A stretch of DNA of 64,000 bases from Octopus sinensis (taxonomy: Eukaryota). The position numbers were made by a program, and so were the translations under genes. The stretch covers positions 3,038,001 to 3,102,000 of the forward strand of contig NC_043025.1 in the NCBI RefSeq assembly GCF_006345805.1, read 5' to 3'. Positions 1-64,000 of the stretch are shown here, piece by piece (position 1 is the stretch's first letter; every line of letters begins with the position of its first letter). The notes under the pieces are model-generated. The model had not been told where the DNA came from. It did not search any database and saw only the letters and a program-made list of their open reading frames with translations.

Positions 1-3000
1 ACAGCCAATGCGAGAGCCTCCGAGACTGCTGAACAACGGGCACTCCGCAATACACAGAACGCGGCTGCTACTGCCAATGCGAGAGCCTCCGAGACTGCTG
101 AACAACGGGCACTCCGCAATACACAGAACGCTGCTGCTACTGCCAATGAGAATGACTGCTGAACAACGATAACTCCGCAATACACAGAACGCTGCTGCTA
201 CTGCCAATGCGAGATCCTCCGAGACTGCTGAACAACGGGCACTCCGCAATACACAGAACGCTGCTGCTACTGCCAATGCGAGAGCCTCCGAGACTGCTGA
301 ACAACGGGCACTCCGCAATACACAGAACGCGGCTGCTAAGCCAATGCGAGAGCCTCCGAGACTGCTGAACAACGGGCACTCCGCAATACACAGAACGCTG
401 CTGCTACTGCCAATGCGAGAGCCTCCGAGACTGCTGAACAACGGGCACTCCTCGATACACAGAACGCGGCTGCTACTGCCAATGCGAGAGCCTCCGAGAC
501 TGTTGAACAACGGGCACTCCGCAATACACAGAACGCGGCTGCTACTGCCAATGCGAGAGCCTCCGAGACTGCTGAACAACGGGCACTCCTCGATACACAG
601 AACGCGGCTGCTACTGCCAATGCGAGAGCCTCCGAGACTGCTGAACAACGGGCACTCCGCAATACACAGAACGCTGCTGCTACTGCCAATGCGAGAGCCT
701 CCAAGACTGCTGAACAACGGGCACTCCTCGATACACAGAACGCGGCTGCTACTGCCAATGCGAGAGCATCCTAGACTGCTGAACAACGGGCACTCCGCAA
801 TACAGAGAACGCGGCTGCTACTGCCAATGCGAGAGCCTCCTAGACTGCTGAACAACGGGCACTCCTCGATACACAGAACGCGGATGCTACTGCCAATGCG
901 AGAGCCTCCGAGACTGCTGAACAACGGGCTCTCCGCAATACACAGAACGCTGCTGCTACTGCCAATGCGAGAGCCTCCGAGACTGCTGAACAACGGGCAC
1001 TCCGCAATACACAGAACGCTGCTGCTACTGCCAATGCGAGAGCCTCCGAGACTGCTGAACAACGGGCACTCCTTGATACACAAAACGCGGCTGCTACTGT
1101 CAATGCGAGAGCCTCCGAGACTGCTGAACAACGGGCACTCCTCGATACACAGAACGCTGCTGCTACTGCCAATGCGAGAGCCTCCGAGACTGCTGAACAA
1201 CGAGCACTCCGCAATACACAGAACGCTGCTGCTACTGCCAATGCAAGATCCTCCGAGACTGCTGAACAACGGGCACTCCGCAATACACAGAACGCTGCTG
1301 CTACTGCCAATGCGAGAGCCTCCGAGACTGCTGAACACCGGTAACTCCGCAATACACAGAACGCGGCTGCTACTGCCAATGCGAGAGCCTCCGAGACTGC
1401 TGAACAACGGTAACTCCGCAATACACAGAACGCTGCTGCTACTGCCAATGCGAGAGCCTCCGAGACTGCTGAACAACGGGCACTCCGCAATACAGAGAAC
1501 GCTGCTGCTACTGCCAATGCTAGAGACTGCTGAACAACGGTAACTCCGCAATACACAAAACGCTGCTGCTACTGCCAATGCGAGATCCTCCGAGGCTGCT
1601 GAACAACGGGCACTACGCAATACACAGAACGCTGATGCTACTGCCAATGCGAGATCCTCCGAGACTGCTGAACAACGGGCACTCCGCAATACACAGAACG
1701 CGGCTGCTACTGCCAATGCGAGAGCCTCCTAGACTGCTGAACAACGGGCACTCCTCAATACACAGAACACTGCTGCTACTGCCAATGCGAGAGCCTCCGA
1801 GACTGCTGAACAACGGGCACTCCGCAATACACAGAACGCTGCTGCTACTGCCAATGCGAGAGCCTCCGAGACTGTTAAACAACGGGCACTCCTCAATACA
1901 CAGAACGCGGCTGCTACTGCCAATGCGAGAGCCTCCGAAACTGCTGAACAACGGGCACTCCTCGATACACAGAACGCGGCTGCTACTGCCAATGCGAGAG
2001 CCTCCGAGACTGCTGAACAACGGGCACTCCGCAATACACAGAACGCGGCTGCTACTGCCAATGCGAGGTTCTCCGAGACTGCTGAACAACGGGCACTCCG
2101 CAATACACAGAACGCTGCTGCTACTGCCAATGCGAGATCCTCCGAGACTGCTGAACAACGGGCACTTCGCAATACACAAAACGCTGCTGCTACTGCCAAA
2201 GCAAGAGTCTCCGAGACTGCTGAACAACGGGCACTCCGCAATACACAAAACGCTGCTGCTAGTGCCAAAGCAAGAGCCTCCGAGACTGCTGAACAACGGG
2301 CACTCCGCAATACACAAAACGCTGCTGCTACTGCCAATGCGAGAGCCTCCGAGACTGCTGAACAACGGGAACTCCGCAATACACAAAACGCTGCTGCTAC
2401 TGCCAAAGCAAGAGTCTCCGAGACTGCTGAATAACGGGCACTCCGCAATACACAGAACGTTGCTGCTACTGCAAATACGAGATCCTCCGAGACTGCTGAA
2501 CAACGGGCACTCCGCAATACACAGAACGCTGCTGCTACTGCCAATGCGAGATCCTCCGAGACTGCAGAACAACGGGCACTCCGCAATACACAGAACGCTG
2601 CCGCTAATGCCAATGCGAGAGTCTCCGAGACTGCTGAACAACGGGCACTCCGCAATATACAGAACGCTGCTGCTACTGTTAATGCGAGGGCCTCCGAGAC
2701 TGCTGAACAACGGGCACTCCGCAATACACAAAACGCTGCTGCTATTGCCAATGCGAGAGCCTCCGAGACTGCTAAACAACGGGCACTCCTCAATACACAG
2801 AACGCGGCTGCTACTGCCAATGCGAGAGCCTCCGAGACTACTGAACAACGGGCACTCCGCAATACACAGAACGCTGCTGCTACTGCCAATGCGAGAGCCT
2901 CCGAGACTGCTAAACAACAGGCACTCCTCAATACACAGAACGCGGCTGCTACTGCCAATGCGAGAGCCTCCGAGACTGCTGAACAACGGGCACTCCGCAA

Positions 3001-6000
3001 TACACAGAACGCTGCTGCTACTGCCAATGCGAGAGCCTCCGAGACTGTCGAGCAACGGGCACTCCGCAATATACAGAACGCTGCTGCTAGTGTTAATGCG
3101 AGAGCCTCCGAGACTGCTGAACAACGGGCTCTCCGCAATACACAGAACGCTGCTGCTACTGCCAATGCAAGATCCTCCGAGACTGCTGAACAACGGGCAC
3201 TCCGCAATACACAGAACGCTGCTGCTACTGCCAATGCGAGAGCCTCCGAAACTGCTGAACAACGGTAACTCCGCAATACACAGAACGCGGCTGCTCCTGC
3301 CAATGCGAGAGCCTCCGAGACTGCTGAACAACGGTAACTCCGCAATACACAGAACGCTGCTGCTACTGCCAATGCGAGAGCCTCCGAGACTGCTGAACAA
3401 CGGGCACTCCGCAATACACAGAACGCTGCTGCTACTGCCAATGCGAGAGACTGCTGAACAACGGTAACTCCGCAATACACAAAACGCTGCTGCTACTGCC
3501 AATGCGAGATCCTCCGAGACTGCTGAACAACGGGCACTACGCAATACACAGAACGCTGATGCTACAGCCAATGCGAGAGCCTCCGAGACTGCTGAACAAC
3601 GGGCACTCCGCAATACACAGAACGCGGCTGCTACTGCCAATGCGAGAGCCTCCTAGACTGCTGAACAACGGGCACTCCTCAATACACAGAACACTGCTGC
3701 TACTGCCAATGCGAGAGCCTCCGAGACTGCTGAACAACGGGCACTCCGCAATACACAGAACGCTGCTGCTACTGCCAATGCGAGAGCCTCCGAGACTGTT
3801 AAACAACGGGCACTCCTCAATACACAGAACGCGGCTGCTACTGCCAATGCGAGAGCCTCCGAGACTGCTGAACAACGGGCACTCCTCGATACACAGAACG
3901 CGGCTGCTACTGCCAATGCGAGAGCCTCCGAGACTGCTGAACAACGGGCACTCCGCAATACACAGAACGCGGCTGCTACTGCCAATGCGAGGTTCTCCGA
4001 GACTGCTGAACAACGGGCACTCCGCAATACACAGAACGCTGCTGCTACTGCCAATGCGAGATCCTCCGAGACTGCTGAACAACGGGCACTTCGCAATACA
4101 CAAAACGCTGCTGCTACTGCCAAAGCAAGAGTCTCCGAGACTGCTGAACAACGGGCACTCCGCAATACACAAAACGCTGCTGCTAGTGCCAAAGCAAGAG
4201 CCTCCGAGACTGCTGAACAACGGGCACTCCGCAATACACAAAACGCTGCTGCTACTGCCAATGCGAGAGCCTCCGAGACTGCTGAACAACGGGAACTCCG
4301 CAATACACAAAACGCTGCTGCTACTGCCAAAGCAAGAGTCTCCGAGACTGCTGAATAACGGGCACTCCGCAATACACAGAACGTTGCTGCTACTGCAAAT
4401 ACGAGATCCTCCGAGACTGCTGAACAACGGGCACTCCGCAATACACAGAACTCTGCTGCTACTGCCAATGCGAGAGCCTCCGAGACTGCTAAACAACGGG
4501 CACTCCTCAATACACAGAACGCGGCTGCTACTGCCAATGCGAGAGCCTCCGAGACTGCTGAACAACGGGCACTCCGCAATACACAGAACGCTGCTGCTAC
4601 TGCCAATGCGAGAGCCTCCGAGACTGTCGAACAACGGGCACTCCGCAATATACAGAACGCTGCTGCTAGTGTTAATGCGAGAGCCTCCGAGACTGCTGAA
4701 CAACGGGCACTCCGCAATACACAGAACGCGGCTGCTACTGCCAATGCGAGACCCTCCGAGACTGCTAAATAACGGGCACTCCGCAATACACAGAACGCTG
4801 CTGTTACTGTCAAAGCAACAGCCTCCGAGACTGCTGAACAACGGGAACTCCGCAATACACAGAACGCTGCTGCTACTGCCAATGCGAGAGACTGCTGAAC
4901 AACGGTAACTCCGCAATACACAAAACGCTGCTGCTACTGCCAATGCGAGGTTCTCCGAGACTGCTGAACAACGGGCTCTCCGCAATACACAGAACGCTGC
5001 TGCTACTGCCAATGCGAGAGCCTCCGAGACTGCTGAACAACGGGCACTCCTCGATACACAGAACGCTGCTGCTAGTGCCAAAGCAAGAGCCTCCGAGACT
5101 GCTGAACAACGGGCACTCCGCAATACACAGAACGCTGCTGCTACTGCCAATGCGAGAGCCTCCGAGACTGCTGAACAACGGGTTCTCCGCAATACACAGA
5201 ACGCGGCTGCTACTGCCAATGCGAGATCCTCCGAGACTGCTGAACAACGGGCACTCCTCGATACACAGAACGCGGCTGCTACTGCCAATGCGAGAGCCTC
5301 CGAGACTGCTGAACAACGGGCACTCCGCAATACACAGAACGCGGCTGCTACTGCCAATGCGAGGTTCTCCGAGACTGCTGAACAACGGGCACTCCGCAAT
5401 ACACAGAACGCTGCTGCTACTGCCAATGCGAGATCCTCCGAGACTGCTGAACAACGGGCACTTCGCAATACACAAAACGCTGCTGCTACTGCCAAAGCAG
5501 AGTCTCCGAGACTGCTGAACAACGGGCACTCCGCAATACACAAAACGCTGCTGCTAGTGCCAAAGCAAGAGCCTCCGAGACTGCTGAACAACGGGCACTC
5601 CGCAATACACAAAACGCTGCTGCTACTGCCAATGCGAGAGCCTCCGAGACTGCTGAACAACGGGAACTCCGCAATACACAAAACGCTGCTGCTACTGCCA
5701 AAGCAAGAGTCTCCGAGACTGCTGAATAACGGGCACTCCGCAATACACAGAACGTTGCTGCTACTGCAAATACGAGATCCTCCGAGACTGCTGAACAACG
5801 GGCACTCCGCAATACACAGAACGCTGCTGCTACTGCCAATGCGAGATCCTCCGAGACTGCAGAACAACGGGCACTCCGCAATACACAGAACGCTGCCGCT
5901 AATGCCAATGCGAGAGTCCTCCGAGACTGCTGAACAACGGGCACTCCGCAATATACACAGAACGCTGCTGCTACTGTTAATGCGAGGCCTCCGAGACTGC

Positions 6001-9000
6001 TGAACAACGGGCACTCCGCAATACACAAAACGCTGCTGCTATTGCCAATGCGAGAGCCTCCGAGACTGCTAAACAACGGGCACTCCTCAATACACAGAAC
6101 GCGGCTGCTACTGCCAATGCGAGAGCCTCCGAGACTACTGAACAACGGGCACTCCGCAATACACAGAACGCTGCTGCTACTGCCAATGCGAGAGCCTCCG
6201 AGACTGCTAAACAACAGGCACTCCTCAATACACAGAACGCGGCTGCTACTGCCAATGCGAGAGCCTCCGAGACTGCTGAACAACGGGCACTCCGCAATAC
6301 ACAGAACGCTGCTGCTACTGCCAATGCGAGAGCCTCCGAGACTGTCGAGCAACGGGCACTCCGCAATATACAGAACGCTGCTGCTAGTGTTAATGCGAGA
6401 GCCTCCGAGACTGCTGAACAACGGGCTCTCCGCAATACACAGAACGCTGCTGCTACTGCCAATGCAAGATCCTCCGAGACTGCTGAACAACGGGCACTCC
6501 GCAATACACAGAACGCTGCTGCTACTGCCAATGCGAGAGCCTCCGAAACTGCTGAACAACGGTAACTCCGCAATACACAGAACGCGGCTGCTCCTGCCAA
6601 TGCGAGAGCCTCCGAGACTGCTGAACAACGGTAACTCCGCAATACACAGAACGCTGCTGCTACTGCCAATGCGAGAGCCTCCGAGACTGCTGAACAACGG
6701 GCACTCCGCAATACACAGAACGCTGCTGCTACTGCCAATGCGAGAGACTGCTGAACAACGGTAACTCCGCAATACACAAAACGCTGCTGCTACTGCCAAT
6801 GCGAGATCCTCCGAGACTGCTGAACAACGGGCACTACGCAATACACAGAACGCTGATGCTACAGCCAATGCGAGAGCCTCCGAGACTGCTGAACAACGGG
6901 CACTCCGCAATACACAGAACGCGGCTGCTACTGCCAATGCGAGAGCCTCCTAGACTGCTGAACAACGGGCACTCCTCAATACACAGAACACTGCTGCTAC
7001 TGCCAATGCGAGAGCCTCCGAGACTGCTGAACAACGGGCACTCCGCAATACACAGAACGCTGCTGCTACTGCCAATGCGAGAGCCTCCGAGACTGTTAAA
7101 CAACGGGCACTCCTCAATACACAGAACGCGGCTGCTACTGCCAATGCGAGAGCCTCCGAGACTGCTGAACAACGGGCACTCCTCGATACACAGAACGCGG
7201 CTGCTACTGCCAATGCGAGAGCCTCCGAGACTGCTGAACAACGGGCACTCCGCAATACACAGAACGCGGCTGCTACTGCCAATGCGAGGTTCTCCGAGAC
7301 TGCTGAACAACGGGCACTCCGCAATACACAGAACGCTGCTGCTACTGCCAATGCGAGATCCTCCGAGACTGCTGAACAACGGGCACTTCGCAATACACAA
7401 AACGCTGCTGCTACTGCCAAAGCAAGAGTCTCCGAGACTGCTGAACAACGGGCACTCCGCAATACACAAAACGCTGCTGCTAGTGCCAAAGCAAGAGCCT
7501 CCGAGACTGCTGAACAACGGGCACTCCGCAATACACAAAACGCTGCTGCTACTGCCAATGCGAGAGCCTCCGAGACTGCTGAACAACGGGAACTCCGCAA
7601 TACACAAAACGCTGCTGCTACTGCCAAAGCAAGAGTCTCCGAGACTGCTGAATAACGGGCACTCCGCAATACACAGAACGTTGCTGCTACTGCAAATACG
7701 AGATCCTCCGAGACTGCTGAACAACGGGCACTCCGCAATACACAGAACTCTGCTGCTACTGCCAATGCGAGAGCCTCCGAGACTGCTAAACAACGGGCAC
7801 TCCTCAATACACAGAACGCGGCTGCTACTGCCAATGCGAGAGCCTCCGAGACTGCTGAACAACGGGCACTCCGCAATACACAGAACGCTGCTGCTACTGC
7901 CAATGCGAGAGCCTCCGAGACTGTCGAACAACGGGCACTCCGCAATATACAGAACGCTGCTGCTAGTGTTAATGCGAGAGCCTCCGAGACTGCTGAACAA
8001 CGGGCACTCCGCAATACACAGAACGCGGCTGCTACTGCCAATGCGAGACCCTCCGAGACTGCTAAATAACGGGCACTCCGCAATACACAGAACGCTGCTG
8101 CTACTGTCAAAGCAACAGCCTCCGAGACTGCTGAACAACGGGAACTCCGCAATACACAGAACGCTGCTGCTACTGCCAATGCGAGAGACTGCTGAACAAC
8201 GGTAACTCCGCAATACACAAAACGCTGCTGCTACTGCCAATGCGAGGTTCTCCGAGACTGCTGAACAACGGGCTCTCCGCAATACACAGAACGCTGCTGC
8301 TACTGCCAATGCGAGAGCCTCCGAGACTGCTGAACAACGGGCACTCCTCGATACACAGAACGCTGCTGCTAGTGCCAAAGCAAGAGCCTCCGAGACTGCT
8401 GAACAACGGGCACTCCGCAATACACAGAACGCTGCTGCTACTGCCAATGCGAGAGCCTCCGAGACTGCTGAACAACGGGTTCTCCGCAATACACAGAACG
8501 CGGCTGCTACTGCCAATGCGAGATCCTCCGAGACTGCTGAACAACGGGCACTCCTCGATACACAGAACGCGGCTGCTACTGCCAATGCGAGAGCCTCCGA
8601 GACTGCTGAACAACGGGCACTCCGCAATACACAGAACGCTGCTGCTACTGCCAATGCGAGGTTCTCCGAGACTGCTGAACAACGGGCACTCCGCAATACA
8701 CAGAACGCTGCTGCTACTGCCAATGCGAGATCCTCCGAGACTGCTGAACAACGGGCACTTCGCAATACACAAAACGCTGCTGCTACTGCCAAAGCAAGAG
8801 TCTCCGAGACTGCTGAACAACGGGCACTCCGCAATACACAAAACGCTGCTGCTAGTGCCAAAGCAAGAGCCTCCGAGACTGCTGAACAACGGGCACTCCG
8901 CAATACACAAAACGCTGCTGCTACTGCCAATGCGAGAGCCTCCGAGACTGCTGAACAACGGGAACTCCGCAATACACAAAACGCTGCTGCTACTGCCAAA

Positions 9001-10816
9001 GCAAGAGTCTCCGAGACTGCTGAATAACGGGCACTCCGCAATACACAGAACGTTGCTGCTACTGCAAATACGAGATCCTCCGAGACTGCTGAACAACGGG
9101 CACTCCGCAATACACAGAACGCTGCTGCTACTGCCAATGCGAGAGCCTCCGAGACTGCTAAACAACGGGCACTCCTCAATACACTGTTACTGTCAAAGCA
9201 ACAGCCTCCGAGACTGCTGAACAACGGGAACTCCGCAATACACAGAACGCTGCTGCTACTGCCAATGCGAGAGACTGCTGAACAACGGGCACTCCGCAAT
9301 ACACAAAACGCTGCTGCTACTGCCAATGCGAGGTTCCGAGACTGCTGAACAACGGGCTCTCCGCAATACACAGAACGCTGCTGCTACTGCCAATGCGAGA
9401 GCCTCCGAGACTGCTGAACAACGGGCACTCCTCGATACACAGAACGCTGCTGCTAGTGCCAAAGCAAGAGCCTCCGAGACTGCTGAAGAACGGGCACTCC
9501 GCAATACACAGAACGCTGCTGCTACTGCCAATGCGAGAGCCTCCGAGACTGCTGAACAACGGGCACTCCGCAATACACAGAACGCTGCTGCTACTGCCAA
9601 AGCAAGAGTCTCCGAGACTGCTGAACAACGGGCACTCCTCGATACACAGAACGCTGCTGCTAGTGCCAAAGCAAGAGCCTCCGAGACTGCTGAACAACGG
9701 GCACTCCGCAATACACAGAACGCTGCTGCTACTGCCAATGCGAGAGCCTCCGAGACTGCTGAACAACGGGCACTCCGCAATACACAGAACGCGGCTGCTA
9801 CTGCCAATGCGAGATCCTCCGAGACTGCTGAACAACGGGCACTCCGCAATACACAGAACGCTGCTGCTACTGCCAATGCGAGAGCCTCCGAGACTGCTGA
9901 ACAACGTGCACTCCTCGATACACAGAACGCGGCTGCTACTGCCAATGCGAGAGCCTCCGAGACTGCTGAACAACGGGCACTCCGCAATACACAGAATGCT
10001 GCTGCTACTGCCAATGCGAGGTTCTCCGAGACTGCTGAACAACGGGTACTCCGCAATACACAGAACGCTGCTGCTACTGCCAATGCGAGATCCTCCGAGA
10101 CTGCTGAACAACGGGCACTCCGCAATACACAAAACTCTGCTGCTACTGCCAAAGCAAGAGTCTCCGAGACTGCTGAACAACGGGCACTCCGCAATACACA
10201 AAACGCTGCTGCTACTGCCAATGCGAGAGCCTCTGAGACTGCTGAACAACGGGCACTCCGCAATACACAGAACGCTGCTGCTACTGCCAATGCGAGAGCC
10301 TCCGAGACTGCTGAACAACGGGCACTCCGCAATACACAAAACGCTGCTGCTACTGCCAAAGCAAGAGCCTCCGAGACTGCTGAACAACGGGCACTCCGCA
10401 ATACACAGAACGCTGCTGCTACTGCCAATGCGAGAGCCTCCGAGACTGCTGAACAACGGGCACTCCGCAATACACAGAACGCTGCTGCTACTGCCAATGC
10501 GAGAGCCTCCGAGACTGCTGAACAACGGGCACTCCACAATACACAAAACGCTGCTGCTAGTGCCAAAGCAAGAGCCTCCTAGACTGCTGAACAACGGGCA
10601 CTCCTCGATACACAGAACGCGGCTGCTACTGCCAATGCGAGAGCCTCCGAGACTGCTGAACAATGGGCACTCCGCAATACACAGAACGCGGCTGCTACTG
10701 CCAATGCGAGAGCCTCCGAGACTGCTGAACAACGGGCACTCCGCAATACACAGAACGCTGCCGCTACTGCCAATGCGAGAGTCTCCGAGACTGCCGAACA
10801 CCGGGCACTCCGCAAT
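1..10816 (+). repeat. 69-bp tandem satellite array (~157 units, open at window start) derived from a 23-aa STPR-like coding repeat
   Basis: Consensus GCCAATGCGAGAGCCTCCGAGACTGCTGAACAACGGGCACTCCGCAATACACAGAACGCTGCTGCTACT repeated head to tail. Occasional ~62-bp units lacking part of GCCTCCG occur near 1518, 3442, 4882, 6739, 8179 and 9264. ORFs 3502..4908 and 6799..8205 translate identically (period 3297 bp). Confidence 0.98.
9326..10582 (+). pseudogene. Stop-free stretch of ~18 STPR-like 23-aa repeats (N-terminal repeat region of a Helitron RepHel protein)
   Basis: Translates as (ETAEQRALRNTQNAAATANARAS)n with the E1-T2-x-E4-x-R6-x-x-R9 pattern of STPR repeats. It is in the same frame as the downstream helicase. 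Confidence 0.7.
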
Positions 10817-10819
10817 TAA

Positions 10820-11908
10820 AAAACTTGCAGCATTGGCAAAAATTCAGAGGAAGCTGAAGTTCTTAGACAGTGCCGTCTCATTGTATGGAATGAATGCACA
10901 ATGGCCAATAAGGGTGCCCTTGAAGCACTGGACCGGTCACTGAAAGATATAAGGAATTCTACAGCTTTTATGCTTTCAGGAGATTTCCGGCAAACCCTTC
11001 TTGTCATCCCTAAAGGGAGCAGGGCTGATGAAGTGCGCGCATGCCTTAAGTCATTCACGTTGTGGCCCCAGGTTAAGACGTTAAGCCTAAGCACAAACAT
11101 GCGTGTGCACTTGCTTGGTGATAGCACGTCTGCGGCATTTGCTGAAAACATTTTAACCCTTGGGGAAGGCAAGGTCCCTAGGAATGATAGGGGTGACATA
11201 TCCATCTCTGAACTGTGCAACACCGTGGACATCCCTTCCGATCTTTTGGAAACAGTGGTCCCCAATCTGGAAAGTAATTATGCAGACATCAATTGGCTCA
11301 GTAAAAGAACCATCCTGGCCCCTAAAAAGGTAACTTTCAGTGCTATCAACGACCAGCTCCTAAGTCGAATTCCGGGTGAAGAGCGCATCTACAAATCGAT
11401 TGACCGGACCTTTGACCCCCAAGACATTGTCAATTACCCTATCGAGTTCCTCAACTCATTGGAGCCAGCAAGTCTTCCACCTTACATTCTTAGGCTAATG
11501 GTTGGATGCCCAATTATGCTAATCAGAAACTTGCTTCCGCCTAAACAGTGCAATGGGACCCGCTTAATAGTCAAGCCCCTGACTCCCCACTTGATTGAGG
11601 CCACCATTGTTACAGGGTGTGGGAGGGGTGAACATATTTTCATTTCATGGATGCACCTTTATCCCTAGGGATCAGACATGCCGTTTAACTCCCGCAGATC
11701 GCAGTTCCCAGGGAGACCATGCTTTGCCATGTCCATCAACAAATCTCAAGGCCTATCACTATCGGTGACAGGCATCCATTTGGGCGATCCATGTTTTTCA
11801 CATGGGCAACTTTATGTGGCCTGCTCCCGTGTGGGGAGTAGAAACGCTCTTTTTGTGTATGCTCCTCAGGGCAGAACACGCAATGTTGTCTATAGCGAAG
11901 TTTTATAG
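10820..11908 (+). pseudogene. PIF1-family (Helitron) helicase, C-terminal part, decayed
   Basis: Motifs seen: TCSIGKNSEEAEVLRQCRLIVWNECTM (Walker B DE changed to NE), LSGDFRQTL, LSTNMR, ILAPK, GCPIMLIRNL, CNGTRL, FAMSINKSQG, FSHGQLYVACSRV, TRNVVYSEVL. One in-frame TAG at 11666-11668. Walker A and the Rep/HUH domain are absent. Confidence 0.93.
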
Positions 11909-13402
11909 ACAAGTCGTCATTACAGCCGATGTGGTTATAAACAGGTGATCCGGAAGCATTGGTCGGATATATTCTCAGAACATGGACTCTTCCGCTTTTT
12001 TATTGGACAATACTGACGTCCACAACAATGCTCACCTGGCCGATATCAGTGCTTGTCTAAGTTGCTCATAGAGTTAGGCTAGAAGGGACAAGCCCTTTAT
12101 TTTTGGGTTAAGGCTGTTGCTAAGCTTTCCTAAGTTACTCCAATCCAGATCTCCAATGCAAACTTTTTCCTATGCAGATCTTTAATGCAACGTTATCCAA
12201 TCCACATCTTTTAGTCACCCATCTTCACTGTAGATCTCCAATGCAAACCTTCAATGCATCCTTATCCAATGTAAACCTTCGATTCAACCTTCTCGAATGC
12301 AGATTTCCAAGGTACCCTTCACCAATGCATATCTTCGATGCAGCCTTAACTGATAGTAACCCTAGAAGGGGTTAGGTCTAGATTAGGATTAGTCACTGCC
12401 TTGCCGTAGGGGTTCCTACCTCATGGGCCAAGGAGGTTAGATGATATGGTTGGTGTCTTCAAAAGGGCTGGCATGTGCAGCCTGATCACCTCTGCCGGTT
12501 AAACTCCCAACCCATGCGTTCCCGTCGTGACACTTATTCTACAGAACTGGGTTGGGTGTGAAAACCAACTTTAAAGTATAAATATACATTTTTTTGAATC
12601 AGCAATGTTGTTCTCGGTTAAGTCCTATTTGGGGCGAAAAATCAATAAACTGATAAACCAATTCCTTATAGGATTTCCCACTAAAATTGGCTACACCCCA
12701 TTTTCAACTATAACTTATGCCAATTTTGACATATTTTGTTCAAAATTGATGCCAACATTACCTAGGACTCATGGGATCTTTGAATGCTTTAAGTTCTCAA
12801 AAAAAAAATACAGTCGATGAGTGGAAATAATCAATAAACCAATTCCTTATAGGATCTCCTAATTAATTTGCCTGCAACCCATTTTCAACGAAACGTTCAC
12901 CAATTTCAACGGATTTCGCTCAAATTTGATGTCGGTGCAACTTATTTTGGTTTGAAATAAAGCGCTCGATCACTTAATAATCCTAACGTAATCCCGGGCA
13001 ACGCCGGGCTATACTGCTTGTATCAAATAAACCTGAACATCAAAAACACTGACCTACATACACAAACACACATACATACAGAGATAAACACAACTCTACA
13101 CATTCACACGCAGTAACCATACTTAGTGGATCTTCTATAAAATTAATGAACCGTAAATTTTGTGTACTGTAAAAATGTGTTGCCCCTAAACCCAGTTGGG
13201 CTGCTAAACCCGATGGGTCCCCACAAGCAACTGTATTGTAACGAATGATTTCTTTTTTATGCATCTCGGTTTTAGAAGCGTTCATACAAATTCTTCATGA
13301 AATATGCTTTGATGATTTCATTTTACTAAATTTTTTATCCAAAACGAGAGCAAAGAATGAAGATAGATTTCCATGAAAATAATGTTCCTTCACATTACTT
13401 CA

Positions 13403-13403
13403 T

Positions 13404-13448
<45 letters not shown>

Positions 13449-13550
13449 CATCACCACCACCAGCACCACCACTGCTGCTGTTGCTGCTACTACTACTACT
13501 ACTACTAATACTACTGTTGCTGCTGCTACTGCTGCTATTGTTATTATTGT
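13403..13550. repeat. Compound (ACT)/(ACC)/(GCT) trinucleotide microsatellite
   Basis: Visible directly in the sequence. Confidence 0.9.
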
Positions 13551-13739
13551 GACGGTGAACTGGAAGAATCGTTATTACGTCGAACGAAATGTTTAATCGC
13601 ATTTCTTCCGACTTTGTACGTTCCAAATTCAAGTTATACTAATACATCTGTTTGATTTCTACACCACCTGTCTTCGTCTTTTGTTTTTTTTCGTGAATTC
13701 TCCCTGTACATATATATATATATATATAAAATCAAAAAT

Positions 13740-15900
13740 GAGCAACAAGAATGGATCCGGTAATTTAGCACAATTGTTTCATACTATAAAAATTTATTAA
13801 AGCTGCAAATATTACAGCAAATATAATATGTCAAGTAATCTTCAGCTAATTTCGTATAGGTTTTCCAATAATGTAAAGGTCTCAAATCAATTAGTAACAT
13901 CCTAGAGAGTGTAAGTATACCGATAAAGTTGTAGATATGAGTTTCAGGAACTTGAAGTAGGATACCAGGCAAACCAAGATTAAGTTCATATATGTTTTCC
14001 AACAATGTAAAGTTCTCAAATCAATTAGTAACATCCCAGAGAAGGTAAATATACCGATAAAGTTGTGGATATGAATTTCAGGAAACATGAAGAAGGATGC
14101 CAGTCAGAGCAAGATTAAGTTCACATCTAACTGTTGCAAGAAAAAAATTCCTTTAGTTATAAGAATGGTAGTAGGGGAGGTTGAGGAAGCAGATTAGCTG
14201 GAGAAAAGAACAGAAGGGGAAAAAATTGGGTGATGTAAAAGGATAAAGACAGTCTATTTCTATGGTGACAGAAAATTTAGGTCAGTGTGGGAGGAACATT
14301 AAATTCTTAAGAGACTGTGAGGTTGACCAAACCTTGCTTTCAAATGAAAGCCATCAGAATTTATAGTAGGAGTTAGGAGAAAGGGAGGTATAAGGAAAGC
14401 TACTAGAGGGTCTTAGGTTATCGGCAGAGAAAGATACAGTAAGAAAAATCAAGTTAACACTAGAATAGAAGGCTATTTATTTTTATTTTTTATTTTATTT
14501 TAACTTTTATTTTTTTATGGTGAGAAAGAATCTAGGTTACTATCTAAAGGTCAATTAAATTCTATAGCAAATGGTATGGGAACAGTACCTATTCAAATTT
14601 ATAGTGAAAATCAAATTATAACTGGAGGAATAGTATTACATGTTATTTAGAATAGAATTGGGAAAATGTGCAAATCTATGATTAAAGTAAGGTTAATTTA
14701 GTTGACTATAAAGTCAATTAAAAGTTGACATAGTATGTTTTCTATTTATTATTATATTAAAAAGATACAGTTAGAAAACAATAGGAACACCTTCAAATTT
14801 CTATTTCAAATATTTTAAAGTTCTGATTTTTGAATGAATGCAAGACCGACCTAACTCTAGACGATTATTTAGTAGATTTTTATTTTTTCTATACTTTATA
14901 ATCTCGTAGGTCTCCATAGAACAGAGTTTACAGCCTACTCAATTATTTCTGTAAGGTATTGCCCTTCTAACTATTTCTCATTTTAGGTTATATTTAATAT
15001 TATTAGTTTTGAGTTCCCAAATTTTGCTAGATAGTGTAGTGCAATCTGCCTTATGATCTAGTCGGAAAGAGGAAAGAGGATTGTTAATTCTCTGTTTAAA
15101 ATTAATAGAACAACCGATGTAAAAAAAGTTACTATTAGAAGTTATTATAGTACATTTATAGATTACATTTTGGACTGAACATCGACCAGATGCCGGACAA
15201 TTTGATCTAATCCTACAATTGCAACTGGGGGATAATTTTCAGGTTTGGAATTATTTAAGGACAGTTCTCTCACATTGCTGTTATTCAAATTATTATAAAT
15301 ATTATTTTCATTATTATAGGTAAAATTATGTTATCCAAAGTGGGGTTACTATTTATTGATCCATTCACACTATCTTTCACATCTAACATAACAATACCTC
15401 TATTACCTACATTATTGATATTGCTGTTATTATTATTTGTATTTATATCAAAGTTATTATTACTGCTATAGATATTATTGCTATCATCATTTTTGGTATT
15501 ATTTTTATTTATATCATCCCTATTTTTATCATTATAATTATTATTTCTATTAATATTATTGATATTATTATTATTGTTGTTGCTCACATTTTGATAATTA
15601 TTATTATTATTTTTTTTATTTTTGATACTATTATTACAATTATTATTACTATTCATGTTGATACTAATTTTACTAATCCTGGCTAACATAATGTTTCTAC
15701 TATTAAGTCTAGCTATTATGGTGGACATATTAGGGAGGGTTAAATATGAAATCCTAACTGTTCTCTTAGAAATTATTCTATATTTATGAGAGGTTGGAAA
15801 ATATTTTTCTAGTCTAGATTTGAATCTACTGTATATATTCGATATAAATCGCCCAGTTAAAAGGAATATTTAGCCAAATGATATTTTCTTTTTTAAATTT
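13740..15900 (-). mobile_element. Penelope-like element remnant: GIY-YIG endonuclease and 3' pseudo-LTR region
   Basis: Minus-strand translation at about 15235-14830: SCNCRIRSNCPASGRCSVQNVIYKC...FYIGCSINFKQRINNPLSSFR...TTLSSKIWELK...GCKLCSME...LLNNRLE, with TGA stops. An Asn-rich linker lies upstream and a hammerhead downstream. A ~134-bp tandem duplication sits at 13860-14130. Confidence 0.8.
13765..13849 (-). ncRNA. Degenerate minimal type I hammerhead ribozyme (PLE pseudo-LTR)
   Basis: Minus strand: TTAG-CTGAAGA-ttac...AATAAA...gtat-GAAAC-AATT-GTG-CTAA. The cleavage triplet is GUG, so probably inactive. Loop and flank resemble the 33062 copy. Confidence 0.65.
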
Positions 15901-15924
15901 TCTTAAATTAGATTTGGGGTGAGA

Positions 15925-18900
15925 TGTTTTAGTCTTCAGGTTCTACATTTTGCTGATTTCTATTTCAAAATCTTTATATTTGCTCAGTTTTTGGTAGGTC
16001 TTGACAGATATGTTTATATCGATTGGGACAGTCATATCAATGAGGAGACATGTTCTTTGTCTGAAGTCTTTCAATATGATATCTGACCTATTTGCATCTA
16101 TCTTTCTGTCAGTTTGAATGGTGAAGTTCCAGAGGAGTGAGATGTGGTCATTTTCAAGCATTGGAGGTGGTTTGTGTTCCCACCAGTTTTTATCATGGGG
16201 CAAGTCCAGGCTTCTGCAAATTACCAAGTGAATATATTGTGCAGCTCTATCATGCCTGTTGAGATACTCTGTAGGCGCAAGAAGACTGTACTTGGAGACA
16301 ACATGATCAATGGTCTCAGTTTGTTGTTGACATACACGACATGTTGGGCTACTGCCGTTCTTTAATATGTTGGCCTGGTAGTTCCTTGTAGGTAGGCATT
16401 GATCTTGAGCTGCGATGATGAACCCTTCTGTTTCAGATTTTAAGTCAGAGGTCTTAAGCCATTGATGGGTCAGGGCTTTGTCAACATCTGCTTTATTCGC
16501 TCTCTTTGGGTATTTGCCATAGAGAGGTTTTTCTTGACGTTTATCATTCAGAATATCTAAGGCCACAGTTTTAGCACGGGTTTTCATGTGCTTAGCTTTT
16601 TCTGTGCTTTTTCTTGTATGTCTAATTTCGAAATTTGTTGTATTCGGAATTCACTTAGATATTCCTTTGCCTGTTTTGTTACTGAGTATGATACTTGCTA
16701 GTTTTCATGTTTTGAGACAAGTTTTAACATCCAGTCCTCAGAGTTTTTCAGGTAGGTGTCTAGGCCATTTGTAGCAATCTTCATTGTTATTGCCAGTTGT
16801 AAAAGTCCACGGCCTCCCTCTTTTCTTGGCAGATAAAGTCGTCCTGTATCTGCCTTAGGGTGGTGCATTCTATGCATTGTCAACAGTTCTCGTATTTTTC
16901 TGTCAAGATTAAATATTTCAGTAATTGACCAGTTAACGATATTGAAACTGTAAGTCACGACTGGTATGGCTAAAGCTTTGATCGCTTAGATCCTGTTTCT
17001 CGCATTCCGCTCTGTCTTGAGTATTGCTCTTACTCTGCGATAACATTCTCTCCTGGTCCTTTCCTTCATCACTGAATGCCTTATTCCATCCCCTTCAATT
17101 ACCCCTAGATACTTGTAGCTCTCCGCTGGGTCTAATTCTTTTATGACATTCTGCTGGTCAAGCTTAACGTTAGATGTTTCTGTCACTTTTCCTTTGATAA
17201 AGGTGGCTTTTGCACATTTATCGTGGCCAAATTGCATTCTGATGTCATCACTGAATTGTTTAACAATCTCTAGTAAGCCCTTGAGTTGTTGGTCATTTTT
17301 GCAAAGAGCTTCAAATCATCCATGTAAATGAGTTGATTTATATTTTTATCAAACCTTTTATATCTGTACTGCGCATCATTGAGCAATTTTGAGAGAGGTA
17401 TCAAGGCTAAACAAAAGAGGAGTGGTGATAGTGAGTCACCCTGAAAAATGCCACATGAAATATTTACATCACCAGCATTTAGAGAATCATTGTCACTATT
17501 CAAATTTAATGTGGTTCTCCATGATCTCATACTTACAGACAAGAGGTTTCGCAGAGTAGGCGCAATTTTGTACATTTCTAGGCTCTCTTTATCCAGGTAG
17601 GCTATCAAAAGCCTTTTCATAGTCTATCCAGGCTATTGACAAGTTTTTGTGTCGTTTGTGACAATCTTCTAAGATCATCTTATTGATGAGTAGCTGATCT
17701 TTACAACCATAAGATCCACGTTTACATCCTTTCTGTTCATTAAGGAATATGCTGCTGTGTGTCAAAAAACTATAGGTATATTCCGTCAGGACAGATGTTA
17801 GCGTTTTAAACATACTTGTTAAGCAGGTTATGAGTCTATAGTTTTTTGGTTCATTTGTTTCTTCACTTTTTGGAAGCAGGAATGTTAATCCATTAACTAG
17901 CCAAGGAGGCATCCTACTAGGGTGTTGCCAAACATCACTGTAAAGTTCTGTTAGCAGTTCATGGCTCTCTTGGAAGGTATTCAACCAGAAGTTAGGAATT
18001 TTCTCCTGTCCTGGAGACTTCCATTTGCTTGACCTCCTGAGAGCAGATCTTATATCTTCTACCTTGACACCCTCCCACTTTTGCTCTTCTAAGGAGTCCA
18101 GTTCTGTAGATATTCTATCAATCCAGGGGTCCTTTTCGTTGTGTGTTTTTTCTACTGCCCAAATTTTATTCCAAAATCCCCGCACTTCTTCTTTTGATGG
18201 TGTTTTTCCTATCTTCCTGTAAAAATTTTTGGGGTTATTTTTTAACATGATGTTGTCCTTGAAGAATCTAACACGTTTTTCATACCTCGCTATGCGAGCA
18301 GCTTTAGCAGATACCTTTTGCTTGATGGTTTCTATGGTGGCATCAATATCAAGTATAGTTTTCATATTATATTTTTTCATTAATTTTGGGGTTTTTGTAG
18401 GTTTAGTAGTCCTGTCAACCTTAAGGTTTTTCAAATATTCAATATAAGATCTAAATAGTTTGATTTGTTGTTGGATACGCTCTTGCCAAGAAGACTTTTT
18501 GTGAGAATGTTGCCGTTTTCTAACCTTTTCACCACATAGGATCGTTGAGATTTTCGCGGATGCATAGAATATGTGGTTGAGATCTGTGATATCAACATCA
18601 TTAGCTGAAATTATATCCTTAAGTTCAAGCCGGATTTTACCAATTATTTTCATGTTTTGGTTAGAGTTTCGGATTTTAGGGAGTGTATCGCGTTCATCCA
18701 TACTGGTCTCTTTAATTTTCAGTCATTCAATCATGATTTGATTTTTTAGCTCATGTAGTTCTGTTGTGTCAATATTTGTATGACTTTCTTCATCTATTTT
18801 GATGTTCATCTGTCTTAGTGTTTATGATTGGTTCAGGGAGTATTTCACTTTGCCTATCACTTATACTAACTCTTTCAATCCTTACTTCGTTTCTATCAGC

Positions 18901-19643
18901 CCTGGGCTGGTCTATAATTATTTCCTCTGTATTATCTTCTTTAGCTGCAGCTTCGTTCATTTTATCCGTTACTGCTTGCTTAATTTGATCAATCTCTACG
19001 TCAGTCAGTAATTTTTTTTTTCATAATGTTTCTTCTGACGTTGGCAAGTTTGTTACTTTCTATGTAGGGTCTTGCTTCAGGGTGTTTCTGTCTCCAGTTT
19101 AAGTATGTTTGTACAGTGTTAGATTTGTCTGTGGGGAAATATATGGAACGGTAGAAGGCCGCAAGAACATCTTTATTATCTTCCCTAGAACATTTTCCTT
19201 CTTTTTTTTTGATTATTTGGTGACGGGCATGGGTAGCCATCTGTTGGAATATTCCAGTTGTGGGGTACGTCCAGCTTCTGAGTGTCAGGAAGATTTGATC
19301 CAGTAGCTGATTTTTCAATCAGAAGTTGGTTCAATTTTCAGGTACGTCGTCTTTTGTAATCCGCTCGATGACCATTGCGGTTTGTAATTTGTTTTGTTGA
19401 CATTGAAGAATGACGAGCTTCGACTCTTACATTAAGAGACGGATCTGTCAGTTTAGGATTTTCTGCACGTAAACATTGTTCGTAGCGCAGTTTCCTAAGG
19501 CTAGCAGATCTGTATTCGTCTGTATTTTTTTTGTTGATAGTTTTATCTCCGAACATAGTTTTTTTTTAACTTATGAAAGGTTCACTCTGCCTGTGTTAGT
19601 TCGAAAAAATGAGAATAAAATACGGAAAAAAAGGATCTGTCAC
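15925..19643 (-). mobile_element. R4/Dong-like non-LTR retrotransposon (RT + CCHC finger + restriction-like endonuclease), frameshifted and 3'-truncated
   Basis: Motifs seen: KWKSPGQEKIPNFW, PKNYRLITCL, EQKGCKRGSYGCKDQLLI, WIDYEKAFDS, GIFQGDSLSPLLFCLAL, IYMDDLKLF, YKYLG, LYLPRKEGGRGL, CRVC..ETIDHVV, RHD, RSDI..D..CLLIDMTVP, KLSKYKD. A (TAA)n tract lies upstream on the sense strand. Confidence 0.9.
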
Positions 19644-19658
19644 TTATTATTATTGTTG

Positions 19659-19692
<34 letters not shown>

Positions 19693-19946
19693 CACCATCA
19701 CCATCATCATCATCATCATCATCAATGATATTGTTTTATGTGTAGTCACAGCAGTAGCTTTTGGTAAAGAGGTCATGTTCTATATGTCTATAAATAGATT
19801 CAGCAGATGGTAGAGAGGTCAGCCAAAGAGACAAAGGACATTTTAAGTCAGGAGAGGTCAAACCTTTTTACTAGTACCAGCGCTGCCTTGAAAAGCAATT
19901 CAGCTTGTTATATTTGTAATTAACGGTAGGAAGAGAGAAAACAAAA

Positions 19947-19985
<39 letters not shown>

Positions 19986-20984
19986 CACACACATATGTAT
20001 ATGTATATGTATACTCACACACACATATTATCTGATATTCACGTCGATGATTTTTTAAATTTCTGAATTCAATTGTGTTGTTGCAATAAAAGTTGTGTTT
20101 ACGTATTTGGGTAATATATTCAAGTTTTTAAGTATTCTTGAGATGTTCGTTTGTCTGTCTATTTGGAAAATACAATAAGACTTTTGCAATGGGAAGAAGA
20201 ATGTTTAGAAAAGAAAACAAGTTGTGGCTAGTAAAGTTCTAAGATTTACTAAATATGGTCTTTTGTATGACTGCACAGAGAGAAATGATAGTGTTCTTAG
20301 AATAAAAAGGAGGATGATATTTACATTTTCGAATACTCAGGGGGAGAGGAAAGGATACGTTGTCGCACATTAGTTGTAGATATTAAAGAATTTTTTTGTT
20401 TTTTTTGTATTTTAAACTGACCGTTTGTGTGTTCGATAACTGTAGGTATGTAAGTTTCCTAACTTATTTTATTTTGAGGGAGATTTTAAATATTTACAGG
20501 GAGTTGTAGATATTCCAGTCTTTGGGAACAGTAGGAGGAAGAGCGGGTTCACCCTGTTGGGTTTTTGAATTTCTGAATTTCTTTTTCTTTTGAAATTTTT
20601 CATTTATTTTTAAAAGTTTTGCTGTGGTTTACAGTTTTTGTAATTGTGCAGTAAGTACATATTAGCAGGTGCTTACTACCAATTTTTTATCGTGCATTTA
20701 ATTGTGTTGTTACAATAAAAGGCAATTTTACATATTCTGATAGTCAAGGAAGAAGGGACGACAAAATGTTCACACAAACTTGGAGATATTTGTTTCTAAT
20801 TTTTTTGTTAGGGGTTCGTTTGTATGTCCAAAGCTGTAGATATGTAAGTTCCTTAACTTATTTTGAGGGAAATTCAAATTACTCACAGAAAGCAGTAGAT
20901 CTTCCAGTTTTTTACAGTTGTTTTTTCAGTTGTCCTACTGGGTTAGCTGCTGACAGGCCAGAGCAGCGAAAAACACGTCCATTT

Positions 20985-21120
20985 TCTTCTTCTTCTTCTT
21001 CTTTTTATTATTATTATTATTGTTGTTGTTGTTGTTATTATTATTATTATTATTATTATTGTTGTTGTTGTTATTATTATTAATATTATTATTATTATTA
21101 TTATTATGTATTATTATAGT
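20985..21120. repeat. (TTC)/(TTA)/(TTG) microsatellite
   Basis: Visible directly in the sequence. Confidence 0.9.
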
Positions 21121-21200
21121 TACTGCTGACAGAAAAGACGGCATGAAAATGATACGGAAAATAAAATTAAGATTAAAAGAATAAAGTCTTATCTTAGTAA

Positions 21201-21428
21201 TTATTTCAAAACTACGTTTCTAGTAAAAACCCTGCCACTAGTTAGTTTAACTTGTTTGTGATATTTTTTTGTCAAAATTGTAATATTATTGTAGCTTCTA
21301 CTTCTGCTCAATGCAAAATAATATTGTCCATGGTTGAATACCCATGATGGTAGGGTGATGCCAACATTACTGAAGCTCTGCCTTTGTGATTTGTTTATAA
21401 TCATTGCAAATGCTGGGATAACAGTCAT
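21201..21428 (-). pseudogene. Second Helitron PIF1 helicase C-terminal fragment
   Basis: PAFAMIINKSQRQSF..VGI.L...VFNHGQYYFALSR...TRNVV matches helicase motifs V and VI. Confidence 0.8.
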
Positions 21429-22017
21429 CTCATTAGGAAGGAGGGAAACTAATGCGCGAAATATCTGCGTCTATCTCAGTAAATATATGATGACAAAAAT
21501 ATAAGCACACCACCAAATTGCGTTTGCATCATAGCTATTACTCTCATTTCACGTCCTAAATAGCGCGTAGTGAACACGACGCTCTCTTTACTACTTTCTC
21601 CCTCCCATTCCTATTACTTTCTCTCAAGCCCCGTCAGTCATGGCAATGACTCTCACTACGTCACCTTCACACAATTACTAATTTCTATCCTGTCGCTTCA
21701 AATGCATACAAGGAGACATAAAAGGAAACCGAACGAAAGCAAACATGGAGGGCCGTTAGACCACAACGAGGGTAAAATATATATATGTACGTACATACAT
21801 ACACGCATACATACACAACTACATACATAAATACATGCATACGTACGTTTATGTGTGTGTATATCTGCAGGTACAGACTTGGACGTGTAGTAACAAGTTT
21901 AAAAAAAGACCATAGACTTAGATTCGATCCGTCTGTGCAGGACCTTCAGCAAGCGTCATCTATTAAACCCCAACGTCTTTGTGAGTGAATTTGGTAAAGA
22001 GAAACTGGAAGATTCCA

Positions 22018-22050
<33 letters not shown>

Positions 22051-22070
22051 AATGCCCCTCACTCTATCTA

Positions 22071-22137
<67 letters not shown>

Positions 22138-22429
22138 TATAGATGGTGTAATTTAATTTTTCATTATTGAATTGATAAAAGGTGGTTTTATATATATATA
22201 TATATATATATATACTGTCTTATATTCCTCCCCACCACTACAAACTCAATACCACTATAAAATGGTCAAAACTCTTCACACAGGAACTTATTTTGATTTG
22301 AAAACTCCACTAGAATGGGAGAAAGTGCTAATACATGATCTAAGTTATATGATATATAAAAAATGTAATATACAAATAAATATCTGGAAATATAAACCAT
22401 CCGATTTTCTGAGTACCTCATTTCTTCTA

Positions 22430-22492
<63 letters not shown>

Positions 22493-23199
22493 TGTGTGTA
22501 TGTGTGTGTGTGCGTGTGTGTATGTGTGTGTATGTGTGTGTGTATGTGTGTGTGTGTGTCTGCGTGTGTGTATATGTGTATGTGTGTGTGTGCGTGTGTG
22601 TATATGTGTATTATCGCACACTCTGATGCCTGGTGTAAGGTTGCATCGTGTTGATTCAATATTGAAGCAATGGCATGCAACCGTATTCTACATTCCACCA
22701 ATAACAGTAACTAATTCTGAAGTTATTATTACTGCATACTGGTGGTTCAATTTTCAACCACCAGGATGTAACTTGATGCTAATGCTTAGGACATCCGTGC
22801 AGTAGAAATGCGTGTCGTTCAAAGATTTAAAATGACTAAATTGTATAATATATATAATAATATGGTACAAAATAAGTTTCTGCATGTGTAATTTTTCGTT
22901 CTTATTTTAATGTCTTTTACACAGGATAAAACCCGAAATAGTGAACTCGGAATTTTGGAACTAAGTGGAAGACAATGATTGTTTACCATAAAGAGTTTCC
23001 CGTCTTGTCGTACCATTCGAAGTGGTTGACCAGAGCCTGGATTGTATTACAATGCTTGTAAGTTGCGTCCCATGATTTGATTTTCCTCTCCCTTTATATT
23101 ATGTATATGTGTGTGTGAATGTGTGTGTCTGTGTGTGTGTTTGTTTGTGTGAATATACGTATATGTAAATGAATATATATATATATATATCGACAGATA

Positions 23200-23278
23200 G
23201 AGAAACACTGATAGATAGAGAGATAGATAGATAGAGATACAGACAATGATTGATAGATAGCTAGACAGACAAACACAT

Positions 23279-23327
<49 letters not shown>

Positions 23328-23396
23328 GTATATAGGTAGATAGATAGAAAGATAGATAGATAGGTAGATAGATAGATAGAAAGATAGATAGATAGG

Positions 23397-23470
<74 letters not shown>
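23200..23470. repeat. (GATA)n microsatellite
   Basis: Visible directly. Abuts the 3' end of a Tx1-like element. Confidence 0.95.
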
Positions 23471-25575
23471 TTTTCTTTATTAGCTACACAGGGCTGCACA
23501 CAGACAACAAATTACAAGGTAGAGCTTTTCTTTTGGGGGTAAAATATAGGGGGTTGGTTTTCGATCAAAGGGGATCGTAAAAGGAAAGAAAGAGGATAAA
23601 AAAAGGGGAGGATTTTTAAAAAAAAGGGGGGGGAGAAGGAAAAAAAGAAAAGGGGAGAGGAAAAAAAGTTGATCAATAGAGATCGTAATCACAGAAATGT
23701 CAATATGAAGTGTAAAGGGAAGGACAGGTGAGGTTTACCCGTGGAAAGAAAAGCCTACGGAAAATACCACGGTAACCTCGGTCAATGAAGTCACATGTTA
23801 TATTTCTTTTTTTCTTTGTTTTTTTTTTGCAAATAAGCAACTCTCTGTATTAATTTTTACGGTTCATAGAATCATAGTCAAGGTGGCTTCGTCATTCATA
23901 TGTGCCAATTTTGCTACATTCACCCATCTTTTTTTAAAACATTCACTAGACAAAACTTGCATCTCTACTCTCACTTTCCTCTCCAAGTGATACTTGAAGA
24001 AGTTGATGAGAGATTGACCAGAGAGGAAAGTGTTTGTCTCTAATCCTTTCAGGCGCGTCCACCAGATACATTCTTTCGCCATAGCCACAAGTATGATAAA
24101 AATAGCTTTTCCTTCCCGTTTGAAGGAAGGAGGCGTGACGATATTAACGATAGACTCGGCTGATAAACCGACACGTCCCACACGTGACAGCAGTCGTTCG
24201 ACATAAGCCCACAGGTCGGAAATTGCTGGACACTGCACGATTGCGTGCAGAGCAGTTTCGTCGCTCTGCCCGCATCTCGGGCAGGTCGGCTCCGTGTTTC
24301 TCGAGCCATGCCTATAGAGCTTATCCCGAACGGGTAGCGCTTCTCAGTAGCACCGCCAGGCCAGGGATCTCTGGAAGTTGTCCATAGGTCCCGGGCCGAA
24401 AGTCGTTTGAAACAGGCGGGTTAGGTATTCCTCGTCGACGCCCAGGTTTGCCCCGAGATCGTCGTCGTACCTCCCCTCCACTAATCCCCTATAGAATGCT
24501 TTGGTTGTGTTGAAGTCACTGAAGGTCGACCCGGGACGGCAGAGTTGCTTGAGAGCAACGCGACACTCGCGGTGCCATTCGCCCTTCCTCGGTCTCTTTT
24601 TGATCCACGACTGTAGTTCGGTCATGGAGACGAGTTGCGGGAATGCGTGCCTCACAAACGGCGACCACACCTGTTCACCGTCGTCTACATAGAGCCGGAG
24701 ATGGTGCAGTCTCAGCGCGTGTCTGCGCATCATCAACCACGGCATGCCCAGCCCTCCTTTTAACGGGTGTTGACAGCAAATGGATCGCCTGACCATCGGG
24801 ACGCATCCTTTCCACAAGAAGCGGAAGAGAATGCGTTCTAGTTTGGTGATGGTAGGGTCGGGACAAGGTACGACGGTCAGGCGGTAGTAGATGATGGACG
24901 CGATGTACGTGTTCGCCACCTCCGCCCGACCATTTAGGGACAGTTTCCTCTCGGCCCATTGCTGGGCGAGAGTGACCACCCTACTCGTTATCTCGTTCCA
25001 GTTCTTCTCCATTTGGCAGTCCGGACCGAACCAGACCCCGAGCAACTCAACCGGGCGTCCCAACTGTCCAGCGTCCCACGACGGAGGTACTGGTGGACGG
25101 CATGGGCTTGCTTCTCCAGGTGCCGAGCCGCAAGCCCACTGACTTTTCCCGGTTGATTTTTGCTCCTGTCACCGCTTCGTAGTCTTTCAGTGTCTCGCCG
25201 ACCCACTCGATGTGCTCGTGGCTTGACACTATGACGGTGACGTCGTCCGCGTATGCAGACACGTTCGTCCCGCATCCCAATTCTCGCGGGATGCCCCTCA
25301 GAGTCGCCAGCTTCCGCAGTAGTGGCTCAAGAGTCAATACGTATAGAAGGGCCGAGAGGGGGCATCCCTGACGGACCGAACGTGCAATGTCCAAAGGTCT
25401 CGATAGATGTCCATTTACACGAATTACCGAACGGATGCCTCTGTACAAGGCAGCTATCCAGCCGCGGAAGACGGGACCGAAACCAGCCGCTCTCAGGACT
25501 GCCTCCAAGTATCGATGGTCTACCCTATCGAAGGCTTTCGATTGATCCAAGTTGATCAGGGCCCCACCAATGCCA
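23471..25575 (-). mobile_element. 5'-truncated Tx1-like (L1 group) LINE, copy A
   Basis: RT motifs LDQSKAFDRVDH, VRQGCPLS, AYADDVTV, LLGVWF, GGLGMP and a C-terminal CxxC..ET..H..C finger. The 3' end reads AATAAAGAAAA and runs directly into (TATC)n. Confidence 0.92.
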
Positions 25576-25897
<322 letters not shown>

Positions 25898-25898
25898 A

Positions 25899-28800
25899 CT
25901 TTCTTTTATTAGCCACACAGGGCTGAATACAGAGGGGACAAATACAAATGTAGAGCTTTTCTTTTCGAGGGTGGGAAAAAAAGGGGGAAAATAAATGTAA
26001 GATTGCGATCAAAAGGGGTCGAGAGGAGGAAAAAAAAGAAAAGAAATCGTGTATCACAGAAACAATGATAAAAACATTGATAAAACAAGATTGGGTTCAT
26101 CCGTGGGAGGAAAAGCCTACAGAAAAGACCACGGGAACCTCAGTTTCTTTTTTACGATCTACAGGATCATGCTTAAAATGGTTTCGTCACTCGCACGCAC
26201 CATCTTTGCAACATTCACCCATCTTTTTTTTAATCTTTCGCGAGACAAAACTTCCCTCTCCATTCTCACCTTCCTTTTCAAGTGGTACTTGAAAAAGTTG
26301 ATGAGCGATTGGCCAGAGAGGTAAGTGTTTGTCTCTAATCCTTTCGCTCGGGTCCACCACACACATTCTTTCACCATGGCCACCAGTACGATGAAAACTG
26401 CCTTGCCTTCCCGGTTGAGGGAAGGGGGCGGAGCAATTCTCACGATAGACTCGGCCGATAGGTGGATTCGTCCCACACGTGACAGCAGCCGTTCGGCATA
26501 AGCCCACAGGTCTGAAATGGTTGGACATTGCACGAGTGCGTGCAGAACGGTTTCGTCGCTCTGACCGCATCTCGGGCAAGTCGGGCCAGTGTGTCTGGAA
26601 CCGTGACTGTAGAGCTTATCCCGAACAGGTAATGCTTCTCGATAGCACTGCCAGGCCAGGGATCTTTGGTGATTGTTCATAAGTCCCGGCCCGAAAGTTG
26701 TCCTGAACAGGCGGGTCAGGTGTTCCTCGTCGACGCCCAGACTCTGCCCGAGTTCGTCGTCGCACCTCCCCTCCACTAATCCTCTATAGAATGCCTTTGT
26801 TGTGATGGAGTCGCACAAGTTCGATCCCGGACGGCAGAGTTGCTTGAGAGCAACGCGTCACTCGCGGTGCCATTCGCCTAGCCTCGGTCTCTGCTTGATC
26901 CATGACTGTAGTTTGTCCAAGGAGACGAGCTGCGGGAAAGCGCGCCGCACAAAAGGCGGCCACACCTGTTCACCGTTGTCTATGAAGCGCCGGAGATGTC
27001 GCGGTCTCAGCGCATGTCTGCGCATCATCAACCACGGCATGCCCAGCCCTCCATTTAGCGGGTGTTGACAGCAAATGGATCGCCTAACCATCGGAACGTT
27101 TCCCTTCCACAGGAAGCGGAAGAGTATACGTTCCAGTTTGGTGATGGTAGGGTCGGGACAAGGCACGACGGTCAGACGATACTCGATGACGGATGCGATG
27201 TACGCGTTCGCCACCTCCGCCCGACCTTTTAGGGATAGCTTTCTCTCAGCCCATTTCTGGGTGAGAGTAGCCACCCTAGTCGTTATCTCGCCCCAGTTCT
27301 TCTCCATTTGGAGGTCCGGACCGAACCAGACCCCGAGGAATTTAACCGGTCCGTCCGTCCAGCGTCCCACGATGGAGGTGCTGTTGGACGGCATGGGCCT
27401 GCTTCTCCAGGTGCCGAGACGCAAGCCCACTGACTTTTCCCGGTTAATTTTTGCTCCCGTTACCGCTTCATATTCTTTTAGTGTCTCGCCGACCAGCTCG
27501 ATGTGCTGGTAGCTCGACACTATGACGGTGACGTCATCCGCGTATGCAGACACGCTCCTCCCGCATCCCAGCTCTCGTGGGATGCCCCTCAGCGTCGCCA
27601 GTTTCCGCAGTAGTGGCTCAAGAGTCAATATATACAGCAGCGATGAGAGGGGGCATCCCTGACGAACCGAACGCATGATGTTAAAAGGTCTGGATAGATG
27701 ACCATTTACGCGAACTACTGAGCGGATGCCGCTGTATAAGGCAGCGATCCAACCGCGGAAAGCTGAACCGAAACCAGCCGCCTTAAGGACAGCCTCCAAG
27801 TAGTGATGGTCTACCCTATCGAAAGCTTTTGATTGATCCAAATTGATCAGCGCCCCACCCATACCAGGATTCTTAACTACCCTGTCTATGATGTAGCGCA
27901 TCAGATGGAGGTTGTCATGAATACTTCTACCCGGCACGGCGCATGTTTGCGCCTTGTCGATTAGTTTCTTGATGACAAGCGCCAACCTCTCGGCTAACAC
28001 CTTGGCCAAAATTTTCAAATATGCGTTGAGCAGAGTGATGGGCCTGAAATTATCTATGACGTCCCCCTTGTTTGGGTCTTTCTTAATCAGTGCCACTGCT
28101 CCTCGTTTTGCTGCCAGTTGCAGTAGACAGCTGCCAAGACGCCTCCAAACAAGTCTGGCATATGACAATAAAGTTCGTAGGGCAGACCATCCAAGCCTGG
28201 TGACTTGTCTCTCGCGCAGCCTACCATCGCATCCTGTACGTCCGCAGCTGTGATAGGCCTTTCACAAGACTCCACCTCTCTTGCTGAGAGTCGTGGCAAG
28301 GCATGCAGGTAGGCACTGAAGTCCACTCTGCGTTCTGACCCACCACTTGTCCCAAACAGTTGGGTGAAGTGTTGTTGAAAAGCCCCACACATCCTTTTAG
28401 GCTCGAGCAATTCGCGCCCCTGTTCATCTATAAGAGACTTGATGGTGGCTCTGTTGCCTCGTTGCGTCTCCACCACTCGGGCCTCTTGGGCGGCTCCAAC
28501 TCCTTCGTTCCTCAGAGCACGCATCCTAGCTCTGACAACGCATCCCTCGTGTTTGGCGTTGAGGTGTTAGTCGAGGGCCAATCTGGCCGCCAGCACGTTG
28601 GACGCGATGCCAGTTCTAAGTGCCTCTTCTAAAACCTTAACTAATTCTCCCTTTATTCTATTTCGGTCTAATGCTAGGGCTTTACTGTATCTGACTGATT
28701 CTGCTTTAATTGCTTTTTTTAGTGCATACCACCATCTGTTGTTGATGATGGTACCCGTCAAAGCTCTCTTAACTAATGTGTTGATCCGGTCCCTGTAAAC

Positions 28801-31800
28801 CCGTCGTGCTGTAAAAGACGCGTTCAGTTTCCAGTAACCAGGACCCTGCCTATGTGTCTTATCTAAATCAAGTGTTCAAGTCACAAACTTGTGATCTGTG
28901 TAACTGACTATATGAAATTGTGGACAACCTACACTATTTTTATCTATTGTCCTACAGAATACTCTAAGTATGATCTGGACGACCCGATGCGGTTACTCCA
29001 TGTCCACATTGGCACATTCGGGTGGCCCAGTCGGTACCTGTCAGACAGTTGGAAACGTCTGAGCAGGTCTTTGAGGCATTTGCGTCCCCTTCTATTGCTA
29101 TCTCTGCCCACGTAGTCTAGATGCGTGTCCAGGGTGGCATTCCAATCCCCCACTAAATGTAAAGGACGAGACGTTCCCATGAAATACTCTAGACGTCGAA
29201 AGAGATCTGGTCGGCATGTTAAGGAGGGAGCATAAACTGCTATCAGTCGAAAAGCACACACATTGCTGCCATCGACATCCAAAACGACCAGCCTACCCTC
29301 CGGGTCTAGGAAAATTACTCTTACTTTGAGATCTAGACTCTTCCGGAGAAGCACCGCGGTGCCACCTCCGCCCATTCTCGGTAGACACGGAGAAAAATAA
29401 ATGTTGAAATGTGTACCGAAACTGTGCTGGAGTGCCCGCGAGCTGTGGAGTCTGGTCTCACTGATGGCTATGATATTCAGATTTAGTGACTTGATGTCAT
29501 TTAACAGGTAGCCTTGTTTCCAAGGCGACCCCAAGCCACGTACATTTATACTGCCTATTCTGAGCATGTTCCGACAAAAAATTGTGTTTTACACACGAAA
29601 AGAAAGTGCAAAAAAGGAAAGAGAGAGAGAAAAGGTTACTTGTTCGAAAGTTCTTTGTTTTTCACCTCACAGTCTTCTTCCATGAGGTTTTTGTATAGTT
29701 TCTTTGATGAATACTTTTGAAATCTCCCTACTGCATCAGGGTAAAGAGATTTCAGGGTGCTGTATGTGTTCTGTGTTACGTGTATTATTTTAATGTGTCG
29801 TGGTGGTGTTGTGCGTGAGTGGTTATTTGTTTTTATGTCGTTTTCAGTTATGTTGGTGTTTGACCTAATGTGTTCCATTAGGTCGTGGTTGTTTGTGTTT
29901 ATGGCTGTCAACAATGTTGGGGGGTTTGATGATGGTGTGTTTGTGTTGATGTGTTTGTTTTCTGTGGATGTTTTTGTTTCGGGGGAGGTGAATCTTCCTG
30001 CTTTGTTTGTTATCTTTTCTTTTCTTTTTTCCCCTTTTTCTTCTCCCCCCTGTGGCTATTTGCCAATCTTCTGTGTCTTCTTCGTCTAATGACAAATCAG
30101 AGGAATCAGAGCTTGAGAGAGGGAAAATATTGGGGTCTATTGTAGACTGTGTTGATTTTGTTGTTGGTGTTGGTTGGTGAGCGTTAGGTTGTGATGTATG
30201 CGGTTTTGGAGGTGGGATGTGGGTATTTTGTGTTTGAGTGATTGTAGGTATTGTTGTGTTGTTTGGGGTGTCAATTTTGTGGGGATTTGGAGTAGTAATT
30301 GTTTCTTCATTTTCGATGAGTGTCTTTTTGGCAGAAGTCCTTGGTTTGGGAGTTGGTTTATTCTTGGTTGTTGTTGTTGTTGGTGTTGCTTCTGTTCTTG
30401 GTGCAGTTGGTGTGGTTGTTTGGTTGGTGAGGTTTATTTTTTGTTGATTTTCTGTGATTAGTCCTGTTCGTGCAAAACGTGGTGTGGGTAGTAAAGCTGG
30501 TTTATTTGTTTTTTCCGGCTGCTGTTGTTTTCTTGCGGCAGATTTGCAATCTTTTTTTAGGTGTTGCTCACAGCCGCATATGTTGCAACGTGGTCTTCTG
30601 CCATCGACGACCACATACAACTTGTGGTCTTCTGATACACATATCTGGGTGGGTATTTTCTTAATGTCCTCTTGGTTTATATGTAGTAGAAATTCTACTT
30701 TTTTTCCCACCCAGTTTTTGTGCTCCGTGACCGTAGTTTCTAAAATTGTGAAATCTTCCATTTTCACACATAAGGCCTTTACTAGCCATAGATTGTTAGC
30801 TATTTTTGGGACATTGTTTAAAGTGATCTTAGTCACTTTCTGTCCACGATAGCTTGGTGTTAGTTGAAGTTCATCTGAATGAAGAGTTAGCGTTGAGAAA
30901 CGTCTTGCTAACTCCTCAGTATGGAAGACCACTTGTATGTGTGCGAACTTGTTCCACCAGGTCACATACTCTTTGTAGTTCCAGATGGGTTTCAAGCATT
31001 TTTCGATTTTGCTTGTGTTAGCCTTCTCTGGAATTTTTGTTTTCTTATTAATTATTTTATATATAATAGTTCTTTTTTTTTCATCTTCGAATATTTCTTG
31101 TGGTATGTTTATTTTTACTATACCATCTACTTCCGTTATTAAAATGTTCGTATCTTTTATTTGTTGTGCAGTAAAATATACTGTTGTCTTTTTCTTTTAT
31201 CGCCTCGGCGAAATTTGTTGTTGTTTTGTTATTGTTGTTGCTGGTGGTGATGTTGTTGTTGGCTGCAGTTGGTAAAATTGCTGTATTTGGTTTGATTGTG
31301 CAAGTAGGAAGGGGTGGAAAATTACTTGCATAGTTTATCCCTGTATTCAAGCAGCTTTTGTCAATTTGTTTGGTGGTCACAGTCTTTTGTTTATTCCCTT
31401 CAGTTCTTGTTGTTGGAGGAAAGAAGGTCTGAACGGAATTGTTGTTGTTGTTATTGTTGTTTTTGTTGTTGGCGGTGGTGTCAGTGGCAGAAGAGACAGC
31501 CGTGGCAGCAGATGTCGAAATGGTGGCGCAAATGTTGTTATTCTTGTTGTCATTGTTATTGTTGTTGTTGTTGGTAGTTGAGGTAGTGGATGAGGTGGCG
31601 GTGGTGGTGGTGGTGGATGCGGTGGTGGTAGCAGTAGTAGTCTTGTTGTTGTTGTTGTTAGTGGTGGTGGTGACAGTGCTGTTATCGCAAGTGGTTGCAG
31701 CGTTCACTGCCATGTCATTTAGGTTTGCACTTTGCGTGCATGAGTTCTTTTTTTCTTCTCCTAGCGTTTCCAGACTAGGAAAATGTTGGTCGATAAAAGA

Positions 31801-32034
31801 ACGCGACCAGCGTTCTACAATACAATTTCTCGACATTTTGAAAATGTCGAGAAGAAAATTACACAAATTAAATAGGGTTGAAACTGCCCCTAGGGGCGAA
31901 TTCCTCCCTTGGAAAAGCACTCAAACGAAAGTTGGGTGCCTTACACACCTTATTTACAAAAATGTGCACAAAATATGGGCTATAAATAGTCAGAATAAAC
32001 GATTACCATCGGAGCCGAAGTGACAGCACGTCCG
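25899..32034 (-). mobile_element. Near full-length Tx1-like LINE, copy B (ORF1 zinc knuckle; ORF2 APE-RT-CCHC), frameshifted
   Basis: ORF1 fragments at 31920-29636 include CNICGCEQHLKKDC. ORF2 starts at 29567 with SINVRGL, ISETRL, VYAP, GDWN (APE endonuclease), then KSPGLDGLP, NFRPITLLN, KAFDRVDH, QGCPLS, YADD and CPRCGQSDETVLH. The 3' AATAAA runs into (TATC)n. Confidence 0.93.
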
Positions 32035-32039
32035 TGGAT

Positions 32040-32090
32040 GGATAGCTAGCTAGATAGATAGATAGGTAGGTAGATAGATAGATAGGTAGG

Positions 32091-32185
<95 letters not shown>

Positions 32186-32195
32186 TTAGACAGAT
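32040..32195. repeat. (GATA)n microsatellite at the 5' flank of Tx1 copy B
   Basis: Visible directly in the sequence. Confidence 0.95.
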
Positions 32196-33061
32196 GAGCG
32201 ATTGATTAATCGATAGATTGATCATTTTTCTATTGTTACATCATTTAAAATTTCAGGAACACAAATCATACAGCCTCAATTCCCGCTCGCTGTCTTCGAT
32301 GAGATCCGTCAATTCTTATTTATGGCGTAGAATTTAAACCAGAGCTGAAAACAATCCCTTACGTTTGTCATCCATTGGGCTGCGCCTATGCTGGAGCACT
32401 GCCTTAAAGTGTTTTAGTCGAACAAATCGACCCCAGTACTTGTTGTTAAGCCTGATGCGTATTCTCGCTGTCCCTTACGCTGATTTGCCTACAGTTACGC
32501 AACTTTATACTTTTGATTTCTTTATTATTAATTACCAGAAAAAAGAAAAACATGAATGCAATTATCGTCAGCGGCAGGCAATTCTGCATCAGACGTAAAT
32601 GCTTTGAAAATGATGTGGCAAAAATTTGAAAAGTTTCAAGTGGTTGTAAGGAATTTAACAAGATTCCGATCGGCCAAATTACTGGGGCGTGAACAAACCA
32701 GAACCTGTTCCCAAGCGGTCATGGTGGACAAACTGAAACACGTACATAAACATATACATAGATATATACATATATGTATATATGTATATAATTAAGGATA
32801 AATGCATCGTCTGTGAGTATGAAATCTCTCCTCATATCTCCAGAAATCGAACTTACTTCAATATGGATGGATTTACATTTTCATTTTCTGGGAAACTAAG
32901 AGGTTTTTTAAAATACTTATTTTAAAACCTGTTATATGACTGTGCAACATTAAAGAACTTTGGAAGTCCGTTTGTTATCTAAATCTGATCTTTATAGAAC
33001 TATCCCTGATGTTTCAGGAGTGTAACCTCACCCCCTTAGATGTTTGGAGAACTCACATGTT

Positions 33062-33151
33062 TTTCGGCTGATGAGTACGGGTCACTTGTATTTGCTGCAA
33101 TATATGCAGCCTTAATAAAGCTGGTCTTCGTACGAAACAATTGTACCGAAA
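33062..33151 (+). ncRNA. Minimal type I hammerhead ribozyme with an intact core
   Basis: TTTCGG-CTGATGA-GTACG...(loop containing AATAAA)...CGTAC-GAAAC-AATT-GTA|CCGAAA. Stems I and II pair perfectly, stem III is the palindrome ACAATTGT, and the cleavage triplet is GUA. Confidence 0.88.
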
Positions 33152-33306
33152 GATTGATCCATTTTTGTTGCTTTTTACTTGTTTATAATCACCCCGCATT
33201 ATCTTATGGTTAATACCATATAGACTTCTGGTGCATCTAAGTTAAGTACCGCATTCATGTGAATTCAACAGAACTCACTTGAATCTTAATTGCTTTTACA
33301 TATATG

Positions 33307-33345
<39 letters not shown>

Positions 33346-33476
33346 ATAACAAAGTGAGTTTGGGGCTACCAATAAATATATATAATTGAAATATAGGATA
33401 AAATTTTTACGAGAATTTATCAAATACTTAGCGTGAAAAACCTCATAAGGGAAAATTTATTAATTATTCCCTATAA

Positions 33477-33845
33477 ATATATTTATTTATATTAAGGGCA
33501 TTACTACACATAAATGCCTCACGCTAGGAGGGTCTCTTGAAGTCAAAACTACTATAATGCCCACATTGTACCGAACGCGAGGGAATGCAACTCTCAAAGC
33601 GAGCCTCCAGAAACAGACTCAGCTGTACATCATATGCTTTCTTAATTAGTGCACAAAATGCACTTTTCACTTATCAGCGTAAGCATAGTCAAGACATATA
33701 AAAATAAACAAAAATCAACGTACCAGACGAACACATGTATCCTTGCGTTTGTTACAATGTGGTTATTATAGTAGTGTTGACTTCAGGAGTCCCTCATAGT
33801 GTAAAGCATTTCTATATAGTAATGCCCTTAGTATAAATAAATACA
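33477..33845. mobile_element. MITE-like element with ~90-bp imperfect terminal inverted repeats
   Basis: 33477-33570 (TATTTATTTATATTAAGGGCATTACTA...GAAGTCAA..CTACTATAAT..CACATTGTA) is the approximate reverse complement of 33753-33845. Confidence 0.55.
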
Positions 33846-33851
33846 TGTATA

Positions 33852-33910
<59 letters not shown>

Positions 33911-33942
33911 GATCAAAATAAAAACATGATGCGAAGAATTCA

Positions 33943-34020
33943 GCGGTACATATGTTTCGGGCCTTTATTAGACAGATTTATAACAATGCATAATGTATGT
34001 CTGTGGCCTTCTTCAGCCGC
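33943..34020 (-). ncRNA. Minimal hammerhead ribozyme (left arm of the inversion)
   Basis: Reverse complement of the 34894-34971 motif. Confidence 0.8.
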
Positions 34021-34893
34021 GCACAACAGCTTCCACAAGGACATGTGTTACATCAAAAATTCTTGGTTGGGGATGCAAATCCTCTCATTCGCGTACGACA
34101 TAATGCGGCAGCAGCTTAGAATTGAAGCGTCCATCTCTTTCTTCTCTCAATGTAGAATGAGGAAAATTGGATGTTGAAGTAATGTAAATAAATAAATACA
34201 TATATAGACGTGAAGATGGAGGGGCGAGAATTCAGGACGAGGGATAAAAAATGTATAAAAAGTGTAAGTATAGAAAAATATAAAAATGTAGAGCATAAAG
34301 ATATAAAGAGATATAAGGAGATGTAAAGGGGGTATAAAGAATATAAAGAAATATAAAGAAATATAAATAAATGTAAAGGCATAAAGTTATAAAGTAAAAA
34401 TAGAAATAGAAATAAAAGTAAAAAAACATGATAAAAATGTAAAAAAATATAAAGATAAGGGATGTATAGAGGTTACGGACCAAACATGGTGGTCAGAAGA
34501 TTGATAAAATTTAGTTGTAGAAGTGTCAATAAATCAACAGTTTCGTCTGGGGACCTAATGTGTTGTAAATCAGAGCTGTTGAGCGTTTAATCTGGTTCTT
34601 TGAATTAATTGGTCTTCTAGTACATACATACCATCATGGATACACACACCCATATACATCCATGATGGTATGTATGTACTGAATTCTCGCCCCTCCATCT
34701 TCACGTCTATATATGTATTTATTTATTTACATTACTTCAACATCCAATTTTCCTCATTCTACATTGAGAGAAGAAAGAGATGGACGCTTCAATTCTAAGC
34801 TGCTGCCGCATTATGTCGTACGCGAATGAGAGGATTTGCATCCCCAACCAAGAATTTTTGATGTAACACATGTCCTTGTGGAAGCTGTTGTGC

Positions 34894-34971
34894 GCGGCTG
34901 AAGAAGGCCACAGACATACATTATGCATTGTTATAAATCTGTCTAATAAAGGCCCGAAACATATGTACCGC
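34894..34971 (+). ncRNA. Minimal hammerhead ribozyme (right arm of the inversion)
   Basis: GCGG-CTGAAGA-AGGCC...AATAAA-GGCCC-GAAAC-ATAT-GTA|CCGC. Confidence 0.8.
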
Positions 34972-35097
34972 TGAATTCTTCGCATCATGTTTTTATTTTG
35001 ATCAATTTACTCCACCACCTACACCACCAAACGGTATACACAGGTGCTTATAATTATCAAGTACTCACCCCGAATTTCTATATATATATATATATAT

Positions 35098-35198
<101 letters not shown>

Positions 35199-35245
35199 CG
35201 TGCGTATGTATATGTGTTTATTTATATCTCATTCTCTCTCACTTA

Positions 35246-35451
35246 CTTGTTTCAGTCATTTGACTGCGGCCATGCTGGAGCACCGCCTTCAGTCGAGCAA
35301 ATCGACCCCGGGACTTATTCTTTGTAAGCCCAGTACTTATTCTATCGGTCACTTTTTGCCGAACCGCTAAGTGATGGGGACATAAACACACCAGCATCGG
35401 TTGTCAAGCAATGCTAGGGGGACAGACACAGACACACAAACATATACACAC

Positions 35452-35538
<87 letters not shown>

Positions 35539-35688
35539 TACGACAGGCTTCTTTCAGTTTCCGTCTACCAAATCCACTCACAAGGCATTGGTCGGCCCGG
35601 GACTATAGTAGAAGACACTTGCCCAAGATGCCACGCAGTGGGACTGAACCTGGAACCATGTGGTTGGTAAACAAGCTACTTACCACAA
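35246..35688 (-). mobile_element. tRNA-derived SINE with an internal (TA)n/(CA)n tract
   Basis: Minus-strand head GTGGTAAGTAGCTTG...GGTTCAGTCCC and tail ...GCTCCAGCATGGCCGCAGTCAAATGACTGAAACAAG. Paralogous to 60894-61326 and 43940-44135. Confidence 0.85.
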
Positions 35689-36584
35689 ATATATATATAT
35701 ATATATATATATACATATTCATATATATATTTTATTTTCTACTTTAGATACAGGTGATCACTGCATATAGAAACACTTCGAAGTGCTGAAGAGATTAGAA
35801 CTTTAGACTTTAGATATGTAAAGCCACGACAAGCAAGCTAGATATTTATTTACATTTACATATGAAGATACATTGAATCGAAAACAAAAAGGTAAATGTG
35901 TGTGGTTATTAAGTATACATAGTCCAATCTTCAAGAAAAACAGTATCACGAATAATATAGGTAGAGTTTTAAATGTTCTACGGCCGTTTCAGGGATCTTT
36001 GTGGTCCTGATATATGACAAATATCAGGGTCCATTGTTGGATAACATCGACTCTCCGGGGGAAGAATTTTATATTAAAGATTTTGCATTTAAAATGTTGA
36101 CATTATAGAGGTTAAGGACTGGTTGATTTTATAGAGAGCTACATCTATTAGGAAGGGATGTTTAGACAGAGAATAGTTGGAGGATGGAGTAAATAGATTT
36201 CAAGATCATAAGGCGACTGATGGTATTAAAGGTGGAGAGTGGTAGAAAGTGGTTTAGTTTATGTCAAGTTAAATTAGTCAAAAAAGGATGAACTTAACCG
36301 TTTCGATATCAGATAAGGGTATGAGAGGGAGGCTATAACTTCTATTCTAGGCTTTCCATCCGACTCATTTGCCCCAGAAAATCCGACTTAGGTCGAATTA
36401 GTTAATGCATTATTGACCGTATTATACACCGTGTCAGGAATAATGTTGAGCTCCCGCTATGGAATTGCACTTGAGACGTTATTTTTGGTCTCCCTCTCTC
36501 CACCATAAACGCACTAATTTACTTCAGTTTGACATGTCAAATTATTGCAATATTTACAATGGACAAGGCGCCGAGTTGGCAGAA

Positions 36585-36775
36585 ACGTTAGCACGCAGGG
36601 CAAAATGCTTAGCGTTCTGTTTTTACGTTCTGAGTTCAAAATTCCGCCGATTTCGACTTTACCTTTCATCCTTTCGGGTTTGAAACATTAAGTACCCGTT
36701 GCGTAGTGGGGTCAATCTAATAAACTGGGCCCTACCCCAACATTTCGGGCTTTGTGACTAGAGTAGAAAAGAATA
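36585..36775 (+). mobile_element. tRNA-derived SINE, second family
   Basis: GGCGCCGAGTTGGCAGAAACGTTAGC (A box)...GAGTTCAAA (B box)...CTTTCATCCTTTCGGG. Related to 44880-45225. Confidence 0.75.
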
Positions 36776-36816
36776 TTTACAATCGACGGACAGGTGTCCT
36801 CATCTTGTTAGTTGTT

Positions 36817-36862
36817 ACTACAACGTTTCGGCTGAGGTATTCTCCAGCCTTCTTCAGGTGTC
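36817..36862 (-). ncRNA. Short hammerhead motif (PLE pseudo-LTR fragment)
   Basis: ACAC-CTGAAGA-AGGCTG...CAGCC-GAAAC-GTT. The 3' strand of stem I is imperfect. Confidence 0.6.
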
Positions 36863-36949
36863 CTGTTAACAATAAAGTGTAGACATCTACCCGTCCAATT
36901 CAAATATCATACATAATTCCTCAACTCTAAATTATAAAACAGTATCAAA

Positions 36950-38620
36950 TGATTACTCGTCAAAATCACAAATACTTTTGGATAAAACCTTAATATTTGC
37001 CCGAAATTATGCTACCATCCGCAGATCGGATATGAATATCACTCTGGCAATGAAGAAAACTCTAATTCAATTTAAGTGTAATTATTGAACACCCAACGAA
37101 TCTATGGATTACTTCGATATAACAATGGACTCATCGGACTCCGCCCACGCACAGACCTTGTGGGCTTGTTCCTCATCCCCCCAGATTAAACAATGCCTCC
37201 CTAACATAACCGGCGGACAATAGAGGGATGATGCAAATTCTTGCAGTAACTGGATTAACTGAACCTTCAGTAGAGCACACAAGGACAGCCCTACGCAAAC
37301 TCTTCAAAATCTTCATCCTAAGTATTCCATTCGAAATTGATACCAATTTTTTGGACGTTACCCTTTACTTAAACACTAATTTATACCGTTCTTTCTATAA
37401 ACCAAACCAATCTTTACAATACTTAAATGTCCATTCTAATCATCCAAAATTATCCCCTTATAGCGTAGTTACATGTCTATCATTATAATCAGGCCCTCAA
37501 AATGAATAGAATTTTTCGAAATACCTATTATATCAATAACACGAAGCTTAAAACTGAAATAGCAAATCTCTTCCACTGATTCAAAGGTCATTACTTCAAC
37601 TCGACACCAATCCAGCAAGTCCACAAAAAAACTCACCTTAACTCCTTCGCATCATTGGCCACCTCGAGCCTATAACAACTACAAACCTCCATTTTCGAAT
37701 CAGCGAACTTCATTCACACATTGTAAACAATCAAAGGCTAGGAAACCCGAACTCCTATGGTTTTTATCACCGTTCTCTTGCAAAATTATTTTTCAAAATT
37801 ATAAAATCTAATTTTTGTCCACAACATAAAAAATCTTATCCTATCTTTACTAAATCATCACTGAAGATCTCCTATTGTACTGCACCTAACTATAGTTATA
37901 TATATAACTATATATAACTATATAATAGCCTCCTCGAAAAACCATGAACTCCAACAACAGTCCTTTAAGTATCTAAACTCTTGCACTGCATCCCAAGCTA
38001 GTTTTGACAATACAATAATACAAACCTTAATAAGCCACCTCAATTGTATAATACTAAACTTAAACCAAAATTCTAAAACCCTATCTACGAGACGACAAAT
38101 ATTAGTTCCATTACAACCTCCCAATCCGATACTAATATAAATCCTAATTTAGATTCTCCCCACTAACAACAAACCAACCAACATCAACATTACTAATAGT
38201 AAACCCCAACCACTTGCAACTGTCGTGCTTCTTAAATATACGGTATGCAGGCTCCTGTCTCCTCAAAAGCGTAATCTATAAATGCCACGTGATGACTCCA
38301 TGCACCCACCAGGCAAGGGTGTATATTTGTGGCACTGAGGATTTTGAATGCCGTTGTCGTGCTCATATGTATTCTTTCATTAATCCCAAATCTAAACTAT
38401 TTCAATCTTTAGCAACACACATATACAACCTCAATTCAAAACAATGTCCAATACGCTCTATCATGCTCCATAGTATGTGAAGCTCCCCTCCACAACACAA
38501 ATATAGGTAAATGTATATTATGTATAAAAAGGCCATTAACAATTCTTCACCTCCATAACTCCTCGCTGTTAAATTCTCTGACGTTATTTATTCATGTAAG
38601 CATAAATACTGCCCGACATT
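36950..38620 (+). mobile_element. Highly decayed Penelope-like element (RT and GIY-YIG)
   Basis: Fragments FDITMDSSDSA..DLVGLFL, GQ*RDD (YRDD), FLDVTLYLNT..YKPNQSLQYLNVHSNHP, CNCR and CLLKSVIYKC..VYICGTEDF..R..H..SF. Confidence 0.78.
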
Positions 38621-38764
38621 CATGCATTTCACTAATTCTAAATAATCCTATAGCAAGCCCCGAGGCCCATCAAAGCTGTAATGTAAAACAAGAGTCAACC
38701 TGACAATCGACAAGTCATCGCTCTCCAAATAGCTTATATGTGTGTGTGTGTTTGTTTCTATGTA

Positions 38765-38808
<44 letters not shown>

Positions 38809-39824
38809 ATAAATCTGAAATATCCAACCTTGCATTTACAAATACATAATATATACATCTCATTTACAAATACATAATATATACATAATATATACATACA
38901 AGCGCTTACATACATACATACATGCAAACACACACACATATACGCACATATATAAACATATAAACACCTACATTAATACACAGTATTAAAAACATAAAGT
39001 AGTCAACATATATATAGATATCCACAGAAATATAAATATATATAACATGCATTCCAAATTTATTCCAAGTATTATGATCAATCGCTTTGTCATCCTCCTC
39101 TCAGACTCCTAAATCTCACCAACACATATCACAAATTTCTTCAAATTTTTGCAATTCAGCCGCCTCTACTGTTATTTGACCCTTCTCGGCCTCAAACAAT
39201 ACTTAACAAAACTCAACTACTAAGAAAAATACCGACCCAATTTTTTGTACTACTAACATTCTTAACCACTCCCCCGTACCTTAAATGTGTCGTTAAAGAA
39301 AGACCCCACTTGTTGTAATTTGAGATGAAATTTCTGTTTCATAAGTGTACTAGTTTCTAATACTTGTGTTGACATTACTCCTTTAACATTCAAAGAAATT
39401 ACTTAGTTATTCACATCGATTTCAATTAATCATACGTTATCTTCTAACTTTGAGATTTTGATTATGTGATTGCTTACTTTTAGAATAACTTTGCATGGTG
39501 GTTGTGAAAGGGCTGATCTGTTCAGTTTCAACAGAAAACAGGAAGAATATCTGGGCCAGACGCGGCCAGTGCCAATGCTAATGGATTAACTGAAAATTAC
39601 TGAAGTAAAAATAAAAGCATAAAAAAACATATTAGGTAATTTGGGGATACAAAATTATGAGGTCTTAACGGTGGAGACTCTTTTTACCCCATCCTAAATG
39701 CCGTTGAGGAGGCTGGACGATGGCCAATAGATGGCCGATATAATATAATGAAAATCGTAACTTACCAAAGAAGTGGCCTTGCCTCTGTTCGTAACAGTTA
39801 GTGAATGTTTATATATATATATGT

Positions 39825-39859
<35 letters not shown>

Positions 39860-39944
39860 TATGTTGCGTCATTTGTTTATTTACCATACATTTTTTCATT
39901 GAAGTAGCGGAACACAACGCACACAATTATGCATATATATATAT

Positions 39945-39999
<55 letters not shown>

Positions 40000-40461
40000 G
40001 ATTGGCGTCTTTATTTCTCATTATATGAATGCGATATGAAAAGTTTGCGTTAGCAGTCAAAAATGGGCGTTGATAGTGGAAGAGTGTAAATGAGAGAGGG
40101 GAAAGGAAGTGATAGAAAGAGAGAGAGAGACGGAGAAAGAAGACGAAGAGGGTTTTGTGTGTGTGTGTATGTGTTTGTGTGAAGCTATTAGCTACGTAAC
40201 CCTGTTCTAAGCATTTGGTGGGATTGATACATATTAATTCCCTTCACTTACTCGGTATACACTCCTTCTTCCCCGGCATCAGCATTCCAGCAGAAATGGA
40301 GAAATGAAAATTATGTCACTGTCTGCTGGTGCTTGTGTGTATGTGTATGTGCGCGCGCGCGTGTGTGTGTATGTATGTGTGTGTGTATATGCGTAACTGA
40401 AATTAACTTGAAATAATCTAAGTACTATTTTTACAAATTGTGATATCTGTGTGTGTGTGTG

Positions 40462-40543
<82 letters not shown>

Positions 40544-40624
40544 GCACACACAGTTATCAGAATTATATATATATGTATGTATTCATGTATATGTATATAT
40601 ATATATTATACATTCATGCACATT

Positions 40625-40655
<31 letters not shown>

Positions 40656-42069
40656 GTGCCGAATCACTGAAATCTGAAATATAATTAGAAGAAATTTACC
40701 AAAAGCTTTCAACCATGATAAAAAAATGAATGCCTTGCTGATGCCTTCCATGAAATGGCACAAAAGACGCAAATCTACATAGAAACACTTTATTCCCTTC
40801 TTACATACCAACAACAAAATGAGAACCAAAGCAGAACTCCAGAAACGGATATCCACAACCTAAATTCAACCACACAAAACGTACTAAAAGAATTGATTGA
40901 ACTCAGCTTGGAAAAAGGAGACATACAAAAAGAGAAATCAAATGAAAAACATCCGGATTAAGATATTAAATAAAAGAAACCAAGCATATTTCAGAGCTGT
41001 AAACAATGAAAACCTAGCCAACACTTATGAACAGTGGAGGGTCAGAGAAGAAGTAATACTCTCAAGAATCTTTCGTATCAAAGAAATAACGTCAGAAGCA
41101 AAGGAAGAAGCACAAAATATTTGAGAAAAATCGTTTAAAAGCGACATTAACCGGAAATGATCAAAATATTGTTATACGATCAGACGATAGATTTTTCATG
41201 TTTTAGAATCATCTCACTTTTGCTCGATAACTATTGATCATCGATCTCTTCCCAAATACAACGTCTAAAGTCAACATTAAAATGAAGTACATTTCTAAAT
41301 TCTTTGTTAGACCCTCCAGTGTTCACATTGTCATCCACCATTCTCTTCGCGAAGAATCTCTCTGAAGTTTAAGCTGGATATGCTAGAAATAGCAGCCAAA
41401 TACTTCCTGTGAGCAGACGATAGATTCATTTAACGTTAGTGTCACTTCAGAAAATCACGTTATCAATAACGATAATAATTTACATGGTATATATAATGAT
41501 TGACATGGAAGCAAGCGATACAAATTCATTTAACAATAGTTCATTTCAGAAAATTACGTTTGTAAAATAAAGTATATGATAGAGAAATTATAACAATTCT
41601 GAAGAGGAATTAAAGGTTTTAGCAGCTTTAAAGTTATGGGAAAAGAATTTTCGTTATCAAAGAAGCAATATTTTATACGAATGACGGATGACAGGTGAGG
41701 ATTTTGTGGTGTGAAGGGTCTTCAAGTGTATATGTCCTGGTGTGTGTGTGTTTGTGAAGCACTGAGATATATAACTCTGCCCAAGTATTGCTTTGATATA
41801 AAACGGAAGTGAACACCACTTAACGATTATAATAATTGACACATAATTATATTCCAAACTTCAACAGCTCATCTGTACCCAAACCTTCAATAGCTTGATG
41901 TCCTATTTTCATAGGAGTGAGGGGAAGAGGGAGAGGAAGACATGCAGTGGCCTCCTAAACTGTTTAATGTATTTGTATCTCAGATAGTCTCCAGTATTCT
42001 GGATGCCTTCTGCAAAAAGTGAAAGATAAAAATAAATTGAAAATATAAAGCTAATATTCTGCCGGTATC

Positions 42070-42120
<51 letters not shown>

Positions 42121-42269
42121 TGCACTGAGATACATAACCATGCCTAAGTGTTTCTTTAATATAAAACTGAAGTGAATATTAAATGATAATATTAAATGAT
42201 AATATTAAATGACATAATTTTACTGTGAAGGAGGTTTAGTCTTCAATGTTTTCAGTCTCGTCCACCACA

Positions 42270-43570
42270 TTACTTCTTTAGCCACCGGGCAGAAGAAACT
42301 GCTTTTCCTTCCCGGCCTAAAGAAGGTGGCGGGGCGATCTTTACAATGAACTCGGCTCGTAAACTGGACGGACGAGTGCATGCAGGACTATTTCATCGCC
42401 CTGCGCACATCCCCGACATATCCGTCCGACAACACTTTCGTATCTGTAGAGCTTGTCTTCAACCGGCAGAGCACCCCGGTAGCACTGCCAGGCCAGGGAT
42501 TTCTGGAAGTTAAAGACCAGTTAGTTGATTCCCTCCACCTACGTCCAGAATTTACACCGATTTCGTCGTTGTTCTTTCCCCTCTTCTAATACCCTATAGA
42601 AATCCATGGTGGACTTGCAACGCCCGCGTTGCCCGACTGGCAGAAAGCTGTAAGAGCTTGCCGACACTCCAGGTGCCAAGCGCCCTTTCTTGGCCAACGC
42701 TTGACTCAGTACTGTAACGTCATCAATGAGACGAGCTGCGGAGAGTCCCGTTTGACAAACAGTCAATCTCTATGCTCACCGTTAAAGAAATGCAGGAGAT
42801 GTTGCAGTCTCAGCGCATGTCTGCGAATCATTAGCAACGGCATGTCCAGTACTCCACTGAGAGGTTGTTGACAGCAGATGGACCGTCTGATGAGCGGAAC
42901 ACGTCCCTTCTTTAGAAAGCGGAATAACATACGCTCTAACTTTATCGGGCATGGGACTACATTCAGGCGGTCGTAGATGACGGAAGCGATGTACGCATTC
43001 GCCACCTCGACTCGACCCTTCAAGAACAGCTTCCTCTCTGCCCATTTCTGGGTGAGATTGACTACCCTGTTCGTCACCTCACACCAGTTGTTGTCCACCT
43101 GGAGGTCTGGGAGGCACATGGCCTAGAGCATGGTTAGAGCAGCGGACTCGCGGGTTCGAATCTCAGACCGGACGATGTGTGTGTGTTTATGAGCGAAACA
43201 CCTAAGCTCCACGCGGCTCCGGCAGAAGGTAATGGCAAACTTCTGCTGACTCTTTCGCCACAACTTTCTCTCACTCTTTCCTCTTGCATCTTGCAGCTCA
43301 CCTGCGACGGACACGCGTCCCGTCCAGGTGGGGAAAATATATGCCAAGAAACCGGGAAACCGGCCCTTATGAGCCAAGCATGGCTCGAGAAGGAACAAAC
43401 AACAACAACCTGGAGGTCTTGACCAAACCAGACCCCAAGCAGTTTAACCGGTCTTTCCGTCCAGTGCCCTACAAAGTGTCGGTTGGTATGGATCTGCCTC
43501 TCCATCTGCCGAGCTGCAGGCCTACCGATTTCTCTTGGATAATCTTTGCTCCTGTCACCGCTTCGTGGAC
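42270..43570 (-). mobile_element. Decayed Tx1-like LINE fragment interrupted by a SINE
   Basis: KWAERKLFLKGRVEVANAYIASVI, RRSICCQQPL and PVKLLGVWFG are homologous to copies A and B. Confidence 0.85.
43109..43407 (+). mobile_element. Young tRNA-derived SINE with a (CAA)n tail and 12-bp target-site duplication
   Basis: A box TGGCCTAGAGCATGG and B box GGTTCGAATC. The TSD ACCTGGAGGTCT is at 43097-43108 and 43408-43419. Confidence 0.92.
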
Positions 43571-43939
43571 AGTATTATGGTGATGTAGTCCCTGTTAGCT
43601 GATAGGAACATTCCGCATTCTAAGACATTCGGGATGACTCTTGAAACCTCCAACTTCGGGAGCAATGGCTCGAGATCCAGTACGTACTGGACCCTGTCGT
43701 GTGCATCTATTGAGAGTAACTACAGCGTGCATAGATACATAAGTGAAGACAAGGTCCCTAGACCCGAAAAGTTCCCTGACAATGGATAATTGACATGATA
43801 CGTCTATCCGCCTCACTTTCAAGAAACTGGATTTATTTCAAAATTTACTTTCAGATGTGGTAGGGATCGATTATATCAAGTGAAAGTCTGGCGATTATAT
43901 ATCTGTATCTATATATCTATATAAATATCTATCAAGATG

Positions 43940-44135
43940 TGTGCGCGCATGTGTCTGTGTTTGTCTCCCACCACCGGTTGACAACCGGTATGAGTGTGTT
44001 TCTGTCCCCTGTAACTTAGCGGTTCGACAAATGAACCAACAGAATATGTAGTAGACATTAAAAAAATGTCCTTGGGTCGATTTGTTTGGGTAAAATCCTT
44101 AAAGGCGGTGCCATAGCATGACTGCAGTCAAATGA
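43940..44135 (+). mobile_element. SINE 3' fragment
   Basis: TGACAACCGG..GTGTTT..GTCCCC.GTAACTTAGCGGTTCG..AGGCGGTG..AGCATG..GCAGTCAAATGA, same family as 35246. Confidence 0.75.
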
Positions 44136-44879
44136 AAAAAATTAATCTTACATTATTATGTGGTTTTGAGATTTTGATGATGTGACTTTTACCTTTCAAA
44201 ATGACTTTGCATGGTGGGTGTGAGAGGCCTGATCTGGTTAGTTTCAGCACAAAACAGGGAGACTATTTGGGTCTGACTTTGTCAGTTTTAATGCTAAAGG
44301 GCTGACAGGAAGTTACTGAAGTAAAATAAAGGTATAAAAGAACAGTTGTGTAATTTGGGGACACAAATTTATGAGGTCTTGACGGTAGAGGCCGCTTTTA
44401 CCCCAAGCTAAATGCTGTTGAGGTGGCTACACAATTGTCAATAAATTTCGATATAATATAATTAAAACCCAAGATGTGGTTTCGCCTTTGTAATAGTGAG
44501 CGAGTGTTTATTTATTTATAGAGAGAGAGATACATATAGACATGGGTCTATAAAATTCGAAATGAAAAGTTTGAATTAGCAGTTAAAGACGATAGCCGGT
44601 GGTTTTGGAATTGTTAAAATGAGAGGTGGAGAGAAAGTGGAAGAAAGAGAGAGAGAAAGAGAGGTATGGAAAGGAGAGAAGAAGGGCTTTGTGCGTGTTT
44701 GTGTGTGTATGTGTGTGTTATGCAATTAGATACATAAACCTGTCTTAGCATTTCTTTAATATAAAACTGAAGTGAATATCAGATTAACGATTATATTAAA
44801 TGACAATTTAACTGTAAAGCGGTGAGTGAAAAGTTTAGCCGGAAAAAATTTCAAAATAATAATAATAATAATAATAATA

Positions 44880-45330
44880 ATGGTTTCAACTTTTGCCATA
44901 AAAGGTCAGCAATTTTAGGGGTGGGGGCTGAGTGGATTACATCCACCCTAATGTTTTTTCTCGTACTTATTTTATCGACCCCGATGGAAGTCAACCTGGG
45001 TGGGATTTGACTTCAGAACGTCTTTGCGGACGAAATACAGCGAATCATTACGTCCAGCATGCTTCGATGTATTTCGTCTGGAGCTGACGCTCTGAGTTCA
45101 AATTCCGCCAAAGTAAACTTCGCTTTTCATCTTTTCGGAGTCGATAAAATATGTACCAGTTGAACACTGGGGTCGAAGTAATCGTTTCATCCCCTCATTC
45201 AAAATTGCTGTCCTTCTTGCAAAATTTCTGTATTTGTCACCTAGCAAAGGTTCACAACCGGTACTGGTGTGTTTATGTCCCTTTAACTTGGCGTCTCGGT
45301 AAACGACACTAAAATAATAAGCACTAAGGA
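44880..45330. mobile_element. Oppositely oriented SINE fragments
   Basis: 44880-45060 (minus) and 45061-45225 (plus) share TCGATAAAAT..GTAC and AAATTGCTG.CC motifs. A third fragment lies at 45240-45330. Confidence 0.6.
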
Positions 45331-45529
45331 TGAAAACAATGTATATGGGTTGAGTTAGGGTTAGGGTGTGTGTGTGTGTGCGTGTATATATGTATATATA
45401 TCTCAATGTAACTATATACATATATATATATACATACAGATATATATATATATATATACTTATTCATACACATATCTATACACACATACACACAAATACA
45501 CATATCTATGCACACGCACACACACACAG

Positions 45530-45587
<58 letters not shown>

Positions 45588-45643
45588 CTGTGTGTGTGCG
45601 TGTGCATAGATATGTGTATTTGTGTGTATGTGTGTATGTGTGT

Positions 45644-46196
45644 ATGCCATCTAAGTGACACTGGGGAAAAAATAAAAAGCCCAGTACTCCCACAATGACT
45701 ACCCGTCTGATAAGGGTACACTAGGCACATGAATCGCAACCATATGTGCGCGACATGGTAATCTCATATCAAAAATAAACAGCACATGACCTTGCAGGTG
45801 GGGCCCAGGTAGAATTTTCTTCTGGTCGAGTAACCCATCCCGCACAAAAGGTCTCTGAATAAGGGTTGTTTAAGGATGTTGAACGAAACACCACAGTTTC
45901 CAGAGGTGAATTATTTCCAGCCCCAAAGAATCCCTCTCAACAGATGGCTTTGATCCTCCCTCACTACTTCTGCTCGTGATCAGAGATGCACATATCGTCA
46001 ACCACTAAGGGACATGCTCAAGTGATTAAGGCCAAACAACTAACAAGCAAATCTGTGGTATTGAGCAGAATATTTGCTGTAGCCCATCTTTTATACCAAG
46101 CCAAAAACAATGTACATGATAACATTTCCAATCGGTTAAGTTCAGGAGACATGAGGGCCATTGTCTGGTACTGCATCAAGGCATTTATTATTATTA

Positions 46197-46255
<59 letters not shown>

Positions 46256-46589
46256 GGAAATTTTTTCCGGCTAAACTTTTCACTCACTTCTTCACAGTAA
46301 AATTACGTCATTTAATGCAATCGTTAACGTGATATTCCCTTCAGTTTCATACTAAAGAAATGCTTAGTCAGGGTTATGTATCTAATTGCATCACACACAC
46401 AGACACACACACACACTCACAAACGTACACATCAACCCTCCTCCCCTTCTTTCCCCTCTCTCTCTCTTCTATCACTCCCTCTCCCTCTCTCTCTCATTTT
46501 AACTCTTCCACTCCCACCGCCAATCATCATAAACTGCTGACTAAAACATTTCAAATCGAAATTATATAATTAGAAATACAGATGCCATA

Positions 46590-46673
<84 letters not shown>

Positions 46674-47005
46674 TGGCATCTGTATTTCTAATTATATAAT
46701 TTCGATTTGAAATGTTTTAGTCAGCAGTTTATGATGATTGGCGGTGGGAGTGGAAGAGTTAAAATGAGAGAGAGAGGGAGAGGGAGTGATAGAAGAGAGA
46801 GAGAGGGGAAAGAAGGGGAGGAGGGTTGATGTGTACGTTTGTGAGTGTGTGTGTGTGTCTGTGTGTGTGATGCAATTAGATACATAACCCTGACTAAGCA
46901 TTTCTTTAGTATGAAACTGAAGGGAATATCACGTTAACGATTGCATTAAATGACGTAATTTTACTGTGAAGAAGTGAGTGAAAAGTTTAGCCGGAAAAAA
47001 TTTCC

Positions 47006-47073
<68 letters not shown>

Positions 47074-47627
47074 TAATAATAATAAATGCCTTGATGCAGT
47101 ACCAGACAATGGCCCTCATGTCTCCTGAACTTAACCGATTGGAAATGTTATCATGTACATTGTTTTTGGCTTGGTATAAAAGATGGGCTACAGCAAATAT
47201 TCTGCTCAATACCACATATTTGCTTGTTAGTTGTTTGGCCTTAATCACTTGAGCATGTCCCTTAGTGGTTGACGATATGTGCATCTCTGATCACGAACAG
47301 AAGTAGTGAGGGAGGATCAAAGCCATCTGTTGAGAGGGATTCTTTGGGGCTGGAAATAATTCACCTCTGGAAACTGTGGTGTTTCGTTCAACATCCTTAA
47401 ACAACCCTTATTCAGAGACCTTTTGTGCGGGATGGGTTACTCGACCAGAAGAAAATTCTACCTGGGCCCCACCTGCAAGGTCATGTGCTGTTTATTTTTG
47501 ATATGAGATTACCATGTCGCGCACATATGGTTGCGATTCATGTGCCTAGTGTACCCTTATCAGACGGGTAGTCATTGTGGGAGTACTGGGCTTTTTATTT
47601 TTTTCCCCAGTGTCACTTAGATGGCAT
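45644..47627. repeat. ~2-kb spacer-less palindrome centred on (CT)n(TA)n(GA)n at ~46630
   Basis: ATGCCATCTAAGTGACACTGGGG...CCCCAGTGTCACTTAGATGGCAT. ORFs 46360..46569(+) and 46692..46901(-) are identical mirror images. The arms differ by a few substitutions and in microsatellite length. Confidence 0.95.
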
Positions 47628-47644
47628 GCACTACTCTCTCACTC

Positions 47645-47645
<1 letters not shown>
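47087..47645 (+). mobile_element. ~555-bp non-coding repeat bounded by (TAA)n, copy 1
   Basis: Begins TGCCTTGATGCAGTACCAG and ends CACTACTCTCTCACTC, with (AAT)n on both sides. Strand assigned by analogy only. Confidence 0.75.
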
Positions 47646-47700
<55 letters not shown>

Positions 47701-47702
<2 letters not shown>

Positions 47703-48255
47703 CCCTGATGCAGTACCAGGCAGTGGCTCTCATGGCTTCTGATCTTAACTGATTGGAAGTGTTATCATGTACATTGTTTTGTCTTGGTATAAAAGATGGG
47801 CTACAGCAAATATTCTGCTCAATACCACAGATTTGCTTGTCAGTTGTTTGACCTTAACCAGTTGAGCATGTCCCCTAGTGGCTGAAGATATGTGCATCTC
47901 TGATCACGAGCAGAAGTAGTGGGGGAGCATCATAGCCATGTGTTGAGAGGGATGCTTTGGGGTTTGAATAGTTCACCTCTGGAAACATGGGTGGTTCTTT
48001 CAACATCCTTAAACAACCCTTATTCGGGGACCGTTTGAGCGGGATGGGCTACTCAACCTGAAGAAAATTCTAACTGGGCCCCACCTGCAAGGTCATGTGC
48101 TGTTTATCTTGATATGAGATCACCATGTCGCGCACATATGGTTGTGATGCATGTGCCTGGTGTACCTTTATCAGACGGGTAGTCATGATGGGTATATTGG
48201 GCTTCGTATATTTTACCCCAGTGTCACTTTGATGGCATGAACTGCTCTCTCACTC
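47701..48255 (+). mobile_element. ~555-bp non-coding repeat bounded by (TAA)n, diverged copy 2
   Basis: Begins TGCCCTGATGCAGTACCAG and ends CTGCTCTCTCACTC, flanked by (AAT)n. Confidence 0.75.
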
Positions 48256-48302
48256 AATAATAATAATAATAATAATGGTTATTATTATTATTATTATTAT
48301 CA

Positions 48303-48344
<42 letters not shown>

Positions 48345-48346
<2 letters not shown>

Positions 48347-49435
48347 TGCCAATGGGGCCGGCATATAGGGGACGATGCAGTAGACATGGAAAGTGGGGAT
48401 TTAACGCAGAGACAACGAGTACACAGTTAAAAGAATAACAATGATATCCAACAAAAGAATATAACAATGAAGGTTCGTAATAGGTGCAGCTAACCCCTTG
48501 GAGTTGGCTCAGGCACCACCACCCCAATCCTGAACCACTCAACGCTTCGAGGGCATCTGGGAAGGGCACTCTCCTCCCTCTCAAACTCACCGGCCCACAG
48601 GCGCATTATTAGAGTAGGTCCACTCACACGTACCATTTTCGATATTCATCCACCTTTTGGCAAATGTACTGGGAGGCAGCACTTCACTCTGCACCCTGAT
48701 CTTCCTTTCCAAAGGAAATTTGAAAAAGTTGACGAGTGATTGGCCGTAGAGAAAAGTCTCTGCCTTTACTCCTTTTAACCTGGTCCACAATAAAGCCTCT
48801 TTCGCTACTGCTATTAGACAGAAGTAAATTGCCTGACCTTCCGGACTGACGGAAAGCGGCTGATCGATCTTCACTACGGACTCGGCCGATAGCTAGAACC
48901 ACCCTACACGTGATAACAGCCGTTCAGCATATCTCCACATGTCAGTAATGCAAGGACACTGGACGAGTGCGTGCAGAACGCTTTCATCGCTCTGCGCACA
49001 TCTCGGGTACATCCGTGCTTGTAGAGTTTATCTCGAACCGGCAGTGCCCCCCGATAGCACTGCAAAGCAAGGAATTTCTAGAAGTTATCCATCGTCCCCG
49101 TCTTGAAAGTCCTCCTCAACAGACTGGTTAGTTCAATTTTGTCAACGCCTATCGTCTCTCCAAGTGCTTCATCGCACTTTCCCTCCACTAACCCTCTATA
49201 GAACTCAAGAGTAGATTTTCCACTGATCGCATTGCCCACCTGGTAGAGGACAGTGAGTGCCTATTAACATTCCAGATGCCAGTCACCCTTCCTCGGTCTC
49301 TTCTTGACCCAGGAGTGCAGCTTAGTCAAGGAGATGAGCCGTGGAAAAGCCTGTTTGACAAACGATGACCACACCTGTTCACCGTTTTGGCAGAATGTTT
49401 GGAGATGCCGCAGCCCCAGTGCATGTCTGCCACAG
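48345..49435 (-). mobile_element. Decayed Tx1-like LINE 3' fragment
   Basis: VAKEALLWTRLKG..ETFLYGQSLVNFFKF.LERKIRV is homologous to the C-terminus of copies A and B. Confidence 0.8.
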
Positions 49436-50246
49436 CATGCCCAGTGTTCCGGAAATCGGAATGCGAAAGCACAAAAACGAAAATGGGAAAAGGGAAAAGT
49501 AAAAACAGCATTTAAAGGTCTTCTCGTTGGACCTTGAATTATAAGGCTAAAAAGATATCAAAATATATTTATACTTGACAACGACTGAAAATTCCTGACC
49601 TAGAGTCCAATAGAGAATTAAGCATCTTAGATCTGAACAGGATATGCACTCTTTCAGCTAAACAAAGCTTATATTCATTTGATCCATTAACATGAGTTAT
49701 GGATTCTCAATTACTTCCCATCCAGTCACATGTGGTGTTTCGTTTTATTCCAAACTTAGCCAGTTTCGTAGCTTTCCTTTTGTCCTATGTCCGAAGGGGA
49801 TCATGTGATTGGCATAACGACTTTGAAATTCACCTTTAAATAAGCAAAAGAATAAAAGAATAAAAGATTATGTGTGTGTGTGTGTGTATGCATACAAAAA
49901 TACACACACATACACACGGATATGTACATAAGCGCGCACACACACACATATAGGCGTATGGATTATTGTTTCGGTAAGTTGTGTCCACGAGAAAGACACT
50001 TCCAGTGCACTCATCTGAAAAGTACCAGCATTAACATTGCGACAGACTGGTATCCTGTGTGTTGTATCCTTGTGTGTTGAAATACGTTCGATACCGAGAT
50101 ATACTGGGGGCCTAATGAGCCTGTAGATCAGGCAGAGAATTTAGCTTAGAAAATACTTTAATGTAGACATTCAGGCATGCGCAGTCAAGTGTTTGTGTAA
50201 CGTTTATGGAGTGAAAGTCGATATGAATATGACAAAAAAAGAAATA

Positions 50247-50784
50247 CCGTATTTCCGGTGTATAAGCCGCTATTTTTTAGCTGGGAAATTTAGTGTGCCG
50301 CTTAGAGAAAGGTGCGCCTAATGTGTGTAACTTTTTTTATAAGTTCCAGGAGGAAAATAATTTGTGTATGGAGATCGAATGATTCCAGATTTTTTCGAGG
50401 AAAGGTCGGTCGATGAAAGACTATTGCTACAGTACATTGGTGCCTGGAAGAAAACAAAGCACATTTGTTTTGTTTTAACTTCATGTTTTGATAATGATAT
50501 TTGTTTTATCTACTATTTATCTAGAATTTAATATTGACGGAATGTGTTTGTTGCTGATTATAGTAAGATAAAATCAAAAAATCAACAATACATCTCATAG
50601 TTGAAGAATAAAACAGTTTGAAACTACATACACATCAACAACAACAAAGCTAGCTACGGACCGGTGGTTCCATAAGTCTTTATAAAACACCGGTGGTCTT
50701 TATGTGTGGATAAAACCAAAATTTTCCCCAAAATTCGTCTCAGCGGCTTCAATGCCGACGCGTTTTATAGACCGGAAAATACGG
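50247..50784. mobile_element. pogo/Tigger-type MITE with TA target-site duplication
   Basis: TA|CCGTATTTCCGGTGTATAAGCCGC ... GCGTTTTATAGACCGGAAAATACGG|TA. It is absent from the paralogous segment near 55990-56010. Confidence 0.85.
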
Positions 50785-50965
50785 TACTTAATTCCTTGAT
50801 TGGATTGTAGCTGTTTGTGAAATGTTTATTACTGAATTAAGTTCATTGCTGGATTACTGACACCTGATAAAGCTAATTAGATACATGATTACAAATCTAA
50901 TCACCTAGATATGTCATGCAAATTTTCAGCTTTTTTCTGGAATTATTTATATTATTTACATTCGA

Positions 50966-51760
50966 TCCAGCCTTCTTCAGGTGTCTTGGGGGATTTTTCA
51001 TTCCTAAGGTATTTTTCGATGTTATTATTATTATTATTATTATTGTTCAGGTCACTGCTTGGACTCGGACTCGGAATCTTGGGATTAGTAGCCCGTGCTG
51101 TTAACCACTACGCCATATGCCCATAGGCATTATGGAGTGAATTTTAGGGCATATAAATCTAATATTTTCTATCTTTCCTTAATACCGGTTCCCATATGCT
51201 GCGTATATCTGCACTCGGTCTGCTTAGGCAGTTGTTGTGTCCTAGCATATGTGCTACTTCTTTTAGTTTTCGTATTTTTCTGTGGTGTTCTCTGTCTACT
51301 ATTTTAACTTCATTTTCCTTTACATGATCAGCTATACCCGATTTATCAATATCTCCTCGTGTCGCAGCTTTGCGATGTTCGTCTACCCTTGTTTCGAGGG
51401 GGCGGCATGTTTCGCCTTTGTATAACCTACCACACCTGCATGGGATGGAGTACACGCAGTCTTTGCTCACATTCTCTTCTATTGGTGGTTTTACTCAAAG
51501 GATTTATTTGCGAAGTATTGTATCATTCTTGAATACTGTTCTGATGTCATATGGGCTGCATATCTTTTGTATATTTTCGTAGAGGCCTTTCACATAGGGT
51601 AGACAGACTTTAGACAGTTTATTGGCCTTATCCTCTCTCTTCTTCATAATTGGAGTGGTTAGTATACTTTTGTGGTAGTTGTTGCTTAACAGATCGTTAT
51701 TGAGCTTGATCATTTCTTCGTGGTGTTATCACGATCGCTACTTATATTTTTTGCACGATG
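50966..51760 (-). mobile_element. PLE 3' fragment: GIY-YIG endonuclease, tRNA-like segment, (TAA)n and half a hammerhead
   Basis: LPYVKGLYENIQKICSPYDIRTVFK and CVYSIPCRCGRLYKGETCRPLETRVDEH..SGIADH..RKLKE. A tRNA-like stretch lies at 51122-51049 and CTGAAGAAGGCTGGA at about 50980-50966. Confidence 0.85.
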
Positions 51761-52080
51761 CAATTTATATTCAATGCAATAGTTTCATAAACCAACGGTT
51801 CCGAATAATTTTGCAAGACTATTTTGTAAAATATTAGCAATTTTGGTTCGGGATTATTTTCTGAAAGGAATAACCATATTTATATTGTATAAAAGAATGG
51901 ATTGTTTCATTCTATTCTGTTAAAGATGTGTATGGTTGTATGTAGATTTGAAAGTGTGCATAGTAACATGGATTTATGAAAGGATGTATGTATATTTATC
52001 TACATCTCTCAATGGATGCATTGTATTCTATACATGAATGTATATGTAGCTGTATGTACAGTATTGCTGTAGGTTCAATT

Positions 52081-52135
<55 letters not shown>

Positions 52136-52798
52136 AGTATTTGGTTTGCAAGATTCTTGATGTGGACACGTATTCCGAAACAGATTTTGTTGTACCTTAG
52201 GAGGATAATAACGACAATATCTAACACACACGCACTGGGTCAATATATGTGCATGTATGTATGTATGCTACAGTTTGTAAACGAAAGAGAACTGTAATGA
52301 ATACATGGTACAGAGTGTTTATTCCCACATCTATTAGAATTGAGGTTCGTTTTCATTGGTCAGTGCGTTTTGATGGATAGTTATTTGCTCCACTAGTAGC
52401 TGTTTGTTGAATAGTATTATGTTTTGCCGTTCTACCTCTTCTACGTCTTTAATAATTTTCAACTCCAATCTTTAATATTAAACAATTTCGACGTCTTCTC
52501 TTGGTAAAGATCTAATTTTTCTTTTGGAGCAATTAAACTTTGTGATACAATATTAAATGATTCGACGCTCATAGACTTCATTTCCCTGAACAACTTACAT
52601 AAGTGGATGGTATATTTATTATTTCCCAGGTTATCTTCATGTTTACACTCCGAAAGGATTGCATTATATCTTTGTACATTTCAGACAGAAGATATTGCAT
52701 TACGTTGATGTACGTTTCAGAATAAGTGTACATGCTTTGGGTATCTTTCTTTAAACGTTCTCCACGTTGCCATGTTGTAGCTTTTATATAAAATTCTA

Positions 52799-53930
52799 CA
52801 GGGATTGGATAATATAATTGGAAACACCTAGCATCATAGCATCATAATTTTGAAATACCTACAAAACATCAAAAGCTTGTTTATTTTTATGTGTTTTGAT
52901 TTATTATTAGTGTTGCTTAATATGTTCTGCTAAAATTTCTGTTTCTTTTCAGATATAAGAAAAAGGTAATTAAAATTCATTCAAGTAACAGATTTATCGG
53001 ACTTTCAAAGAAGACAAATTGTTGGTACTCGTATGTCAGGCGCTAGCGTAACGAAAGCAGCCGAAATGTTTGGTGTATGAAGAAGCACTATCTCGAAAGT
53101 AATGACAGCCTTTGAGAAAGAAGGAAAAACCTGCTCGTCGGCACAAAACTCCGGAAGAAAACCAAAACTTTCAGATAGAGACCGTCGGACTCTTACGCGA
53201 ATTTTTAGAAAGTATCACAAAAGTACAGCTCCCAAAATTGCCGCGGAACTTAATGACCACATCAAGCACCCGCTTTCCACAAAACCTCTTTGGTGGCAGC
53301 TGCACAAAGCCGGATCTCACAGGAGGGCCGCAATCAGAAAACCGCTACTTTCAAAATCAAAGGCTGCAAAGCGTTTAGGGTGGAGTAAAAACCTACAGAA
53401 TTGGTCCCTAGAGCAGTGGAAGAATGTTATTTTCTCAGACGAGTCATCCTTTACTTCATTTCCAACCACCGGCCAAGTATGCGTGTGGAGACAGTCAAGA
53501 GAAGCATTTAACCCATACTGCCTTCTTCCAAATCTTAAACATGGAGTAGTATCTGTGATGATCTGGTGAGGTATATCTTGGAAATCTGCCGGCCCAATGG
53601 TTTTCCTTCATGGTAGAATTAATAGTCAAAGCTATTTAAGCATTTTATCGCATCAAATTCAACCTATGTTTACGGAACTGTTTCCGGGGAGAAATGCAAT
53701 CTTTCAGGATGATAATGCACCAATTCACACAGGCAAAGTTGATACCGAATGGGCTGAGGAACATTCTAGTGAAGCTGAAAATCTTACCTGGCCATCACAG
53801 ACTTCAGATCGCAATATTATTGAACATTTATGGTGCATTTTAGAAAAACAAGTAAGGAATCGATATCCTCCACCATCATCATAAGAAGCGGAGACTGTTT
53901 TAGCTGAAGAATGGACAACATTTTTAGAGC
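52799..53930 (+). mobile_element. Tc1-family DNA transposon, decayed transposase; right terminal repeat not found
   Basis: Left end TA|CAGGGATTGGATAATATAATTGGAAACACC. Protein motifs: LSDFQRRQIVG HTH, SGRKPKLSDRDRR, VIFSDES, IFQDDNAPIH, WPSQTSDRNIIEHLW (DD34E-like). Contains internal stops. Confidence 0.9.
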
Positions 53931-54499
53931 TATATCTAAGGTTATGATGGTGTGGAGCTGAATGGGAGAAAGATGGAAAGCGCTGGCCGCAAAATAACCT
54001 GCAGCCCAGAATTCGTGAGAACAGCTGCCTAGATGGTAACTCTCTGGCAAAGTTAATTGCATTCAGTGCCAAGGTTGTGTGATACTGTGAAGATGAACCT
54101 AAAATATATATTGGGCAACGGAACTACCATTCAAACATCGATTTTATAAGCATAGACATTCATTTGTCTGCACTTATAGAAAACATGTCCCGGTTTTGTA
54201 GTGGTTTATATAGATAGACTGGCAATCGTACAGGAACAGGGGCTTCAAATAGTAGATGCAGTATGACCTTCGAGCGAAAAATTAAGAATTTTGTCTCAGC
54301 TTGTTATAGTTGGAACAAAGGAACGGAACAGTTAGTGTCTTGTATGCATGTAGCTAAGCATCCTTTGTGTAAATACCAGCAGTCTTCAATTTCATTCTAA
54401 TTCAGAAAAAATGCTGGCTTCTAAATATTTCATTAATATAGGTGCATGCGTGGATAATGGACCTAAAACGAATGAAAAACCAATACATATATACACGCG

Positions 54500-54536
<37 letters not shown>

Positions 54537-55521
54537 ACACACACATATATATATATATATCTGTGAGTATGTATGTGTGTGTGCACTGCCGCAGTTCCAT
54601 ACACACATATACACACATGCACTCACGTATACACGCATCAAAATATATTCCTTTATATTAACTACAATACAATGTTCTTATTAACTATTAACTTGTGATA
54701 AATCTGGTGGTGGTGTTATATTAGGCAATAAATAACCCTTACCAATGAAATCATTCTCGTTGCATAAATTTCCGATGCAACAACCAACACAAGAAATACC
54801 TTTGGTCCATTTAATGCATGTAAAGATATTGTCTACCATAGCTTGAACACGTTTCCTGTATGTGCTGCAGGACTTTTCAGTCTTCAGCGTAACACCGTTC
54901 TTTGATAATGCGAACCGGCATACTGGCTGTAATATTAGGTATGAAAATTATATACTACAAGTTAACAGCAGCAGAAAACCTCTGTAAAATATATTGCCAT
55001 TTACCACATAAAAATAATGTTTTTAATGCTTACATATTATAATCTTTCTCAACCTTATCATTTCGGGTCCCCTGTTTCAATTGGAGCCTCCGGCTGTAGG
55101 AACATTTCCTGACATCCCCACCATTGTCAGAAAACAGGTTCAGGAGTTATGAAGAACGAATTTGTACTTAGTCTTTTTCTGAGAGCTATTCTATTGGACC
55201 TCTGTCTAATCATTAAAACATTGATTTAATTATGAAGATAGAAATAAATTATACATTAATCCCTATTTTTGTTAGCAGTTGTATCCATAAAAATTTTATA
55301 TAAGACGGAAACAGAATAATTCTTTAGTTAAGGGGTTGTATAAAGACTTCTAAAACCACAGGCCACGCAATAGACAGACTTAGTAGTAGAATTGACGATA
55401 CAAAGCTACATTTCATTTAACAACACCAAGCAGAGTAGAAAAAAAGAAAGTAGTTGTGTTCCGGTTGACAAGAGAGCGACCAAAGATCCGGAAGACAGAA
55501 GAAGCTAAAAAGCACACACAC

Positions 55522-55615
<94 letters not shown>

Positions 55616-55627
55616 GTATACATACAT

Positions 55628-55682
<55 letters not shown>

Positions 55683-56469
55683 GGCACATAGACTATTGGC
55701 TCGGAGAGTTCTGTCAACTAGAAAACACTTCCACTGCACTCATCTGAGAAGATATACCAGCAACAACCAGGGGTTAAACTTGCAACAGACTGGCATCTCT
55801 TTTAGTGGGATGTCTTCTATCCCCGGGTGTTGGAATATGTTGGATACTGAGAGAGACTGCGGCCTAATGGGCCTGAATAGCATGTAGAGAAGATAACTAA
55901 GAAACTACTTCAATGAAGACATTGAGGCGTGCGCAGTCTCATGTTAGTGTAACATTGATGGAGTGAAAGTAGACATGAACGTGTAGAAGACAAATCTACG
56001 TCCGGTGCTTTGATTGGAATGTAGCTGTTTGTGAAATGTTGATTACTTGAACAATGACAGTTGAATGACCTGATAATACTAATTAGATAAATGATCGTAA
56101 ATCTAATCAACATGATACATTTTGCAAGTTTTAACATTTTAGTGGAATGTTTAAAACAACAAACGGAATCAATGCCTCTTCCGGTGGTATTTGATCTTAG
56201 TCTGCGGTATTACAGTATTTCATCTAGAAAACGAACGGTAGCAACAGATCAGATTTAATCCTTTATTTAACAATTTTAAAGCTTACATTGATAACATTAA
56301 ATTGGCAAGAAGATAGAATATCAATATAATTTCAAATCATGCAATATTTTCTGTTTCAAGCCATAGTGAGGCCCTGAAACTTGTGGAAATTACATTATGG
56401 TGGATTATACAGTCTCATGCATGCATAGTGTTGTATTGAAAGGTACAATTATAGTGTCGTTACAAGGAA

Positions 56470-57476
56470 AAAATATTTTATATAATATATGCAGAAAATA
56501 TTATTTTATATCATACTAGCAGTATTGCCCGGCTCGTGCGTTCGTGCGTTCTATGCACGCGCAAATTAAGCTAAACTTGGATGAAGTTCAATCAAAATTG
56601 AATTATTTTGGTTTTAAAATCAAGCATTTAATGCCCTCTATTTTTGAGCTTATATGTATTCCATTTCCTCAATAGGAAGTACGTAGAAGCGTTTCATAAA
56701 TTTTTGTTGATCAAATAATTGCATTGTTGAATTATTCTTTTAGATCAGTATTTCTCAACGGGGATTTCAGGGAGTCACTGGCGATGTATCGTGATGATCA
56801 AAAATCTGGCCTGCTAAAATTTGGTTAAAGTGATTCAAACTGCAGACTCAATGCAAAATGGTCACATTTAATTCAAAGCGTTAAACATGTTATGAAAACA
56901 ATTGGTATGTGTTCACAAAGTCCAAACGATTAATACGAAAAAACCCTCCAGGCTACATCCCGAAAATTCATTTCTATGACGAATTTCTACAATGTTTATG
57001 GCGATTCGTTTTTATATCTTGATTTTTTTTTTTTATCATGCAATTTACGCATGCTTGCACGCATGGTGAACACAGTTCACGTCAAACAGCTGACTGAGTA
57101 AAGTTCACTATTCAATGCATGGGATAAGGTCTAAACAAACACATTATCGATTTTTGCACTTACGAGATGAATTTCGGAACAGAAATAGCGTAGTTCAATT
57201 TTCATTCGGCTAAACTTTAAGTGACCTATTTTTGGTGGTTCTACAATTTGTTGGCTAGGAGGCGATGTGCCTGGAAGTTAAACACACAGACACACACAGA
57301 TACACACACACAGACACACAAGTTGAGTTTTATATATATAGATATGGAGAAAATATCATTTTATATTATATATGGAGAAAATATTATTTTATATTATATA
57401 TGGAGAAAACATTATTTTATATTATATATGGAGAAAATATCATTTTATATTATATATGGAGAAAATATTATTTTAT
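56470..57476. repeat. 28-bp minisatellite (ATATGGAGAAAATATTATTTTATATTAT) split by the Helitron
   Basis: Units start at 57345, 57373, 57401 and onward. A further unit starting at 56490 spans the insertion. Confidence 0.85.
56516..57342 (-). mobile_element. Non-autonomous Helitron (827 bp)
   Basis: Minus strand begins A|TCTATATATATAAAACTCAACTTGTGTG and ends GCCGGGCAATACTGCTAG|T, with no TSD. Removing it restores the 28-bp minisatellite phase. Confidence 0.88.
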
Positions 57477-57763
57477 GGCATAATATATAATCAAAGACGA
57501 TTCTTGGAGGTTCTTTTTCGATTTTCACTCAGAAGTAAGTTTCTGCTGCTCTATCCTCTGTTTCATTAGCAGTACTTGAACCTGGAAACATAATGAAAAA
57601 ACATAAAATATAAAATTTTAAGCACATTAATTACCGGACAGTATAATACACACACACACACACACACACACAGATATATATATATATACATACCCACATA
57701 CACACACGCACACACACACATGCACACACACACACATGCACACACACACACACACACACACAT

Positions 57764-57848
<85 letters not shown>

Positions 57849-57988
57849 AAGTATAATAGCCATCTCAAAATGGCTAACCACAAAGGGGGGTGTTACTGTA
57901 GCTGTTAGCTCCAGATCATCGTCTCCAGCTGGCTTTAGGCACACTATCTGTGCCCTTATGGTATTTGCAAAGGGAGGCTTATATGTGT

Positions 57989-58722
57989 CTCTGAAATCGG
58001 TCCGATATGGTAATAATGGAATTTTTTAGAAATTTCTGTCGACCTTTTTTCGAGTAGCGTGCGTATTGTGAAAACATTATATGGTTAATGGACAATATGT
58101 CCAATTTTTCGGCATATTTAGCATTAGAAATTTTTTCCTCTGCCCTCATTTATGAATTGGTTGTGAGGTATTTTTTGATATGCTGGCCATTGATAAAATT
58201 CTTTTCGAAAAAAATTTTATCCTACTTTAGATATAAATTTAAGCGTTCACTTCCGGACTAGCTCACTCTGTGAAAACCTCAGTTCAAATCGCAAGTGTCT
58301 CGAATGGGCTGGAGTATTTCTATTTTGGATGTATTTGGGGTACTTAGTTGTGCTCATGACTTAGTGTTTGCTTCTTCCATGGGTATGAATAAGTATCTCA
58401 TTTATTTCTTTTGCCACATGTATCACTGACGAAGAGAGGGCTCTTAGTAGCTAACTCTGAAATCGGTCCGATATGGTAATAATGGAATTTTTTAAGAAAT
58501 TACTGTCGACCTTTTTTCGAGTAGCGTGCGTATTGTGAAAAAATTATACGGTTAATGGACAATATGTCCAATTTTTCGGCATATTTGGCATTAGAAATTT
58601 TTTCCTCTGCCCTCATTTATGAATTGTTTATAAATTTAATCGTTAAAGGTATTTTTAATATGCTGGCCATTGATAAAATTCTTTTCTAAAAAATATTTTT
58701 TCGAAAAAAATTTTATCCTACA
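57989..58722 (+). mobile_element. Partial-tandem direct repeats (~235 bp) with a hammerhead motif; PLE pseudo-LTR-like
   Basis: 57989-58225 matches 58455-58720. At 58421-58473: TATCA-CTGACGA-AGAG...CTCT-GAAA-TCG-GTC|CGATA. Confidence 0.7.
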
Positions 58723-58727
58723 TTAGA

Positions 58728-58798
<71 letters not shown>

Positions 58799-60519
58799 GT
58801 AAAATAGAAGTGTAGGAAGACAGTGAGCTTCACTGTTGTTTGGAGAAGGTATAAAATACAACTTTTAGGAACTGTAGTGATTTTTATTGGCGCAGATGTT
58901 TGTGAATGTATCCAGTATCGAAGTACGAAAAGGTAATGCTTTAGTTCACGGTTAGCAACTGTGGTTTGGATATGTATGTGTGTGACTTTATATATGAATA
59001 TATTTATATTCACTTGCCCTCCCTCTCTTCTTCACTCTCTCTCTCTCTCATCCTCTCTCTCGTTCTCTGTGTATATGCATACACAGCCGCACTCATCTAC
59101 TAAGGAAAGTTTGAAATTATCTTCATTTACTAAAACTTTCTGTGGTTGGACTGCCTTATGCGCTCGTGTGCTAAACAAAAGGTTGTACTCATGTAGTTAC
59201 CTAACTGAGGGCCGACTTTCATCGCTCCAGTTTTCTTTCTTGTGTTACAGAGTAAATATGGCTTGCAGTGTGCCCAAAGAAAAATCAGGGATCAGTGACT
59301 GAATTTCCAAGACCGAAGGTGTTCCAGGGGCTGAAATTCATTGTAGGCTTTCAGCACAATACTAGGACAGCACTCTGCCGCGTAGAAGTGACTTTGAGTG
59401 GATGGATAAGCTTTAAAACGGTTGGGCAAACGTGAATCAGGAAGAGGGAGCAGGGCGCCCATCAACTTCCACCACTGATGTGAAGAATCAACAAACTCGC
59501 GTAATGGAGCCGAGTAAACCGACGAGTGATCACCGACGGCGTGGTATGTTCTCTGCAAATTCTTCACTTACTATTGAATGACACGTCTACTGTTCCTCAT
59601 GTTGGAGTGAGAGTAATAGTTATCATAGAGACGGTGAGGGCAATAATGGATTGGTGGTTGTGGTGATAATGGGGTTATAGTAATAGTATGAGCTGTAGTT
59701 GTGATATAGGCGGAGGTGAAGGTGGTGGTGGTGATAGCCAAGGCGGTCAGACATGACGGTGAAAGTAAAGGATGTGAAAGACAGTGATGGTGGTGGAGGG
59801 AAAGGCGGCAAAGTCAAAGGAATTGATGGTAGTGGCGTCAGGAATCTGAATAATGTATGTATGGCAGTTGTAGTGGCGATGGTGGTACTGGTGATGGTGA
59901 TGGTTGAAAACAATCAACAGAAAGAGAGAGATAAAGGAAGAGGCTAGAAAAATAAAATTGTACTGACCCTCGAATGGGACGACAAATCATGTTGTTTATC
60001 ATGCAGCTTTGCAATAAATTCCAAGTCGACAAATTGTATCATTGTTTTAATGAAGATTGTTCATTGCTTGAAAAATATTCGTCACGTTTAATAATATTTA
60101 ATATGTACTTAATGCATGAAGTCTCATTGTTGTGACCAAGGCCCTATGAAGAGCCCTCCACAGGAGTTAGCTTAAAAGCTGCTCGACAGGGCGGCTTTTA
60201 AGCTTGTAATACAATATATGTTTCAATCAAATGTTCCATAGGTGTCCATACATGACGGTTGTACTCGTTCTAAGGAATGGACAGTTCGTTTTACATCGAA
60301 ATTGTTTAGATAAACGCTGCTGGTACTTAACAAGATCATTTGGTAATCAACGAGTCCGGCGTTCAAACTCACTCCTTAGCACCTTGTGTAAATAAATATA
60401 TAACACAGACTCTGGTTGATAAATAAGAGTTTGAGGGGAATTTAGCGGTTGAAATCGTTCTCTAATCCCAATTGTGAGTATATATGTGTGTGTGAGTCTC
60501 TGCGTGTGTATAGTGTGTA

Positions 60520-60664
60520 TCTGTATGCATGTATGCATGTATGCATATATGTATCTATGTATGCATGTATGTATGTATGTATGTATGTATGTATGTATGT
60601 ATGTATGTATGTATGTATGCATGCATGTATGTATGTATGTATGTATGCATGTATGCATGTATGC

Positions 60665-60697
<33 letters not shown>

Positions 60698-60805
60698 TGT
60701 ATGTATGTATGTATGTATGCATGTATGCATGTATGCATATATGTATGTATGTATGTATGCATGTATGTTTGCATGTATGTATGTATGCATGTATGCATGT
60801 ATGTA
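60520..60805. repeat. (TATG)n/(TGCA) microsatellite
   Basis: Visible directly in the sequence. Confidence 0.9.
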
Positions 60806-60893
60806 GTGAGTGCCCATAGCCTAATGGTTAGGGTGTTGTAACATAAAATTAAAAATATATCAAATTTTTCAGTCTTTATTTATATTCTTTTAT

Positions 60894-61079
60894 TTGTTTC
60901 AGTCATTTTTACGGAGCCATGCTGGAGCACCGCCTTTGTCGAGCAAACCAACTCAGGACTTATTATTTGTAAGCCTAGTACTTATTCTCTTTTGCCGAAG
61001 CGCTAAGTTACGGGGACGTAAACACACCAACATCGGTTGTCAAGTGATGGTGGGGGACAAACATAGGCACACAAACACA

Positions 61080-61173
<94 letters not shown>

Positions 61174-61326
61174 TACGATGGACTTCTTACAGTTTCTATC
61201 TACCAAATCCACTCACAAAGCTTTGGTCGGCCCGAGGCTATAGTAGAAGACACTTGCCTAAGGTGCCACGCAATGAGATTGAATCTAGAACATGTGGTTG
61301 GTAAGCAAGCTACTTACCACACAGTC
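60894..61326 (-). mobile_element. tRNA-derived SINE (same family as 35246-35688)
   Basis: Colinear similarity in head, internal microsatellite and tail. Confidence 0.85.
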
Positions 61327-62399
61327 ACACCTTTATAAGCTGTGAGTTTCCCTGCCTAGAACTTTCATACATACTCACCTTGTCTCCGATGGAGGAATAC
61401 GCAGTGTACGGATATGCTAGCCTATCAGTGGGGACATCCCAGAAAAAGCTGGGATACCACAAACGATATCCAAGTTCAATTACGATAAATGACTCCTGCC
61501 TTGATTTTTGTTGTCCTTTCTCTCTAATATATACTTGTTAACACGGCATCCTAATACGTATCCCAAGCTCCAGCCTCAGCCGTGAACTTGGAAACTAACG
61601 GATGACCAATTATAGCACTTACTCTGCATAACTATTCTTTTGATCACAAGTGAACTAAACCTCCCACATCCTCGATATATATAAGGTTATGGCTAAAAAT
61701 TAATAGTTTACTCCAAGTACCCATACTCAGTTCCCACCACAGTCGTGAGACACCTCCGGAACCTGACAAATGCGTTTCTGACCGGGTTCCTGGTTTTTGA
61801 ACACCTCTCTAATCTTAGCAACCAGCTCAGCCTTGCGGGCAGGTAGGCAGGCTGATGTCTTTCTCAACCTGACCCACACATGGTAGGAATTAGGAGGTCA
61901 TAAATTGGGTTTAATGAAAGTAAATTTTCTGACAATATCTTCTGACTCTTTTCCAGGGATTTTGCAAAGGGCCGCATCCTGCTGCCACACTTGACCTTAC
62001 AGCAGCTACCCTTCCCGGTAAGTAGCCTTTTTCGAATTCAGCTTAAGACTCTGTTCATAGGTTAAACTATGACACAGGGCCAAGAACAAGTGCCTGACAA
62101 CAGGGGAGGATGCAGGGCTACACCGCTTTAAATGTGTTTGGGTGAAGTACAGTATATATATATAGTCAATAGTAAAATAATTTACTTTACCACACACCGA
62201 ACTTTTAGAAATAGCAGCCAAAAAATTTTAGCTATTTCCTCTACTATAAGAAATTTAATTTAATTAATTTTATCCTTTTATTATTGACAATATAATAAAC
62301 TACAGATCCCTCTGTAGGAACTTGTTGCTCTACAACTCACGTGGGTGGACGAGGGAAGTTACAAAACCTCATTCGTATCCAGCCACTGTCACTTCTAAA

Positions 62400-62825
62400 T
62401 GGGCAAAAGCATCTCTTAGAACCTGATATCGAATTTCACATTCGGGACATCAAGGAGAAAGAGGTGAATGATTTCGTGAGAAAAGCTAGAGCAAAGAGTG
62501 CCTCAGGAGATGACGGCGTCTCGTATAAAGTCTACAAGTACTGCAATCGTCTGCGAAAGAAGCTCTTCATCCTACTCCGACAGCTGTGGCGCGAATAGAC
62601 TCTAGTAGAGGATTGGTGTAAGGCAGAAAGCATATACCGGTTGAAAGAGGTCAATGCAGAGACTATGGAACAGTTTAGGCCGATATCCTTATTGAATGTG
62701 AAAGACAAGATCTTAATACGAATTCTCTCGGGGAGAACAGTGACATATTTACAGAATAACGGATATGTTGATGAATCTGTTCAAGAGGCCGGAATCTCTG
62801 GGATGCCTGGATGCGTTGATCACTG

Positions 62826-62826
<1 letters not shown>
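62400..62826 (+). mobile_element. Non-LTR RT N-terminal fragment, possibly HERO/RLE-type
   Basis: KARAKSASGDDGVSYKVYKYC, QFRPISLLNV and NGYVDESVQEAGISGMPGCVDH. Truncated at (TA)n. Confidence 0.75.
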
Positions 62827-62909
<83 letters not shown>

Positions 62910-63085
62910 AATTTATTATTATTATTAATATAAGGAAATTAATATCCAAACTCATCATAAAGATATACTCGTGTGAAAGAACTTATTGTATTACAGATAT
63001 ATATAAATAAATACATCTAAAAAAATACAAAAATAATGTATAAAATAAATTTGATAGTTTAAAAGTTTTAAATTAATTATTTAAG

Positions 63086-63177
63086 CATCTTACGATCGTT
63101 TCGCACAAGAGTTGTCCCTATTATGAAATCCTATATTGATAAGCATTTATAGACAACCCTTCTGCTCTTCAGTGATA
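63086..63177 (-). ncRNA. Minimal hammerhead ribozyme motif
   Basis: ATCA-CTGAAGA-GCA...TGC-GAAAC-GATC-GTA|AGAT. Stem III is palindromic (ACGATCGT), stem II is extended (GGTTGTC/GACAACT), and stem I has one mismatch. Confidence 0.75.
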
Positions 63178-64000
63178 TAAAATATGAATATTGTATAATA
63201 TATCGAATGATGTTTTTTTTTTCAAAATTTGAAGTAAAATTGTAATATGGTCTTTGTTTGAAATGCAAAATAAAAATTAAAAATTACTACTTTTGATGAG
63301 TTTTTAAATCCATATATATTTCCTTTGATATTCTACTGCGATAATCCATAATATTCATACTCAAAATCCGTCATATTATCTTGTATTCCAGTATAGTTTC
63401 TTTTCAATTTGGAATGGTTTTTTTCACATTATTTCTTCAGTTTTTTACCATTGCCTAGCTACTGGCATGAGACAGGAGTTCAAGGATGGTAACTTCTTTT
63501 AAGAAAATAATGGAGAAAATAATGAAGAAAGACGCGATGCTGTCATCACTAAAAGCATTTTTTCTTAAGGTGCCAAGAAGGAAGATAGTGCGCATGCGAG
63601 CGTGTGTATGTGTGTGTATATGTGTGCGTATGTGTGCCTATGAGTTCATGTGTTGGGAAATATGTCTGGGTCTGCACTGTGTAATTTCGATGTTTTCCAT
63701 TGAAAATAAAGTCAGTTTTCTTTTAATTTCGTGTCTTTGTATGAACAAACATTAGTACAATATTTACAAATTAGAAAAATACGACCCAATATTACAGAGA
63801 TGAGTATCATGTTATAAATAGTGAGTCAGAGACAACATGTATATATGTATATGTATTAAAGAAAGCAAAAAATAAAACAAAAATGAGTGTTCAGTATGTT
63901 GGCGACGGGAATTTCTGTCAAAGAGACATGGTTAAACAAAGTTGTACAACATTTCCCTCTTCCTCTCACATACCCACTTTCTCTCTCTCTCTCTCTCTCT

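Follow-up and report, generated by a model that had tools for sequence, protein, structure and literature searches.

A 69-bp satellite in Octopus sinensis and its probable origin from the STPR coding repeat of a dead Helitron

The array and the Helitron around it

The window analysed here, i.e. the whole stretch of 64,000 nucleotides from Octopus sinensis (NC_043025.1, positions 3,038,001 to 3,102,000 of the forward strand), opens within a long tandem array that is followed by a helicase remnant and by the 3' end of a Helitron. The following features were assigned, with positions numbered from the first letter of the window:

1..10816, + strand: 69-bp satellite array, one unit corresponding by sequence to one 23-aa STPR repeat
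2696..9289, + strand: recent 48-unit (3.3-kb) block duplication, 2696-5992 being repeated at 5993-9289 (99.1% identical)
9338..10579, + strand: last open stretch in the STPR frame before the junction, spanning 414 aa without a start codon and ending at the TAG of 10580-10582
10811..10829, + strand: deletion junction joining the parent's last STPR unit to the helicase, with 2-3-nt microhomology
10820..11908, + strand: truncated PIF1-type helicase pseudogene, beginning after Walker A
11909..12992, + strand: Helitron 3' non-coding region, common to other family copies
12993..13008, + strand: subterminal hairpin CCCGG-GCAACG-CCGGG, conserved in the family
13017..13020, + strand: 3' terminus CTTG (family form CTAG), followed by the target T at 13021

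Within the window, TRF reports a single array at 4-10816 with a period of 69, 157.7 copies and 91% matches, in agreement with the preliminary description of this DNA, which had given more than 10.8 kb and at least 157 copies of a 69-bp unit. The array starts about 1.8 kb upstream of the window, at approximately C29:3036170, and in full comprises 185 units over 12.6 kb, its majority unit within the window translating as ETAEQRALRNTQNAAATANARAS. A length of 69 bp is found in 168 of 184 units, consistent with the strict 23-residue tandem period of STPR, while the spacings between unit anchors in the window (n=155) are 69 bp in 140 cases, 138 bp in two and not a multiple of 3 in the remaining 13, indicating that the whole array does not lie in a single frame. 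Offsets of 25 and 28 units occur besides the 48-unit block; these 48-, 28- and 25-unit blocks, the long head-to-tail arrays of 12.6, at least 22 and 169 kb (lengths taken from one assembly) and the array-specific majority units are those of a satellite, although errors of assembly or of sequencing reads may account for the 99% block duplication and for the many 1-bp indels of the other two arrays.

A search with an 18-unit stretch against Pfam STPRs (PF21107) returned 142.4 bits (E=6e-42, cut-off 27) and three units still scored 30.5 bits (cut-off 27), while FMBP-1 was the only PDB match up to E=10 (PDB 5d23, E=9.6e-6), which bears out the earlier recognition of the unit as an STPR repeat. Judged by these matches, the 69-bp unit is one STPR repeat, a predicted DNA-binding domain. 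According to the available text of PMC4856987, FMBP-1 has four STPR units and other proteins three to seven, and the conserved Glu1, Thr/Ser2 and Arg9 are present in our unit as E1, T2 and R9; transposons are not mentioned in that text (0 matches for 'transpos'). Among the DNA-contact residues of FMBP-1 the unit keeps R6 and R9, positions 10, 16 and 20 being occupied by N, A and A, with R at 21. Like the FMBP-1 STPR of Bombyx, it has a 23-residue period, an alanine-rich helix and, in the alignment, Glu1, Thr2, Gln5, Arg6 and Arg9; unlike FMBP-1, it is devoid of Leu10, Tyr16 and Arg20 and is apparently not translated.

Canonical Helitrons begin with TC, end with a 3' hairpin and then CTRR, and insert between A and T without target duplication, and autonomous members carry an intact RepHel ORF with an HUH/Y2 Rep and a full PIF1. 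The element that contains the array is about 16.5 kb long, with 185 units and both Helitron ends, its 5' part being found upstream of the window, where a TC end and a start codon had been expected: the TC end follows directly upon an A at C29:3034517, about 1.4 kb above the ATG, with an identical start in family copy L046, and the ATG at C29:3035894 opens the frame MPSKKRICLGRR..., which contains three degenerate STPR-like units, meets a stop as early as codon 64 and is shifted four units into the array. At the other end the hairpin is accepted because it is conserved at the 3' end of the family, its folding energy alone being not significant (z=-1.3), whereas the CTRR-like terminus that had been described along with it actually reads CTTG. 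This change is common to the window copy and its paralogue at C29:2.65 Mb, while all 11 copies of the family that represent other insertions and whose termini were read finish in TAG, 10 of the 11 having CTAG. The host flank is itself a repeat, and in 3 of 3 paralogues examined (about 80% identical) the two flanks stand side by side as an empty site, indicating insertion between A and T without duplication. The element is a Rep-deleted Helitron, as first proposed, with Rep missing by comparison with parent copies; with Walker A deleted as well in the window copy, and both Rep-bearing parents broken, none of them qualifies as autonomous.

Parent copies and RepHel relatives

The family that shares this helicase and tail was surveyed by scoring the best 40 of 2,066 candidates and examining 19 loci, of which 16 had no unit match in the 10 kb examined, one had a long array and two, L043 and L046, bore a Rep. 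These two broken copies have the 5' end, the same ORF start (88-90% identical) and 2-3 near-identical units, after which come about 3 kb with a C4 motif, HUH and Y2 Rep motifs and Walker A, and then the helicase; of 40 matches to the Rep region, only L043, L046 and a single fragment showed high identity. The linkage of the unit to Rep and helicase elsewhere in the genome, on which the initial reading depended, is therefore present, and the occurrence of 2-3 units with Rep and PIF1 in two broken parents indicates that the satellite derives from the coding repeat of the transposase. The parent copies share the C4-Rep-PIF1 order of canonical RepHel transposases such as Helraiser, unlike the window copy, which has lost Rep and half of the helicase.

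A second, nearly intact family in the genome joins Pfam STPRs and Helitron_like_N in one frame of 1,018 aa, and a fragment on C9 contains 11 diverged units that are open for 260 aa (pN/pS 0.68). Tracts of 6, 7 and 11 consecutive units are present in intact RepHel proteins from outside this genome, and tracts of 9-10 in partial or HLE2-type ones, the maximum being 11 among 11 proteins counted. In a set of 168 proteins, 141 have the C4 motif and 36 of these at least two units in 23-residue register by a strict pattern, with a maximum of 7. No coding array of around 100 units was seen among the relatives in these searches, which return best matches only and depend on gene calls and could thus miss very long arrays. 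The intact STPR-bearing relative P0003 matches Helraiser (PDB 7lcc, E=3.8e-255), and the pairing of STPR with RepHel is already visible in precomputed Pfam architectures. Going by the unit counts in the parents and the outside proteins, STPR tracts of 2-11 units are, as far as sequence tells, a normal RepHel N-terminus. The closest named proteins to a related element come from Octopus species.

The preliminary description had also offered the alternative of a relic left by a family with very long modular DNA-binding arrays, considered here as an active Helitron family with 100 or more units in its transposase. Unit number indeed varies among coding copies (11 in the C9 fragment; 6, 7 and 11 in RepHel proteins) and the unit variants of the window lean synonymous, but both Rep-bearing parents have 2-3 units, the strict pattern places 0 of 141 C4 relatives above 7 units, 0 of 11 proteins exceed 11, long arrays are confined to copies of a single insertion and stops were copied in the expansion. 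With at most 11 units in the intact relatives counted, such a relic is very improbable.

Duplicates of the insertion and the array-helicase junction

Three whole-genome pattern counts over 2.72 Gb gave 1,255, 293 and 1,935 matches, none of them on the reverse strand; exact patterns of this kind may miss diverged arrays. All 1,935 matches of the degenerate unit pattern fall in three arrays (107+216+1,609) and in the 11-unit fragment on C9 (3), and within these counts the satellite occupies three related loci only. The second array on C29 has 312 anchors over 22 kb and begins at a scaffold gap. The paralogue that bears it, at C29:2.65 Mb, has its 3' host flank, CTTG terminus and deletion in common with the window copy, to which it is 93% identical, and the helicases of the two are sisters with a support of 100/99 in a tree of 20 rows, none of which was dropped. 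The C18 array is far larger (169 kb, 2,389 anchors, about 2,400 copies). Its 5' host flank matches that of the window locus over at least 13 kb at 90-95%, and the array starts 162 bp short of the Helitron 5' end, which identifies it as a duplicate of the same insertion minus the 5' part; both Helitron ends are lost. It is composed of two subfamilies, the 5' one having a TGA fixed in its majority unit, and contains an inserted element of about 330 bp that has been copied three times. In the assembly it passes without interruption into GC-rich spacer repeats, behind which lie 18S, 5.8S and 28S genes; pieces of this rDNA spacer are found at 99% identity on many contigs, which makes the chromosomal position of the adjoining 45S rDNA uncertain. 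In a fourth duplicate, C10236, the flank and the 5' end are retained but array and helicase are gone. Given the flank identity of 90-95% and the different insertions, the C18 and second C29 arrays are more likely paralogues than alleles of the window locus.

This distribution also bears on the idea that the array was made by Helitron rolling-circle replication, through concatemers or slippage during transposition in trans, and not by recombination. The array does lie inside intact Helitron ends, and the family copy L056 is followed head-to-tail by another 5' end. Against this, the internal 69-bp unit alone was multiplied and not the element, the long arrays are restricted to duplicates of a single insertion, which have host flanks in common, and all lie on one strand, and the largest array has no Helitron ends, so that we regard a rolling-circle origin as scarcely more than a slim chance.

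The arrays bear little sign of coding constraint. In the window array, the STPR frame is interrupted by stops in 31 of 168 units of 69 bp and shifted by 16 of 184 units, and in the duplicated 48-unit block the best run of 40 units contains seven stop-bearing and two frame-shifting ones. For units that are not independent of one another, pN/pS in the STPR frame of the window array is 0.55 in a 60-unit sample and 0.69 for distinct alleles, the other two frames giving 0.70-1.9, while the other two arrays give 0.82-0.92 and 0.99-1.86 in the STPR frame, with no clear synonymous lean; that of the window units may have been inherited from a coding ancestor with several units. The stops and frameshifts spread by amplification, the TGA fixed in one subfamily and the stop at codon 64 mark the satellite as non-coding, as judged from its reading frames. 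Open stretches of 400-1,070 codons in the arrays were considered as genes and rejected: they have no start codons, and the majority unit is stop-free in two frames.

At the 3' end of the array, the TAA at 10817-10819 is followed, as originally reported, by a PIF1 helicase in the frame of the unit, which there reads KTCSIGKNSEEAEVLRQCRLIVWNECTM. The fragment matches Pfam PIF1 (E=1.7e-25, profile positions 87-221 of 223) and Pif1_2B, and it is defective: Walker A is absent, the DE of Walker B reads NE, six codons are missing near 10970 and a TAG interrupts it at 11666-11668. The frame that matches the helicase extends back only to 9338, with a further TAG at 10580. By comparison with the parents, about 2.9-3.1 kb are missing at the junction, comprising the C4 motif, Rep and helicase motif I. 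A longer resemblance between the unit and the helicase AHSAF codons was considered as the deletion point and rejected, since in the alignment the join falls about 40 bases beyond it. In the paralogue at C29:2.65 Mb the junction follows the last unit of the parent base for base in the alignment and is out of frame; the window is one base shorter than the paralogue at 10817/10818, and this difference creates both the TAA and the apparent in-frame join. Contrary to the original view of an array still in frame with its helicase, the link would thus be, on this comparison, a one-base accident.

Bridging contigs in public data, which come from three studies, show the junction with one extra base (run X2), with two fewer bases (X1) and in the form of the window (X4, in which a second contig has two fewer), indicating that the junction is real and that its frame is not conserved; one of these runs may be the window's own sample. 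A further run with another organism label (X14) covers the helicase and 0 of 5 bins over the satellite unit, a gap in cover that does not prove the unit absent. No RNA dataset appeared among the public sets listed as containing this DNA, a result that is neutral as to expression. These data make it very unlikely that the array, or its join to the helicase, is an assembly artefact. The 99.1% duplication of a 3.3-kb block, with gap-rich differences, and the scaffold gap at which the second array begins would fit such an artefact, but the short-read contigs bridge the join, a 93%-identical paralogue has the same junction and both outer ends match the empty target site. A functional STPR-helicase fusion, with a frame kept by selection and perhaps stop read-through, is hardly credible and already contradicted: the last 22 units and the helicase do have a common frame, but the junction was not in frame ancestrally, the ORF ends at codon 64 and is shifted after four units, and the helicase has no Walker A, NE for DE and an internal stop.

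Origin and significance of the satellite

The reading that accounts best for these observations, and that we consider very probable, is that of a non-coding satellite that arose from the STPR unit at a dead Helitron insertion and at the duplicates of this insertion, once translation had ceased and probably through unequal exchange. Here the suggestion of a route from coding repeat to satellite finds its support, in parent copies with 2-3 units and long arrays at the duplicates of one insertion. The parent family encodes an ATG, a few STPR units, the C4 motif, Rep and PIF1, as its broken copies show, and one copy entered a host repeat in a duplication-rich region, with A on one side and T on the other. 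About 3 kb were deleted at 2-3-nt microhomology, presumably in a repair process, which joined the last STPR unit out of frame to the middle of the helicase, and the units, at the outset a short homogeneous tract, multiplied in blocks of 25-48 that carried stops and frameshifts along, presumably by unequal crossing-over or gene conversion; no order is implied between the deletion and the first expansion. Unequal exchange is inferred from the arrays as they stand, the recombination events themselves being not directly observed. Regional duplication produced the at least four copies of the insertion now seen, with 185, at least 312, about 2,400 and 0 units, and in the assembly the largest of them has lost both Helitron ends, split into two subfamilies and come to abut rDNA. 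The three forms of the junction suggest that the window copy later lost one base, which would have produced the TAA and the chance frame. Dead and locally amplified, the satellite is one whose intermediates are preserved.

Satellites derived from transposon ORFs (PMC9659126) and from Helitron internal repeats (PMC12692304, PMC12001565) are described in the available texts of these papers, that of PMC6947457 adding nothing further on Helitron-repeat satellites. The closest system is CficCl-61-40 of Chenopodium, derived, according to the accessible part of PMC7320549, from the tnp2 domain of the CACTA element Jozin: in both cases the monomer comes from transposase-coding DNA and arrays are still attached to deletion derivatives of the parent. 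The CficCl-61-40 monomer is reported there as a tnp2 fragment of about 40 bp, whereas a pre-existing in-register protein repeat (69 bp, 23 aa) in a Helitron was used here, and the present satellite stayed at duplicates of one insertion. DINE-TR1 of Drosophila, the oyster satellites and the Heli2Xen minisatellites of Xenopus likewise represent Helitron internal repeats that became stand-alone arrays. As far as the available texts describe them (PMC12692304, PMC9659126, PMC12001565), these are central repeats of non-autonomous elements or end arrays spread by transposition; in the octopus, by contrast, the transposase's own coding repeat was amplified, and it is not dispersed.

A full-text search, with most subscription papers and Repbase reports outside its scope, returned no literature pairing STPR with Helitrons, and this satellite was not found among the matches listed for STPR/FMBP-1, Helitron satellites, RepHel N-termini and octopus satellites (titles and abstract starts). 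Transposase DNA is a known source of satellites; no monomer corresponding to a single protein repeat was encountered in the literature searched. A far more speculative extension, to which we give little credence, is that STPR tracts are variable-length, self-homogenising DNA-binding modules of Helitron transposases (2-11 units), and as such coding minisatellites that run away when the transposase dies, the 169-kb product having been recruited as a nucleolar-organiser border and the second C29 array possibly marking the far side of the same rDNA cluster.

In conclusion, a protein-repeat exon segment became a satellite, and the case is real and unusually well documented. The origins of satellites are usually inferred from partial similarity, whereas here the whole path is readable in one genome, from 2-3 coding units through an 11-unit fragment to 185 and at least 312 units inside Helitron ends and on to a 169-kb stand-alone array with new subfamilies. 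Since the array started out as a protein repeat whose frame is known, the loss of constraint and concerted evolution become directly measurable. Moreover, STPR, which has been described from host transcription factors, is placed at the N-terminus of many RepHel transposases, so that a Helitron origin of host STPR proteins and a putative role of the repeat in binding transposon ends become testable.

Satellite arrays and their surroundings

On contig C18 of the Octopus sinensis assembly, the 169-kb satellite array, built of the 69-bp unit that encodes one 23-aa STPR repeat, directly adjoins, with no intervening gap, spacer repeats of rDNA (141, 215 and 234 bp), beyond which lies a complete 18S-5.8S-28S unit (18S match length, 2,645 bp; C18:17514320-17543643, loci L036-L038 and L101). 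This array holds three copies of a roughly 330-bp insertion that looks SINE-like:

C18:17444280, first copy
C18:17448345, second copy
C18:17458410, third copy

All three occupy an identical position relative to the satellite unit and are the product of block duplication.

In sequencing runs X2 and X4, summed contig depth over the unit (window 10748-10817) was about 100-fold that in X1, whereas contigs bridging the array-helicase junction had similar depth; although contig depth does not itself equal copy number, this hints weakly at large differences in satellite copy number between samples.

The window and its upstream flank

No host gene was seen within the 64-kb window, where the following features were named by translation alone:

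window 15943-18722 and 23864-31196, minus strand, broken LINE-type ORFs
window 53081-53569, plus strand, Tc1-like transposase fragment

Upstream of the window's Helitron, C29:2918001-3034000 is a mosaic of local duplications (80-97% identity), which are also present at C18:17.28-17.34 Mb and on many unplaced contigs.

Other Helitron copies and STPR-bearing elements and proteins

At position 485 of locus L056, the 3' end of one Helitron family copy directly adjoins a further 5' end, making this a tandem insertion in head-to-tail orientation. A second STPR-RepHel family (L085-L090, L092 and L096-L100), with about 65% DNA identity to the satellite's parent family, is younger and keeps long open frames (1,018 aa at L085; 909 aa at L096). 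Locus L091 (C18:3.40 Mb) carries two single-frame ORFs:

L091 6290-7300, minus strand, 337 aa
L091 2080-3618, minus strand, 513 aa

Both contain short tracts of basic repeats and lack Rep, the first matches Pfam STPRs, and they may represent host STPR genes. The Octopus vulgaris protein P0172 has four STPR-type units in an N-terminus that is Helitron-like and fused to a BTB domain (PF00651), possibly reflecting exon capture or domestication.

What the first reader, a model, noticed from the sequence alone, without database searches (positions are those of the whole stretch)
1..10816. Unit variants point to past selection on the STPR frame, not on the long ORFs the ORF finder reports
Seen: many recurrent variants are synonymous in the ETAEQ frame (GCT/GCG, CAG/CAA, GCA/GCT, GCG/GCA, CTC/CTT/CTA, GAG/GAA, AGA/AGG, GCT/GCC) but change amino acids in the MREPPRLLNNGH frame. 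Recurrent replacements fall at a few positions: RN/LD/LN at residues 9-10, T/S, N/K, and A/S/V/F before SET. Stops in the STPR frame (GAG>TAG, CGG-TAA, CAA>TAA) and 7-bp deletions recur across higher-order copies. The ~18 units at 9326-10580, close to the helicase, are stop-free. Inference: an ancestral set of protein-constrained repeat types, perhaps with specificity-determining residues, was later amplified without coding constraint.
Basis: partly seen in the sequence, partly recalled or inferred. Interest (0 to 1): 0.7.

Follow-up and report, generated by a model that had tools for sequence, protein, structure and literature searches.

The report
Satellite grown from Helitron STPR repeat
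This 69-base tandem repeat lies inside a broken Helitron transposon and matches one DNA-binding-type protein repeat of its gene, which was likely multiplied as non-coding satellite DNA; its common variants do not show more protein-preserving changes than chance, apart from a weak trace in alleles that are probably older.

Summary
The variants, stops and stop-free run are real, but the deletions are 8 bp, not 7. The STPR frame is ancestral: the array sits inside a 16.5-kb Rep-deleted Helitron, in the place where near-full-length kin carry only 2-3 such units before Rep and helicase. Related copies hold 11, about 184 (here) and at least 322 units, and a free array spans about 169 kb elsewhere. 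The selection claim is weak. Counting each variant once, 21 of 57 are synonymous (15.2 expected, p 0.016, uncorrected). Recurrent variants show no significant excess (15 of 43, p 0.11; 3 of 12 at 10 or more copies). The excess lies in alleles shared with a duplicate array (12 of 26, p 0.01); private alleles are neutral. Only three alleles trace to ancestral units. LD is absent from every other array read, and it removes Arg9, a backbone contact in FMBP-1, not a base reader. The stop-free run is within chance (p 0.12-0.19) and cut off by stops. Verdict: a Helitron-derived satellite born from a coding repeat. An earlier, unchecked note of this scan reports the same in another genome.

The parts
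1..10816 (+). 69-bp tandem array, 158 units, each reading as one 23-aa STPR repeat; the array begins 1,870 bases before the window (L013:8131), about 184 units in all
2489..9081 (+). Two near-identical copies of a 48-unit (3.3 kb) higher-order repeat, 2489-5783 and 5784-9081
   Evidence: lag 48, 2 mismatches and 5 gap columns
9338..10579 (+). 18 units without stop or frameshift; closed by TAG at 10580, and separated from the element's ATG by many upstream stops and frameshifts
10817..10825 (+). Deletion junction joining an STPR unit to the middle of the helicase at a 3-base AAC microhomology; TAA in the STPR frame. Zn-finger-like region, Rep and the first helicase part are missing
10820..11908 (+). 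Dead C-terminal Pif1 helicase remnant of RepHel (residues 1158-1516 of the intact 1,546-aa relative, 63% identity), internal stop at 11666-11668
11909..12992 (+). 3' non-coding part of the Helitron, with degenerate 28-bp repeats at 12134-12348
12993..13020 (+). Helitron 3' end: 5-bp-stem hairpin at 12993-13008 and terminus CTTG at 13017-13020 (CTAG in five other copies), followed by T

Best explanation
The array is a satellite-type repeat inside a dead, Rep-deleted Helitron, and its unit is likely one STPR repeat of the transposase's N-terminus that was multiplied after, or mostly after, the gene stopped being used. Shown: element anatomy (5' TC, broken N-terminal ORF, array, deletion junction, helicase remnant, 3' hairpin); 2-3 units in near-full-length kin; 11, about 184, at least 322 units and a 169-kb span in other places; stops, frameshifts and array-private variants. 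Inferred: the short coding repeat gave a substrate for slippage or unequal exchange; a deletion at AAC microhomology removed Rep; blocks were then duplicated (48-unit higher-order repeat) and new mutations, such as R9L, N10D and stops, were spread neutrally; units also left the element and grew into a free array. Past protein selection shaped the founder unit and perhaps a few old alleles (CAA at 12, AAA at 19, GCA at 20), not the bulk of the variants.
For: Pfam STPRs on the array and PIF1 plus Pif1_2B next to it. L018 and L019 run N-terminal STPR region, 2-3 units, Rep, helicase; an intact sister-family ORF has STPR-like repeats, Helitron_like_N and PIF1 in one frame (L059). In that family the repeat number varies inside open frames: 1 to 5 copies of one unit type. 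In this element TAA replaces TAT at codon 64, before the array. No junction form seen gives an open in-frame fusion: TAA here, out of frame in the duplicate and in a contig end of run X6. Array-private alleles are neutral: 8 of 30 and 14 of 57 synonymous against 8.0 and 14.1. Nine C18 blocks pooled: 70 synonymous against 80.5 expected, and three of nine have a stop in the consensus. Strong constraint is excluded for recurrent variants: P(15 or fewer of 43) is 8e-5 at omega 0.2 and 0.007 at 0.3. The commonest variant listed across four public runs is R6W (9, 25, 22 and 45% of summed contig depth), which removes a conserved arginine.
Against: A nominal synonymous excess remains: 21 of 57 (p 0.016), 19 of 54 without the three ancestral alleles (p 0.036), 23 of 61 in the union of both C29 arrays at 3 or more copies (p 0.003), 12 of 26 shared alleles (p 0.0095). 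Omega 0.5 is not excluded (P 0.22); the omega-like estimate is 0.62 with interval 0.35-1.12. Only 1 of the last 22 units is broken against 37 of the first 136 (boundary chosen after looking, not tested). Only two near-full-length copies of the own family were found, both decayed, so an active master with more units is not excluded. The order of deletion and expansion is inferred.
Confidence: 0.82

Rival explanations
1. The first expansion happened in frame in a live Helitron, or in a translated STPR-only remnant, so the oldest layer of unit variants was filtered by protein selection; neutral amplification came later.
For: Synonymous excess among alleles shared by the two C29 arrays (12 of 26, p 0.0095; non-CpG 9 of 21, p 0.035; shared against private Fisher p 0.039). 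4 of 6 synonymous differences to the L053 consensus against 2 of 16 for the C18 consensus lines (Fisher p 0.025, post hoc). In-frame repeat gains exist in the sister family (L062 open for 957 aa with 5+4 units).
Against: Overlap size equals chance (26 against 25.2), so many shared alleles may be repeat mutations; 5 of 15 when present twice in both (p 0.21). The 11-unit copy L053 shows no excess (10 of 36 against 9.3). N-terminal region omega 0.95-1.48 against three kin. A Q5 stop allele occurs in both arrays (7 and 7 units). All p-values are uncorrected and the partitions were chosen after the first test.
Confidence: 0.2
2. RN, LD and LN are ancestral specificity variants of a modular DNA reader, as the variable diresidues of TAL effectors are.
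For: Residues 9-10 carry two of the most frequent replacements (R9L 29 and N10D 17 gap-free units) and D occurs on an L background. STPRs read 4 bp per repeat (PMC4856987).
Against: LD: 25 of 143 units here, 0 of 175 in the duplicate, none among the listed commonest pairs in six C18 blocks, none in L053, L018 or L019; N10D not listed at 2% in any of four runs. Nesting RN > LN > LD fits two successive mutations. In FMBP-1 Arg9 bonds to phosphates and Glu1, Leu10 acts by its main chain, and base contacts come from 13, 14, 16, 17 and 21 (PMC4856987). Other arrays drift to CN, YN, HN and RI at the same place.
Confidence: 0.03
3. The 18 clean units next to the helicase are still part of a translated protein.
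For: 453-codon stop-to-stop frame at 9221-10582; 1 of the last 22 units broken.
Against: Run length within chance (p 0.19 and 0.12); TAG at 10580 and TAA at 10817 separate it from the helicase, which has its own stop; the helicase remnant's private changes are neutral (7 of 26 synonymous against 6.9).
Confidence: 0.03
4. Part of the array length and the 48-unit repeat, or the second C29 array, are assembly artefacts (false duplication or an uncollapsed haplotype).
For: The higher-order copies are 99.9% alike; the second array starts at an N gap and shares the 3' flank and the CTTG end.
Against: The two C29 arrays have different majority alleles, and their helicase and 3' parts are only 92-95% alike. 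The unit is present in all four runs laid, and contigs bridge the junction in two of them. This rival changes counts, not the origin.
Confidence: 0.15

Closest known systems
STPR domain (Pfam PF21107; Bombyx FMBP-1, PDB 5d23; PMC4856987, parts 2-4 of 5 of the text read)
   Same: 23-residue period, Glu1, Thr2, Arg6 and Arg9 in register.
   Different: Known domains have 3-7 repeats in a protein; here about 184 DNA copies, a quarter broken. Leu10, Met13, Tyr16 and Arg20 of FMBP-1 are not kept in register.
HLE1 Helitrons carrying STPRs (HELIANO, PMC11417382, two passages read; supplements not read)
   Same: STPRs reported as a domain stably carried almost only by HLE1 elements.
   Different: The passage places such domains in ORFs other than RepHel; in L059 the STPR-like repeats (24.1 bits, under the cut-off of 27) are in the RepHel frame. 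No satellite expansion in the passages read.
Helitron/Helentron-borne satellites: Drosophila DINE-1 central tandem repeats, oyster satellites (PMC9659126, PMC12628747, PMC8268682; passages read)
   Same: An internal repeat of a non-autonomous Helitron exists both inside the element and as a free long array.
   Different: There the unit is described as a central repeat of non-autonomous elements; here it is a codon-phased protein repeat of the transposase gene, with short-copy forms still in the genome.
Chenopodium CficCl-61-40 satellite from the CACTA tnp2 domain (PMC7320549, abstract and outline read)
   Same: A satellite monomer derived from transposase coding DNA, with the array attached to a deletion derivative.
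   Different: A 40-bp fragment of a non-repetitive domain there; a whole 23-aa repeat unit of a rolling-circle element here.

Membership tests
Helitron (HLE1) | 5' TC, inserted after A | tested here: met
   TC at L013:6517 after A; homology with L019 starts there
Helitron (HLE1) | 3' CTRR followed by T | tested here: inconclusive
   CTTG then T here and in the duplicate; CTAG then T at the same place in L003, L004, L007, L010, L011. Read as a mutated CTAG.
Helitron (HLE1) | Short hairpin just before the 3' end | tested here: met
   5-bp stem at 12993-13008, kept in five other copies; its energy alone is not beyond shuffles (z -0.96)
Helitron (HLE1), autonomous | Intact RepHel with Rep and Pif1 helicase | tested here: not met
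   Only residues 1158-1516 of 1,546 match by tblastn, with an internal stop: a non-autonomous deletion derivative. Kin L018, L019 and L059 have Rep.
STPR domain protein | 23-residue repeats with Glu1, Thr/Ser2, Arg9 | tested here: met
   Consensus unit and Pfam/PDB alignment; Arg9 lost in about a fifth of units
STPR domain protein | Encoded in an open, translatable frame | tested here: not met
   TAA at codon 64 before the array; 38 of 157 units with stop or frameshift
STPR domain protein | Binds the DNA major groove, 4 bp per repeat | not testable with these tools
   Shown for FMBP-1 only (PMC4856987)
Satellite DNA | Long head-to-tail arrays, also free of the element | tested here: met
   12.7 kb here, at least 22 kb in the duplicate, about 169 kb span on C18 (nine 10-kb blocks read, all array) with no Helitron match in them or in the neighbouring blocks read
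Satellite DNA | Array-specific homogenised variants and higher-order repeats | tested here: met
   Different consensus lines per array and sub-array; 48-unit repeat
Satellite DNA | Heterochromatic or centromeric location | not testable with these tools
   No chromatin or cytological data

The most novel reading that the evidence does not exclude
The STPR arrays at the N-terminus of these Helitron transposases are copy-number-variable DNA readers that expand in frame in live elements; one such expansion, still faintly marked by protein selection in its oldest alleles, seeded a satellite family now present under four organism labels. The genome would then hold the whole path from a selected protein repeat to a 169-kb satellite.
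Probability: 0.2. Interest if true: 0.65.

Novelty: new variant of a known kind. Interest (0 to 1): 0.4.

Why it matters
Satellite origins are rarely traceable. Here the unit keeps the codon phase of a transposase repeat, and copies with 2-3, 11, about 184, at least 322 units and a 169-kb span coexist in one genome, so synonymous and non-synonymous counts can date when coding constraint was lost. It also explains long false ORFs and STPR domain hits that gene finders could report. The more exciting reading, a code of specificity residues, does not hold.

Tried and rejected
A first split of the array cut 22 units at a false anchor; repeated. Twelve units with indels were left out of the variant counts (145 of 157 full plus the last partial unit used). 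The pool 'allele seen in two or more short-copy elements' gave 10 of 19 synonymous (p 0.014), but it includes the divergent first unit, whose alleles match by chance, so I did not use it as support. Nei-Gojobori omega of the helicase remnant is 0.61, close to the array's 0.62; the substitution-matched test shows private changes in 11 dead copies to be neutral (100 of 350 against 100.4), so raw values near 0.6 do not show selection. The antisense frame that shares the wobble position gives the same weak signal and is not independent. Summed contig depth of the unit is far above that of the helicase in the four runs but is no copy number. A protein search with the first 200 residues of L059 found 1 hit among 7,991 scored candidates, too few to map the spread of the fusion. 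Rfam found nothing in the window or L067. The second C29 array is not an independent insertion. Literature: STPR + Helitron gave 2 papers, both HELIANO; STPR + satellite gave 3 unrelated papers; some searches were seen as listings; passages of PMC12001565, PMC13085455 and PMC13404089 added nothing specific. No paper on an STPR-derived satellite turned up in these searches of the held library. No supplements were read; HELIANO's Table S11 may bear on whether STPRs lie in the RepHel frame. No structure prediction was run.
Full report
What is there. The window opens inside a tandem array of 69-bp units, 157.7 copies at 4-10816. Split in register it gives 158 units: 144 of 69 bp, seven of 61, two of 68, two of 70, one each of 59 and 67, and a last partial unit. 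The commonest unit reads ETAEQRALRNTQNAAATANARAS. It matches Pfam STPRs at E 1.9e-38 and aligns in register with the FMBP-1 structure 5d23. The MREPP-frame ORF has no STPR match and only hits without a passing stretch. The genome is a 2.7-Gb eukaryote assembly; earlier notes of the scan call it octopus-like, which I did not test.

The element. Upstream of the window the array runs another 1,870 bases, about 184 units in all. Before it lie a Helitron 5' end (TC after A, L013:6517) and an ORF from L013:7894 with weak STPR likeness that stops at codon 64, where kin have TAT. After it come a TAA, the C-terminal part of a Pif1 helicase with an internal stop, and a 3' hairpin with terminus CTTG, CTAG in five other copies. 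Against an intact 1,546-aa sister-family RepHel only residues 1158-1516 match, so Rep is deleted. The join uses an AAC shared by the unit and the helicase. It is out of frame in the duplicate locus and in a contig end of run X6; contigs two bases shorter occur in X1, X5 and X6; a gap-free contig in X5 and a gapped one in X1 bridge it. No form seen gives an open fusion.

The series. Two near-full-length, decayed members of the family (L018, L019) have 2 and 3 units of this type before the Rep region. A truncated copy has 11 units (L053). A second C29 array of at least 22 kb begins at an assembly gap and shares the 3' flank, so it is a duplicate or another haplotype, not a new insertion. On C18 the same unit spans 17,345,172 to about 17,514,320; nine 10-kb blocks were read, all array, with no Helitron parts in them or in the neighbouring blocks read. 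In the sister family the STPR-like repeats vary from 1 to 5 copies of one type, some inside open frames (11 copies examined, the N-terminal start found in 9). The unit was found in all four runs laid, under four organism labels, each with its own variant shares.

The selection test. I counted each distinct single-base variant once, in 145 gap-free units, against a null that keeps the substitution type. In the STPR frame 21 of 57 are synonymous, 15.2 expected (p 0.016; 0.058 under a uniform null). Four synonymous variants ride with a neighbouring replacement, and by codon state 18 of 59 are synonymous against a site share of 26.5%. Strong constraint is excluded and mild constraint is not: P is 8e-5 at omega 0.2, 0.007 at 0.3 and 0.22 at 0.5.

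Evidence for a trace of old selection. Alleles shared by the two C29 arrays are 12 of 26 synonymous against 6.9 (p 0.0095, CpG-aware), while private alleles are 8 of 30 and 14 of 57, as expected. The union of both arrays at 3 or more copies gives 23 of 61 against 15.4 (p 0.003). This consensus differs from that of L053 by 4 synonymous and 2 conservative changes, whereas the C18 consensus lines differ by 2 synonymous of 16. The limits: the overlap of 26 is what chance gives (25.2 +/- 2.7); with two copies required in both arrays the count is 5 of 15 (p 0.21); L053 shows no excess (10 of 36 against 9.3); these partitions were chosen after the first test and no p-value is corrected. Three alleles trace to ancestral units by my reading: CAA at residue 12, AAA at 19 and GCA at 20, the last two linked in both arrays (23 and 135 units). 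The C18 blocks show no excess (70 against 80.5) and three of nine have a stop in the consensus.

Residues 9-10. LD is in 25 and LN in 12 of 143 in-register units here; LD is in 0 of 175 units of the duplicate and is not among the listed pairs in C18, L053, L018 or L019. R9L makes up 0.1-5% of summed depth in the four runs and N10D is not listed at 2%. In FMBP-1 Arg6 and Arg9 bind phosphates, Arg9 also pairs with Glu1, Leu10 acts by its main chain, and base contacts come from residues 13, 14, 16, 17 and 21 (PMC4856987). R9L, and the family-wide R6W, are therefore more likely decay than a code (inference).

The clean run. Units 136-153 have no stop or frameshift. With 119 of 157 units clean, a run of 18 arises in 19% of shuffles, 12% with one higher-order copy removed. 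It is closed by TAG at 10580 and TAA at 10817. The low damage of the last 22 units (1 of 22 against 37 of 136) is noted and untested.

How it most likely works. Shown: anatomy, copy series, breaks, neutral private variants. Inferred: a short coding repeat in the transposase is prone to copy gain; a microhomology deletion removed Rep; unequal exchange or slippage then multiplied blocks, most recently a 48-unit block, spreading whatever mutations they carried; units that left the element grew into the C18 array and drifted to new consensus lines. Rolling-circle amplification, proposed for Helitron arrays in PMC12628747 (passages), is possible and not tested.

Against what is known. Helitron-borne satellites and satellites from transposase DNA are both in print (PMC9659126, PMC12628747, PMC8268682 passages; PMC7320549 abstract). 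STPRs in HLE1 Helitrons are in print (PMC11417382 passages). My searches of the held library found no paper on a satellite from an STPR repeat. An earlier, unchecked note of this scan describes the same kind of array in another genome; I had reached the reading before seeing it, and it is not independent support. Verdict: new variant of a known kind, interest 0.4.

Noticed in passing
G000:C18:17345172-17514320 (L047-L052, L067, L072, L073): A free array of the same unit over about 169 kb, with two sub-arrays of different consensus; the first has a stop in its majority unit. It ends directly on 3.7 copies of an unrelated 141-bp repeat.
   Followed up: partly
L058, L059, L061, L062, L081 (sister Helitron family): Young copies, one with an intact 1,546-aa RepHel ORF; an N-terminal 147-bp double repeat varies in number between copies, partly inside open frames.
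   Followed up: partly
G000:C29:2625335-2650300 (L044, L043, L027, L045): Second copy of the array-bearing element 400 kb upstream, sharing the 3' flank for several hundred bases; starts at an N gap; majority alleles differ (R6W in about half of the units).
   Followed up: partly
L016, L020, L022-L026, L028-L032: Many non-autonomous copies in which the element's 5' non-coding end lies about 1-1.5 kb before the helicase remnant, with no STPR units; 832 first-look candidates for the helicase.
   Followed up: no
window 15285-18722 and 24344-29588, minus strand: Broken non-LTR retrotransposon pieces: reverse transcriptase, zf-RVT and endonuclease matches.
   Followed up: no
window 45640-46255, 47005-47701, 47645-48342: Three copies of a 600-700-bp repeat in both orientations, each ending in a TTA/AAT run, also present near the duplicate locus.
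   Followed up: no
window 12134-12348 and 12650-12930: Degenerate 28-bp repeats and an internal duplication of about 100 bp, 180 bp apart, in the Helitron's 3' non-coding part.
   Followed up: no
window 21788-25897, 32037-35198, 60522-60805: Long GATA and TACA microsatellites; FMBP-1's STPR binds such 4-bp units best (PMC4856987). A link to Helitron STPRs is untested speculation.
   Followed up: no
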